Part shown: positions 1 through 64,000 of the stretch, one piece after another | Layout: each line of letters opens with the position of its first letter | Numbering within the stretch: position 1 is the first letter of the stretch | NCBI GenBank assembly: GCA_044892525.1 | Contig: CM097886.1 | Span: 6,014,001-6,078,000, forward strand | Direction: 5' to 3' | From: Schmidtea polychroa | Taxonomy: Eukaryota | Length of the DNA: 64,000 nt | The notes under the pieces: generated by a model | Database searches by the model: none | What the model saw: the letters and a program-made list of their open reading frames with translations, nothing else | Told to the model about the DNA's origin: nothing | Made by a program: the position numbers and the translations under genes

Positions 1-37
1 ACCATTCCCTTTATTATAATCGTTTTATGTAATAGAA

Positions 38-72
<35 letters not shown>

Positions 73-1429
73 AACAATAAATACTAACTAATTTAATTTT
101 TTGTTTAATTCTTATAAATAGCTAGACGAAACCACAGATGGGTTATCGAAACGGTTCCTAATTGTTTCCTTCTTTTGTTTTCTTCTCAAATGCTCCAATA
201 AATATCGGAGCTTATTTATAGTGTTGCGGTATAAAATTTCCACGAGATTCGTAAATTTTTCTTCAGATCAATAAAATAAATGTGGAATGTCAACTAAACT
301 GTAATTCGTCCAATGAGATAACAACTAGAAATTTTTCCCAATCTAATTTTAACTACTCCTTTTGATTCTTTCTGATCTACGATCTTTTTCTCTCTCCTCT
401 TCCAATCTAATTTTACTAGTATTTATATTAATTTATTTATTTTAAATCTATTAATAGTAATTATTTAATTACTATTTTTATTATATATTTTTAAACAATT
501 ACTATTTTTGTTACGAATCTATTTTTAGTAATTAATTATTATTTAATTCCAAAATTTTTGATTCCGGTTACTACTGAACCCCAACACAATGACAGATAAA
601 AATTTTAAATTTTGTGCAGTAAACTAATGAATTTAATTTTGTGACTTTAGAATATTCGAGAAAATCAAAAAAATAACAATGAAGACAAATTTCATTTTAA
701 ACTGTTATTTTGAGAGTTTTACCAGAGTTTAATTTTAGCTCTAATTTACAAATATCGAGAGAAATTTAAAATCAGTGTGAAAATCTGAAAGCATTTTATG
801 AATATTTGACATTTTTGTCAAAATATAAAAAGAATATGATAAATTTTGAGTCTTCTATAGATTTGCAGACCAACCTGTGTTATAGAAGGTTTTATTCAAT
901 GCGTGCGAGTGTAGTAGTGAATAAACAATTTACTTACCGGCAATCCCAGATTAAATTTATTAATCAAAATCCATAAATATATTATGGCAAGTCATTCGTA
1001 ACCGATATATTTAATCGGCATGAGTAGAGGGAAAGTAGGAGTATGACTCATGGGATATTTGGTTTGAAAGTAAAAACAATATATTTTATTCTGTTATATT
1101 CTAATTATATTTGAACATGTTATTTTTTAAAAATATATATTATAACATTAACATATGTTATTAATTTAAGTCCACTAGATTATCAAAATATATTCAAAAA
1201 ACTGATTGCATAATAATTGTGCTTTATCCAAACAACCGATTTAAATGGCGAGTTTATTAATTTAATGATAATTAGCGTGAAAGCATTTATACTTATAATA
1301 CTTGTACTATATAATAATATTTGTTACTTATAATACAATATGTATTTTATTTATAAATAAGTTATTTAAATATCTCTTAAAAGGTGTTAGCCATTCAACT
1401 TTGCGAATTACCCTTTTTCCATCTCTGTC

Positions 1430-1740
1430 TCGTAATTCATATCTATTTGCATGGGTCTTTCTAACAACAACAAAGAGTCTATGTACCGATCCTTTTCTTT
1501 TTTTCTCATATATACTTTAACTAAAACTTCTTCATTGATATCGAATTCTCGATGTATCCGGTTCTCATTTTTATATTTTAAATTTCTTTACACTTTCACC
1601 ATTTTACTTCTTTCGTTATATATTCTTTTATTATTGTTCCATTCTCTAGATATCCGGAAACCAAATACTGCTTTCGAGGGAGTCTTTCCAATTGTGTTTA
1701 GAATAGTAGCATTTAAAGTAAACTCATTCAACCCATAGGA
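1430..1740 (-). pseudogene. Degenerate Ty3/gypsy integrase C-terminal fragment
   Basis: Minus-strand translation YGLNEFTLNATILNTIGKTPSKAVFGFRISRE resembles EVEFTLNATKQKTTGKSPAEIVFGKKISRE in the intact Pol at 29634-32672; stops nearby. Confidence 0.55.
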
Positions 1741-1761
1741 ATCAAATATTGCACAAAATTA

Positions 1762-2400
1762 GATCTGATCAAAGCCTATCAGTAGATATCGATTGAGGAA
1801 GAAGACAAACGCAAAACCGCAGTGATAACGCCTTCTGATTATTTCCAATATAATATTGCACCATTTCAAACATTCTAGAAGTACGTTGACTACATCCTCA
1901 AAAACCTGCAATCATTTTGTGTCGCTTATGTAGATGATGTTTTAGTATTTTCCCATAGCCTAGAAGATCACAAATTTCAAGTCAGAACTGTTATCAAAAA
2001 TCTTTATGCAGCTGGCCTTAAAGTCAATGTCAGAAAATGTGAATTAGTAGATACAGTGTACCTGAAATTATCATTAGTGATCAAGGATTACAATTTAAAT
2101 CTACTCTGTTTAACAATTTGTGCAGAAATATGAGTATTGAACATGGAAGAACCATATTAACTATCCACATTGTATTGGAAAGGTTGACACATATGCCTCA
2201 AGAACTCACAACGAGGCTCATGAGGAAAATGCAAACTAGATATGGGCTAATGATCTTCCAACAAAACTAATGGGTATACGCGGCTGCTGTACCTCAAATA
2301 ATTCACCATCACGGGCTGAGCTCATGTTTTGGACTAAACTCAGATTACCCGCCGATAAATTAATAACAACATCAGAAATTGGTGGAGAATAATTAGATAT
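1762..2400 (+). pseudogene. Degenerate Ty3/gypsy pol remnant (RT and integrase pieces)
   Basis: Translates to DLIKAYQ*ISIEEEDKRKTAVITP, VAYVDDVLVFSHSLEDH and GLKVNVRKCE (RT motifs), then WANDLPTKLMGIR..SRAELMF..LRLP (integrase C-part); stops and frameshifts. Confidence 0.7.
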
Positions 2401-4661
2401 ATACCAATCATATACCAAAAGTATAGGAGAAAGTTTCAAAACAAAACTCTTACATACAGAAATGCAGCAAAGTCTGCCTACAGAAACCAATTACCAAAGG
2501 ATTGGATCTCCCATGGGATAACATGTTTACCGTCATTGAGAGATCACTAGACCTCAAAACATTCAAAATCAACAATAAACAACAATAACAAAATTGTCTC
2601 TGCTGATCGACTGTGAGTTATGTTGGATTTAATTAAGAAATTAATTTATTTCTCTAAATAATTCCAAATTTAATTAACGATTAAAAATAAATCCCATTTT
2701 GTTATACTAACCGGAATCGTGATAAAATAAACTTTTATCCCATAACTTCCCTTTCATTCATACATGTATCTATATAATTATTAATAGGTTATTGCATAAA
2801 AGTTTCCAACTTCATAATTGACCCATTACCTGCCAGATTTTAAAAAATAGTATTTTTTTGCGAAATTACTTTAATATTAATAAGTTATATAGTATAAGCA
2901 ATTTTAATAAAAAAAATTGCAAATTATTATTTTTACATTTAAAAATNNNNNNNNNNNNNNNNNNNNNNNNNNNNNNNNNNNNNNNNNNNNNNNNNNNNNN
3001 NNNNNNNNNNNNNNNNNNNNNNNNNNNNNNNNNNNNNNNNNNNNNNNNNNNNNNNNNNNNNNNNNNNNNNNNNNNNNNNNNNATTGAGACACAATATAAT
3101 ATATATTTAAGGAAACAACCAAAGTTATCGCAGTCTCAAATCTGAATTATGTGCAGGAAGAAATATATGATATTTGACCGTCGTCCCCAGAAAATGGCAT
3201 TGGTCTTTAAGCAAATTTCATTTACAAATTTGTTTATGTTCAAATAAATCTTACTCGTTACAATTGTAATAGGGTTTTGATTTTGTATTTGCTGCCGGAT
3301 AAATATAGCAAACGATACATTGGTCACCTGAACCAATTTGAATTCTTTGCTGAGTGGCCGCTGAATATTCCTGCCCTCGAATAGTCACATAAGGAGTACC
3401 TATGGTGTGAAATTTATCAAGTCATCATTAAACATGGAAATTAGTGAACCATATCTATAATAGCCGGTTCCCATGAATGCATTGCAAAATGAGACACTTA
3501 ATACAAATATTAGTAAAACAAAAACAATCGGTTTCATTTTATGGCTAAATGTATTTTGTTATGAATGCCTTAATATACTTTGCCACAGTCGTTACACATA
3601 TGTTGTTATTTACCCAGGGCGTGCTATGACACAAATGCGTTGATTAGGTCATGGGCTTGAATTATTTATTAATTTTTATGGATTTTCTATTAGTTTTCTA
3701 AACCAGGAATTTTGAGGGTAAATTGTATTAATTTCATCTTCCGCCAATCAGTTTTGTCGTTTTACACAAAATCTATTTTTCTACGAATTAATATAGAATG
3801 GAGGAGTTGTTTCGATTGATTGGAAAGTCTTTTAATGTTGATTATATTATTTATAAAATATAATTAAATGTATTAAGTCGAAAAGAAGGACTGATTCGGG
3901 AGAAAGTTTGCTGGTATATCCTCTGGCTGACAAATCTTCACACCATAATATTACTATTCATCTACAAAATCTTCTTTAATTTCTCTTTTATTTCTTTTAT
4001 TTAATTTATCCGAAATCGTAATTTCTTTAAAATAAGTAAAAGAAAATTTATCAGTAAAGGAAAGTGTGCAAAATGAAAAGTATTGAAGTCCCAACCTTCT
4101 TAGTTTTTTAGAATCACTTTTCAGGGTTTGTTCTAAGACCCGCCTTTTGAATTTTGTCCAGCACCAGGGGCTCCATGTCATATGTTTCTGGTGGTTTGAT
4201 AAAATTTGCAATCGTGGTCGCCATATTACGGTTGATTTCCTATAATAGTCATTAAAAAAAATTCTAATTCTTTTTCAGTCATTATAATCATTTTTTCACT
4301 CAATATAGTCATCAAAAAAAATTAATGTATTTTTATTATTCAATATAGTCAAAAACCAAATCTATTCGAAATACCAAATTTTAACTATCAATTTCAAGCA
4401 TCAAAAGTAGTTTAGAAATATACCTCAAATCTTTACTCTAAAAGTAGCTAGTAAATCAATCTGTTTTAATTCTATTAATATTCTTAGGCATTATGCTTGC
4501 AATACTCGTTCAAAGTCACATTCAAATGTATCTATTGTACAAAGGCCATTCTTTAAAATATCGGGTACAGTTTCTGGGTTCGAAAGAAGTTTTTCAAAAC
4601 TAAAAGAAAGAATATATGTTAGGATTAGGTCAAGATAATTAACGTCTAAATGATTTAAAAT

Positions 4662-5692
4662 TGTTGGGTTTTTGGTTAATTTAAGTCGGTTACCTCTGAC
4701 TCCTCGAGTCCTTTAAATCAAAACAATAACGACCCAACGTATATTGAAATAGCAAAATTCACAATCTTCTCTCAACACTTTACAATCAATAATCGAAGTT
4801 ACGTTTGACCGATTCTCAGAACGGCGTTGATGCTTTGTAAATAGATAATATTCACCTTTTATTTCTTTAGATTCTCTTGACCCACGTTTTCCTATTTTTC
4901 TGTTGATTTGATTCTTTTTCACCTTTCCGTATTCCTATTCTATATCTTTTCCCTAATCTCCTTAATTCGTTTTACCTATTCCTAACTCGGTTTCTTCTAA
5001 CCCTAGCTGAGGCAAAATGCCGATTTGCTCTGATTTTCCCTTTCCTTAAATACTCCTCGAAATCGGGATGACAAATGGTTATTGCCGAGCCAATCTTTCT
5101 CTTGACATTTGCTTCCATGTATCTGCTTCGGCTGTCACCCATAATGGTCCAACGACCCAAGATAATTAATGGCCCGTCCGGCCTTTCTACACGCACTATC
5201 TTCTCCTTGCTCTTTTCCACTTAATCATTGTGTCAAGCTAATGGGTCCAAATCTTCCTTCTGTTTACTTTTCTTCTTGTTTACCCAGCTCGGGTTTCCTT
5301 CATCTCCCATTAGCTCGGGTTTTCTATTAGCCAATTAATTAATTAATTAACGTTTTCTGTTTTAACACATTTGAATGTTTTTCGACCCTTCCTAACCATT
5401 TTCTGATAAATCCCTAATCATCATCTTGTTGACCATTATCTACTCTATACCTGTCCCGTTTTCCCAATTCGATTTCGATGATTTTACAATTTATTGATTT
5501 TTCTCGGATTTCCGGATTCTTGCCTTTCGTAATTGCTTTTCGCATTTTCTAATACTGCTTCCATCGTACTTTCCTTTACTATCAATTCTGTGCATGATCA
5601 CGCTTTTATTTGTCTTTTTTCTTCCCTTACTTTTTATTTAAATTATTAACCTAAATTTCATTTCAATTTATTTTAATTTACGGACCTCAGCA
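4662..5692 (-). mobile_element. Solo LTR (1031 bp), same family as the LTRs at 36280-37325 and 46935-47983
   Basis: TGTTGGG...CCTCAGCA termini, 4-bp TSD AAAT on both sides (4658-4661, 5693-5696), collinear with the other copies. Strand assigned from PBS/PPT of the full element. Confidence 0.85.
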
Positions 5693-7782
5693 AAATTAAA
5701 AATAGTATTTAAATATATTTTGAAAAAATTTATAAATAAATAATAAATATAATTGAAAGGGTAGAATTCTCATTGAAATAAAAAGAAAATAAACTGCTAA
5801 TAAACATTTAGATCATAATATCAAAGGATGTAAAACTTTTCGATAAACGTTTCTATAAATTTATAAATATTTAAATTTATACATAGACAAATATCAAATT
5901 TATTTATTTTAGTCGCACCCCACTATACGAACCTAGCATATATATGATGTCCTGCAGTTAGTCCGTGTATTGAGAACCTCGCTTACTAGGACCGGCTCGC
6001 TGAAACATTACATTTTGTTCATAAATCATCTTTCATATTTGCATAATTATCACAATAAAAAGATGGTACAATGAAATATTTATTAAAATAAAATTGAAAA
6101 TTTATTATTAACATTGTGATTTGTATATAACTTTCCCACTTGCAGTCTTTGTCTTAACGGGTCTGAACATTCATTTTAATTATTTTATTTACTTCACCAC
6201 CAAACTTACTCTAGACAGTTGTAGACTGGATTTGGATTATCTTTTCTTGGCTGAATTTTACACAAAATACATTTATCCCCCGTCCCAATCATGAGACTTC
6301 TTTGAGAATCAGCACCATATTCGATTCCACTAATCGTTACATACTGTTTTCCTAAATGAAATGCTTTCTTATTCTGCATTCTAATTCATTAGTTTACCTT
6401 TTCTTACAACTCCAACTCCGGCGAAATCAGACAAAATGGTTGAAATACTCAACAATGTCAACGTCAATATTAATATTAAATTCATGATTTGCAAATCCCT
6501 TGAAGTATGAAATCCTGATATTTCCCAACTTATAAATAGCATGAACTAGAAACATGTGTTGATTCAGCTTATTGTTTAATCTACTCTTCATAAAATATCG
6601 ACCTATTAATATTTTAATCTTTNNNNNNNNNNNNNNNNNNNNNNNNNNNNNNNNNNNNNNNNNNNNNNNNNNNNNNNNNNNNNNNNNNNNNNNNNNNNNN
6701 NNNNNNNNNNNNNNNNNNNNNNNNNNNNNNNNNNNNNNNNNNNNNNNNNNNNNNNNNNNNNNNNNNNNNNNNNNNNNNNNNNNNNNNNNNNNNNNNNNNN
6801 NNNNNNNNNNNNNNNNNNNNNNNNNNNNNNNNNNNNNNNNNNNNNNNNNNNNNNNNNNNNNNNNNNNNNNNNNNNNNNNNNNNNNNNNNNNNNNNNNNNN
6901 NNNNNNNNNNNNNNNNNNNNNNNNNNNNNNNNNNNNNNNNNNNNNNNNNNNNNNNNNNNNNNNNNNNNNNNNNNNNNNNNNNNNNNNNNNNNNNNNNNNN
7001 NNNNNNNNNNNNNNNNNNNNNNNNNNNNNNNNNNNNNNNNNNNNNNNNNNNNNNNNNNNNNNNNNNNNNNNNNNNNNNNNNNNNNNNNNCTCAATGATTC
7101 TCAATCTTTTTGACTTGCGGAGCACTAAATGAATTTTAAATTTTTCATTGCATTTATATTCGTTTTCAAATTTATATTAAAATATTTTTAGTGCAAAAAA
7201 ATAATCATTAAAAACACTCCTAATTTTTCGAATCATCCTACATGAAAAATGTGTGTTCTTTGACAAAAGACAAGATTATTGAGGAAATCAAGGAAAAGAT
7301 TTCTTTTCGATACTCTTTGTATCTTTCTAAGGAATATTTTTGAAAAACATTGAGAACACTTAATAATTAATCCAAACATTCTTCATGAAAAGTTGCGTTT
7401 TAATTACAAATAACAAGAATCTCAAATAAAATCCTCGAAAAGTTTCTTAGTTCTCTTTGGAATTAGGAAAAGATCAAATTAATCGAGGGTTGTCTGTAAT
7501 TACTTTTTTATTATTATTATTTTTTTTATTTTTATTATAATTCTTATAAGACATTAACCCCATACAGCACTTGTGTGAATAGATTTTTCCAGATGTTGTG
7601 ATTGGAATTTCTTTAGAATTTTTCCTTGATCACATAATTGACTACTTGATTCAAAACATTTAAATAAACAGTAGAAAATATTAAGAAACAATTTTATATT
7701 ATCTTTTTCTTTAAATATAACGTAAAACAATTGGTTGTGTCAATATACAGTTCGGTCAGTTTAGGATTCATTAGCTCGTTCT

Positions 7783-7854
7783 TTATCCTGTCAAAGGCTT
7801 TTTAATTTGCAGCTTCTTTTTTTTCATCCTTCGATTCTGGAACCAAACTTTGAT
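7783..7854 (-). CDS. Post2: Post2 Hox gene, last exon (homeodomain helix 3)
   Basis: ttccag acceptor followed by IKVWFQNRRMKKKKLQIKKPLTG*; phase 0, completes the homeodomain begun at 10300-10438. Confidence 0.88.
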   Translation of the reverse strand: MKVWFQNRRMKKKKLQIKKPLTG

Positions 7855-8002
7855 CTGGAAAATGAAAAATTTAATTAATTTTTATTCTGTAAAACAAAAA
7901 GCGTAAACCTTTATTGCATTATGGTTGGTCGAATGCAAAACACAAAGTTTTATATTTATTGAATTAATTTTAAATATATAGTTGTCATCTAGGTACTTTT
8001 AA

Positions 8003-8444
8003 ATGGTTACATGACAAAATTACACAAGACGAAATTACACAAGACGAAATTACACGGGATGAAATTACACTGAGACGAAATTACACAGGATGAAATTGCA
8101 CTGAGACGAAATTACACGGGATGAAATTGCACTGAGACGAAATTACACGGGATGAAATTACACAAGACGAAATTACACTAAAAAATAGTAAGAAACAAAA
8201 TTAAAAAAAATAGTTTAAATTTTAATAAAAAGTTTTAATATAAAAATTAGTAAAAAGTTTTAAAAAATTAGTAAAAGTTAAGTATTAAATTTTTACTAAT
8301 TTTTTATACTATTTTCTACTAATTTTTTTTCTACTTTTTTCGTCTTGTGTAATTTCGTCTTGTGTAATTTCATCCCGTGTAATTTCGTCTTGTGTAATTT
8401 CGTCTTGTGTAATTTCGTCTTGTGTAATTTTGTCATGTAACCAT
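8003..8444. mobile_element. Foldback-type MITE with subterminal repeat arrays
   Basis: Inverted termini ATGGTTACATGAC/GTCATGTAACCAT; about 11 left and 6 right inverted copies of a 15-16 bp unit GAYGAAATTACACNN; TAA flanks both ends (8000-8002, 8445-8447). Confidence 0.85.
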
Positions 8445-10299
8445 TAAAATAATATGTTAACAAAAGTAATATTTATGATATATTTTTAACATATTTTGTC
8501 AATTTAGGTCAATTTAGTTGATGACGTATATATTCGTCATAGCCACTTAAGAGTTTAAGAGTTCTATGATGACGGTATTTAAAAATTAAAAATTAATTAA
8601 TTAAATAAATTCATTAATCAAACAAGCAAGTTCCCGAGCTTGATAGTCGTGACATTGAACTCGGATTAAATTTATTGAAAATCCATGCAAATAACAAAAA
8701 AATAATGATACAATTAGTATTTCCAATATGTTCGAAGAAAAAAAAGAATTATTAAACATGAATAAACGACTAACTTATTGTTATAAAGAATTAATATATT
8801 TTTATTCGTCGGTGCGGATTCAAATTTACATTTGTCTTCTGTAGTGTTACTTGTTCATAGTTCAAACAAAAATGGATTAGCGTAGAACTTCTTACAAAAT
8901 TATGAATGTTGTCATAGAATAAACAGAAAATCATGTCACAAGTTGTTTTTATGAACTTCGAGGAATAGCTAAATTTCAAAGTTTTGCACTTTTAATATTC
9001 CAATCAATTATTCCAATTTATAGTCTGCTGTTCGCTCTATTCCTCACTATGAAACATCCCACATCTTTACCTTTATATAAATTTGAAGATTCCAATGTTT
9101 CGATATTCAAAATTACGAGACTGCCTATATAATGGATGTGTGATTCTCCGGAATGAATATACTTCCATCTATTTATTTATTTCAAAATTCTGATTTGATA
9201 TTCGAGATCAGCTGGCCAAATTACCATAGATGGTCTTGTTTCATTCGATAAAGAATTTTAAAGTTGAAATATTTGTTTTAATTAAGCTATTTCAAATTTC
9301 ATTTAACAAACTATTTAAATTAATCATATACTTGTTGGAAAGATTTTGTTTAATGTGCAATTAGAAAAATTTATGACTCCCATGTTTCTAAGGTTTTATT
9401 CACCAACTACTTATTATTTATAAGTAATTGATGATATTATTATTAAAACAAATATATACTTAAAATCGCATTAATCAAGTTTATGGTCATTATTAGAGAA
9501 AATAAAGCTACAATGCAATTGTTTTTTTAAAATTTATTTCTATGAGATAAGTGAATGAAAATTTCAAAAGAAAAGTCATTCATTTAAACAAAATAAACAT
9601 ATTATTATTATTAAATTTTAAGCTACCTATATTGACATGATGATGATGGGAAATGAAGTTGGTATTTGGTAACCATTGGGGACTAGGTGCATCTCCCAGC
9701 TTCCACAAAAATCCCATTAATAATTCACGGGCAATTCTTTACATGAACATTATTTCTGTGTACTGGACAAAATCTATGAAATCTTCCTATGTTTTTGGAA
9801 TAAAATGAAATATTGAATTAAAACAATTGTTTCATATAAAGTCATTGATGTTAATAATAAAAAGTATTCAGTTGAAAAATTAATGAAGTTACGGAACACA
9901 ACCACCCAAGAGATTTGACGTGTACGTACACAAGATATCTAAATTGGAATTGAATACGTAGATTATACGTATGTTTTTTATTGTTTTCTTTTATTTTACA
10001 ACAGACAATCCATCTGGTTAATTTTATGAAGTAGCCGCACATAATTATTGGTACGCTGCTGAGTCAACGCTGTATATATTTTTTATTATTTTTAATGGTA
10101 TTAGTTTCTATACAAGATTCAGGCAGCACAAATGCTATCAATAAATAATTAAATAGTCATTAAAATTTCATTTTTCGCAGTAAAATTTTCATCACATAAA
10201 CTAATGAGATTGTTGATGAGGTTACGGAATCTCGTAGTTTTATTTAAATGCAATTGTTTGTTTAAATTATATACAAATATTAAGCATATATTATTTTAC

Positions 10300-10438
10300 C
10301 TGTCGTTCGGAGAGGTTCAGTTTGCAGGAAATCTCCCACCGTTTTTGACGAGTAATGTAGGAATTGCTATTAAATTCTGATTCAAGAACCAAATTTTGGT
10401 ATCGGGTGTATGGCTTCCGTTTTTTTCTGCATCTGTTA
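10300..10438 (-). CDS. Post2: Post2 Hox gene, homeobox exon (5' end hidden in the N-gap)
   Basis: [46 protein letters not shown] then GT donor. [11 protein letters not shown] and [14 protein letters not shown] are the lophotrochozoan Post2 (Abd-B class) signature. Missed by the ORF track. Confidence 0.9.
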
Positions 10439-10861
10439 NNNNNNNNNNNNNNNNNNNNNNNNNNNNNNNNNNNNNNNNNNNNNNNNNNNNNNNNNNNNNN
10501 NNNNNNNNNNNNNNNNNNNNNNNNNNNNNNNNNNNNNNNNNNNNNNNNNNNNNNNNNNNNNNNNNNNNNNNNNNNNNNNNNNNNNNNNNNNNNNNNNNNN
10601 NNNNNNNNNNNNNNNNNNNNNNNNNNNNNNNNNNNNNNNNNNNNNNNNNNNNNNNNNNNNNNNNNNNNNNNNNNNNNNNNNNNNNNNNNNNNNNNNNNNN
10701 NNNNNNNNNNNNNNNNNNNNNNNNNNNNNNNNNNNNNNNNNNNNNNNNNNNNNNNNNNNNNNNNNNNNNNNNNNNNNNNNNNNNNNNNNNNNNNNNNNNN
10801 NNNNNNNAAAAAAATGTAAACAAACTGTCGGTAAACTGAAACGATGAAAATCTTTACTTAC

Positions 10862-11570
10862 ATTCAGCTGGATATTCTTGTTCCATTATTGGATTTTCCA
10901 TTTTGAATCTGGCTAGCATCATTGCATCTTGAATTATTTCTCGACCAGGGTTGCATTCGAAAACGCCAGCTCCTAAATTATATGAAGGAAAAGATCCGAT
11001 AGTATTCATGTCAATTGGATATGACAAATGAACAGGAGGTTTCAATGAATGCTCCCATGAATTATGTTCAATGTTTACTGATGAATCGTCATACAGTGAT
11101 GGTGGTACATTAGATGGAAATGTAAATCCTCTATAGGAAAAGGAAGTGTTTGTCATTTGATTCAAATTTGCAATTTGAGATGTTATATATGGATATTGGA
11201 AACCTGATAAATTGTTGGTAGATTCGATGTACGGATAAATCATTGGTTTTGTTGGTGATGAGGGCGATGGAGAAAATATATTCATCATCGCTTGGTTACT
11301 CGAACTTGATTTATACGGAAATTCATCTTGAAATGTGCTATCATTATCTTTCCACAAACTCATGTGGTCTTGATTCGGTCTCCAATGGAATCCTCCTCCT
11401 ATTGATGTTGATCCGTATTTTTCATTTTCACTGACAGCAGACTTAAATAAACTGTCACAAATAGGAGGAAGTGGTTCATCTAAAAATGAACTTGACTGTT
11501 GTTGAGCATCCTGTTCCGTGTATTGATGAAATGGATTTGTCGACGAAAAATCAAACTGATTGCTTTGCAT
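10862..11570 (-). CDS. Post2: Probable first coding exon of Post2 (S/P/N-rich N-terminal region)
   Basis: 238-aa ORF from ATG ending at a perfect GTAAGT donor (phase 1), about 420 bp upstream of the homeobox exon on the same strand; the junction itself lies in the gap. Confidence 0.7.
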
Positions 11571-13548
11571 GTGATCTATCGTATATAAGTAGAAAAGAAC
11601 GACAATAAAACTTGTTATGATTCAAACTCTAGGGAGCGTAATCATCAAAATACAATAAAACCTGAAAAATGAGAACCGTTGAATTTTTATCGCGCTTGAT
11701 ACACACAAACGCTAGTGATGCTGCGATTGACTGGTTGCTACACACTGCGTTATCTCGTGCCATCATCTGCAATTTTATTGGTCGATGGTAATTAAACTAT
11801 ATATTAGACATACCGATAAACTTTATCAGCGTGTTCTTCGGACTTACCAAAAAGCATTCATGAAATTTATTGTTAGAATAGTTTTTATCATTTTTATTTA
11901 ATATAATTAAATAATTTTCTCGAGTCGAAAAACAATTATCAAACATGTTTGATGCAATGTATGAAATTGTTTTTTCCTCCTGAGAGAGATAACCGGCTAC
12001 AGTAACCGCCTAATTAAAAAAAACTGCTCTTTTAACTAACATCAGGTCAATTCAACTCCCTACATACAATCTCTCGCCTATCCTATCTTGCGAATATATC
12101 GTAACTCAGTTTAATCCATAAGTGTACTCAGTTTTCCTATTAAAGTATTAACAAATCTATGATTACCGGATTTACCATTTAGAAATAATTGGTCTTCCAT
12201 TGAAAACTTTTTGTTACACCAGTAAAAGCCTTTAAATTTAAAAATGGATTAGGAAACTTTTAATGAATCTTTTAAACAATTTGGTGTTTTAATATAATTT
12301 GATTGTATTTTTTTTTTGAAACACCGGTTGGCAATGAACCTGGAGAGAGTGTAAAGCTATGAAGCTTCCATTGTCATTTCAATATCAAAAAACTGGAAAT
12401 ATTTACTGATTATATTCAGAAGTTGTAAGAATTTATTCCTGAGTATTGTAAAGAATAGTGTTTCTGTTTTTATATTTCTCTGAGTGGGAACCAAATATCT
12501 ATTTACATGTCAAATTATTTGATAGATGATTATTCACGGTTTCCAAAGCCGTATAAATATTTTTTGTAGTTTGGTGAGAAAACTCGAACTGTATTCGATT
12601 AAGTATTTATCGTGAAATTAAAAAAGATTTTAAAATTCGATTTTTAATTTTTTCGCCCATGACGACACCAAATCCTCATGCGCGTGGGAAACTGAAGAAA
12701 TTGTATGATTCTTGATTGAGACCAGAGAAGTTCCTTGCTTCCTACAGCATAATACAGTCTATTAATACCACAGTTTTAATGAATGGGATGCCACGCAATA
12801 CATACTATACTGTCTGTGAGAATATAATTAAATTAATTAATTTAATTAGTAATTAAATAAATAATTAAATAAATACAAGTTAAATAAAGTATTAAATGAA
12901 TGTATGTTATGGATTGATGTGGTATGCAAATTCCTTATGCTTACATTACTCGACGTTGAATAAAAATCCTAGTGTGGATTTGTTTAAATATTGCAAATAA
13001 AGTGCAATGTTTTTGAATTTAATAAATATTAGTATTTTATTATGGATGTTATAAATACCAAAAATATAACAACTAACACTGTCAAAGAAAAATTTTCATG
13101 AATAAGGTTTTGTGATTCTTTCTATTTTTCTACCATTATCATTATCAGTAGGAGAATGTGAGGACTCGAGAAACATTATATCTCATACTATCTTTCAATA
13201 TCATCGACGTATCGCTAAAACTAGGACACTGTCATAAAATTTGTTTAAATAAAAGTCATTTTTATTCTCATCAATGAAATTTTGTTATAATAAGTTGAAC
13301 TTTGAGTTAGAATTATTGAAACTTTTCGTTTTATTACATTTTAAATTTAGTATAACATAAATATTGCATTAATTTAAATATTATAATTCCAAGTACATAA
13401 CAATGAATATCCCTCATATGATATGAGTCATATCTGTCCTCAAGTTCTTGATAACCTATGGTGAAGGAATTGGTTAATATTAGTGAGTCTCAACCTTTTT
13501 GTCTGCTATGCCTGCAGGCTCTTCGGCAACAGCTATCATCTTCTTTGG

Positions 13549-14135
13549 CTACCTATAGCGAGTGTATTCATTTTTTTCGGTGTCAACTTCTAGATGGAAC
13601 GCGTTGAAATAGTTTTGCTCCATTGCTGTAAAATACCCACCAGAAACTCGATGATAAAGCACATGTCGAACTCGAAGGCGAAGTTCAAGTTGTAATGATG
13701 GGCATCGAGCTGCCGGAAGAGCTTTGGACACTTTCCATTTACTGTCACACGAGTTTAGGAGAGTCTTTGATGTGATGGATTATATTCTGAAATCGAGCCT
13801 CGCAGAGATTTTCCCGAATGTGGTGGTCGCTTTGCGAATAATGCTTTCGATGCCTGTGAGCGTCGCAAGCAGAGAGCACAGTTTCTCTAAATTGCAGCTC
13901 ATCAATCATATTTTCGCTCAACTACAGCACAGGACAGGCTTTCTGGATTACCAATGATATCATCGAACATGAACTAAGTTCTGAGCTTGATTATTCTCAA
14001 TTGACCGACACAAGGCGCAATATATAGATGGGACAAATTCGATAAAATAAATTCAATTTTAGAAATGCTTGGCGGTCGCATAAACATGTATAATGAGCCG
14101 CAAGCGGCTCGCAGAATGTGATTGGCAATTACCCA
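13549..14135 (+). mobile_element. hAT transposon remnant (C-terminal dimerization domain plus right end)
   Basis: EIFPNVVVALRIMLSMPVSVASREHSFSKLQLI matches the hAT dimerization motif (P.S.AS.ERSFS.L); GCGGCTCGC subterminal motif downstream. Confidence 0.7.
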
Positions 14136-14267
14136 TCAATAGAAATGCATTTATTCGCGATTGGCTCATTTCTAAATTACATTTCAATAACTTATTAGTA
14201 AAAATATTAGAAGTTTTGGATCATGACCATAATTTTCACCCAAGGTCGAAAGTTATGATCATGATAT

Positions 14268-15265
14268 TGTTGGGTTTTACTAGTTCAAGTCGGTAACCTC
14301 TGACTCCACGTGCCCTTTTAATCAAAAAAATAAACTAAGCAACGTATATTTGAATCACGAAAATATATTCTTTCTCGACACAAATAATCAATAACCAAGT
14401 TTTACGAGTTTAACCGATTTTCCGCTCGGTGTTGATGCTTTGAGAAAAAATAATATTCACCGTTTTATTCACTAGCTTCTCTGACCAACGTTTTCCTTTT
14501 TTATTCAATTTGATTCCTTTCCACTTTTTAGGTATCTCCTGGTTCTATATTTTTCTTTTTCTAAACTTCCTAATTCGTCTCTCTCCTGTCCATAAACTAG
14601 TTTTCTTCTAACCCTAGCTGAGGCAAAATGCCGGTTTGGTCTGATTTTCCCATTCCTTATATACTCTTCGAAATTGGGATGACAAATGGTTATTGCCGAG
14701 CCAATCTATCTCTTGACATTCGACTTCACATATCTGCTTCGGCAGTCACTCAGAATGGTCCAACGAACAAGTACTATTAAGGGTCCGATCGGCCTTTCAG
14801 CACGCACTATCTTCTACTCCTTCTCCTGTCTTTTCCCATTAATCATCGTGACACGATAATGGGCCCAAATATTCCTTCTGTTTATTTTTCTCTTTGTTTA
14901 CCCAGCTCGAGATTTCATTCTACTAGCTAATTAATTAATTAATTAATTTCATTTCTTGTCTTTCCTCTTTTACGCACCTTTTCGCACCCTCCTAGCACTT
15001 TTTGAAAATTCCGTTATTCTTCGTTATCTGTTCCACTCATGACCAATTTTTCAGACTTAAATTCGAAGTTATAAATCTTTTATCGATTTTTCTCAAATCA
15101 CCTTTTTTGTGCTTTTTCCATATACTGATGCACCTTCTTGAGCCTTTCTATCCATTTTATTTCTTCTTATTGTCAGTTCCTTACTTGACCAGTCTTACCC
15201 TTCTTTCATTCATTTCATTACAAATATAATTCAATTTTAATTTTAATTATTTTATAACCCCAACA
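14268..15265 (-). mobile_element. Solo LTR (998 bp), diverged member of the 36280/46935 LTR family
   Basis: TGTTGGG...CCCCAACA termini, 4-bp TSD ATAT (14264-14267, 15266-15269), shared internal blocks such as GCTGAGGCAAAATGCCG and ATGGTTATTGCCGAGCCAATC. Confidence 0.85.
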
Positions 15266-16232
15266 ATATTTAAAAATTAATTATATAGTGGATTTAAATT
15301 AAAAAAAACAATTTAATAAATACTAAAAGACAGAATAACAAAATTTTAAAATAACTTATTTTTTAGACTTGTAATAAACTCGATAGTGCACCAAAAAGAT
15401 AAACTATTAAAAATGTAACAAAACTCCTTTAAAAAACCTTCCTTTCATTTGTCTTAATTGCTTTTCTTCCCCCGGTTTCAAATTTAAATATTTTGGGTTA
15501 TTGCGTTGGTGGTAATATTTTAAAGTTAACAATCAAATCTCTGACTCCAAAACGTGCTTTATTTGATCCACAAATAACAATTCTTTCATAAATTAAAACT
15601 TTATAAAATATCTGCTGAAGGTAATATTTGTTCTTTCGAAAATTCTGGTTAAAAATTGAATAATTTTATTTTAAAAGACCGTTAACTATGTTCAGTTAAA
15701 AATTACTTCATTCAAATAATTTCATTCAAAAACATATTTAACTTATACCTATATGTCCAAGGTGAAGGTAGTCCAGATTTTTTTTCAAGATTTTTTTAAA
15801 GATTTTCCAGTAACATTATTTTCCATAGACTAGAATTTATATTCAGTTTAATATCTTCGTCAAAAGATAAAATTGACCATTCAAAACTTCAAATCGTCTA
15901 TTGCTGACTTGGCAAGATTTCTAGAAACACTTCTAGAAATCATAGATTCTTAACACTATTACTTTGTTTTTATTTAAATTTGAAAAACATACAAATAAAA
16001 TTTTAATTACTTACGTTCAATCAATTTTATTATAAATTGACTCAAGTTTTACGTATTTCCTTGAAATATAACTCAAAAACATCAAAATTTGATATCAATT
16101 AAATTTAAATTTGTGCTTTAATTTATCAATTATTAATTAATTTCGATATGTAAATAAATTAGTTAAGAATCGTTTTGTTTTATTATGTAAAACAACAAAG
16201 TATATGGTAACGTAAGATTTAAAAGTTTAAAA

Positions 16233-16371
16233 ATGACATTTTATGTTGTATATCGCCAAAAAGAATATGTTAAATATTATCATAATATATTCTCAAGAGC
16301 CACCTTATTTGTGATATTATTTTCACTAACTCCATTATTTGTATCAGCCATTGCAGCATATAGAGCTCAGG
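16233..16371 (+). CDS. TMEM231: TMEM231 exon 1
   Basis: MTFYVVYRQKEYVKYYHNIFSRATLFVILFSLTPLFVSAIAAYRAQG aligns with the TMEM231 N-terminus (..SKAALFLL..LVAFRSHG); GT donor, phase 1. Confidence 0.85.
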
Positions 16372-16427
16372 GTATTAACTATAGTTATTATATTAATAAT
16401 TACTAAAATGTATTTAACAAATGTAAG

Positions 16428-16696
16428 GTTTCTATACAACATCTGTTTTTATTCCAAGCCAACCAATAGTTAGTTTGCAACAAGATATGGTATTGATGTT
16501 TCTATCAGATTCCGGAGTCTATACATGGAGCAATTTACAAGCATCAAATCCAACTTGTCTGCCGGTCATTTCAATTACTGAAATAGATTCCAATTTCGAT
16601 GGAATCAATGAATCAGTGAACATAACTGTGAAATTATACAAAAATAATATTAGTGGAATAAAATTTCTACTGCAATTCGATTACAACGTTTCCACT
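16428..16696 (+). CDS. TMEM231: TMEM231 exon 2
   Basis: FYTTSVFIPSQPIVSLQQDMVL..WS..PVISITEIDSNFDG..GIKFLLQFDYNVST matches TMEM231 (QPTVRFQ..PLVSTREEDRNQDG..GVQLILTFSY); AG/GT boundaries. Confidence 0.88.
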
Positions 16697-16746
16697 GTAA
16701 TAACAAGTCTAACTAGATGGCAATTTTGATTGAAATCGTTTTTCAG

Positions 16747-16890
16747 ACGATTTCCACACTGAAAATCCAGCAGCCGATAGTGATCTCTATTGACGCACAA
16801 CAGACGGCTCGGAAATTGATCGTGACGGGTCGGTTGGATGTCTATCAAAAGCGGAGATTGCCCAATAGTGGCGTACTGACGATTTACAAT
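16747..16890 (+). CDS. TMEM231: TMEM231 exon 3
   Basis: 144 bp; TISTLKIQ..LIVTGRLDVYQKRRLPNSGVLTIYN versus [38 protein letters not shown] donor. Confidence 0.88.
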
Positions 16891-17929
16891 GTAAGCTCAA
16901 ATTTTCAATAGGCCATTAATTTTGCCATTTTTTATTTCTTTTCTTCTTAATTTTTGACATTTATATTTACTCGCGATACGCACCAATCCATCGCAATTTA
17001 CAGTTCCTTCGAAAATTGATATATAAAGTTAACTGAGATAAACCAGAAGTACTCTACAACTGATAAAATAAATGCAATTCGTCATTAGTTTTAATACGTG
17101 ACAATACCACCGACACCGAAGGGTTTCGATTCATCTTTCCTTGAATACTAAACTGATATAAAGAGCAGTTTGATTCTACAAAGGACATTTTTATGATTCT
17201 ATAATTGAAATTGGTTTATAATTCCATTATTTTGTATGTATCAATACGTCATTAATGGGAGGAGCGCATTACCCCCCCCCCCCTTCCCACTGATTTTGAA
17301 ACTGAACCAATGATTGAAATGAACTATTTTTGTTATCCATATTTGTTAGGTTTTGCTGTCTCCACAGTTTTATGTTATCTAATTATTGCACTTGACAAAG
17401 ACTTCTTCAACAAATCATTTGTATTTGACGGTGATGGTAAAATAGTAGTATGGCGTTGTTACATCAATTATGTATAAAGAATCCGAATCATTTATCTATG
17501 GCTCGATTATTAGAAAAATACTGGATTACCAAATTTTTTAGCAAATGTAGGTATCTCGGAAATTGATGATTTAGTAAAACAACTGTTCTTAACTATTTTA
17601 GGCTTTGAATTTTCTGGATTTCTTAGAAATATTATAAGTGAAATGGAATATTTTGAACACCGTTCTAATACCCTATTCTGCAGAGCTTTAATAAGTTTTT
17701 TTGCTAAAGTATCAGGTAAATCTTGAAAAGAATAAAAAGAAAACATCCTCTTGTTCCCTCCTTTTCCAAAACTTGCAGGTAATTCAGCATCCTCTGCTCC
17801 TTATATAAATTCATAATCGCTGCAGTTTTCTAAGTCTAAATCTTTATCAGATTAAAAAAAAAATCTCTAAAAAATCGTTATCTAAATCGCTTGTTTTGGG
17901 TTTTTATATATTTTTACTTGGGGGAAGAT

Positions 17930-18585
17930 AGTCATGACAAACGGGATGATTTATGGGAACCCAGAAAAGAAAAAGGAAGCAAAAAGAAATGAGAAAGAGG
18001 AATGAAACAAAAGAAATCAGACATGAAAACAAAAACAAAGGTCAGTACTAATTAATTAGTACAAAAGGAAAAGGAATTTCAAAATCGGGAAAAATAGAAA
18101 AACAACAATATTCTTATCTCTACAGCTGCCAAAGGTAACTCCATTGCAGGGAAAATTGGGAAATCATGTTGAAAAAAAGGGAAATTGAAGATAAACTTAA
18201 GTGCCACAAAGTGACGATGTATAAAACTAGGAGGCACAGCAGAAGCAGGCAGAACAATTTAGAAGAAAAGTTTAGAAGGAACAATCGAGAGAACAATTTG
18301 GGAAGGATCAGTTAGATGAAATTTGGGGAATAATTTGGAGATATAATATTTAATTTGGAGAATTTGAATAAAATTGAATCGGAGAAATTAAAGAGAAAAC
18401 AGAAATAAAGAGAAGCAGCAAGAGTTTATTTAGTGATAATAGAGTAAAGTTCGGCGAGTAAATCCAAGTCAAATCAGAAAACAACCAGTTAAAATTACCA
18501 ATTATTAAATTCCTCAGTTGTGAGAGATTTGTCAACTCAAGGTTATACGAGTGTGCTATTCCTCACCATAGTGTTGTAAATGACA
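17930..18585 (+). mobile_element. Possible 3' LTR remnant of another gypsy family, preceded by a polypurine tract
   Basis: GGGGGAAGA tract then (T)AGTCATGAC start, ATGACA end, purine-rich body with a TAATTAATTAG core; no TSD found. Confidence 0.45.
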
Positions 18586-18866
18586 CGGTATAATCGATAG
18601 TTTAGTCAATTGTATCATTGTGAAAATATTTGAGATATTCAATAAAGTTTCCAGTGTTAATTGTTAATTGTGGATCAGTCAAAGACACGCTTGGAGTCAG
18701 ATTAAGAATTCAAATTTTATCACCAACCCAATAACCCAACATAATAAATATTGTCACAAATTGCAAGTTGAATACCATGATTTAAACATAATTGGTGAAT
18801 CACAGATGACGACTACATCTTAAATTTTTTCATAACAGATGGTTCGTCGGTTGTTACCACCTAAAC

Positions 18867-19033
18867 CAGGGGTCTCAAACACGCGGCCCGCTGCGTTACA
18901 TTTGGCGGCCCCCAACGAAAAAATATAGATTTGTAATTTAACCAAACTTATTTAACAATTAAAATCATAATTGGCTGTATAAATTAAAACTTATCTTTTT
19001 AATTATTTTTATTTATACATATGACGTTATACA

Positions 19034-19113
<80 letters not shown>

Positions 19114-19285
19114 TTAATAATAAAAAAAATGTTTTTTAGTTTTGTTGAGTTTTTTATTAAATAAATATTAACTTCGGATTTTCAGACTCCACATGTTCTG
19201 AAAAACAATTATTTATGTTGCGGCCCGCCGGCTCATAATACTAGTCTAATGCGGCCCGCAGGCCAGTTTGAGTTTGAAACCCCTG
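18867..19285. mobile_element. hAT-family MITE
   Basis: CAGGGGTCTCAAAC/GTTTGAAACCCCTG TIRs, perfect 8-bp TSD ACCTAAAC, GCGGCCCG subterminal repeats. Confidence 0.92.
19033..19111. repeat. (ATT)n microsatellite inside the hAT MITE
   Basis: Uninterrupted ATT run of about 26 units. Confidence 0.95.
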
Positions 19286-20180
19286 ACCTAAACATTACTT
19301 AAATTAATTTCAAAACTAGAAAGTTTTTATTGAAGTAGATTTTTTAAAACTTCAGTTGCATAAATTCTGATAAAAACTAGGTTATACTAGCTTCCATTCC
19401 AATATTATATATTTATGTTCAAAGAATGACGATTTTTTAAACTTGTCCATTCGTGAAATGTTAATCTTAATAATAAAATTTCTTTTTAGTAGAAATTAAT
19501 TTTTTAAGAATTTCCAATTTTACTAATTAATAGTGAAATGAGTTAGTAAATCTCTATATAAAATTATTATGGTTAAATGGTAGAAGTGAGATCAGTTAGT
19601 AGAAATAATTATTTCTGTTAAATTTTTATATTTAAATTCTATATTAAATTATATCATATTATATTAAATTAAATCAATTAAATGTATGACCAGTAATTAC
19701 ATCAATATTAATAATTATCACGCCTCGGTGTTTAAATACACAAGCAAACGGCACAATTTTGAAGTTGTTATAAAAATAAATGCTTGAAGAAGACTTGAAT
19801 TTACTTGTGTCTAACAAATAGTATGAGTTTAACATTAGTTTTGGGCTTGGGCAATTGAAAACCTTATAAACGAGCTTTTGCAAACATTAGAAATTGAAAA
19901 TCCAACCAAAGCACATAATCTAGCGACGATTTCAGCCAATTATTGTACATTAGTGTGGTTTAAGATCGCCAATTGAATTCCCAATTCGATTCATTTTATT
20001 TACGTTTTAATACCTTGTCCGAATGAACAGCCGAAAAATGACGAATTAATCCTTTGCATTTGGTCTTTGTAGAACACTATTTGCACACCTCCTTTTCACA
20101 GCTTTCGTCCCTTTTGAAATGGTTACGAATTTCCGACGAATTATTTTTTAAACATTGTCTGATAAAAAGACTTTATAATA

Positions 20181-20670
20181 CAGTAAAACCTCTACTTAAG
20201 ACCACCTCCCTAAAGATATTTTTAGTTTAAATATTTTTTTAAAATTAAAATGGGAGTAAAAAAAACGAGAAAGGAGCTTACATTGAGCGAGAAGATGGAT
20301 GTTATTAAATCTTCTGAGCGAGGAGAAGGACAGAGACTTATTGCAAGACGATTTTCTTGTAGTAAAACGCAAGTCCACAATATCATTTGAGAGTGACTGG
20401 GAAGAAAAACTGATTTCTTCTTACACTAGTTTGGATGATGCATCAAGTAAGGTTTCTGAAGCAAACGAAGAAGAATCTGATTTACCAAAAATTGATTTAA
20501 AAACATCTTTATCTTATATTCAGCAGATTAAGAATCTTAGAATGGAACTGGGTGACAATAAATTAGTTGACATAATGTTTCAAGCTGAACAAAAGTTGAC
20601 GAATATGATAGTTTTTGATAACAGTGAAGCCAAATCGAAGAGACAAACAACATTAGATGAGTTTTTATAA
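20181..20670 (+). mobile_element. Internally deleted pogo/Tigger-like derivative
   Basis: TA+CAGTAAAACCTC left end; frameshifted CENP-B-type HTH start (RKELTLSEKMDVIK) joined to a transposase C-tail (KRQTTLDEFL); no DDE core. Confidence 0.65.
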
Positions 20671-21833
20671 TAAAATCTTCAGGATGACCTGGAGCATTAT
20701 CAAGTACAAGAAGGAACTTACGATGCAGTCCTCTTTTGATTAAATACCTTTTTACACCTGGCACAAAAAGGTTATGGAACCAATCGTTGAACAATGCGGC
20801 AGTAACCCAAGCTTTCTTATTGGAATTATAATACACGGGAAGATTATTGATATTTATCCCTCCAGAAGAATGGCTTCAAAAATGAATAGTTATACGATCT
20901 TTTAACATGTCCTCTGTGGCATTTTTTCCAAAATAATCCAGATTCATCAGCATTAAAAATCTGATCGGGACTGTAAGACTTAGCGATAATAATTTCAGCA
21001 AATTCTTGTGTATAATGTTGTGCTGCTTCTATATTAGCAGATGGTTGTTCACCTTTTAATTTTAGATTATGCAAAGAATATCTTTGCTTAAACAGTTCGA
21101 ACTAACCATGACTTGCATGAAAAAGCGTCTTATTCGCAGAAGTAGACGGCAACTGATTATGAATTTTTTCATAAATTTTTAAGGCTTTATGGAATTGGTA
21201 TCAATTGGAATCCGTTTTTGACTTGGGTCTTCTATCCATATCACTAAAGCCTTTTCCATATTTTCCATATCAACATTTCTTACGTGTGAAGTTGTGCTCA
21301 TACTCGTAGACATTCCGGCTGCTAAACTTTTTCTAATTGAGTTTTCGTTTTTTTATTGTTCTTATTGTAGCTTCATTCATAGAATAAAATTTGGCTACAT
21401 CTACAATTCTTTCTTTATTACGTAGACGGTCCAAAATTTCAATTTTCGTTTCTAAAGATATAACTTTTGATAATTTTTTCTTTTTCTACGGTTAAACTAA
21501 AACTTTAAAAAAAATCAAAAAATGTTACACGACAACTTCTTATTTACTTAGAGTAACTTTACGTATGAGTTAGTTATGAAAATTAGAGTTTCATATGTGT
21601 GTAATTAACGACAAAATTTGAATATTAAAAGAATTCACATTTTTTGTATTTTTATCAAAGTACATACATAGTATACATTTCTAAAGTGATAATAATATGT
21701 ATAAAACTTAAATATTACCCGATTATAATTAAGCAGATATAAATTCGCATGAGGTCAAAATAAAACCATTTTAGGTAAAAAATTAAGTTCGAAAACGTGT
21801 TAAACGAGTACCGTGCTAAACGGGGGATAGGTG
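20671..21833 (-). mobile_element. Truncated Tigger/pogo transposon with disrupted transposase
   Basis: DDE_1 motifs QIFNADESGLFWK and KAWVT..F..W..LLVLDNAPGHP; HTH LETKIEILDRLRNKE; end CACCTATCCCCCGTTTAGCACGG followed by TA at 21834. Confidence 0.8.
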
Positions 21834-23199
21834 TATTTTAAATTATATCACGATATATTACCTAATATTTTCTAGTTCTTGTTAAGTCATTATTTGAAGG
21901 TCATATTTGTAAGTATCTTTCATTGATATACTTTAGGGTATGCAGCCTGTATTTCTTAAAACTTCTGAAGAATTTCATGAAATTCCTATATATCTGATTA
22001 TTTACATCCATTATGTATTTATGTATTTGATATTTTCTACAAAAGTTTCCACTTGGACTATCACATGAGATATAAGCTTCCGTATCTCAGGAGCAAACGA
22101 GGTATCCACAATTACAGACTTGTGTTACTTGAATTTGCCATCAAAGTAATCTATGGATACTCTTTTTGACATGTTTTGTCTTTCAGTGTCATAAGCATAT
22201 ATCTACCCAAATTGCAAGATACACCACATGTTAAATCTAATATTAAATGTTCCAGTAAGATTTGATTTTTTGACTCTGCGCTTTGATTAAATCACACAGA
22301 ACCAAATAAATTGTAGAGTTTATTTTCTTTATATCACAATTTCACAGAATCGATTGCTTTAAATCAGTAACAATTGAGTAAGTTTACCAAAAGTAAACTA
22401 CTCAATGACGCTTCCAATCGTTGATGCTTTGAATATACAAAGACGTTTCAACAATTTCTAACCTTTCTATAGTTTCTTTTGTCTCTTAGGTTTCTAGCTT
22501 CTTTAAAATGTTTCGTCGATTTGATATTTTTTCTGTCCCTATTTTGTTTTTGACCTCTGCTTATTTACTATTTGGTTGACAACCAATTATCAATTTAATC
22601 CTCAAAGTGGAGATGGTAACTATTGATTTTAATTGGATGGTCATATTCCTAGATGATCTAAACCAATCATCAATCTAACGGAACACCATTGAGCTTGAAC
22701 GATTTGGAGTTATTTACACATTTTTTTGAATTATTAATTAATTACTTAATCAGTTTCATTTTTATAATACCTTTACCTGAGAAACCCTGTACATTTCTAA
22801 TTACTATTTTCGCTATTAACACGTATTTTCTAGCCGCTCATACCTTTTCTTCACAAAATATTGATTTTTGATTATAATTAATTTTTTATTCAAGATTTTG
22901 AGTTTCATCTGCTTCACATTTGAATTTTTTGTACTTTTAAATTTAGTTGTGCATTTTTATATAACACCAACATATAAATCTCAGGAAATTTTAAAATTAC
23001 ATCGCAAAGTTCAAAGAAGCAACCACAATATTGTTATGGCATCGGCTGAATCTTATGATGTATATATTATAACCATGCCATTCGCGGTCAGCTAATAAAA
23101 CGTTTCGCAATTTGTTTAATTGGGTGTTTAAGACTGTCGATAATAATCGACTTTTACGGTTTATTCATTAATAACAAATAAAATGTTTTGTCTATACTA

Positions 23200-23286
23200 G
23201 GACGTTTCATCACCGGACTGTTTATCAAGAGCACAGTTCATCAACGGATGATTCATAACAATTTTATTTAATACAATATTATTATT

Positions 23287-23317
<31 letters not shown>

Positions 23318-23442
23318 ATAAATCTATTATATAAATTATAATATAAATCTAGACTTTTATGTATACATGTAAAATAATAAATAATGGAGGTTTTTCTTTG
23401 TAATTAATATATCATGATGAACTGTCCGGCGATGAGTCGTCC
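23200..23442. mobile_element. Small MITE-like inverted-repeat element
   Basis: GGACGTTTCATCACCGGACTGTTTATCA and TGATGAACTGTCCGGCGATGAGTCGTCC form imperfect inverted repeats around an AT-rich core; no clear TSD. Confidence 0.55.
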
Positions 23443-23663
23443 AGACACCGTTTTGTCATAAGCCAATTAACTTTTCCAACTTGTACAATTTCGTGAAGTA
23501 AAGGGAAGTGTAAAAATATGAACATATGACTTTTTACAATCGTAATATATTGGCAGTCTCTTGTTAGTCAATTGGTGTGATTGTGTAATAGTTTTAACAT
23601 TGCAGTGTAATATTATTTTTCTGATTTGCTATTATTATCATTTGTCTCTCACATCCATATCAG

Positions 23664-23748
23664 AACACGTACTACAACAGGTCGTCAAGTGCAAATGTTC
23701 TTGGAAACCCGTTTGACAATCTCGCGAGAAATATTTCTGACCGTAATT
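23664..23748 (+). CDS. TMEM231: TMEM231 exon 4
   Basis: CAG acceptor, NTYYNRSSSANVLGNPFDNLARNISDRN, GTGAGT donor; phase 0 to 1 as required. Confidence 0.75.
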
Positions 23749-23793
23749 GTGAGTGATGGATAATTAATTTAAACGTTATTCAAAGTATTCTAG

Positions 23794-23896
23794 TTACGGT
23801 AAAGTTAGTGGATTTGTTCACTGGTTGGCAGTTATCTACAAACCCAGACTTGTTCGAAGTGAACATCGAAATCCTTTACAATCCGGTTACATTACA
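23794..23896 (+). CDS. TMEM231: TMEM231 exon 5
   Basis: TVKLVDLFTGWQLSTNPDLFEVNIEILYNPVTLQ versus TTVLNDPNPIW..PFVINAIIRYPVEVI; phase 1 to 2. Confidence 0.8.
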
Positions 23897-23948
23897 GTAA
23901 ATTTTGATTCGATTAAATTGCTACAAATATTAATTGAATTGTTTATAG

Positions 23949-24138
23949 ATATCATACGGAATTCTGGTCCATGGTTAAATGGGCCTGGGTGCAATGGTTT
24001 TATTTTCTCGTTATATTCATGTTCTGTTTTCAAAGGTTTAAAGAGTTTGTTTTTGAAAGTTTTGCCGTTTCACATAGAAAACAACTGACACAAATGCACA
24101 AATGTGACATTCAACCGAACGGGAACGCAACAATTTGA
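23949..24138 (+). CDS. TMEM231: TMEM231 exon 6 (terminal)
   Basis: YHTEFWSMVKWAWVQWFYFLVIFMFCFQRFKEFVF versus [35 protein letters not shown]. The six exons total 930 bp = 309 aa plus stop. Confidence 0.9.
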
Positions 24139-24793
24139 CATCTTATGTATATTTCCGTGGCGTTGATGATAACAATGTATTTTTCTATTATTTAACTATT
24201 GACATGACCTGACTTTCTGTTTTTTTCAGTTTTCGTGTCGTAAAATTATAAATTTAGTGATTATATCGAGAGAATTCTGAACACAAATACAGGACGGATG
24301 TGTATCAAATATAATTAATTTGATCAAAAAAATATTAGGCACTCGTGTTGGTAGATTTCTCAATTGAAAATGAAATGTGGAAAAATGTAGATAAATGTGT
24401 TAATTTTTGCAAATTCATAAAAAATGATTCAAAATGAAATTTATTATCAAGACTAGTATTATATATAAAAATTAAATAATATATTATATAATTATATACA
24501 TCCCAATGGCATAACTTAAAATCTCAGGCCCTAATTCTTCGCATAAACAAATTTTCACAAATAAGTGAAAATCATCCCTAAATCCAATTTCAACTATTTT
24601 ACCGAAAATTTACACCTAATCATTGTCGAAAGAATAGAGAACAACTACTATATTAAAGTTAAACTTTAGAAAAATTTTGCAATGTTTAAATACATAATCC
24701 GAAATCAATTTAACATTATAATGCATTCTAACTTAATAAATTAATTCTTACATTTATCTCGAGTTCCTTTGCGTTGCAGAATGAAAATGAATA

Positions 24794-25254
24794 GGTTAGG
24801 CTGATGATCCTAGTCCCTCTATAAAATAATTTTAAAAACTGAAGAATTAGCCGCTTAATTTCTCTTATATACTGAATTCCGACCAATCAGAATTCAGCGC
24901 GGTTGTAATATTTTGATTTTATTCTTTTTTACTCTTCCTATACTTTTTCTCTTATTTTTGGCGGTTTTATTATTAATTTATTTTTTATTCTTAATTTCCT
25001 TTCTTTAGTCGATTTTTAGGTAATTTTATCGTATTTTTATTGATTTTTATTGTTTATTTTAAGTGTAATGTCTTTATTCTAATTTCTTGTGCTATCCTTT
25101 CTGTTATTTAATTTTTCTATTTTCTTAGATAATTATTTTTACTATTTTTCTATTATTTTTTCTGGTTTCTCTTTCTCCAGGCTAGTTCTCCTCCTTTATC
25201 TTCTATTAATTATGAATTTGAATATTATTATTTATTTTGGTCATCAGCCCAACA
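24794..25254. mobile_element. Probable solo LTR (about 460 bp) of a further family
   Basis: Near-inverted termini GGTTAGGCTGATGA/TCATCAGCCCAACA; ATAG/CTAG flanks (imperfect TSD). Confidence 0.55.
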
Positions 25255-26689
25255 CTAGTTAGGAATTTAAGGAGAAAGTTAAAGGTAAAAGAAACTTCTC
25301 TTATAACTGTTATTACTAATTACAGCTTCATTCAACAGTTTTGAGGTAGACAAATTATCTTCTAAGGTTGTGGAATTGTTGAACACCTAGTCGATGAAAG
25401 CTTAATTGTTGTTTCAGTTTGTATCTACAGTCGATCCTGCACTGCTTGAGCTCGCAGTGACTCGATTTGTTGCAGTCATCGCTTCATGACCTCCAGACTA
25501 AAACAGGCCTCCTCTATTTTTTGGACTTGATATTTTAGCACTTCAGTTCTGCAACGTAACACTTACACCTTCCTTAACGCGTCTTCTCGGTCGGCTCGTA
25601 TTTTCCCTTGTAGATTCATAACTAAAAATTAAAGATAAGTAAGTATTATTGCCAGGGTTCTACATATTTGAACTAAGCGCGGGAGCGGGACTATATAATT
25701 TTAGGTTCATCATAAAACTTTCGTGATATTTCCCGTTACAACTCTCTACCGAGGGTCAATCCCCATTTATTAATTGCAATGTTGCTCTTCGTCAAATTAT
25801 TCATTCGAACTACTGCATCAAATATTCATATAAATAGTTATGGATCCTATGAAAATCTCCTCACCATAATTAACCCATTAATGCCTGTAATACAAAAAGA
25901 GAATTCAGAATTATTCATTGAACAAGAAAATAGAGATTAAATGATAAAGTGATAATGAAATTGATAAACTCAAAAGGTGAAAATCTTCATTGAGATGTAG
26001 TAGAATTATTTATTAATTAATTATGGTACTATTGGAGGTATACTTGCTAAATGGAAAATCCATTGAGAAGTGTTATTGAAATATTATTGATGAGAAGAAG
26101 GTGAATAAGAGTGCAGATATATTAAGTAATAATTGTACTTATTTAAAATTATTTTATTTGTTGGTTTTTAAGAGCAGAAATATTTGTGGGGGATTATAAG
26201 TGATTAGATAATAATTAAAGGGAAAATAATGATCATGATTTTGGATTTAAACTAAATGACGAGATCTGGTGGTTAAAAGTTTAACTCCTATCAGATTTAT
26301 GCGAAAAATTAAATTTACTGAACTTGGGTATCCAAGGAGCATCCGAAAACGTCAAAATTGAGATCATTTGGTGAGAAAATAGTAGAAGATGAAAATATTA
26401 AAAGAAATATTTAATTGCTTTCCGACTGTCGACCAATCGCAATACAAGAAGAAAATTGTCCCAAAAGTTTTGATCTCTCTCACGGCGCAACAGTCAGCAC
26501 TACAACATTAGTTTCCATCGCCTGATCTTGATGAATATGAATGGGTGATAAATCTATTCGCAATCAGTGAAATATACATCTTGACAACTGAGGAATGACA
26601 AATGACAAATTCTATTACTCAATATTTACTGATGCACTTGGAAGAGTTCTAGCTTTCAGAGTAAAAATTCTTTTCCTGTAATTAGCCTA

Positions 26690-26965
26690 AAAGCAGTAAA
26701 TATTATGTTGCCATTTTCATCTTCGTCGTTCTGTGAGTTTGGCTTTTCAGCATTAACTAAAATCAAGTCTAAAAAGAGGCTTCTCAGAATTGATGATGAA
26801 ATGAGGGTTTGTTTGTCGACTTTGGAGCCTCGGTGGAATATCATCTGTTCTCATATGCAAGCTCAACCTTCACACTGAAAAAATATGTAAAAATGAAAGG
26901 TTTCCTTCATAATTTATTGAAAATGTATGATGTGCAACGGACGTTTTTCCAATTTACTTAGTGTG
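26690..26965 (+). mobile_element. hAT (Buster/ZBED5-like) transposase C-terminal remnant
   Basis: LPFSSSSFCEFGFSALTKIKSKKRLLRIDDEMRVCLSTLEPR..MQAQPSH matches the Buster C-terminus; GTGTGCCACG subterminal motif follows. Confidence 0.7.
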
Positions 26966-28582
26966 CCACGATATTATTAAATGTCAGAAAAAACAGACGA
27001 TTTCCAGATTATTTATTTACATTCTTTCAATGAACTTATGCCCAAGCAACATTTCCCATTGTACAGCGTCGCACAGCTATCTTTTTTATAAATAAAAATA
27101 AACTTATATTTAAGTGTCCCGTATTCGTGATTTAGTCGCGCCGGGTGTTTATCAATTCTCTCGGCCCTGTTTCCATTCTTCACTGTTTCTGTAATATTCA
27201 TAATAGACAATCTTTTAACAAGCTGTTGGTTACTTATGGGTGTGTCATTTTTAAAATTTTAAAATATGTTAGGGGTAATCATGGGTATTCACTCGACTCT
27301 TTCCTAAGCACCTCCATGACTATTGTACTTTAAACCATTTGTGTACCCATGGCGACGACCATGTTGGTACTGTACACAAAGGCAAAAAACAATGAGCAGG
27401 TGAGCTCTATTGCTAAAACTACTCCCCATTGTATTTTCTCTTCGGGTTCTAGACTGCCGTTAGAAGGTCTTACGTCATTATTCACTATGTATGCTGTTTT
27501 TAGATTATTTGTGGTCCTCAATTACGGGTATTTCCAATTGTTCTCTTCTAAAATTTTGCGGAGGTATCCACCCTTATTTTCCTACTAATAAATGTTGCTA
27601 GGTATTTTCCTTGATATTTATGAATATTTAACCTATTTTTAAAAAAATTGACAAGGGATCGGCCTTTATTTCCAAGTTAATCCACACTTCCCATAATATT
27701 TAAATTATTCAAAAAATTTGAGCAGGGATCTGTCTGCATTTCTAAGTCTAACCTATTTCCGATCAGAAAATACTTACGGTGACGGACCCGATCAATCCGC
27801 GTGAATCTGAAAAGCCAGCCGACCTACTCGCAAGAGGAACAACTAGTGTCCCTTAAGCTGTGGCCTACTGGATTCCAGCTCCACTATAACTTCTATTCAA
27901 AATTAATTAATGTAAAAGTTGAACCGAATAAAAATTATTATTTAAAAACTTAAAAAGTAAATGAAATCAAACAATTAAAAAGAACAAAAACAAAAAAAAA
28001 TTAACTAAAACTAGATGTAATACAAAGATTTATTAACTTTTAAAAATGTACCTAAAAATTACAAATTAACAAATAAAATTACCACATCCAATACCACGAT
28101 GGCATAAAATCGAAAATTGAGAGCATATGTTCACTGCCTAAAAAACAATGTTGTGTAAATCTGAAAACCAGTTTAACAAGTTGAACAACTGAAATTTCAA
28201 TCCGTATTTATACTGATTGAATTGTACGCCTACGCATTCTCTGCTACTATATCCAATTAGAATGCGAGGCAATTGTGATTAATTTTTGCATACATGCGTG
28301 AATGTGTGCAATTATTTATTTTTAAGATTTATATTTATAAATTCTATATATGAGGAAGTTTTATGATGAAGAAATTTTTAAATTGAAAATTTTAAAAATT
28401 AAAGTTTAGATTAATTTTTAAAAAAACAAAATAAGAAGATATTTTAATAAAAAATATCTTCGTAGAAAATTTGTTTAAATAAGAAAGATTAAAGAAGATA
28501 TAATTTGATTTTGATATTTATTGAAATAAAATTTATGGAAACAAAAACTGATTTTAATGTTTTACAGGATGAACCTCCTAAT

Positions 28583-29625
28583 ATGGTGGCAGCGGTAAAC
28601 ACGGACGCAATCACCGAAAGATTGCTACCAAAGGTATTCTGCCAAGGGGACGATTTGGAAAGGTTCATTAAAAGATGCGAAATTTATTTCGACGCCAAGG
28701 GAATCACGCAGAAGAAAGACCAGGAAAGATTAACATCTTGCATGATTGATGAGGATCTCCTGGAAGTGTACGCCAAAACACTGAAAAAAGCCGAAGGATT
28801 CCAGGCTAGGTTGCGATTGGCATTCGATCGTGAAAGAGATGTTTTAAAGGATCTACAAAACTTGTTGAATTACAAGCGGAAGGGTAAAGAAATAGAAACG
28901 TATTTTAAAAAGGTGGAGGACCTTGTTGATAGGTTGTGCGAAAATAAAGAATTTACCAAAGAGAAATTAACAGCAAGGATGTTAATAGTATGTGCGGAGA
29001 ATAAAGAAGTTGAGAAAGAAGTGATACTACGGAAGATAAAAAGCACAGAAGAGATAAAGGAAACACTAACTCTGATGGACAAAGTAGACAAGCAAAGAGA
29101 GCAGATAAACAGTATGAAAAGTTACGCCAGAGTGGTCTATCAGGAACCACAGGGAAGAGTACAATACAAGAAGAACAGAGAGAAGAAAGTATCCGAAGAG
29201 AAATGCCAGAATGCTGGTTATGTCACAAAATAGAACACACGAAAATTGATTGTCCAATAAAAGGTATAATAGAATGCTGGACATGTCATAGAAGCGGACA
29301 TATAAGTAGAAACTGTCCAGATAAAAAAGCTCCAAGATGTTTTGGGTGTGGGAAAGAAGGTCATATAAGAAGATTGTGTCAGGAAATACGTTGTGAAAGA
29401 TGTAGCAGAAATGGTCATAGATCCGAGGAGTGTTATACAAAGATGAGGTACGGGAGAGCGACGGAGACACAAAGATTCACGGGAAACAGATACAGTCGGA
29501 TAAATGGTATCGAGGAAGAAGAAGAAAGGGAATCGTGTGTAGAGACAAATGAAGATAATTTTAGGAAGACGTACCCAAACAACAGGGCTCCACCAGTAGA
29601 GGAGTTGGTTGGAGCCATATTCTAA
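28583..29625 (+). CDS. gag: Gag of the compact gypsy element, split by one frameshift; four CCHC zinc knuckles
   Basis: ATG at 28583 gives MVAAVNTD..FIKRCEIYF (capsid-like); -1 frame ORF 29203-29625 holds CWLCHKIEHTKIDC, CWTCHRSGHISRNC, CFGCGKEGHIRRLC and CERCSRNGHRSEEC. Confidence 0.85.
29574..29616 (+). promoter_or_regulatory. Putative -1 programmed ribosomal frameshift signal (gag-pol)
   Basis: In-frame C CCA AAC heptamer, 5-nt spacer, then hairpin GGCTCCA(29586-29592)/TGGAGCC(29610-29616); pol is in the -1 frame and open from this point. Confidence 0.75.
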
Positions 29626-29633
29626 CAGAAAAT

Positions 29634-32600
29634 TTGATGGGATATCCTCAAGGGGCAGAAAAGTGGGAGAAAGTATACAGGTTCCTAAAGAGAGAAATGT
29701 TTGAAGAGGAAGTGGAAAGAATTGGAACCATTGAAACGGAGCAGGTTGTTGAAATTTTGTATAACAGAATGCAAGGAAGGCCTAGTATAACAGTAAGGAT
29801 GAATGGGGAAAATTTCGACTGTTTATTAGACACTGGAGCAAGAATCAATATATTGAGTGTGATCTGTTTCAAGAAGCAACGAGGACAACAATTGACGAAA
29901 AGTGACGATAAGTTACGATTCGCAAACGAGAGTACGATCGAGACAATAGGAAAAACGAAGGTGCAAGTAACCATTGGAAATGTTTCGAAGGAAGTTATAT
30001 TCATTGTGGCGGAGGAAGTGACACCAGACGTGATTGGAGGAATCGAATTTCAAGAAACATTTGGATTTAGACTGTTAAAAATTAAAGATATCGAGGCTAG
30101 TGAAAAAGACAAGAACTATATTTGTAACATTGAAGCAAAATTTGGCAGAAAAATAAGGGATGAAGAACGATTGATACGAGCGTTGGAGCAGTTAAAGATC
30201 AATGAAGATAGCAAATTAAAGGAAATTATAACAAACAGTGGAAACGTGTTTATGGCAGATAAATGGGATGTGGGTCGCACACATTTGGTAAAACACAAGA
30301 TAGTTACAAGAGGTGAGCCGATAAACATAAAACCATATCGCCAACCACTAAATTTGGAATCAAAGATTGAAGAAGCAATACAAAATTTGTACGAAAATGG
30401 AATTATACGGAAATGTAACTCTCCATGGAATACACCGCTAATATGTGTATGGAAAAAAGAGAAAAAGGATATTAGACTATGCTTAGACTTTAGACAGTTG
30501 AACGCGGTAACAGAGAGGCAGGCATTTCCAATGCCAAACATAGACGAGATGTTGGATTTGTTAGGAGGATCCGTCTTTTTCAGCTCAATCGATCTAGGTA
30601 ATGCATATTACCAAGTCGAACTAGAAGAAGAATCACAGGAGAAAACAGATTTCTCAACAAAGAACGGACAATATTGTTTCAACAGAATGCCGTTTGGAAT
30701 TGCAGCAGCACCAGGTACGTTCCAAGAAATGATGACAAAAGTATTAGGCAAAATAAAGGGAGAAATGGTGTATTTGGACGACATCTTGATTTATTCAAGC
30801 AGTAAAGAGAAACACTATACAATACTCGGAGAAGTGTTAGAGGCGATTGAGGAAGCAGGCCTAAGGATTAATCCAGAAAAATGCCAAATAATAAAGGAAG
30901 AAATCAGATCCTTAGGACACATAATCAGCAAGGAAGGAGTACAGACAGATCCATCTAAAATTCAGGCCATACAGAACTTTGGGAAGCCTAATTGCGTAAA
31001 GAAACTCCGAAGCTTTTTAGGTATTTGCAATTATTATAGAAGATTCATCAGTGATTATGCAAAGAAGGCAAGGATGTTAGAACAATTATGTAGCGGACCA
31101 AGTAACAAAAAATTAGAATGGAGTGAAGGAACGAATAGCGTGTTTGAGGGATTGAAATTAGCACTCACGACGGCGCCAATCTTATGTTTTCCGGATCTGA
31201 AAAAGGAGTTCATTTTAGATACCGACGCTAGTTTCGATACCATTGGAGCAGTACTTTCACAAAGAGATAAAGATGGAAAGGAAAGAGTAATTGCGTATGG
31301 ATCACACTCGATGACGAGCCACAAGAAAGGATATTGTATTACAAGAAAGGAACTATTGGCGGTATATTATTTTTGCATTCATTTTAAGAACTATCTCTAC
31401 GGAAGAAGATTCACGCTCAGGACAGACCACAAGGCAATCACGTTTATGATGACAACCAAGAAGCCGATTACTTCACAATTCCAAACATGGATCAATTATT
31501 TGAGCAGTTTAGATATAAGAGTAGAATACAGAAAGGGTATTAATCACCAAAATGCAGACATGGTGTCGAGAACTAAATGTGACACGTGTGTTCAATGTCA
31601 AATGGCCCACGAAGAAGCTAAGAAAGGAAAGATAAAAACAAGATTACTAGACTCGATCAGAGAAGAGGGAAGAAGCAACATTCAACATGGAATTGTAGAA
31701 GAAGTACGAAAGAAAACGATGATACCTGAAAATGAGTTACAAGAAACAATAAAGGAAATACATAGACTATTGTGTCATGCTGGAGTCGAGAAGATAGCCG
31801 ATTATATGAAAGATAGATATATTGGAAAACACCTGTGGAGTAAGATTCAGGAGATTGTTCGAAGTTGTGAGATTTGTCAAAAAACCAAGGCTTTAACAAT
31901 AACAACGAAAGAACCAGTAAAAAGACAAGATTCGAAGGAAATGTTCGAAATTATATTCGTGGATATATGTGGACAGTTGGCAGAAACAAAAGGACGTAAG
32001 AAGTATATATTGGGCATAATAGATCAGTATAGTAAGTATCAAGTCTTGACAGCGATAACAAAACAAGACGAAGAAACAATAAAGAAAACGATTTTAGAAA
32101 AGTGGATTTTAAGATTTGGATGCCCAAAGGAGATAAGAGCTGATTGCGGAAAGGCGTTTGAATCAGGAATGATGAGAGAATTCACAAAGATGCTAGATAT
32201 TAAATTATGTTTATCGAGTCCATACCATCACCAAACAAACGGTCAGATAGAAAGGCAATTCCGGACAATACGGGATTTGATAAATGCTACTTTACAGGAT
32301 AGAAAGAAGACGGATTGGGCAGAGATATTACCAGAAGTCGAATTCACTTTAAATGCAACCAAACAAAAAACGACAGGGAAAAGCCCGGCAGAGATAGTTT
32401 TTGGAAAAAAGATAAGCAGGGAAAAATGGTACGGGTCCAAAGAAATACCGATAAAGGAAGAACTAGAAGAACAAACAAGGAGAAAATTCAATGTAGGAGA
32501 AGAAGTATTAGTAAAAGTAGAAACACGCCACAAAGGCCAGGACAGGTATGAAGGTCCGTACAAAGTGATAGAGAAAGTGCATGACAGACGATACATCTTA

Positions 32601-32672
32601 AGAAATGAAGATGGAAAAAGGATCGAAAGAAATGTGGAAAAACTTAAAAATTTCTTAAGAAGGGGGATATGA
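29634..32672 (+). CDS. pol: Pol polyprotein (protease-RT-RNase H-integrase), uninterrupted
   Basis: LLDTGA (protease), YLDD (RT), ILDTDAS (RNase H), H..CHAG..CEIC, D-D-E and GPY motifs (integrase); gypsy domain order; no chromodomain. Confidence 0.95.
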   Translation: MMGYPQGAEKWEKVYRFLKREMFEEEVERIGTIETEQVVEILYNRMQGRPSITVRMNGENFDCLLDTGARINILSVICFKKQRGQQLTKSDDKLRFANESTIETIGKTKVQVTIGNVSKEVIFIVAEEVTPDVIGGIEFQETFGFRLLKIKDIEASEKDKNYICNIEAKFGRKIRDEERLIRALEQLKINEDSKLKEIITNSGNVFMADKWDVGRTHLVKHKIVTRGEPINIKPYRQPLNLESKIEEAIQNLYENGIIRKCNSPWNTPLICVWKKEKKDIRLCLDFRQLNAVTERQAFPMPNIDEMLDLLGGSVFFSSIDLGNAYYQVELEEESQEKTDFSTKNGQYCFNRMPFGIAAAPGTFQEMMTKVLGKIKGEMVYLDDILIYSSSKEKHYTILGEVLEAIEEAGLRINPEKCQIIKEEIRSLGHIISKEGVQTDPSKIQAIQNFGKPNCVKKLRSFLGICNYYRRFISDYAKKARMLEQLCSGPSNKKLEWSEGTNSVFEGLKLALTTAPILCFPDLKKEFILDTDASFDTIGAVLSQRDKDGKERVIAYGSHSMTSHKKGYCITRKELLAVYYFCIHFKNYLYGRRFTLRTDHKAITFMMTTKKPITSQFQTWINYLSSLDIRVEYRKGINHQNADMVSRTKCDTCVQCQMAHEEAKKGKIKTRLLDSIREEGRSNIQHGIVEEVRKKTMIPENELQETIKEIHRLLCHAGVEKIADYMKDRYIGKHLWSKIQEIVRSCEICQKTKALTITTKEPVKRQDSKEMFEIIFVDICGQLAETKGRKKYILGIIDQYSKYQVLTAITKQDEETIKKTILEKWILRFGCPKEIRADCGKAFESGMMREFTKMLDIKLCLSSPYHHQTNGQIERQFRTIRDLINATLQDRKKTDWAEILPEVEFTLNATKQKTTGKSPAEIVFGKKISREKWYGSKEIPIKEELEEQTRRKFNVGEEVLVKVETRHKGQDRYEGPYKVIEKVHDRRYILRNEDGKRIERNVEKLKNFLRRGI

Positions 32673-33369
32673 GGAAGTTTTATGATGAAGAAATTTTTAA
32701 ATTGAAAATTTTAAAAATTAAAGTTTAGATTAATTTTTAAAAAACAAAATAAGAAGATATTTTAATTAAAAATATCTTAGTAGAAAATTTGTTTAAATAA
32801 GAAAGATTAAAGAAGATATAATTTGATTTTGATATTTATTGAAATAAAATTTATGGAAACAAAAACTGATTTTAATGTTTTACAGGATGAACCTCCTAAT
32901 ACTATAATTTAAGCAGTTTTTGCTAATTTCAATTTAGTTTTACAAGTTTTATAATTTAAATAAGTTTAGTTAATTTTATTTTAGTTTCATTGATTTAAAC
33001 AATTTGGTTTTATAAATTTTATAATTCATCTAATTTTACTACTTTTATTCTACCTTTATCATTTTATCAGTTTACTAGATATTTTATTTTAAATTTATTT
33101 ATTTAACAATTTTTCATATTATTAATTAATTTATTACCCATTATTTTATTTATTATTATTTTAATTTTTAGTTGTTAGATATTCCGAATGCGATATTTCT
33201 CCTAATGATGTTAGTGATTGCGACCTTTTTTTGCGTTCCTTTATTTTATTACTCGTTCTTATTTATCATCAATGTGTTATGTACTTTAATTTGTATTGAT
33301 TGGTATTTTAATTTAATTTTGGTGCGATTTTTATGTCATATATTTTTGATTCATTAAAACAAGCTTTCA

Positions 33370-33560
33370 ATTCTCGGTGCTAACCCAACAAAGCACTGAA
33401 ATTTGAGGAGTTCAAAATACAGCTGTAGAAACTTTTCTACCACAGTAAATGTGTTTGTGAGCGAAAGTCTTTGCAATTAGCAAGGGAGATTGTTCCACCG
33501 GTGTTCTAAATAGTTGATTGTTATTAGCGTATCATCGATTTACCAACTAGCGAACCTTTT
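33370..33560 (-). pseudogene. Short degenerate gypsy RT fragment
   Basis: FASW*IDDTLI..YLEHRWNNLPC*LQRL..EK resembles the YxDD region. Confidence 0.4.
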
Positions 33561-33750
33561 ACTGTGTGAAGTCCTTTTACCGTGGGATAATTTATTTGGC
33601 CTGGCTTGTAGTATTGGTGCGTGTTAATATTTGAAAAATAAAACCGCAATCTAGATTTTAACTCTTGAGATCATTTATTTCAATTTGTTCCTCGTATTAG
33701 TCATCGTGTTATTACTGAAATATAGATTTAAACTTTTCGATATCAATATA

Positions 33751-35378
33751 TAGGGTTTCACGACCAATTTAATAATATTTGCAACCAATTTCATAATTTC
33801 TCGTTCAATTTCATAATTTTTGCAATCAATTCCATAATTTTTGCAATCAAATTCATAATTTCCCGACCAATTTAATAACTTTTGCAATCAAATTCATAAT
33901 ATTTGCAATCAATTTCATAAAAAAATCCTTATTTTTAATTTAAAAAATATTTTATTAAACCCCTATGTCAAATTCAATTTTCAATTCAAACTTAGAAGAG
34001 GACATAGAAGAACCAAGTTCCGAGGAGCGAAATCATACAAACGTTTCTTTGATGTTGGCAACCCCTACAAACACAGCGTTCGCCTCTCCTGTCGCGGAAG
34101 AAACCGGCATACCTAGGAAGATAAATGTAAGTATTTCGGCTAATGATAGAGAGCGGATTATTACAAAGACATTGGAAGGGCATTCGGTAGCAGCGATATC
34201 CTCCATGTACAGCATTAAATATCAAACTGTAAATAGTATTGTTAAAAAATACTTAAAAACTGGTATAATATTTGAGGAAAAGAGTGGCGGTGATAAGCGC
34301 TCTAAGCTTCCAGAGCACGTAAAAGAGGCTCTCATGAGAAACGTTAATGAGGAGTGTACTAAAAGCCTCAAAGATATGAAGAAGTGGATACAAAGCAGTT
34401 TCGGAATCAATGTTTCGATCAGTACCGTCGATCGTGCGCTTTGCCAGTTTCATTACACACTGAAACGCGTGACATTGGTACCTGAACGTCGAAATTGTAG
34501 TTCGACAATTGAGATCCGAGCCATTTATGCAAGCATGTTACGAACCTTAGAAATTGAAAGTGATGATAAAAATTTTGTCTTCCTCGATGAAGTTGGATTT
34601 GCGGTGGTAACACGCCCATCTCGTGGAAGAAGCTCCAAAGGATCATCGCCCTATCTCTCTGTGCCGGCTGCAAGAAGCAGAAATATTTCTGTCGTTGCTG
34701 CAATGAACAAATACGGTATGATCTACCATAAAATCCAGGAAAGAGCTGTTAATGGTGAAGATTTTAAAACATGCTTAAAAGAAATCCATGATTGCTGTAT
34801 TCGCTTAGGAATAGTTTCCCCCATCTTTATAATGGATAATGCCCGCATACATCATTACAGGGGGTTGATTGATGACGCAGAAATATTGTCCTATGGGATA
34901 CAATACCTTCCGCCTTATTCTCCGTTTTTGAACCCCATCGAAAACGTGTTTTCCGTTTGGAAAAATTGTGTCATTCGCAGCAATGCGCGCACTGAAGCAG
35001 AATTAAGAAGCAATATTACCGACAATTTTTATCAAATAACACCTGAACATTGTGCTTCTTTTTATCGAAAAATGCTTAAATATTTACAAAAAGCGGAGTT
35101 AAGACTGGAGATTCTTGAATAGTAAATCTTTAGCTTGAAATTTTTTAAGAATATTTTTTATATTTATAAAATATATTTATATAATTGGTGTTTATTTTTT
35201 AATTTTTTTTATGAAATTGATTGCAAATATTATGAATTTGATTGCAAAAGTTATTAAATTGGTCGGGAAATTATGAATTTGATTACAAAAATTATGGAAT
35301 TGATTGCAAAAATTATGAAATTGAACGAGAAATTATGAAATTGGTTGCAAATATTATTAAATTGGTCGTGAAACCCTA
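33751..35378 (+). mobile_element. Intact IS630/Tc1-mariner superfamily DNA transposon (1628 bp)
   Basis: About 174-bp near-perfect TIRs (33751-33924, 35204-35378) starting TAGGGTTTCACGACC, TA duplication, single ORF inside. Confidence 0.95.
33965..35122 (+). CDS. DD34E transposase, IS630-like
   Basis: HTH N-terminus; FLDEVGF, MDNARIHH and LPPYSPFLNPIE, with 34 residues between the second D and the E. Confidence 0.95.
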   Translation: MSNSIFNSNLEEDIEEPSSEERNHTNVSLMLATPTNTAFASPVAEETGIPRKINVSISANDRERIITKTLEGHSVAAISSMYSIKYQTVNSIVKKYLKTGIIFEEKSGGDKRSKLPEHVKEALMRNVNEECTKSLKDMKKWIQSSFGINVSISTVDRALCQFHYTLKRVTLVPERRNCSSTIEIRAIYASMLRTLEIESDDKNFVFLDEVGFAVVTRPSRGRSSKGSSPYLSVPAARSRNISVVAAMNKYGMIYHKIQERAVNGEDFKTCLKEIHDCCIRLGIVSPIFIMDNARIHHYRGLIDDAEILSYGIQYLPPYSPFLNPIENVFSVWKNCVIRSNARTEAELRSNITDNFYQITPEHCASFYRKMLKYLQKAELRLEILE

Positions 35379-35380
35379 TA

Positions 35381-36275
35381 ATTGTAGATGAAGCCTCAAA
35401 GAAACTACACTGAATGATTCGTGATGCATACTTTCAAAAATGGACAGAAGCCAACCGCCAAGGCCATATTCTGAGATTACCACAATCAGAATACACAGAA
35501 TGGAAAATGCCGAAGAACCTGAAAGACTACGAATGGAGATTCATAATTAAGGCTCGAGCTAACATGCTTGACATAAATATGAAACAATCAAACCAAGGAG
35601 GCAGATTAGGCAGCACAGAGTGCAGAAACTGTGAAAATCCCCATGAATCATACATACATGTCCTAAACATATATGTGAGAGGAAACAGAATGAGGACCAA
35701 CAAGCACAATGAAATACAAAAAGCACTGGAAGAAATATTAAGAAACAAAGGAATCAATTTTGAAACAGAAAGAAAACCAAAAGAAGCGAAGGAAATGTTA
35801 AAACCAGACATTGTAACCAGATTAAAGGATCACATAATGATAATAGATGTAAAATGCCCATTTGATGACCATCCAACCATTGAAGCATCAAGAACAAAAA
35901 ACCAAAACAAATACAGAAAATTAGCACAAGACATCCAAGAAGCAACAAACACATATACAACAGTAGAAACATTCGTGGTATGCTCCCTCGGAACATGAGA
36001 CAAGCGGAATAATGATGTATTCGAAAAATTGGGACTCGGATATGAAGAATACATGCCGATAAAGAACAATATGATAGATAGAGTGATTAAAGGCTCCAGA
36101 AAAACATATGAAAATCATCGGGGCTTCTATCAAAAAACGAGAATGGATGATTGTGTCCGCATCCTTAAAATGGCACACATTAATATTAAACACCACATAC
36201 AGTAGCTCGCCTACTGTATTTGGCCTGGCATATTTATTATGCTGACTTTCATTTTCATTAATAAATTTTTGTATA
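35381..36275 (+). mobile_element. 5'-truncated RLE-type (R2/NeSL/CRE-like) non-LTR retrotransposon
   Basis: CRNC..HESYIHVLN..KHNEIQKAL, KPDIV and IIDVKCPF (CCHC-like plus PD-(D/E)xK endonuclease); in-frame stop at 35996; AT-rich 3' tail. Confidence 0.85.
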
Positions 36276-37694
36276 AATTTGTTTGGTTTTAGATTACTTT
36301 AAGTCGGTTCCCTCTGACTCCTAGTGTTCTTTAAATCAAAACAATGAACGACCCAACGTATATTGAAACAACAGGTTCACAATTTATTATCACCACTTTA
36401 CAATCACTAATCAAAGTTCCGTTTGTACGATTCTCCGCTCGGCGTTGATGCTTTGCAAATAGATAATATTCACCTTTTATTCCTTTAGATTCTCTTGACC
36501 CACGTTTTCCTCGGTTTCTGTTTGATTTGATTTCTTGTTCACCTTTCCGTATTCCTAATTCTATTTCTTCTTTTCCATACTTTCCCTAATTCGTTTTCGC
36601 CTTTTCCTAAGCTCTGTTTCTTCCAACCTTAGCTGAGGCAAAATGCCGATTTTCTCTGATTTTCCCTTTCCTTATATACTCCTCGAAATCAGGATGACAA
36701 ATGGTTATTGCCGAGCCAATCTTTCATTTGACATTTGCTCCCACGTATCTGCTTCGGCTGTCACCCATAATGGTCCAACGAATCTAGATAATTAATGGCC
36801 CTTCCGGTCTTCCTACGCGCGCTACCTTCTTGCTTTTTTCCCATTATTCATTGCTTCAAGCTAATGGGCCCAAATCTTCCTTCTGTTTGCTTTTCTTCTT
36901 GTTTACCCAGCTCGGGTTTCCTTTATATCTCGGGTTTCCCATTAGCTCGGGTTTTCCATTAGCCAATTTATTAATTAATTAACGTTTTCTGTTTTCATAC
37001 ATTTGAATGCTTTTCGACCCTTCCTAACCATTTTCTGATAAATCCCTAATCATCATCTTGTTGACCATTAGCTAATCTATACCTGTCCCGTTTTCCCCAT
37101 TCGATTTCGATGATTTTACCATTTATTGATTTTTCTCGGATTTCCGTATTCTTGCCTTTCGTAATTGCTTTTGGCATTTTCTAATACTGCTTCCATGACA
37201 CTTTCCTTTACTATTGATTCTGTGCATGATCCCGCTTTTATTCGTCTTTTTTCTTCGCTTACTTTCTATTTGAATTATTAGCCTATATTTCATTTAAATT
37301 TTATTTTAATTTACGGACCTCAACATATCTCCCCCTTAAAAAAATTTTTTCGTCCTCGAAATCTATGTTTTGCTGTGATTATCCCTTCACAATTATTGTG
37401 TGGACTCAGTTTTTGTTTCATCTTCTGTGGTGACTTTGACATCGGAAGCCTATGAAACGGTTTTTTTGACGAGGCACTGACGAACATATCTGTTTGAGGG
37501 CTTGGATGCTGATTGAGATAGGGTAGATATCACTGAAATTATAATTAATTTTTTTTACATTCAAACCTTTTGACGGCTGTCATGCTTTAATAATTTCGAA
37601 TCTAAATAAATAAGACCCATAGACGATTTACTTATGGTCTCACAGTGTAAAAGTGGTGCAACGAGATATTTAATAAATCTCCAACGAAAATTAG

Positions 37695-38218
37695 TTAAAA
37701 ATATAATAAGAAATCTAAAGAATATGAAACAACTTTAACTGATAAAAATAATCTAGATAAAACTTTGGCATAAAAACTACAACCGTTGTAATGACGCATC
37801 AACATCGCAACAACCATTGGAAACGTGAACAATAGGAAGACCGTATTTAAAGCCAAATATCCGCAAATTCGATTCATGTCAAGATTATTTTTCTGCAGGT
37901 CTGTAATTTGGCTCTTTGAATTTTTGCTGTCCACCACTTTGTGAGAACTGAGGACGCTGTATACATACAATTTGGAACGTATTCCGTTATCCAGCACATA
38001 GTAAGTGAGTACGTATCTCATTTTATCTTATACTCCAGATTCCAATGTTCCAAGCCTTTACTCATGACATCGTCCATCAGAGAATTCATTATTAAAATCA
38101 CAACATGATTACTAGAGATTGCACAAAATAAATGGAAAAACGACTTTTTATGTTCAAATAGATATACCATAATCATGATAACCTGTCCAAGAATTCCAAA
38201 AATAGAAATAATTGGCAA
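37695..38218 (-). pseudogene. Rhodopsin-class GPCR-like fragments (cargo)
   Basis: PIISIFGILGQVIMIMVYL (TM1-like) and LALNTVFLLFTFPMVVAML..VVSYSLDFLLYF (TM6/TM7-like) in two overlapping ORFs; much shorter than a full 7TM receptor. Confidence 0.45.
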
Positions 38219-39053
38219 TGAATAATCTAGAAATGGAGATAAACAGATTTATCAGACTGGCTAATTAACAAAGACGATTGATGTTAAATTTTTGTTGGTA
38301 ACCTCACAACCGAAATAAATTTTGAAAATCGGGTTGTAATCCTTGATATAGCATGAGAAACGCAAAATTCCATTCGGCAGTTGAGTTTGTCTAATTTGCG
38401 GCTGATTATTGAGTTCATCTGAAAGAACAGACACCAACAATTGATAATAAAGATGCCAACGTAAGGGATCCATTCACTATTTATTAGCATTCATTAATTG
38501 TCATAAATAGTTAAGAAATTATTAATCGATTGCCAGTACATGGATAATGGAATTATAATCGCCAATGAATACATCCGAATAAAAAAAACAAATTATCCAT
38601 TAAAACAAACGGTGTTGTTAGGAAATACACACAGACAGTTGTGCATGTCACACACAAACACGATGAGAATTTTCTCTGCCTGTGCAAGTGAGTTGATTTC
38701 GTTGCCAGTGATACAGGAAAATTTGATTTAATTTTCACAGAATTAAAGAATCATCACTCTCCACTGTCATTTGGAGAGCGCGTGTATTTAAAGTTCACTG
38801 TGACTGCATGTATCGATTCCCCTTCTCTTGGGAGATGTGTTACAGTTATTAAGATTAAATTGTTAAAGCACATTTCAAGAAGCTTTCTTACTTACTATCT
38901 TTTTGGTGTGCGTTGGAGTTTGTATGTATTGACTGTCCTGTGCAATCAACTAATCTTCAATTCCAGATCGACGACAATGACTGTTCATGTTTAAATTCAA
39001 GATCACGAATAATAATTTTATTTTTGAATAATAACAATTTGTCCATGTCAATA

Positions 39054-39509
39054 TCAATAAGATAATGCCATCATTGAACAACCTAATGGTCGCATCTCAG
39101 TTGATTGCGTAGAAAGCTGCTTAATATCCGCGATAGACCGACATATTATGTCGCAAGGCATTTCATATCCATGTTTATATCTACATCGAGCTGCTTCCAT
39201 TTGTGCACGACATACTTGAGATCGATAATCAGGGATCATACCAGTCATAACACCTCCAGTACTTTCAGTAATATTAAACAATCTTGTAGCTGAACTCTTC
39301 TCAATCATTTTATCTGGAACCTTTCTTTGTGTAGCTACTACATCACAATTATTGCATCGAATACCAACGGACATCCATCCACCAAATAAATTTAATATTA
39401 GTTGGCCAAAAACACCATTAACATTATCAGATTCATAAATTTCTTCATTAAAAGCAGCCATCATTAACAACTCTTTCCTTAAATCGAAACATAACTCATT
39501 CCAATACAA
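39054..39509 (-). CDS. PSMA6: Proteasome alpha subunit (PSMA6/alpha1-like) fragment ORF within the 3' LTR
   Basis: Residues 43-151 (39057-39383) align gap-free with recalled human PSMA6 ([42 protein letters not shown]), about 60/109 identical. Expression unproven. Confidence 0.85.
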   Translation of the reverse strand: MYWNELCFDLRKELLMMAAFNEEIYESDNVNGVFGQLILNLFGGWMSVGIRCNNCDVVATQRKVPDKMIEKSSATRLFNITESTGGVMTGMIPDYRSQVCRAQMEAARCRYKHGYEMPCDIICRSIADIKQLSTQSTEMRPLGCSMMALSY

Positions 39510-39898
39510 TCGATCGATAAAAATCTAAATCTAAAAATCAAATTACAACAAAACTAATTAATAAAATTGACATACCTATTGCTCGCGTCTGTGTGCGCAC
39601 ACAGCCAAAAACAAAGAAAAGAAAAGCGCACACAGACGCGAGATCAACTAACAACCCAAACACAAAAATGACATTGCTCGCGTCTGTGTGCGCACACAAA
39701 CCCATCACACAATACAACACGCACACAGACGCGCATTGAGCTCATAATTCACCATCCTCCCCCCCTTGACACCTTAGTGTCAATCTCAAATCCCCATCAG
39801 CTTCTCCTTCTTCTTTTATACTCAAACATAATTTGAAGATACATTCCAGTGTCAGTTTATCCCTTCTCCCCTCCATTTTCTGCATTTCCCTCGCCATT

Positions 39899-42799
39899 TT
39901 ATCCCTTTCCCCCTTCATTTCCTGCATTATGGCTCAATCTCCAATAACCCTCACACACCCATCTTTGTATTATATAAGCCGCTGCACCACGCACCTTTTT
40001 TGAAAGATCATTGTGGATTCTCCACCCACCATCGCTATAATCGGCCAAGCAGCTGTTCCTGTTCAGTTTGTTTAGGTGTAATCTCTCCATTATTATTTCT
40101 CCATTTTTCGCCAATTCCATATTCCACACTTTTCCCTGTTGCCTTTCATTTAGTGACCAGTTTTCACTTAATGTTTTTATATGCATCCTACAAAGTCGTT
40201 CTTTGATTGCTTCGTGTTTCGATTCCCCAATCGACACCTCGTCTTTCATGTGCATCTTTAGAGGCGTGCAAGCGAGTTCCAGTGATCCTTGTTGTTTGAA
40301 ACTGTTCGATGATTCGTTCAATTTTTCCAAAACTTCTTTGGCCCCTTGATCATTATCACGTACAGTTTCCCATGATTTTCCATATACCATACTGGTCTCT
40401 TTGTTTTGCCTCTCCCCTCTGGAGTCTTCTGCCCCTTTTACATTATCACGTTCTTCTTTTAATCGATTAACTTCCCCTTCGTCGACCTGCATATCATTAA
40501 CCGCCGCCTCGGGCGTTAAATCCTCTGATTCTGGTTTGTCTTTTTCCCAATTACTCATCACTTCCGTTGTCTTCGGTTCCACAATTTTATCGTCGGATAA
40601 TTTTATGATCTCACCAGCCCGGCAAGCCTCATCTTGCTTTTCCCCTGTATTCATTTTTCCTTGAACATTTTGTCTGATTGTCATAACGTTAACTAATTCG
40701 TTAGTTCTTCCAGAATTGAATATTTGCTCATCTAAATGACTCTGAGCTCCTTGCTCTTCATTAGATGCCTTACTCCTGTCGAGTGGCGTGTCCTCAATTC
40801 CTCGAGATGCCCGTAACTCGTCATTGAACATTTCAGTTACCGCAAAATAACTCTGAACCGTCCTCATTGATGCGTTTTCATTTAATAATTCGTTGTGTCT
40901 TTGCTTACATCCGGTAACCTTGCAGAAAGATTCTTTACGACATTCCTTGGCCATGTGATTTCTTTTGAAGCAATTCCTGCACAGTTTCTTTTCTTCGATG
41001 ACTCTCTTCCTTTCTGAAATTGTGAGTTGCTTAAACTTGTCACATTGGTCTAGGTAATGTTGAACACCACATTGTACACATCCTGATCTATAGCCGTTAG
41101 AGTTATTCACCTGTATAACCGTCCCACTTTTAACTCTGCCATCTGGTTGCCCCGTAAAATGCGTCCAACCTCCTGGATTGAAGCTTTCTCTTTCTCTAGA
41201 CACACCTTCTACTCTTGACACATCATAAGCCCTGGTGCATGGTTGAGTCCCATACACGACCTCGTTAGTGGACCTTAGGATCTCCGCTTCTTGTTGTATC
41301 CATCTTCTCAAATCCTCTATCGTCTCCCGCAATTCCTTTTCTATTTTCTCTTTCTTCCATTTATACACAAGATCCGTTGTCAACTTGCCCAAACACTTTT
41401 GAAAAAGATATCCAAGCTTTAACTCGGATTCTTTTCCAGTGGATTTAAATCGCACGGTGACTGTTTCTAATAATCCAACAAATAAGTCTAGATCCTTCAA
41501 ATCTCCTTCTCGAATTGGCCTGAACTGTTCCATCTCCTCTAACATTGATAAATATATCCTTTCATCCCCGCCATATCGCCTATCCAACTTCTCTTTTGCC
41601 ATTTGATAGGCCTCTGCCGAATATCCTAGATTTTCAATTAACTTTAATGGCTCTCCGTGAAGGTACTTGTGCAGGTGAAACATCTTTTCAACCTCATCAC
41701 CTTCCGCTTCGTCAACACACGCCGTTAAAGCTGCTTTCCATGGTTCGTACTCTTTCATCTTGCCTTCAAAGACAGGTATTGTAATTTTCTGTAGACTTTC
41801 CAGTTTTCTTTTATGCACGGAATTATTCTTCTTGATTGTATCATCATTCACCTTTTCCTTCTTTTCCATAAAAGATTGATTTGCCTTTCTTTCCATCAAT
41901 GCCCCAATTATTTGATGTTTTCCCTCGATCTCTTGCAGGTCTTTATCTAAAATTGCAGTGATGTCCAATCTTTGCAATTTGTTACTGATCGTTCTTAGAT
42001 CTATTAATTCTTCATCTAGACTCTCCTTTTGATCTTCATATTCCTCCAACCATTTGCTAACATCCTTACCCTTTATATCATTCAGAATCTTGTTTCTCAA
42101 TCTCGTTGATCTTCCTTTTTTCATTCTCTTTTTCCACAATTCTTCTTCTAAAATCTCTCCGTCATTGCCACAGCACAGCCTGAGTGACAAATGAAGTGTC
42201 GAACCTACTTGTAAGCTATAATCATTCAATCTTCTTTTATTTTCTAACTGCTTTCCTGCGTATACTAACATTTGACAATTTTCCGGAATTCCTTCTTTGT
42301 CCTGGATTTTTCCTTTTACCTTTTCAATTGTGCCGTTCCATTCAACGTTAAGAGTAATTGTCTTACCAGTAAGAGTTTTGACAAATATTTGATATATACT
42401 TCCCCATCGCAACTCAAAACCCATTACCCCGCTCGCCCTCACCCTTGACTTAGCTCTGTTCTTTACCCTGTTCCCCTGGCTTCCCCCTTTAAAAGAGTGC
42501 TGGGGCCCATAGCAGCACTTTCCCACGCTCGGTAGGGAAGGGAGGATGATTAATTTTACAAAAATAAAATTCAAATAAATGAAAATAAAATTTACATTAC
42601 CCTTGATGATTAATTTTACAAAAATAAAATTCAAATAAATGAAAATAAAATTTACATCACCCTTGATCAGCCGGGGCTGTCTCCACTGAAACATTGGTGC
42701 GTAGCCCCCTGAAGGGAACCACGCTCTGCTACCATGTTCATGTTTAAATTCAAGATCACGAATAATAATTTTATTTTTGAATAATAACAATTTGTCCAT
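39899..42799 (-). CDS. Ubiquitin-like domain fused to BEL/Pao Gag (966-aa ORF; alternative start 42424)
   Basis: Ub at 42167-42394 (52/76 identical to ubiquitin, ends LRLCCG); DUF1759-type Gag ([34 protein letters not shown]); three Cys/His knuckles [37 protein letters not shown]. No protease, RT or integrase motifs. Confidence 0.92.
42546..42668. repeat. 60-bp tandem duplication in the element leader
   Basis: Two near-identical 60-bp units encoding IKG(D/N)[16 protein letters not shown] in frame. Confidence 0.9.
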
Positions 42800-42806
42800 G
42801 TCAATA

Positions 42807-43262
42807 TCAATAAGATAATGCCATCATTGAACAACCTAATGGTCGCATCTCAGTTGATTGCGTAGAAAGCTGCTTAATATCCGCGATAGACCGACATATT
42901 ATGTCGCAAGGCATTTCATATCCATGTTTATATCTACATCGAGCTGCTTCCATTTGTGCACGACATACTTGAGATCGATAATCAGGGATCATACCAGTCA
43001 TAACACCTCCAGTACTTTCAGTAATATTAAACAATCTTGTAGCTGAACTCTTCTCAATCATTTTATCTGGAACCTTTCTTTGTGTAGCTACTACATCACA
43101 ATTATTGCATCGAATACCAACGGACATCCATCCACCAAATAAATTTAATATTAGTTGGCCAAAAACACCATTAACATTATCAGATTCATAAATTTCTTCA
43201 TTAAAAGCAGCCATCATTAACAACTCTTTCCTTAAATCGAAACATAACTCATTCCAATACAA
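42807..43262 (-). CDS. PSMA6: Proteasome alpha subunit (PSMA6-like) fragment ORF within the 5' LTR
   Basis: 151-aa translation identical to 39054-39509. Confidence 0.85.
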
Positions 43263-43625
43263 TCGATCGATAAAAATCTAAATCTAAAAATCAAATTACA
43301 ACAAAACTAATTAATAAAATTGACATACCTATTGCTCGCGTCTGTGTGCGCACACAACCAAAAACAAAGAAAAGAAAAGCGCACACAGACGCGAGATCAA
43401 CTAACAACCCAACACAAAAATGACATTGCTCGCGTCTGTGTGCGCACACAAACCCATCACACAATACAACGCGCACACAGACGCGCATTGAGCTCATAAT
43501 TCACCAATGACAAAGATGAGACATCGAAAATGAATTGAACAGCCCAGCAAAACAACTAACACCAAAGCTCTGTCGTATTTATTTCTGTGTTTAAGTTGTT
43601 AACCTGAAATTTTCTATCCCACTCT

Positions 43626-43943
43626 AATTATTTTTCGGTTTCCGATTTTATTTCTTTTGGTCTGAAATAAGAATTCTCTATTGTTGCCATAGTTGCTAAT
43701 TTGTTTGACTAAACTAATTTAAATGCTTGTCTGAATAAATAAAGAACATTTCCATCGAGATCAAATGATCACACAATTCAATTATTTTTCGGTTTCCGAT
43801 TTCATTTCTTTTGGACTGGAATAAGAATTCTCTATTGTTGCCATAGTTGCTAATTTGTTTGACTAAACTTATTTAAAAGCTTGTCTGAATAAATAAAGAA
43901 CATTTCCATCGAGATCAAATGATCACACAATTCAATTATTTTT
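43626..43943. repeat. 154-bp tandem duplication
   Basis: Units start at 43626 and 43780 and differ by a few substitutions. Confidence 0.9.
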
Positions 43944-44069
43944 TAGTCGATAATAGTTCTATGACCTAATTATAGAAAAATTCAATTAAGTCAAAATTTT
44001 AGTTAACAGCAAAATGAATAAAAAACAATATAAAAGTAAGATACAAATAATTAAATTGGGAATTTCAAT

Positions 44070-44880
44070 GTACAGTATTTTCATTATTAAATTAGAGCTG
44101 GAAAATAGCAACGACATGATTCAAGTTAATTTCAAGGATACTTATTTGAATAATACATTAAAGTTAATGGCGGATATATTGGATGAGGCTTCATTTGTGT
44201 CTGAATCCAATACTGCCCTCCTTATCAAATAGACCGTAACTGACAAAACTACAAAAATCGAGTTAGAGGCGTCAACTGTATGCAGTTGCAATTAACCTTC
44301 ATTCTGCTAAGCGATAAGACCGTATCTAGTCCGAGGCCTTAGAAATTTGATTACTTACATCGACCGTATCTGCTCATGGCGGTGGTATGCTTAACGTTTT
44401 GCTATTTATCTCCTAAGTGTATTTTTGCCTTACGGTCTATTTGATAAGGAGGGCAGAATAAGCCAGCAAAGATTTATCTTCATAGATGATGATGTTTTTA
44501 TCAATTTGAAAAACCTTTATCATTTGTCATCGGATTTCTTTGATAGATCGGAATCTCAATGCCATACCTTACAGATTGAATTGGAGCAGATGGTATGTGT
44601 CGAAAGATCAAAATTTCAATGATGTTTATCCACTGTACGTTTCCGGTTCAACAATAATTGTCAATGAAAAACTTTAACAAAAATCAGTCACGCTATTCCG
44701 TTTGTGAAATATTTCCCATTTGATGATGTTTATTTGGGTTTCGTTTCTGAATCGACCAACATCGAGGTATTCAATGATGCACGCATATTATCAGATTATA
44801 AATGTGGACTACTTTGCTATAAAGATGTAGACAAGAGTATTGCTGTTCATGTACCAAATTATTTATCTAAACTTGAATAT
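44070..44880 (+). pseudogene. GT31-family beta-1,3-glycosyltransferase pseudogene fragments (cargo)
   Basis: ENSNDMIQVNFKDTYLNNTLKLM, FIFIDDDVFINLKNL (DxD), SRWYVS..VYPLYVSGS and FPFDDVYLG are ordered Galactosyl_T motifs; frameshifts and an interrupting segment. Confidence 0.8.
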
Positions 44881-45254
44881 TTTTATCTTAAAAATGCCAA
44901 AGGACAACTTTTCTATTCTCTTTATTTTAATTTTGTATTGATAAATTCTGTAATGAAAATAATCAATTTTATCTATATTATTTCTCATTCAATGCCTCCC
45001 GCCCAAATCGAACCCCGCCTAAGCAAATGGTTCAGAATCCACCGTCCACAAATGTCGCAATCAATGGGAATTCTCTTGCATCCACTTCAAATTCGACACA
45101 AAGTGAGACTAACAAAAACGTGTGTTTTAATACTTCTTGTTTATAGATAAAACTCAATTCACAGATGGCCCCACCAGCGACCAATAGATCCCGAACCGCC
45201 CAACAGCAATCCCCAAGTGGCTTTCCCTTTTTTTTTGAAGAGACATGCGTTATT

Positions 45255-46553
45255 TTACTTTATGTATGTTTGAATGAATGTTTGTGAGTAACAAGAATAC
45301 TGAATACAAGAATAGTTTTTTTTTATCTCCCCATCAGACCCAATTTTATTTCCACAATTTGGATATATTACAGTAACATAGACAGACGATGGAAGAAATC
45401 TTGAGTCAGTAACTGTATAATAGTATATTAATTTTTTATAAATGCTCCAGATTAGTTTCAATATAACACAAATAATACCTAAATTTATAAATGTAAAATC
45501 ATTATTCAACTCACATTTTTTGAGCATATTGTATTTCTCTTTATTGTTTATATTTTGCATCAAATTATTATTGAATTTTGGTAAATTCAAATGAGATATG
45601 TTTTCTATAACCAACACCTTTTCATAAGAGATTTCATTAGTCTGAACTATCGATAAATTTGCAATAAATGTTTCGACCTTCGATATTTCTGATAGTAATT
45701 GGGTATGATCATCAGATATAGATTCATCTTCTTTCACACAACTCCCTAAGTAACCTTTATACAGCTGACATTTATCTTCAATATTCAAAATTTTTTGATC
45801 AACTTTTTCCGAAATGATATCACTTATTCTGTGATCTTTAGATTCATAATTACATGAGGAAGGATTTATTTCAATATCATATATATCATTAAAAGTATTT
45901 AAGTGGCTATAATTAACATTCGGATGATACGGAAAATCACTACTTCTCACTTTATGTTTGAAGCCTTGGACATTATAATCTTTAAGCTTATTACAATCAG
46001 CCATCATTCGTTCAACACTTGAAAGTTTCCTTATTAAATCAAACACATCATCATATTGTACCATAGCAGCCATTGATTTCAAATCATTGTTGATACCTTT
46101 CAGAAATATATCGATAATAATATTCTGAATATTAATGTCATCATTAACAGAGTTTATTGAGAATGCCTTCCTCGCCAATGAAATCACATTGTACCCAAAT
46201 TCAATAATGGATTCATCTGATCCTTGTATTCTTTAATAAAATGTTTTCTTCATCATCCTTTTAATATCAGGGCATATAAATTTACTTTCCAACGTATCTT
46301 TTAATTTATTCCAGTCATTTTCAACTATTTTCTTATTTATTTGCTTCCAGACTTCTTTGGCTGTTCCTTTCAAATATAACGGAAATCTTTGCACCATTAT
46401 CTCTTCTGACCATCCATATGCTGACGCATACATATAGTAATCGTCCATAAAATCAGCGAACTCAACAGGGTCTCCTCCATATTGGTTGACTGGTAATTTT
46501 TGGCAACTAGCCATTTGGGTTTGTTTCTGACTTCTGAGGTTATATCGATTCAC
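45255..46553 (-). pseudogene. gag: Ty3/gypsy-type gag of the large element, one in-frame stop at 46233-46235
   Basis: QYGGDPVEFADFMDDY..YGWSEE..FPLYLKGTAKEVW..W..LK..LESKF then *RIQGSDESIIEF in the same frame (retrotransposon gag motifs). Confidence 0.85.
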
Positions 46554-49500
46554 TTTGGGCTAAAATTCAAACGGTAAATAATAATTTAAATTTACTTTTC
46601 CTAAATCAAATTCTTTAATCAATTCAATCTTCTAATAATGACCTTCAATATTTATCTCGTCAATACTATTCTCCAATACATTTTTTTAACTACTTCCAAT
46701 TATTCTCCACCGACTGAGATCACGCCTGTACTCTTTTTCCAAATATTTTTGCAATAATTTTCTGCAGACTTTCTATCGCGTCGGTATTATTTTCCAAAAA
46801 AAATTTTCCACTACTTTCGATAATTTTCCTCCGACTTTCAATCACGTCGGTACTAATTTTTTAATAATTTCTTTTTCAATAGCTTTCAATAATTTTCCTC
46901 CGACTTTGTATCACGTCGGGCTCACCAGAATATATGTTGGGTTTTAGATTACTTTAAGTCGGTTCCCTCTGACTCCTAGTGTTCTTTAAATCAAAACAAT
47001 GAACGACCCAACGTATATTGAAACAATAGGTTCACAATTTATTATCACCACTTTACAATCACTAATCAAAGTTCCGTTTGTACGATTCTCCGCTCGGCGT
47101 TGATGCTTTGCAAATAGATAATATTCACCTTTTATTCCTTTAGATTCTCTTGACCCACGTTTTCCTCGGTTTCTGTTTGATTTGATTTCTTGTTCACCTT
47201 TCCGTATTCCTAATTCTATTTCTTCTTTTCCCTACTTTCCCTAATTCGTTTTCGCCTTTTCCTAAGCTCTGTTTCTTCCAACCTTAGCTGAGGCAAAATG
47301 CCGATTTTCTCTGATTTTCCTTTTCCTTATATACTCCTCGAAATCAGGATGACAAATGGTTATTGCCGAGCCAATCTTTCATTTGACATTTGCTCCCACG
47401 TATCTGCTTCGGCTGTCACCCATAATGGTCCAACGAATCCAGATAATTAATGGCCCTTCCGGTCTTCCTACGCGCGCTATCTTCTCCTTGCTCTTTTCCC
47501 ATTAATCATTGTGTCAAGCTAATGGGCCCAAATCTTCCTTCTGTTTGCTTTTCTTCTTGTTTACCCAGCTCGGGTTTCCTTTATCTCTCGGGTTCTCCAT
47601 TGGCTCGGGTTTTCCATTAGCCAATTAATTAATTAATTAACGTTTTCTGTTTTCATACATTTGAATGTTTTTCGACCCTTCCTAACCATTTTCTGATAAA
47701 TCCCTAATCATCATCTTGTTGACCATTAGCTAATCTATACCTGTCCCGTTTTCCTCATTCGATTTCGATGATTTTATAATTAATTGATTTTTCTCGGATT
47801 TCCGGATTCTTGCCTTTCGTAATTGCTTTTGGCATTTTCTAATATTGCTTCCATCATACTTTCCTTTACTATCAATTCTGTGCATGATCACGCTTTTATT
47901 TGTCTTTTTTCTTCGCTTACTTTCTATTTGAATTATTAGCCTATATTTCATTTAAATTTTATTTTAATTTACGGACCTCAACAAATTTAAAGAGTTATTA
48001 TTATTAATATTATTTACATTAGATTTTGGTATATTGCTATAATTATTAATATTAGAATTTGATTTAAAATTGTTATAAAAATTGTTATCCATTGCACTGT
48101 GCTGACCAGTGTCAAGGATTTGTTTATTATTAAAATATGATTTATAATTATAAAAATTCTGAGCATAATTACCGTTATTTCCATTTTTATAGAATATCCT
48201 TCTTGCAGGGCAGTAGATTCTCCAGTTGTCATGAGATTGTGGTTTATTATTAATCGGAGCATTTCTTGGTTTGGGATCATGATTCTTATTTCGGTCATTG
48301 GGAGTCATTCTCCCAATACCCTCAGCAGTAGTAATACTATGGGATTGCATATTTGAGGCTGTTCGAGTATGAAGTGGGTTGAGGCTGTTCGTGGTCATTC
48401 CTTTCCTAGCATAGTAAAACTGAAAAAATCCAGATCTGCTTGGACTACACTTGGATCTGGCAGAAATCTAAATTACTACCTGAACTAAACTCATCAGACA
48501 GAGGTTGGAACTGCTCATACAAGAAAGCCTCTCCTAATCAAAGAACTAACCTTCGAATGAATGTCCGGTGCATCTATTTGAGCCATGGCTGATCATGTTA
48601 TGCTTAGCCATGTTTATCCTATATTGTGCTCAGCGATGCTTACCGGAGAAACTCTGAAAACCACGTACCATTGCGGGAGTTTTTAACTCTAGCAATAGAA
48701 AACAGTATTTAGTAAAAAACATGAAAAATTAAGTGGCGAGAAGTTCTCCCCTTCGGCCTTATGGCCAGTGCGAATTTAGTAAAATACAATTTGATTTTTT
48801 TTTATTATATGAATAAATAAAAGAATCAGATTTATTTGAGTCAGGAGGTTTCGTAAGATCTTCTTGGATATCTTCGCGATTTTTCTCAAATAAATGTTTT
48901 GTTTGGTCATTTTCTCTCACCAAAAAAAATCAAATTTTATTTTATGATATCAAACTGGCTTCTTGCCGAAGGGGAGATTAATTCTCACCCTTACGTAATC
49001 TGCAGCTTTTATGTAAGATATCTTCGGATGCTAGAGTTAAAAACTCCCGCATCAAACGGGTTTTCTCCGGAACGCTTCAATCAGGCTGGGTATCGGATAA
49101 TCATGGTAGGCCATGGCCATCATGCAACTCCGGACATTGGCTCATTCATTTATTGGAATGATTGAGGGGCACTATCCATTCATTCGGTTTATTCGGGTTA
49201 TCCTTAGGTTAGATCTAAAACGGTGATAAGTGTATTGGAGTAGGAAGACTCCATTTGTGATCTTTATAGCGCTTATAAGTTAATACTTATTATAGTTAAA
49301 ATAAGAAAGGGTAGTTAAGGATTGATAGTGTTATAATAAAGATATAAACGATTAAAAAGTATTGTCAATAGGCGGAATCCATACAAGGAAATCCTACATT
49401 TACCTATTGATAATAGAAGCGAAACATTGTTTAAAAGGGTTTCTTTCTTTTCTTTTTATGGTTATTAGATTTTTTGGTAATGGGTTTCTTTTTGTGGTCA

Positions 49501-51189
49501 TTTAGTGGTATAATATCACTTGGTTATTTTTAGATCAGGCATTTGTTCAAGTTTTTTAACTTTATGGGACACTTTTTTATTAGTTAAATCGGGTCTCAGC
49601 TTTCTTATGTTTATAAGGGTATTATATACATATTGCATGGTTAAGTCGGATAGGTATTTATCGTAACTTAGGTTAGATATATTTTCGGTACAGAAAATTT
49701 CAAAAAACATATTCATCTTTTTTTTTCTTCAAAAAATTCATCTTCATTAATAGAGGCTCTGTTTTCAGTTGGTTTTTCGCTGAAGGGTTTTTTTATTTTA
49801 GGTAATTGTTCGAGTTCTTTTATATTTTCGAGTTTATTAATTAAGGCCAATTTATCATCTCTTTCGTCTGATAGTCTATTATAGTAGTACCCCGACATAT
49901 ATGTCTCAAACAGTGGGTTTCCTATGTTTTTTGCGCACACAATTTCGAAAAAAAGATTTAAGTTCTTCATTTATATAGTTTGGGTTATTATCAACTGAAT
50001 CGGAGTCTATATCTAAGTCGTCTTCATCATATTTATCATTTTCTGGTTCAATTAAGCTATCATCAATTAAGTTGATATTACAAATATTCGTCAAGTTATT
50101 TTTATCTATGTTGATTGGTTTGGAAATTTGGGCTATTAGTTTGGTAGTATCATTATTATTTTGATTTTCGTTAGTTATGATGGTGGTAATCGGTATAATT
50201 ACGGTAGCTTTTTCTTTTTTAATAAACTTATCATCTCTTATAGTCTTAGTAGTTGTTATAAAAGGTTCATATCGCATATTATATTTAATTTTATTTTTTC
50301 TTCGTTGAAAAATTTCTAGATCAGTTAAGGGTTTTCTAGGGATTGGTGTCGAGTAATGTGGTCTTGGTAAATTAATATATATTGAGGTTTTAGGTTCCCA
50401 AATTTTAACGGTTGGTTTTGGTTCATAGTATGATGGTTTGACATTTTTTGGGAATCGGCCGTAGGCCGAAGAGCTGCGTCTGCTCGAAATTTTTTCCTAT
50501 TAATATTTACCGGGAGCCGGCCGGAGGCCGTCGAGCGGCATATATTGGTCGTTATATGATCATTAAAAATCTTATTATTTGGAATAACTTTCTTTGTGAA
50601 TCGGCCGTAGGCCGATGAACTGCGTCTGCTCAAAAACTTTTTACGATCAAAAAATGATATATTTTTAATTTCCTGAGTATCTTTTTTTATATTTATCGTT
50701 CATATTTTTAAAATAATTAGAATTTTTATTTTCATAACTGTTAGTTTTATCCTCGGTATTTTTAATATTATTAGCATTTCTAGTTTCTTTAATTTTGACA
50801 TTACAAGTTTCAATTTTTTTATTAGTTTTAAAATCCTTATCTGAGTTATTAGTATTAATTTTGTTTCTAAAAACCTAAAGGTTCGACAAAAGAGTCATCT
50901 TTCATAGAGTATTTTAAAGGAGTATTTAAAGGAGTAATTCTGATTATTAATTTGCCATAATTTTATAGCTGCTTCGAATGCATTTAGGAAGTCCATATGC
51001 TGTTCTCGGACTAAGTTCCCTATGATGAAACTTCCAAAGATAAGTTTATCAGCATATCTATATGTGTTCAGGCTTATGTCCCTAATATTGAAGCCAATAT
51101 ATTCCCAGCATGCAATTCGGAGATCCTTCGATATCTCAATGGTTCCTGCAAAATAGTTAAAAAGCTGAAAAGCAATAAAAAACTCATTA

Positions 51190-54030
51190 AAAAAAAATTT
51201 TTATTATAATTAACAATAAGGCCCGTCGGGCGTTAGGGGAGAGATTCTCAACCCTTCTTATGTCTGAGGCTTTTGAGTGGATTCCTGCAAACGCTGAGCC
51301 GGGGCTTTTGGTTGTTAGTGAGTAGTTTGCCTAGTTTTATCCACTTCAAAAGGCGGTTGTTAAGAAGTGAGGAAAAGATCCGATATGAGGTGTTCATGAT
51401 GGAGATAGGTCTCCAGGAGCTAGCTTCGTGGCTTATCTCGGCTTTTCCAACTTTTAAAATGAGTTTTGAGCGAAAGGTTTTCCAGGATATAGGACAGGCA
51501 GTGTTGCGGAGGAGGCTGTTGAATAGGGAGAGAAGGAATTCATAGTCAGGTGATAGTATTCTCCAGTCAGATAAGGAGATGCCATCCATCCCAGGGGCAG
51601 TATTGCTGAGTTGTGTGAAGATTGCTTTAATTTCATCAGTGTCAAAGGGCTCAGTTGAGAAAGATTCAGAAAGTGAAGGTAGTTTAATTAGTGGGTTAGG
51701 TGAGCATGTAGTAATAGTCCCTGCAAATAGTTTCATTGTCCATTGTCGGTTTTTGGAAAAAGGCTCATCTTTCAGTATTTTGGTAATTACCTCTTTTGGA
51801 TTAAAGGTGTATTTTTTTCTTTTTATTAAAAGTAGTTCGTTTTCGTTTCTGTTTTTTTTGTGAATGATGTCAGAGGGTTTTTTAATTATATATTTTATGG
51901 GATGGATGTTTCCATTTGTTTTTTCCATTTCTGAGAGAGCAGAGTCAGCATCTATTTTGTTTTCGGTGAGATTAAATATAATATTTTTAAGAAATTGTCG
52001 TTATTTACGTATGTCATTATTAGGTATTTTACTTTTAGTATAATAATTTATTATTGATTTTAATTCTAGGGTCATAGAAGGAATATTCGGCGTAGTGAAG
52101 GGGTTTCGTTTGATGAGACATTCGATGAGGTGGGAGATGAAAAGGCTGATTCTGAGAGGTCACTCCAGTGGGGGTATTCAAGTTCTTTTAGCTCGATAGA
52201 GATGAGTAACACAATTTTCTGGAGGTCCAGTATAGTTTCAAGTAGGTTATTGGCGAGCTTTGAGTGCTGTTGTCGAGTAGAGGGTCAATAAGTAGTGCTA
52301 GCTTTTGTCGTTCATCAAGGAAGAAAAAGAACCAGCAGTTTTGTCCATTGGACATGGGTATTATAATTTCATTCCATTCGGCGAATTCATGGAAAGGGAA
52401 GATTGAGAAGGTTTTATAGTTATGTTGGAAAGGTCATTTACGATGAAAGGATCGACGAAGATAGTTGATTTTTTCATGGCAACGGAGAAGATGTATGTCT
52501 TAATTGCATGTGGGGACCATCATGCAGATTCACTGTCTATGTTAGGTGTGAAGAGGAGGTCATCAGGTAGGGGTCTTTTAGTGATTTCGCTATCGGAGAT
52601 GTGGAAAATGCTCGCTTGGGTTTCTAGTAGTGAGCCAAGAAAGTTTTCGTTATTTAGGTCATGTCTTTCGATACTGCATTCGGCAGAGGGTGGGGGTTTG
52701 GTGAAGACGTGAGAGTAAGGATGTGGATGCATAGAGTTAATATGGTCTTGAAGCAATATATTTCCTCGTTGGGGTCATATGTGTATTTTTTGTGTGATTT
52801 AGCCATGTAATGTGTGATGGTCTGTATGGAAGAGTTAGGGTCATGGTGAACAAGACATCTAGCACATGTTTTATTATATATGTGACATATTATTTTGTTG
52901 GATGGTTTAAGCAGTTTAAGCAGTTTTCGGTCGGTCTGTACCTGGTGGTCAAAGTGGTCTATATGGTTCAAAATATCTCTGAAGCGGAAAAGGTTCATAT
53001 CAAATTTTCCTGCCCCACCAAATTTTGGTCTACATTGGTAGCAGTCCATCAGAGATTCATGATCTATGGTGATATTATGGAAGTCCTGTGCGTGTTTGAT
53101 TAGGGTAGGTCTATCGTAGAGGGAAATGGCTATTGAGTCACAAAGAGGATATTTAAAGTTTGTCCTGCATCTGCATTTGCCTCTATTGTCGAGAAAAACA
53201 GGGTAGTATCATGTTGTTGGTGTTCAGTGTCTGTTTTCGGTGTCGTGGTATTACGTTTTTTTACCAATTTTTTAAGACGTTTAGGGGTCAGAAAATCAGG
53301 AGTAGGTTGGGGTATTTGGTCAGTAACTATCTGTATTACTTTGCCTTGGACATCAATTTGTGAATCTAGACGAAAGAGGGTTTGTGCTTCATCTCCGAGG
53401 ACAGTATCATATTTGTTTGGTGTTACTTCTTGTAAGATGTTGGTTAGAGGGGATGTGGAGGTTGGAGTTGATGTTTGGAGGACAGTTGTTGCTATTGGGT
53501 CATGTGAGGATGTGGTCATGTTGTCCGAGCGTAGAACGTCATCTATATCGAAGGTTTAAGATGCGATTTGGTAGTGGACGCGTCTGTGGTATTATGATGG
53601 GAGTTATTATCATTTTGCGGTGGTTTTGGAGTATCTCTAGCTGGGGTATTAAAATTTTTGGAGTTTTGCTCATTGGTATCAATTATTTGCAGGAGGTCAA
53701 GAAGTGATTGGGATTTTTCTTGAAACTATTCCAGTGAACTTGGTTTAATCTGTTCATTTGTTTTTTAAACATTTTGTTATTGTACGGTTTAGATAAATGA
53801 TTACTGGTAATTAAGGTTTGTGATGATAATGTGTCTTTATTAGTTCTCAGGTCATTATGGGGCTCGTCTAGGTATGGGAATCGGCCACAGGCCGATGAGC
53901 TGCGTATTCTATCAATAGCTTTGCCCTCCTGTGGAGGGCAAAAAAAATTTTTGGACATTTTAAATTCTGCAAATGAGTTTAAATTTTGCAATTTAAACAA
54001 AATTTTATTTAAGTTATCATTCATATTTTG
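51190..54030 (-). mobile_element. Degenerate, internally deleted RLE-type (R2/NeSL/Utopia-like) non-LTR element
   Basis: C2H2-like fingers in 52520-53049 (CYQC..H..DH, CARC..HYMAKSH); RT N-part TAPGMDGI, CPISWK..LILK, SWRPISIMNTSYRIFSSLLNNRL breaking at NQK before the YADD region. Confidence 0.8.
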
Positions 54031-54499
54031 GAGTAATTCCTTATTAAAAATATTATTAAAGAATCATTGAACATATTTCTCAATTCACATTCTCAAATTG
54101 AATATATCAAGTGAAAAGGAAATGTGAGGTCGGATCTCTCCACAAGGATGTTTTCAGTAAAAATAAATGCCTTAACCTGTTAAAACTACCAGCATCTTGG
54201 CGAAGAACAAATCTCCGGTGATTCCTTACAAAACTTGAAAATTCGTCATTACAACTATGTCAAACAAAAGAAGGAATTCTAGTTGATACAAGTACAGGAG
54301 TTCCAAGAATCGTTTTTCGAAAAGTATTTAAATTTGAAGAATTTCAAAGACTCCATGCTCTTTCTCTTTCTCGTCCGGGTTACAAACCAATGATGAAACT
54401 GGTAACAGAAATATACGTATTCTGTTATATTAATTAATCAATCAGATCATTTATCCTTTTTAGGGGGAGGGGAAGGACTTCTGACACTTGCGATGGGAA

Positions 54500-55220
54500 C
54501 AGGACCTAGGAGAGGCGGAGCCACTGGCCCCGGGCCCCAAATCTTTATTTGAAGAAATTTTTTTGGACACAAAAATTAATTTTTAAAAATTCAACAATTT
54601 GAAAATGGACTAATGATATAACTTTGCTCTTATATATCAATCTAGCATGTTTTTAAATAAATCAGATTGATTAAGATTAGGAATTCGTCATTTAAAATTG
54701 CTTGATCGTTATTAAAATCCACGAATAAGAGATTTTTAAAAATATCCGTTTATAAATGATATGATATTGGGGCCCCTAATTTAAACCCAACTAGTGTGGA
54801 ATTCGAAAGAATATTTTAAATTTCATTAAAATTTCTCTACTAAAGTGCTTAAATCTATTATTGAAATGAATTTGGAGTTAATTTTTACAAATCTTGTATT
54901 AAGAATATTTTTGACAATCCCGGTTTCTGTAGACGAGTCTGAACGTACATTTTCAGCTCAAATACGTATTAAGAATTTCTTGAGATCTACAATGGCACAA
55001 GAGCCGCTAAATGAATTAGCAATGCTGCATATTGATAACGATATTGCAAGAAACCTAAATTTTAGTGAAATAATTGATAAATTTGCAATTTCAAAAGCCC
55101 GTAAATCATTAATATAATAAAATTTGTTTTTATATTGTGTTGTCGCTAACTATATATTTTTTAATTATTAAAAAGGGGCCCCAAAAAAATTGGGCCCCGC
55201 ACTCTCTCTCCTAAGCCCGT
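54500..55220 (+). mobile_element. hAT non-autonomous derivative with dimerization-domain remnant
   Basis: LRIFLTIPVSVDESERTFS..IKNFLRSTMAQEPLNELAML; GGGCCC subterminal repeats; imperfect TIR CAGGACCTAGGAGAG/CTCTCCTAAGCCCG; no TSD found. Confidence 0.7.
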
Positions 55221-56591
55221 TATTGCTCGGTAATATTAATTGAAAAGCGCCAAAAAGTGACGTACTACCATTTACCTCCCGATAAAATGGATTTGTATTC
55301 GGAATTTCATTAAATATTTTCTTCAAAAAAAAAACTGAAGCGATTTTTATCAATTCTTAAAGTATTTCTTTATTTTGTAGTAAATTGAATAAAATTTTAA
55401 ATTCAATATCATTTTCAGTGTACAAATTTGTGATTTACTTTGCAATGAGTAACACTTACATGACATACATCCACCAAAGGTGTCCCGGCTTTTGTTTAGA
55501 CTTATTTTCTTATAATTACGCCTTAATCTACTTTTTCTAAGTCGAAAGAACAATTAACTTTAGCAACAATGAATCCACAGCTACATCAAAATATTTTTAA
55601 GGAAGCTGAATCAAAACAGATGTATCGCAAGTTAACTGAAACCCTTTTAATGACTGATACCAATCTGAAGGTTGAGTCATATAAAAATTGAGCTGTAACT
55701 TCGAAATATCACTCAATTCAGGAATTAAGCTTTCTTCAACAAAATTATTAATTGTAAATTAATTATAATAAGTATTTACGCCTTTGATGAGTTAATCATT
55801 TCGACACCAAGTACTGAATAAAGATTCCTTGTTTATTTTTCCATATTTCTAATATGGAAATATGGTAATATCTTTTATACAAAAACATCTGATTAATTCC
55901 ATATTACAGTTATGAACTATTGCTTCTTGTAATATTAAAACAACAAGTGAGATTTATTAATTTATAAATTCACTAATTTTATAATTTCAATAATTAATAA
56001 TTATCACTGATAATTAATTGTTGATTTATCATAAATTGTATCTAATTGCAGATTTTGATATAGAATAAAAATAATGAGAAGATTAATATTTTATTATCAT
56101 TTTCAGCAATAAAATTTCAATTATCATAAAAATTAATTTTTCATCGAGTTCAAATATCCTATACATTTAACAAAAGAATAAAATTGGAATTTCTTCATTT
56201 TATTCAACATAATTTCCAATGTCCCCCGTTTTGCATAGTTGAATTTTTTTCCAATTTTAAAATGTAATGACCAAAAGAAAAAAACGCTTTTATCGGCTAA
56301 CATTAAAGAAAGTGGCATGCAACGATATTTGGGAAGGAGTTATTACTGAAAAAAAGAAGAGCAAAGAAATTACACGAGTTAATTTAATTTTGGTTTGTTG
56401 TATTTGTCAATTTTTAAATGAACGTATATACTATTATGAAAATAGAAATAAGTTATTGACTATACTAATCAAAATATGCAAATATATCTTTTTATCGGAA
56501 TTAAGAAAATAAAAGAAATAATGAAAAAATATTAGACACTCTTGTCGAGGAAGACGGGTGTATTTCTTGGTCGAGAGAAGTTTTTATTTTA

Positions 56592-57038
56592 CTATGAAGT
56601 TGCAGGATTGCCTTTCAAGTAATTAGATGAATGAGATTTTGGCAAAATGTTTGTTACAGGACCTTTAAAAGACTTTTCATCATATCCAGGAATCAATTCT
56701 ATTAAAGTATCTTTTGCGTACTTCGTGTGATTAGATGCAGATGAAGATCGTATCAGTTGATGTTGATGACTGGTCTCATTGAAGAACTGTTCTTTCTGAT
56801 TTTGTAGATTCTTTTTGTGTGATTCCAAATAGGCATTGCGATAAGCTTGAGTATTTTCTAACGGTATTGTTCTTTGGTTATGATACGACTGAGGGACTTC
56901 TGGAACACTGACTAATGATCTGTTTGATGGGTTAATTTGTTTCATAAATGATGAAGAAAGTGTGGAATGATTTCGAATTTCACTGAAAGAGGCAGTTCTT
57001 TGTCTAGGTGGTTTACAAATCGAAGATTTTGAGTCATT
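56592..57038 (-). CDS. Shab: Probable terminal exon of the Kv2/Shab gene (disordered C-tail)
   Basis: Pyrimidine tract plus TTAACAG acceptor; phase 0 matches the donor at 62647; 447 bp open to stop (NDSKSSICKPPRQRTASFSE..GNPATS*). Joining is inferred. Confidence 0.6.
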   Translation of the reverse strand, partial: NDSKSSICKPPRQRTASFSEIRNHSTLSSSFMKQINPSNRSLVSVPEVPQSYHNQRTIPLENTQAYRNAYLESHKKNLQNQKEQFFNETSHQHQLIRSSSASNHTKYAKDTLIELIPGYDEKSFKGPVTNILPKSHSSNYLKGNPATS

Positions 57039-57572
57039 CTGTTAAGAAAAATAAGGTAAATTTGAATTATAATAAGTTTATTAAGATTGTTATTATTATT
57101 AATATTGAATTCTAAATATCGCAATTATATAATCACCGATTTTATTAAAGAGGGTTTTTTGTTTATGAAATTATTTGAATTTTGATTGTGAATTAAAATT
57201 TTATTTAAACAAACTTTAAAGTTTAATTAAAAATTAAATTATTAATATTATGTTGCATGATTGTAGAATGTTGAAAATGATAAATTAAAATATTTAGTTT
57301 TAAGTATTAAATTTTATGTGTTGAATTTTAAATATTGAATTTTTTAATATTAAATTTTAAAAATATTAAAAGAAGTAAATTTAAAAATTAAACATTTCAT
57401 TATTAATAGACTTTTGAATTACGACTTTATCTACCGAAAATGATTTAGAAAACAATTTAGAAGATGTTCTAGTAATGGAAGTTTTATTTATCTCTATTTA
57501 TTTTTAATCGTTTATGAAGGTTTTCAAAACAATGATTTCAGTCAAAAACGTCAGCCATAATATGGATTAAAT

Positions 57573-58000
57573 CAGTGTTGTCCAAACTGTGTGCCGTGGT
57601 GGGTACCCATGTGTGCCGTGAAAATTTTTTTAAAAAAGTCAAAAAAACCGTTTTTCCAAACAACTTTATAAAAGGAAATTGAATTGTGGATTTTTTTAAC
57701 AGTTATTTCAAATTTAAATGTTAATCAGTCAATTAAGTGCGAAATTTATTTGTTTACAATCATATTTATATTTCTTACTAGAAATATTGACTATCTAAAA
57801 TACGTAAGCAGCATAATTATGTTTATTTAGAATCTTAAATATTAAATAATAATATTTTTTAGTTTATAAGTTTTTCATTTCTTATTAAAAGATTAGTGCA
57901 ATAAAAAATTGCAAATAAAGCAAAAAAAAATTTAGGTGTGCCGCGAAAATTTTTAATCCAACCAAGTGTGCTGTGGCTCAAAAAAGTTTGGACAACACTC
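57573..58000. mobile_element. hAT-family MITE
   Basis: CAGTGTTGTCCAAAC/GTTTGGACAACACTC TIRs, perfect 8-bp TSD GATTAAAT, GTGTGCCG repeats. Confidence 0.92.
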
Positions 58001-58154
58001 GATTAAATAAAGAGAAAATAAAAAAAACAAAGTATATTTACGGTTCAAATGTTTTATTAAATACTTTATTATATGACTAAAAATTTGAATTTCATTTCTC
58101 TTCTTTGAGAATTTAACTATAGATTACATTTCGCTTATTTTATATGTACTAATT

Positions 58155-58415
58155 TTATTTGATTCCGTAAATGTTTCCCAAAATGTGGTACGCCTGAGAG
58201 TACGGGAAAGGTTTGGTGAGGGTACGTACTGCGTCTGATGTACCAATCAACTTATTTTTATTACAAGCATTGAAAAATAATAAAAAATTTCTATTCTCAT
58301 TAGTATTACGTATTGAAAAAAAAAGCTTTTGTATGTATCGGTAGCCGTAGTGTCCCTGGGCTCTATGATTCCGTACATTTCCCTTATTCATGGTCCAGAC
58401 AACAGTGTCACACAA
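58155..58415 (-). pseudogene. Degenerate gypsy integrase zinc-binding fragment
   Basis: H..QGHYG..C NKNK..PF spacing resembles the HHCC region. Confidence 0.4.
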
Positions 58416-61304
58416 AAATATGATTTTAATTTTTGAGATTTACCAAAGATTTCATTTTATGCCGTATTTGAAAATTTATTTTGAAAATATTGTCTCATAG
58501 TTTTATTGACTGACACGTATATCGCGTGATCTATGCTTAATTTAAGTATTTCCTTTTTACTTAATCAAATAATGCATTCGCTCTGTAAATGTTTCCCTTA
58601 ATTGGTTTAAAATAAAAGAAAGAGTTGATAATTGTGTGATGTGTTGACAGGAGCCATTGCACTCGATGCTATGAAAGCATATGGCAGGCATTTCTTAATT
58701 ATCTATTTATCTTCAAATCAAAGATAAACATTAGGCGGGATGCGTTATCTATTTTATATTATACTCCATCTCTAGAAAATCTATCATTCTACCCACTCAC
58801 ACAAATGTCAGGAAATTTTTTTAAAAATAATTTGCAGACTTATCAAGATAATACTGACTAATTCCTATTGGGACATGAATATCGTAAAATTTTCTTGTGT
58901 GGATCATAAAATAAAAATGTGCAAAATAAATGGGAAATAAAAATTAATTAAAAGCTAATTAAATATTCAAAAAAAGTAAAAATCAATATAGTTTAAGGGG
59001 AAAATGGTAACCATTAGCAAATCATAAGTTGAAGACGAATAAAATATGTTAAAATGGCAATAGCAATTAACAATGATGCTTGCTGACAACCAGGTTTTAT
59101 AAATGAGGAAATTTGCCACTTTTGGTCAGAGTTAAAGCCAATAATCAGTCGCCAGATTGCAGATTAGTCATAGATTACAAATCAACTCAAAATATAATTG
59201 GAAATTATTATGAACGAAGTGTTTTTTCTTGTGATCAATAAACAAATTCTATTTCGCAATATTTTTCTCTGATTTTTAAAGTAAACACCGATTGAGGTCG
59301 AACTCCTGCCGAAGCTTTTCTAATTTAAATTAGGATAATATAAATTATATAAATTACTTTTTATTTTTATAGTATCGTCTCATTAGTGTGATATAGTTTC
59401 ATTTCAGTTTATTGTGTATTCCTTTTATCACCCACAATATTTCATAGTTTGTTTTAGTTATATTATTATTTTTACTTTAAATAACATGAATGCCGTAATT
59501 AAATTTTGTTTTTTACGCCATGATTGATGAGATAAACAAAATTTTAATTAATTAGTCTGTATTTATGTATTTGCACCTCCATAAATTTCAAATTGTTTTT
59601 ATGTATGTATTTTTTAATTACTATTTATAAACAAATTAAACGTTCAGTATTTTAATTAAAATTTCAGTGAAAAAGATTATAATGCAAAGTAAACATTTTT
59701 TTGGTCAATATATTATCAAAAATTGAAAGTAAAACAAAGGTTAGGGTTAATTACTTTTTAATTTACTTTTTAATTACTTTTTAATTTACTTATCGTGCCG
59801 TTTTTTTAGAAAACAGGCCTTTTTGTTATTTTGTTATAATTTTGTTAGTGATGTCACATGTAAAATATTTTCTAGGTGTTGGAACAAACCTGATTTATTA
59901 TTTGCTTTTTCAATAGAAAAATCATATTTTATTAATTTTCTAAATGAAACATTTGACTTAACCATAATTACAATTTTTCAAAAGTTTTATGTCTAATTTC
60001 AACGAAATTCCACATAATCATTGCAACGTTAACACAAATGATTATGGCGAATTTCTTGGTTTAATTGACTGAAATAACAATTGTTGACTAGTCTATGGCA
60101 AAATGGGATATTGCAAATGAATCTATTGACATTAGTAAAGTTATTGAGATTTACAAACGGATCTAGTAAACATTTATTCTCACGTAAAACCGCTTTCTGA
60201 AATTAGACGAATTCCTCTCTGTGAGCAGGAAAAACACGAAATGTTTTCAATACGAAAACTTGAAAACAACAACTTCAAATGTCTACATTTAATCGATCAC
60301 AAATGTGCTGCACTGTGAAAATAATCCCATTGCTTCTAATCAAACAATAATAACGAAATCTATTTATTTGGTTTCCGCTCGAAAAATTTATAGTGAGACT
60401 ACCAAATTACAAATACCAATTTACATAAATTCTTTCTATAAACATCAAAGTAAAAATGTGCGTGATTTGAAAAGCAGAGAAAAGGTATCTGGAATATACA
60501 CTTATTAAGTTATTATTGCCATTCGGCAGTTTAGGGCTTATAATTCAACTCTTCGTCTTTTCTATCAGAATAATAACTCAACAATAAATTTCATCGAGAC
60601 TATAAAACCACAAATGTCGTAATTGAGACTGACACATTAAAATTTTTTTGATATATATTTTAAGGGCAGGTGACCCTAAGAGAAACAGCCTTAAATGAAA
60701 AAAGAATTTTTTCAGCTTTAAAAGTAATTCTTCTCCTGCTCCTTTTCATAATTTTAGCTCTCGCTTAATGGATTGCCCACTCTGTTCCTTCAACCGATAT
60801 AACAATTCTGTTATGTTCTTTGCTCCCATTTATAGGACTTTCTCTTCATCGCTCGGTTTCAAATTAATTAATTTGTATATTTTATATAACTTTTTGAGGG
60901 AATCCCATCAATTTGAAATTATTATATTTATACTAATCATTTCATTTCCCACTAACTCATGTCGTCCCGAAAAATATTAATTTTTCCATTTTATTTAATA
61001 TTTTTTGAATTCTATTAAATTATGTCTTTTTGATGTTTTTCAGAGTTATTTGTCTATTTTTGCGTCCAATTATGCAACCCCAACACATTTTACCCTTTGA
61101 ATTTTAGAGAAATTTTAAATTTACTATAAATAATGAACCCTGAGTAATAGGCCATTTAATTAATCGTTTTTCTTATATTGGGAACCGATCAAATCTTAAA
61201 AATGAAAATGAAAAAAATTTCCATTGAGTTATCAGATTCAATTCTTTCAATAAATTCATCATTGCACGTCACACATTTACCATCCTGAGATATGTGAAAG
61301 TCCC

Positions 61305-61579
61305 TGTTGCATTTATGACAATAGTAATTATCTGTATTAATTGTAGCCATTAAACAAATTTAAAAAATTTTATTTTTCAAAAACTCACAAAAACTTACAA
61401 AATTCAAACAACTGATATAAAAATCCATAACTATTTCAGCTAAACATATCAAAACCGAATCACAAAATTAAAATTCGATATAACTCGACAATTGTCCGCG
61501 TCTGTGTGCGCATACAAATCAATCCAATGTCAAAGCAAAAAACGCACACAGACGCGAAACATAAACTCACAATTCACCA
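61305..61579 (-). mobile_element. Short solo LTR related to the PSMA6-bearing LTRs
   Basis: Same end AATTCACCA, same CGCGTCTGTGTGCG..CGCACACAGACGCG hairpin, TGTTGCAT start; AAGTC at 61298-61302 and 61580-61584 (TSD offset by 2 bp on the left). Confidence 0.65.
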
Positions 61580-62646
61580 AAGTCGCAAACAAGCTTTTAT
61601 AATTGTATTAAATTAATAATTGTTAAACTCGATTAATTTGCATTCTTATTTACTTAATCAAATACTAATATACTGAATTGATTAACATGTTAATTTAAAC
61701 AAATAATTATATCCGTATTATTACAATAAGTTTGAGACATCATTAATAGGTGATCATAGATAAACTGAGAAATTTAAAAATAAAAAAATTTTAAAGAAGT
61801 TTATAAAATTCAAAATAATTATAAAAATATTGCAATCCATGAAAAGTAATTATCAAAATCAAATAAAATAAAATACATATTTCAACATTTTATCTATTTT
61901 ATATTTTGATTTATTTTTATTTTACCGTATAGATAAACCTATTAGGAAACCTTTAATAAAATGTATTTTTCTAAAATTTTAATTGTTCTATGAATAAAAG
62001 AATCAAATCATGGTTGTGATGTTATATTATATATAGAATAAGAATTAAGAAAGTTTCTAAAATAATATTTATTAAAATTTAAAATTTAAGTCAGCACTTT
62101 TCTGATATTATTTAAACAATAATTAATATGACTAACATTATTTTAATATAATAATACCATACACAAATATGGGGTAAATCGTCAGCCTATGTCTATTTTA
62201 CGCTATAATACTAGAGAATAACTTTAATAAATTATAAAAAATAACCAGATTTTTATTAGAAACATATAACGAAAAGTTTTTCTAAGAATTTTAATTAGAT
62301 TCAATTTTTAAACACGGTCCAGTTGGCACAATTAACACTAATGACCCTTTAAGGACATTATAGTTCTGACAAGATATTCTAAATTGTGTTTTGTGAATTT
62401 AGTGCAATCATTAATGTTTCATGTCATTATAAATACCATGGACATTTAAAAATAATTTATTAACACGAACGGTTCCTTCTTGAGAGAAATTGCTCATAAT
62501 ATTAGTATCTAATAAACCTAGGCTGTTATTTTTTAAGTATTTAATTTAACATTTTACTGTGCTCGCTTATGATTTAGTGCATTTGTCATTGCGTGCTTTA
62601 GTTTGAGTATCATAGAATAAAAATTAATTTTTTTATTAAAAATCAC

Positions 62647-63570
62647 CTTGAAAAACTCGCTGAAACTATGAGGTTTAAGTGATTGACTGTGATAAGTGTT
62701 TCTTTTCATAAGGCTTGAATTTTCTTCATCTGATCCAAATGAAAAGTCTGATGAGTCATCTTCGCCTGATTTTGTCGAAATTATACTGCCTTGTTCTTTG
62801 GCTTTTGCCATGTCTTCTTTGCGTTTTAATGTTTTTTCTCTACGCAATTGGTCCTTGTAATAATCGGCAAAATTGTTGACAATTATCGGAATCGGTAAGG
62901 CAATAACGAGGACACCACATATACAACAAAATGAACCCACAAATTTCCCCAATGCTGATTCTGGTACCATATCTCCATAACCCACTGTTGTCATTGTGAT
63001 AATGGCCCACCAAAATGTTGCTGGAATACTGATAAATTTTCCACCTTCATCTTTCTCGGCAAAATAAATTAAACTTGAGAATAGTAATACACCTAAGGCT
63101 ATGAACATAACCAACATTCCAAGTTCTTTATAACTTTTCTGAAGAGTGTATCCTAACGCTTGCAAACCGGTTGAATGACGAGCTAACTTCAATATTCTCA
63201 AAACTCGCAAAATTCTGAACACTTGAATAACTTTTCTCATAGAATCCAATGACTGGGTCAGATGGTGAAAATAATTCGTAAAGATTACTGAAATGTAATA
63301 AGGAAAAATAGCTAAAATATCAATCATATTCATCGGGGATTTGAGGAAATTCTTTTTGTTGGGACAAGAAAATAATCGACAAACGTATTCGAATGTAAAC
63401 CAGGTTATGCAAATGGTTTCGATTCTATCCAAAAGATGCGTTTCATTTCCATTAGTTTGAGTTGAATTTGATGCAAATGTAATGTTACTAGCTCCTCCAA
63501 ATTCAGTCGTACCTATCACCAGGCAGATTATGGAAATGAGGATAAATAAGACCGACATGACAGCAATAAT
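62647..63570 (-). CDS. Shab: Voltage-gated K+ channel Kv2/Shab, S1-S6 exon (T1 exon outside window)
   Basis: [19 protein letters not shown] (S4), TMTTVGYGD (pore), [11 protein letters not shown] (Kv2-specific S6); AG acceptor at 63571-63572, AAG|GT donor at 62647. Confidence 0.93.
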
Positions 63571-64000
63571 CTAGAAAAAAAAATATTTTCTCATTATTAA
63601 CACTATTATTTTTATTATAATTATAATAATTATTATAAAATGATGATTTCTTGGTAGTAGCTTTTATTATTTAAAACAATAAAATGATAATTTAAGCCTT
63701 TTGCTGCAAATAATGTATTTAATAAAAAAATTTTCGACTATAAGATTGTTTTATATAATAATTATTATTATTATTTTTATTATTTATTATTATTGATTTT
63801 ATTATTATTATTATTAAATTAATAATGATAATTATAATAATATAATTATAGCATGGCAAGGATAATAAAAAATTAATTATTTCATCGAAATTCATTTGTT
63901 CAGTCAATAACAAAGTTAATTAATCTGGAATTTTAATCCTTGCTGAAATTGCTGGCTAATTCCAATACAGGAAACTGAATTTGTAATGGAGTTTATAGAG

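Follow-up and report, generated by a model that had tools for sequence, protein, structure and literature searches.

What is a stretch of planarian DNA that is bounded by long terminal repeats (LTRs), lacks a polymerase gene, and encloses pieces of host genes? The window, i.e., the whole stretch analyzed, comprises 64,000 nt of Schmidtea polychroa (GCA_044892525.1, CM097886.1:6,014,001-6,078,000, forward strand); its features are listed in Table 1. The initial annotation had described one LTR element, and its boundaries were confirmed: the two LTRs, 96.9% identical (K2P 0.027) with TG..CA ends, are framed by an AATT duplication and enclose a polypurine tract (PPT) and a primer-binding site (PBS) complementary to the 3′ end of tRNA-Trp(CCA) genes in the same genome. 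No tRNA genes were found in the window itself. The claimed absence of reverse transcriptase (RT) and integrase was borne out by tblastn with pol proteins of the candidate helper described below and of BEL elements, by which neither RT nor RNase H nor integrase was detected in the element; its sole gypsy-pol match spans 16 amino acids (E 0.56, tblastn). Profile and tblastn searches likewise revealed no protease domain. The gag that had been reported is present in the window as a weak match to PF03732 (E 3.5e-4, below Pfam's cut-off). By its LTRs, PBS, PPT, target duplication, and absent pol, the element is a non-autonomous Gypsy LTR retrotransposon. A BEL/Pao element and a MITE entered this copy later and account for 4.8 kb of its 11.7 kb, leaving ~6.9 kb without them.

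Table 1. Features of the window, in positions of the 64,000-nt stretch
Feature	Position	Strand	Remarks
Solo LTR of the family	4662-5692	-	89% identical; AAAT duplication
Solo LTR, diverged subfamily	14268-15265	-	76-79% over ~660 bp; ATAT duplication
Target-site duplication AATT	36276-36279 (left), 47984-47987 (right)		
Outer element	36280-47983	-	single insertion, 11.7 kb
Outer element 3′ LTR	36280-37325	-	1,046 bp
PPT	37326-37339	-	
3′ end including PPT	37326-37382	-	57 bp, 98% to autonomous element
Rhodopsin-family GPCR mRNA fragments	37408-38217	-	sense to element; internal deletions
Small unnamed host gene, 5′ part	38283-38704	-	sense; 96.4% to G000:C2:98.468 Mb (L103)
Non-coding piece	38847-38981, continuing 43512-43636 past nested insertion		97-98% to G000:C1:145.755 Mb (L105)
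Nested duplication ATGAC	38977-38981, 43507-43511		5 bp
Nested pol-less BEL/Pao element	38982-43506	-	
Nested LTRs	38982-39754, 42735-43506	-	770/773 columns identical
PSMA6 (proteasome alpha-6) fragments in nested LTRs	39022-39387 (3′ LTR), 42775-43140	-	
Nested ubiquitin-gag-zinc knuckle frame	39899-42823	-	974 codons stop to stop; ubiquitin 42176-42388, DUF1759 gag 41348-41770
Tandem duplication	43626-43943		154 bp, in region of L141 piece
Non-coding piece	43669-44087		97.4% over 265 bp to G000:C1:200.669 Mb (L141)
GT31 galactosyltransferase, 3′ part	44083-44947	+	antisense to element; ~codons 143-355 of 362
MITE	44213-44456		244 bp; terminal inverted repeats; AATA duplication; splits GT31 piece of window copy
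Gag capsid domain fused to orphan tail	45255-46559	-	one hydrophobic helix
PBS, tRNA-Trp	46910-46927	-	18 nt
Outer element 5′ LTR	46935-47983	-	1,049 bp

Very probably, the window holds an aged copy of a pol-less Gypsy family, which is multi-copy and carries fragments of at least five unlinked host loci; these were likely brought in from host RNA by template switching while a helper copied the element in trans. A quite different account would have two independent LTR insertions bracket ordinary host DNA, with a chance match of 4 bp. Solo LTRs are indeed abundant (both of those previously reported in the window are genuine, the second representing a diverged subfamily), the target sites of the family are AT-rich, and the window LTRs are 2.7% apart. 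Genome-wide, the LTR family gave 3,666 first-look candidates, 40 of which were scored, and among 30 loci of the family examined an exact 4-bp duplication flanks 23 of 24 solo-type LTRs. Chance bracketing is nevertheless virtually excluded: the PBS and PPT lie inside in the correct order, the pieces between the LTRs derive from five unlinked loci on four contigs, and at nine other places the same LTRs enclose this gag-plus-cargo interior, which refutes it.

These other places emerged from a search with the GT31 piece, whose 18 matches (14 of 14 candidates scored) correspond to ten element copies with the same GT31 cargo and one LTR-free parent. Five of the 10 copies, unlinked to one another, retain paired LTRs and are flanked by a matched 4-bp duplication, which reads AATT in the window and in L053, AACA in L054, ATAC in L055, and GGTA in L058/59. 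Four further cargo copies are truncated or interrupted, and the flanks are mismatched in L051 and L063. LTR pairs differ by 0.2-0.4% in the other four copies with matched duplications versus 2.7% in the window copy, and the young cargo copies are 6.3-6.4 kb long. Single-copy, syntenic cargo had been named as the observation that would speak against a single element; this objection fails because the cargo is multi-copy, with the same LTRs, in unlinked places. The multi-copy cargo supports the proposal that the element is a non-autonomous LTR vehicle, carrying fragments of host genes and dispersing them anew. No flank-to-flank joint indicative of an empty-site allele occurred among the 15 joints shown of 79 in sequencing-run contigs. 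Joints 38974-43505 and 44208-44457 were rejected as empty alleles, as other copies or parents could give them.

LTR-free parents, 92-98% identical, were found for the GPCR, GT31, and L103 pieces and for both non-coding pieces. The window GPCR piece is 92.3% identical to an intact host gene at G000:C3:116.07 Mb (L070) and the GT31 piece 97-98.5% identical to a host gene at G000:C4:52.555 Mb (L110). Both fragments had been recognized in the initial annotation; GT31 is weak in the window (PF01762, E 7e-4 to 0.09, below the cut-off), whereas clear matches were obtained with the intact parents (GT31, E 1e-25; GPCR, 7tm_1, E 3e-17). In the 20-30 kb fetched around each of the GPCR, GT31, and L103 parents, no element sequence was found beyond the cargo.

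Comparison with the parents revealed clean intron loss in two cargo genes. The 55-nt GT-AG intron of the L103 parent is exactly missing in the window cargo, at 38430/38431, and a 3,370-nt intron of the GPCR leader is exactly missing in the relatives L061 and L099; the window GPCR piece ends before the spliced junction. A contig of X7, a data set that is RNA by guess only, runs ungapped across the 55-nt junction with host alleles and extends off the element, and contigs of X1 and X5 have inserted letters at the intron position. None of the sequencing runs with matching contigs is on record as RNA, and since that status is a guess for X7, contigs from it that cover gag are not evidence of expression. 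The lost introns argue for capture via spliced RNA, unlike in Pack-MULEs. This route is shown for two cargo genes only, because a single exon makes up GT31 and the bulk of the GPCR coding region, and no gene model covers the L105 and L141 pieces. The antisense GT31 piece needs an antisense transcript or a plus-strand switch. At two of the six junctions viewed, the overlap, uncorrected for the AT richness of the DNA, is 5 nt (L141/GT31) and ~19 nt, imperfect (GT31/element); the latter junction is common to the cargo copies.

Cargo might instead have been inserted as DNA into a resident copy, through the kind of gap repair or gene conversion suggested for Pack-type DNA transposons, followed by retrotransposition with later splicing. 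A sense intron would be spliced from the element transcript in the next cycle with equally clean loss, nothing marks the antisense GT31 piece or the two non-coding pieces as derived from RNA, and the region 1,000-2,500 of L051, L052, and L064 holds nested DNA-level insertions. We consider this route improbable, however. With 3.4 kb between the leader and coding exons of the GPCR, 4-5 kb of genomic DNA would have to be captured; no intron-retaining copy was encountered when loci were compared with the GPCR and L103 parents; and the short junction similarities would fit template switching as presented in PMC5131818. Under the favored RNA route, co-packaged host RNAs would have been copied in by template switches.

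Which element could supply the missing proteins? Four elements of 16.4-17.6 kb have 1.06-kb LTRs that are 87-90% identical to those of the window, with LTR-pair divergence of 0.3-0.5%. Proteins read from this family match gag, zinc knuckle, PF24664 fusion glycoprotein, protease, RT, RNase H, and integrase, in the Gypsy order RT-RNase H-integrase and with env in frame between gag and pol; a ubiquitin match is weak and below Pfam's cut-off. The pol-less family shares with this autonomous element the LTR family, primer site, 3′ end, and capsid domain, and the rest of the polyprotein is absent from it. The helper is likely a 16-18 kb, Burro-like, env-bearing Gypsy element of the same LTR family. 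The Burro/GYPSM1 giant Gypsy elements of planarians, as characterized in passages of PMC6431247, likewise have gag, zinc knuckles, a ubiquitin-like domain, and an in-frame fusion-glycoprotein env between gag and pol, but exceed 30 kb; the likeness is by description, and the window element itself is a pol-less derivative. The shared cis signals, young LTR pairs, and separate target sites suggest mobilization in trans, in which element RNA would be packaged, reverse-transcribed, and integrated by the helper's proteins.

The idea that cargo had replaced pol was not supported, as the pol-less relatives L063, L065, and L066 are free of cargo (internal region 1.9-2.9 kb, 4-5 kb in all, ~5 kb for L063). 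The GT31 piece is 2-3% from its parent versus ~12% between gag-tail lineages; given this difference and the cargo-free relatives, cargo probably joined an already pol-less family. Capture may have begun with the GPCR, with GT31 a late addition. The same cargo block lies behind two gag-tail lineages 12% apart: the window copy and L053 are 88% identical in the tail and 95-98% in the cargo, and L063 is 99% identical to L053 in tail and capsid yet has no cargo. The block may have been swapped between gag-tail lineages by recombination.

We also analyzed the only gag-derived gene of the family, whose capsid domain continues into an orphan tail of 280 residues without a zinc knuckle. The window copy has an in-frame stop at 46233-46235, and the frame is open for 466-497 codons in L053, L054, L055, and L059. 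No match to the tail was found among 1.84 billion representatives, no usable match in the Atlas, and no similarity to the helper polyprotein past residue 170. A genome search gave 99 matches (100 of 100 candidates scored) at ~49 places, with no host parent standing out among those fetched, and the single-sequence fold was unusable (mean pLDDT 32). Differences in the tail are synonymous in 40 of 99 cases versus 22.9 expected (p 0.0003); shifted frames gave 21/100 and 20/98, not significant. Of the 12 selection comparisons, which share lineages and are not independent, 11 yielded p below 0.05, and the capsid part alone was significant in 1 of 11 with data. Between lineages, purifying selection acts on the frame of capsid domain plus tail. 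Its product may help the element's own propagation, with the cargo as a passenger.

The cargo itself could be functional if the GPCR, GT31, or other pieces gave protein or regulatory small RNAs that benefit the element or the host. The GPCR segment is present in 19 element-like loci of 43 compared, and the antisense GT31 piece could yield small RNAs against its parent. A synonymous excess relative to the parent was observed for GT31 in the window (7/16, p 0.03) and in L109, and three of 11 GPCR copies (L062, L069, and L100) show one as well; host-side selection can cause such an excess. Conversely, the window GPCR and GT31 pieces are truncated and frameshifted, and cargo deletions vary between copies. 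Differences between the window GPCR and its parent are synonymous in 16 of 57 cases versus 13.2 expected (p 0.22), and this cargo is broken and near neutral. Cargo-free lineages transpose too, as exemplified by L064 with its matched target duplication and LTRs 1% apart. Functional cargo hence appears unlikely. A bolder picture, rather doubtful at present, is that the family lives as a satellite of a retrovirus-like element with env: a membrane-anchored capsid variant of its own, lacking a nucleocapsid, would co-assemble with helper Gag, favor the family's RNA or restrain the helper, and thereby move pieces of host mRNA, stitched together, through the genome and perhaps from cell to cell in an animal rich in stem cells. 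Were the capsid-tail protein to act on helper particles, animals would have their own counterpart to Gag proteins of the satellite or restriction type.

The basic mechanism is already known, as LTR-mediated retroposition and from TR-GAG-like elements; the combination of features is new. LTR-mediated retroposition in metazoans, for which the sections of Tan et al. (2016, PMC5131818) drawn on here also cite maize Bs1, similarly places partial, intron-less pieces of host mRNAs between LTRs, with several parental genes per locus and further copying as a non-autonomous element; the short junction similarity of those retrocopies may have its match in the two overlaps seen here. Secondary copies with common switch points, a further mark of such retrocopies, occur among the cargo copies, which share the GT31/element junction. 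The window family differs from that account (PMC5131818) in its vehicle, a family that is already established and has a selected capsid-tail gene of its own; in its at least five parents, likely acquired stepwise, with ten dispersed copies of the fullest block; and in cargo common to different lineages. No flatworm taxon is named in those sections. Plant TR-GAG elements, as outlined in parts of Chaparro et al. (2015, PMC4350172), have LTRs, PBS, PPT, target duplication, a single gag frame without pol, and many separate insertions in common with the window family, but they measure under 4 kb with 5-bp duplications, whereas this animal family has 4-bp duplications and young copies of 6.3-6.4 kb. 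It further differs in that gag stops after the capsid domain and gives way to the orphan tail without zinc knuckle, and in having host cargo and a candidate helper.

LARD interiors are non-coding, conserved, and structured, and Pack-MULEs are DNA transposons with terminal inverted repeats, long target duplications, and intron-retaining cargo. The label LARD-like, applied earlier to this element, did not hold: in LARDs, DNA between two LTRs replaces coding sequence and is moved in trans (Kalendar et al. 2004, as summarized in a passage of PMC6431247), whereas the window family keeps a selected gag-derived frame in four copies. Because its frame of capsid domain fused to tail shows purifying selection, it is not a coding-free LARD, and it is closer to TR-GAG. 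The analogy with Pack-MULEs applies to the outcome, a mobile vehicle collecting fragments of several host genes, but not to the route, since the window element has direct 1-kb LTRs, a 4-bp duplication, and intron loss, RNA-based as in the retrocopies covered in PMC5131818. A literature search retrieved no paper on host-gene capture by LTR retrocopies in planarians; Repbase, Grohme et al. 2018, and supplements may describe the families. In this flatworm, the capture of host mRNAs can be followed as a series of dated steps, and as parents, helper, cargo-free relatives, and recombinants reside in one genome, the order and route of capture are directly testable. A lone capsid domain with a selected orphan tail suggests that elements regarded as "defective" are able to evolve a protein of their own.

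The nested Ub-Gag element of the initial annotation was confirmed, and it belongs to BEL/Pao by its DUF1759 gag, its 5-bp duplication, and the Pao peptidase A17 of full-length relatives, which also carry RT and integrase. It differs from other BEL/Pao elements by a spliced PSMA6 fragment in each LTR, previously overlooked, and by ubiquitin before gag; ubiquitin precedes gag in the nested family and is in one frame with it in some copies. No BEL/Pao ubiquitin-gag fusion was found in the titles or abstract starts of the papers listed, and no paper on a proteasome alpha subunit captured in a Pao LTR was found; Repbase may describe the family. Assignment of the frame in the nested LTR to a proteasome beta subunit was rejected in favor of alpha-6. 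The PSMA6 fragment showed no selection relative to host exons in 48 and 46 distinct copies; an apparent synonymous excess was an artifact of differences shared through the window reference, and absence of stops as a sign of selection was biased by the protein search. The fragment is 92.3% identical to a host gene at G000:C1:117.275 Mb (L201) but lacks, to the exact nucleotide, the 43-nt GT-AG intron of that gene. All 150 scored candidates of a genome search matched. Host coding sequence has been amplified at least 150-fold inside an LTR, and such PSMA6-bearing LTRs will confuse gene annotation by creating false PSMA6 paralogues.

Within the window (G000:C2:6014001-6078000; GC 25-40%), the initial annotation of the outer element at 36280-47983 was confirmed in its matched LTRs, AATT at both ends, PBS, PPT and absence of pol, no remnant of which was found in the element. 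On the minus strand, the order is 5′ LTR, 7-nt spacer, 18-nt PBS, leader, gag, cargo, PPT and 3′ LTR. The 3′-end pattern of tRNA-Trp(CCA) had 821 matches genome-wide versus 0 for the reversed control, and ARAGORN detected six tRNA-Trp genes in locus L210 and none in L209. In L210 (G000:C4 from 55,022,433 onward), the genes for tRNA-Trp(CCA), the tRNA whose 3′ end primes this family, form a tandem array with a period of 284 bp; there are 941 exact occurrences of the 18-nt primer site. Both solo LTRs ascribed to the family in the window are real, with duplications AAAT and ATAT, and the copy at 14268 belongs to a diverged subfamily. Thirty LTR loci were fetched, including the window's two and four with attached internal sequence; exact 4-bp duplications flank 23 of the remaining 24.

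Coordinates and properties of features in the window
Feature	Position	Strand	Properties
LTRs of outer element	36280-37325 and 46935-47983	minus	self-comparison, 96.9% identical, K2P 0.027
PBS of outer element	46910-46927	minus	18 nt, match to 3′ end of tRNA-Trp(CCA) genes in G000
Nested BEL/Pao element	38982-43506		ATGAC duplication; LTRs identical at 770/773
PSMA6 pieces in nested LTRs	39022-39387 and 42775-43140		
MITE	44213-44456		244 bp; AATA duplication
Element, probably a DNA transposon derivative	33749-35380		1.6 kb; 177-nt inverted arms (99%) of 21-nt subrepeats
Foldback element	7998-8449		450 bp; 15-nt subrepeats in both arms
Direct repeat pair, possibly LTRs of another element	28348-28583 and 32667-32901		236 bp, 98.7% identical, 4.3 kb apart
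Degenerate palindromic stretch	48672-49051		380 bp; right of outer element

Parental genes could be located for the unnamed-gene cargo and for the GPCR and GT31 cargo, the latter two already taken for host fragments in the annotation. By substitution identity, the GPCR piece matches an intact 7tm_1 gene (L070) at 744/806 positions (92.3%), the unnamed-gene piece matches L103 at 402/417 (96.4%), and the GT31 piece matches an intact 362-codon gene (L110) at 605/621 (97.4%). Two non-coding pieces match L105 (220/226) and L141 (258/265). These identities suggest that the GPCR piece may have been captured first and GT31 late. Apart from the cargo, no element sequence was found in the 20-30 kb around the GPCR, GT31 and L103 parents; short LTR-like matches lie some kilobases from L141. 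Small cargo stretches, e.g., 38705-38846, yielded no parent. The unnamed gene (L103:5199-5763; G000:C2:98.468 Mb) starts with a hydrophobic leader, has a Ser/Thr-rich stretch and gave no match in a Pfam search. The GPCR has relatives at 70-72% and, in Paragonimus, at 39%; together with flatworm PSMA6 matches and the Burro-like helper, these indicate a flatworm host, in all likelihood a planarian.

The 55-nt GT-AG intron of the host L103 gene is exactly missing from the window cargo. At this point, contigs of sequencing runs X1 and X5 have inserted letters; a 996-nt contig of run X7, which by our guess is RNA, spans it ungapped with host alleles and extends beyond the element. In L061 and L099, the upstream GPCR exon directly abuts the coding exon, the 3,370-nt GT-AG intron between them being absent; the GPCR piece of the window stops short of that junction. 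Two of the six cargo junctions viewed have overlaps, of 5 nt and ~19 nt, uncalibrated against chance.

A search for further cargo-bearing copies found the GT31 piece in ten elements and one LTR-free gene. Among these elements, five show paired LTRs with matched duplications; in L051 the LTRs are paired but the flanks mismatched, and the other four are truncated or interrupted. The LTR pairs of L053, L054, L055 and L058/59 are only 0.2-0.4% apart, and the family has therefore moved recently. Some pol-less relatives (L063-L066) have the same gag frame and no GT31-type cargo block; there are also relatives with GPCR pieces and no GT31. Relative to L053, the cargo-free L063 is 99% identical in the capsid domain and its fused tail, whereas the window copy is 88% identical in the tail and 95-98% in the cargo. 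One cargo block thus lies behind two gag lineages, most simply through recombination between co-packaged RNAs. This mosaic argues that pol loss preceded GT31 capture, counter to the proposal that cargo replaced pol. In the cargo-free lineages, the 3′ segment of 500 bp is a different one (L063 internal 1-500; likewise L064 and L065) and could be another captured piece. The BEL/Pao and MITE insertions together make up 4.8 kb of the outer element, and L051 is uninterrupted across both sites; the underlying element is ~6.9 kb, and young relatives are 6.3-6.4 kb.

By tracing LTRs whose shared interior was limited to its last 57 bp, we found four elements, 16.4-17.6 kb long and flanked by 4-bp duplications, with LTR pairs 0.3-0.5% apart and LTRs 87-90% identical to those of the window. 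Frames from this family match retrotransposon gag, zinc knuckle, ubiquitin (weakly), fusion glycoprotein PF24664, aspartic protease, RT, RNase H and integrase. The domain order is that described for planarian Burro elements in excerpts of PMC6431247, at about half the length given there. Helper-type segments also occur inside L052 and L061, and one helper copy sits within a cargo copy (L056/L057). We infer that this candidate helper mobilises the pol-less family in trans. A 7.6-kb helper derivative (L083:1830-9463; G000:C1:24.26 Mb), with gag and env kept, pol absent, identical LTRs and a GTTG duplication, is a second, very young nonautonomous type.

The capsid-tail frame is open over 466-497 codons in L053, L054, L055 and L059 and has a stop at 46233-46235 in the window copy. 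Residues 27-170 of the protein align with helper gag at 44%. The tail, the other ~280 residues, neither matches helper gag nor has a relative among 1.84 billion representatives. The protein has one hydrophobic 19-mer (mean hydropathy, 2.3) and no zinc knuckle. We compared synonymous counts with those expected when the same changes are randomly placed. The tails of the window copy and L059 show 99 differences; 40 of these are synonymous versus 22.9 expected (p 0.0003), with no excess in the two shifted frames, which points to purifying selection on the tail. In 11/12 copies, which share lineages, p was below 0.05. The same test was near neutral for the window GPCR cargo (p 0.22) and marginal for its GT31 cargo (p 0.03). 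Synonymous excess appeared in three of 11 GPCR copies; that of the L069, L062 and L100 pieces versus the host gene (L069: 33/69, 17.9 expected) possibly reflects an independent capture event involving a paralogue, or selection acting for a time.

The outer element is very probably an aged copy of a pol-less Gypsy family that kept a capsid-derived gene and acquired pieces of at least five unlinked host loci, likely captured from RNA by template switching while a helper copies in trans. Its interpretation as a gene-transducing vehicle holds insofar as host pieces were re-copied between LTRs, but not as to the replacement of pol; nor is it a LARD in the strict sense or Pack-MULE-like in mechanism. 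The mechanism resembles LTR-mediated retroposition as outlined in parts of Tan et al. 2016 (PMC5131818), with partial spliced mRNAs, several parents and secondary copying. The structure is nearest to plant TR-GAG, although the family falls outside the size and duplication length stated in passages of PMC4350172. A literature search that did not extend to Repbase, paper supplements or Grohme et al. 2018 found no description of the outer-element or nested families.

The LTR of the nested element contains residues ~35-141 of proteasome alpha-6 (PSMA6; E 2.6e-36), with flatworm PSMA6 sequences among the matches. Compared with the host gene L201, the piece shows 92.3% identity and lacks the 43-nt GT-AG intron. 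Of 1,942 candidates genome-wide, 150 were scored, and every one matched at 89-100%. The spliced fragment lies within BEL/Pao LTRs at no fewer than 150 sites in G000. The piece gave no sign of purifying selection. It shares one frame with ubiquitin or ubiquitin plus gag at 7/15 loci, several picked for long frames, and is out of frame with ubiquitin/gag in the window copy. Some relatives of the nested element contain RT, Pao peptidase and integrase. Loci L203-L208 harbour longer PSMA6 pieces (residues ~15-190), likewise free of introns, and no BEL gag lies within 1.5 kb of them. At L188 (G000:C2:97.51-97.52 Mb), a ubiquitin-gag element with PSMA6-bearing LTRs forms a head-to-tail array with a period of ~3.5 kb.

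Follow-up and report, generated by a model that had tools for sequence, protein, structure and literature searches.

Ubiquitin occurs fused to other proteins in the ribosomal ubiquitin-fusion genes, in polyubiquitin, in the inserts of cytopathic pestiviruses and in baculovirus v-ubi, and it is tied to retroviral Gag through budding, late domains and turnover. Fused to retroviral Gag it can stand in for a late domain, and an N-terminal ubiquitin that cannot be cleaved acts as a UFD degron; in every ubiquitin–Gag case known to us it is the host that attaches the ubiquitin. Gag–host fusion proteins are also made by replication-defective transducing retroviruses, which have lost pol and need a helper. 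Among LTR retrotransposons, host fragments can be captured by transduction or by abnormal template switching between co-packaged RNAs (review PMC13317346). N-terminal 2A peptides occur in non-LTR retrotransposons (PMC3708506), and Sinbad of Schistosoma is an example of the BEL/Pao group as cited in PMC11592408 (reference 72).

The element described here lies on the minus strand at positions 38982-43506 of the window (the whole stretch of 64,000 nucleotides that was analysed). With BEL/Pao (Belpaoviridae; e.g. Sinbad) it shares TG..CA LTRs, a short target-site duplication (TSD), a PBS, a polypurine tract (PPT) and a DUF1759 Gag with Cys/His knuckles; it differs in that its Gag starts with a ubiquitin domain and in that pol (Pao-type protease, RT, RNase H and integrase) is missing. 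Because pol is missing, the copy is a non-autonomous derivative and not a complete BEL/Pao member. As in transducing retroviruses, the Gag frame runs on into part of a spliced host mRNA, pol has been lost and a helper would be required, whereas the element is an endogenous retrotransposon rather than an infectious virus and its dynein piece gives no sign of function. The arrangement also resembles the natural and viral ubiquitin fusions, a full 76-residue ubiquitin standing directly before its partner with a diglycine end in most lineages of the family; here, however, ubiquitin stands before the Gag or Gag-Pol of a retrotransposon, any cleavage is putative, and the window copy lacks G75. Maize Bs1 and similar LTR transducers (PMC13317346) are likewise non-autonomous, have kept gag and carry several host-gene pieces in a hybrid frame, but Bs1 is a plant element and the present one an animal BEL/Pao element, with one fragment within its LTR and with relatives that carry alternative sets (SNF8, HSP90). 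The likeness to 2A peptides (PMC3708506), also short N-terminal modules that separate an element protein from the upstream product, is one of analogy only, as these act by ribosome skipping instead of protease cleavage and belong to another class of element. Literature searches returned no description of ubiquitin–Gag in BEL/Pao and likewise none of the architecture as a whole; the original prediction, too, was aware of none.

Element anatomy and insertion

The minus strand carries a complete LTR–PBS–ORF–PPT–LTR unit, composed as follows (coordinates of the window).

43507..43511, no strand: TSD GTCAT on the upstream side of the element in the minus-strand reading (read from the sequence)
42735..43506, minus strand: 5' LTR, 772 nt, TG...CA (comparison with the 3' LTR)
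43296..43506, minus strand: 5' part of the LTR, two units of ~95 nt with a perfect 16-bp hairpin stem in each
42719..42734, minus strand: PBS-like TGGTAGCAGAGCGTGG, adjoining the 5' LTR (read from the sequence)
42545..42664, minus strand: 60-nt tandem duplication in the leader (repeat family D4)
39755..39767, minus strand: polypurine tract AAGGGGGGGAGGA, adjoining the 3' LTR (read from the sequence)
38982..39754, minus strand: 3' LTR, 773 nt (comparison with the 5' LTR)
38977..38981, no strand: TSD GTCAT on the downstream side (read from the sequence)

Both LTRs begin with TG and end with CA; they differ from each other by two substitutions and one single-base indel, and the target duplication comprises 5 bp. 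An RNA fold z-score of -5.3 was obtained for the hairpin region in the 5' part of the LTR. The same 16-nt PBS follows the LTR end in a related contig (L004), and the 64-kb window contains no tRNA gene that could point to the primer. In searches that included Pfam, neither the element nor the remainder of the window matched a BEL protease, RT or integrase. A Ty3/gypsy pol at 29634-32672 was considered as the autonomous partner and was ruled out as belonging to a different superfamily. Since the element has no pol, any copying would have to use the proteins of an autonomous relative. The full unit with its 5-bp TSD, about three LTR differences and no pol was thereby confirmed as originally predicted, and the view of it as a recent insertion reliant on an autonomous partner was supported. 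The element is best explained as derived from a BEL/Pao (Belpaoviridae-type) LTR retrotransposon, non-autonomous and recently inserted, probably into the genome of a flatworm, to judge from its nearest PSMA6 matches.

Ubiquitin and Gag

The element contains only one long ORF, which is uninterrupted by stops and is divided as follows.

39899..42799, minus strand: long ORF of 966 aa, open from an ATG that lies within the LTR (ORF listing)
42167..42394, minus strand: ubiquitin domain, 76 codons (Pfam, alignment to the canonical repeat)
41771..42166, minus strand: helical, coiled-coil-like N-terminal region of Gag (AlphaFold and alignment)
41348..41770, minus strand: capsid-like domain of Gag, DUF1759 (Pfam)
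40901..41071, minus strand: Gag region with Cys/His zinc knuckles (zf-CCHC match weak and under the Pfam cut-off; motifs align in relatives)

Pfam matches to ubiquitin (E 2.8e-21) and, for the Gag domain of BEL/Pao, to DUF1759 (E 2e-10) confirmed the fusion of ubiquitin to BEL Gag that had been proposed for this frame; the dynein piece at its C-terminus (see below) had been overlooked. The probable start codon is the ATG at 42424, which lies 11 codons ahead of residue 2 of the ubiquitin. Gag was modelled by AlphaFold with a mean pLDDT of 85, its N-terminal region forming three long helices (pLDDT >90) that can be aligned with ubiquitin-bearing and ubiquitin-free relatives alike, and the top fold matches of the capsid domain were the PNMA2, Arc and Copia capsids, every one at E >0.001. 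Judged from the open frame, the model and these fold matches, Gag is apparently intact. A HMMER search with Gag yielded 8693 relatives, the long ones having Peptidase_A17, RT and integrase, and its nearest protein relatives combine a Pao peptidase A17 with RT and integrase. Metagenome, viral and prokaryote-genome collections gave no matches when scanned with Gag, with an alignment of three sequences, with the LTR/PBS junction or with a PSMA6 32-mer, and no autonomous partner turned up.

The ubiquitin of the window copy covers positions 1-71 of 72 of the Pfam profile, corresponding to the full-length fold, is identical to the canonical repeat at 52 of 76 residues and has both K29 and K48. Its C-terminus, just ahead of Gag, reads RLCCG in place of RLRGG, with G75 replaced, and the ubiquitin of this copy is therefore probably not cleavable, as the original prediction had assumed. 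Ubiquitin stands directly before the same Gag linker in the window copy and in six 50%-identity cluster representatives, the relatives being short metagenome contigs. The diverged lineages of BEL/Pao Gag that share it at this junction number at least seven, and in one contig (L002) a single frame continues from ubiquitin through Gag and the knuckles into a protease-like region, up to the contig end. The ubiquitin of six elements is 76 codons long with zero indels; across lineages pN is 0.21-0.39 and pS 0.73-0.96 (synonymous sites saturated). These six full-length ubiquitins have 19 invariant columns, every one of which matches canonical ubiquitin. L73 and G76 are present in 6/6 and G75, and with it the G75-G76 pair, in 5/6; the nearest relative of the window copy (P0129) lacks the diglycine as the window copy does. 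Elsewhere in the domain K11 and K27 are kept in 6/6, K48 and L8 in 5/6, H68 in 3/6 and V70 in 1/6, and position 44 is always hydrophobic.

By these codon comparisons the ubiquitin is under strong purifying selection across the Gag lineages and is an old, selected trait of the whole lineage, not private to the window copy; the idea that the window element itself had captured ubiquitin does not hold. The lineage appears to be a previously undescribed BEL/Pao group whose capsid protein begins with a conserved ubiquitin. The residues immediately upstream of the ubiquitin look like the tail of another ubiquitin repeat, and a single capture from a polyubiquitin mRNA is probable. The case for one capture is the shared junction; a neighbour-joining tree of 109 Gag domains did not resolve whether the ubiquitin-bearing lineages form one clade. 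Three relatives (L002, L006 and L010) have no in-frame ATG between the upstream stop and the ubiquitin, and no conserved splice acceptor is visible upstream of it.

Host fragments in the LTRs and the long ORF

Further host-derived sequence was located as follows.

42807..43262, minus strand: ORF of 151 aa in the 5' LTR, first ATG at codon 16
42816..43136, minus strand: PSMA6-derived fragment in the 5' LTR, sense, intron-free, ~35-141 of 246 (Pfam, solved structures)
39063..39383, minus strand: PSMA6-derived fragment in the 3' LTR, within ORF 39509..39054 (identical to the 5' LTR copy)
40082..40628, minus strand: fragment of cytoplasmic dynein-1 heavy chain, joined to Gag in the same frame (solved-structure search)

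The 151-aa LTR ORF matches the Pfam Proteasome family (E 7.7e-23, profile positions 4-111 of 189), and its best match among solved structures is residues 35-141 of the 246 of proteasome alpha type-6 (E 2e-36); identity to flatworm PSMA6 is 54-56%. The piece amounts to 43% of the subunit and follows 42 unrelated residues. It lacks the N-terminal segment and full fold of a complete alpha subunit of ~246 residues, and a working proteasome subunit was ruled out. The PSMA6-like ORF that had been predicted in each LTR is thus present, but as part of a subunit only. Its position inside the LTR accounts for its duplication, and the identical piece in both LTRs of a TSD-flanked copy places transposition after capture. 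Related LTR variants were found in other samples, parts of the LTR being 91-97% identical. Two of the variants (L001 and L007) combine PSMA6 with residues 114-195 of SNF8, and another relative (L003) joins HSP90 to ubiquitin and Gag.

The long ORF ends in a fragment of cytoplasmic dynein heavy chain (solved-structure E 3.7e-14), which takes up its last ~230 residues and matches in two stretches colinear with residues ~1244-1449. In L004 an LTR end and the PBS are joined directly to the dynein piece, which is 92.5% identical to the window from 40628 to 39956. L004 was considered as the host's own dynein exon and rejected, because an LTR end and the PBS stand at its beginning and its match to dynein is no stronger than that of the window piece; its junction indicates that deletion derivatives without ubiquitin–Gag exist. 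All the host fragments are in sense and intron-free, those of ubiquitin, PSMA6 and dynein being colinear with their sources.

Selection on the PSMA6 and dynein pieces is not clear from the few changes available (dN/dS 0.4-1.1). For PSMA6, dN/dS was 0.38 against L001 (20 changes, p=0.05), a weak synonymous excess that makes some constraint possible, and 1.1 against L007 (5 changes), so the ratio is not clearly below 1; in relatives the piece contains a stop or is truncated. For dynein it was 0.67 (30 changes, not significant). Two relatives have one stop each in the fragment frames. The earlier argument that two independent captures from the ubiquitin–proteasome pathway imply selection was not supported, since the ubiquitin is ancestral, the PSMA6 piece partial, and dynein, SNF8 and HSP90 come from unrelated pathways.

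Proposed explanation and alternatives

The overall explanation, a recent non-autonomous BEL/Pao copy with an ancestral ubiquitin on its Gag and with passenger host fragments, is one that we consider more likely than not. In lineages that keep L73 and G75-G76, host deubiquitinases may cut ubiquitin off Gag, which would free Gag with a defined N-terminus regardless of upstream translation and would also yield a free ubiquitin variant. The retention of these residues in most lineages suggests such a cleavable module, a reading to which we give slightly less than even odds. In the window copy ubiquitin would probably stay on, and K29 and K48 would tend to destabilise Gag; a UFD-type degron is conceivable here, but at least 11 residues precede the ubiquitin. 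The PSMA6 and dynein sequences are best regarded as putative passenger fragments of spliced host mRNAs, most likely captured by template switching of reverse transcriptase between co-packaged RNAs and then propagated as part of the element; in the relatives, the pieces of SNF8 and HSP90 are consistent with the same origin. A retrotransposon lineage that encodes its own Gag-fused ubiquitin under selection would offer a natural system for the role of ubiquitin in a capsid protein, and the family would provide an animal case of repeated capture of host-mRNA fragments by an LTR retrotransposon, including capture into the LTR, for which plants are best documented.

The ubiquitin might instead, in line with the original prediction, remain attached as a signal to ESCRT (as a late-domain substitute), to proteasome receptors or to UFD, tuning turnover, trafficking or release of Gag. 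The missing diglycine of the window copy and P0129, the conservation of K48, K11, K27, L8 and a hydrophobic position 44, and the late-domain and UFD precedents would all fit. An uncleaved signal, however, needs neither L73 nor G75-G76, which persist in 5/6 despite saturated synonymous divergence; the binding patch is only loosely conserved (V70, H68), and neither an envelope gene nor a need to bud is evident. A retained signal is accordingly considered rather unlikely. Far more doubtful still is that nothing here is functional and that the locus is a chimeric pseudo-element in decay or an artefact of assembly, with ubiquitin as another passenger. Although the lack of pol, the tandem duplication in the leader and the lost diglycine would agree with decay, the 5-bp duplication, the intact PBS and PPT and a mere three differences between the LTRs point to a real and recent insertion, the LTR-end/PBS junction and parts of the LTR recur in independent contigs from other samples at 91-97% identity, the 966-codon frame is open, and purifying selection acts on the ubiquitin across lineages.

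The proposed explanation treats the other fragments as passengers. Alternatively, non-autonomous offshoots of the ubiquitin–Gag lineage might preferentially gather proteasome alpha-6, HSP90, ESCRT-II SNF8 and dynein pieces as decoys or regulators, truncated proteostasis and trafficking products or RNAs that disturb host control or hinder competing elements; this would amount to a retroelement toolkit aimed at Gag-handling pathways. All five sources (ubiquitin, PSMA6, HSP90, SNF8/ESCRT-II and dynein) belong to pathways that handle retroviral Gag, the pieces are all in sense and mostly in open frames, and the PSMA6 ratio against L001 points the same way. We nevertheless regard this as improbable: the partial domains (PSMA6 35-141, SNF8 114-195, ~200 residues of the 4646 of dynein) are unlikely to fold, relatives carry stops or truncations, the dN/dS values for dynein and for PSMA6 against L007 do not suggest constraint, L004 has the dynein piece without Gag, and an enrichment test would need more than five fragments. 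Chance capture is plausible given the abundance of ubiquitin, HSP90 and proteasome mRNAs and the great length of the dynein mRNA.

Elements of this kind can inflate the apparent ubiquitin, proteasome and dynein gene families in genome annotations. A protein search limited to the Gag region returned one Priapulus BEL protein only; with the whole ORF as the query, the matches were dominated by polyubiquitins.

Anatomy of the element and its reading frame

A repeat search of the window detected two direct repeats approximately 3.75 kb apart, which were delimited by alignment as the LTRs of one element on the minus strand, with termini TG...CA and the bases GTCAT on both flanks. The LTR–PBS–ORF–PPT–LTR unit with a 5 bp target-site duplication that had been proposed was thus recovered, with the following parts.

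43506..42735 (−): 5′ LTR, followed by a 16 nt PBS-like sequence with first bases TGG
43296–43506 (−), and the corresponding stretch of the 3′ LTR: two ∼95 nt units at the 5′ part of the LTR, each forming a perfect 16 bp GC-rich hairpin (fold z-score −5.3)
42799..39899 (−): sole long ORF, 966 codons
39754..38982 (−): 3′ LTR, immediately preceded by a 13 nt purine tract
42545–42664: 60 nt tandem duplication in the element leader
43626–43933: 154 nt tandem duplication just beyond the element

The alignment of the LTR pair contained two substitutions and one single-base indel. Two substitutions in 772 nt indicate a recent insertion, as had been claimed. Pfam recognised in the 966-codon ORF both ubiquitin (E = 2.8e-21) and the Gag domain of BEL/Pao elements, DUF1759 (E = 2e-10), in agreement with the predicted fusion of ubiquitin to a BEL Gag. 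The PSMA6-like (proteasome alpha type-6) ORF predicted in each LTR was also present, as a 151-codon frame with a partial proteasome domain (Pfam); its best match, alpha type-6 (E = 2e-36), covers residues 35–141 of 246 only.

Gag does not extend into the last third of the long ORF. A search of solved structures matched it colinearly to the cytoplasmic dynein-1 heavy chain (residues about 1244–1302 and 1347–1449; whole-sequence E = 3.7e-14), and the frame therefore reads ubiquitin, Gag, dynein fragment, the last occupying the expected place of pol. This fragment had been overlooked in the original prediction. BEL protease, reverse transcriptase and integrase were not found in the 64 kb window, where full-length BEL polyproteins matched only Gag, and this comparison bore out the claimed absence of pol from the element. 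No autonomous partner was found inside the window. A pol at 29634–32672 was considered and rejected, being of Ty3/gypsy and not BEL/Pao type.

The structure of the element Gag was predicted with AlphaFold using an alignment of 54 relatives as input (mean pLDDT 85). In the model the N-terminus forms three long helices, and there are also a compact domain made up entirely of helices, a disordered linker and a knuckle region. Its top PDB fold matches were retroelement capsids, namely PNMA2 (E = 0.017, probability 1.0), Arc, Copia and dArc1, with none at E = 0.001 or better. As modelled, the Gag is sound.

Ubiquitin at the head of BEL/Pao Gag

A full HMMER search with the post-ubiquitin part of the ORF returned 8693 relatives, mostly BEL/Pao Gag. 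Using a dedicated profile, ubiquitin was detected directly ahead of Gag in six of the best 150 representatives of 50%-identity clusters (P0128, P0129, P0177, P0237, P0243 and P0225), which represent at least five ENA and JGI samples and one UniParc entry. Their Gags share only 26–46% identity with that of the window, yet the ubiquitin/Gag junction keeps one position, a few residues ahead of a conserved basic motif in the Gag N-terminal helix; relatives without ubiquitin can be aligned through the same helix. On a related contig, L002, ubiquitin, Gag, knuckles and a protease-like region follow one another in a single frame that stays open to the contig end, and ubiquitin therefore heads autonomous-type polyproteins too. 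The stretch immediately ahead of ubiquitin looks like the tail of another ubiquitin repeat, suggesting that the domain came from a polyubiquitin mRNA. A 64 Mb chromosome in an annotated NCBI genome (GCA_026914265.1, CP111025.1) carries a 1380-residue BEL/Pao Gag-Pol whose Gag is related but which has no ubiquitin.

The six element ubiquitins were aligned over 76 codons without an indel. For pairs among five DNA sequences pS was 0.73–0.96 (saturated) and nonsynonymous differences were 0.21–0.39.

Conservation of ubiquitin positions in the six element ubiquitins
Invariant columns: 19, all as in canonical ubiquitin
G76: kept in 6/6
G75: kept in 5/6 (exception, the window copy)
L73, K11 and K27: kept in 6/6 each
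K48: kept in 5/6
K63: kept in 3/6
V70: kept in 1/6

This pattern is one of long-term purifying selection on the ubiquitin fold and C-terminal tail. Deubiquitinases need this tail, and because selection keeps it, the favoured reading is that ubiquitin in ancestral and autonomous elements is a module that can be cleaved off. The C-terminus reads RLCCG in the window copy and RLKEG in its nearest relative, P0129; in this sub-lineage ubiquitin probably remains attached to Gag. Ubiquitin itself is a conserved part of a retroelement Gag, and this is the more interesting point to survive from the original prediction. The latter knew of no published account of the architecture, and a full-text literature search of incomplete coverage likewise turned up no account of a BEL/Pao Gag with a fused ubiquitin.

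In the window copy an ATG lies 11 codons ahead of ubiquitin residue 2 and the open frame extends back into the LTR. In three related contigs, L002 (1–80), L006 (260–380) and L010 (130–210), no in-frame ATG occurs from the upstream stop to ubiquitin. Ubiquitin codon 1 is ATA or ATT, not ATG, in L002, L003 and L006, and L010 has a Met directly after the diglycine. No shared splice acceptor was visible upstream of ubiquitin in the ubiquitin-Gag relatives. Possible start routes in L002, L006 and L010 are non-AUG initiation, splicing, or a spliced leader with an AUG; the flatworm spliced leader is able to donate an AUG.

Host fragments in the LTRs and in related contigs

The PSMA6 proteins closest to the LTR piece were those of Fasciola and Macrostomum (54–56% identity). 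Along with the AT-richness of the window, these matches make a flatworm host likely. Two related contigs, L001 and L007, match the piece at 91–97% identity, L007 additionally matching the upstream LTR segment (77%) and an LTR-like end, and both are LTR variants within the family of the element. In both, an SNF8/ESCRT-II fragment (Pfam EAP30 E = 2.3e-9; SNF8 residues 114–195) takes the place of the start of the PSMA6 piece, the remainder of which is missing in L007. Contig L003 carries an HSP90 fragment in frame ahead of ubiquitin-Gag. L004, a shorter derivative without ubiquitin-Gag, begins with an LTR end and an identical PBS; directly after these comes the dynein piece, which is 92.5% identical to that of the element across ∼690 nt.

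dN/dS of host fragments (Nei–Gojobori)
PSMA6, window versus L001: 0.38, 20 changes, p = 0.05; one stop in the L001 frame
PSMA6, window versus L007: 1.1, 5 changes
Dynein piece, window versus L004: 0.67, 30 changes, not significant; one stop and one in-frame insertion in the L004 frame

Selection is evident for ubiquitin, which is constrained across relatives, and not clear for PSMA6, with values of 0.38 and 1.1. The argument that two captures from one pathway imply selection fails, because ubiquitin was inherited and not captured by the element itself, and because at least four further fragments, PSMA6 among them, derive from different pathways. The PSMA6, SNF8, HSP90 and dynein pieces look like passengers. 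Each of these pieces is a partial domain, intron-free and in sense orientation, as expected if reverse transcriptase switched template onto co-packaged host mRNAs. Such a capture route has been described for plant elements, e.g. Bs1 (review, PMC13317346), and by analogy the same route is proposed here.

At L007:660–675 the bases GTCAT, identical to the element target duplication, come directly after an LTR-like end (...GAACA), with unrelated sequence beyond them; either target-site preference or chance would account for this.

Other features of the window

The window is AT-rich and contains the following further features.

2947–3082, 6623–7089 and 10439–10807: the three N runs
28505–29233: ORF upstream of the Ty3/gypsy pol frame
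29634–32672 (+): 1012-codon open frame with protease, reverse transcriptase, RNase H and integrase of Ty3/gypsy type
33965–35122 (+): 385-codon ORF with helix-turn-helix and DDE_3 domains, a Tc1/mariner-type transposase
About 61491–61579 (−): fragment with an LTR-like start (TGGTGAATT.TGAG) as in the element and one copy, about 75% identical, of its 16 bp hairpin unit
62554–63558 (−): intron-free ion-transport ORF (Pfam Ion_trans E = 6e-49)
62872–62985 (−): Rfam RF00485, potassium-channel RNA editing signal, inside the Ion_trans ORF (full-length, 73 bits, E = 5.6e-13)

The Ty3/gypsy frame belongs to a separate LTR retrotransposon whose pol is apparently intact. The fragment at 61491–61579 is probably a remnant of a related LTR, and the ORF at 62554–63558 is likely to be a gene for a Shaker-type channel in which the editing hairpin is conserved.
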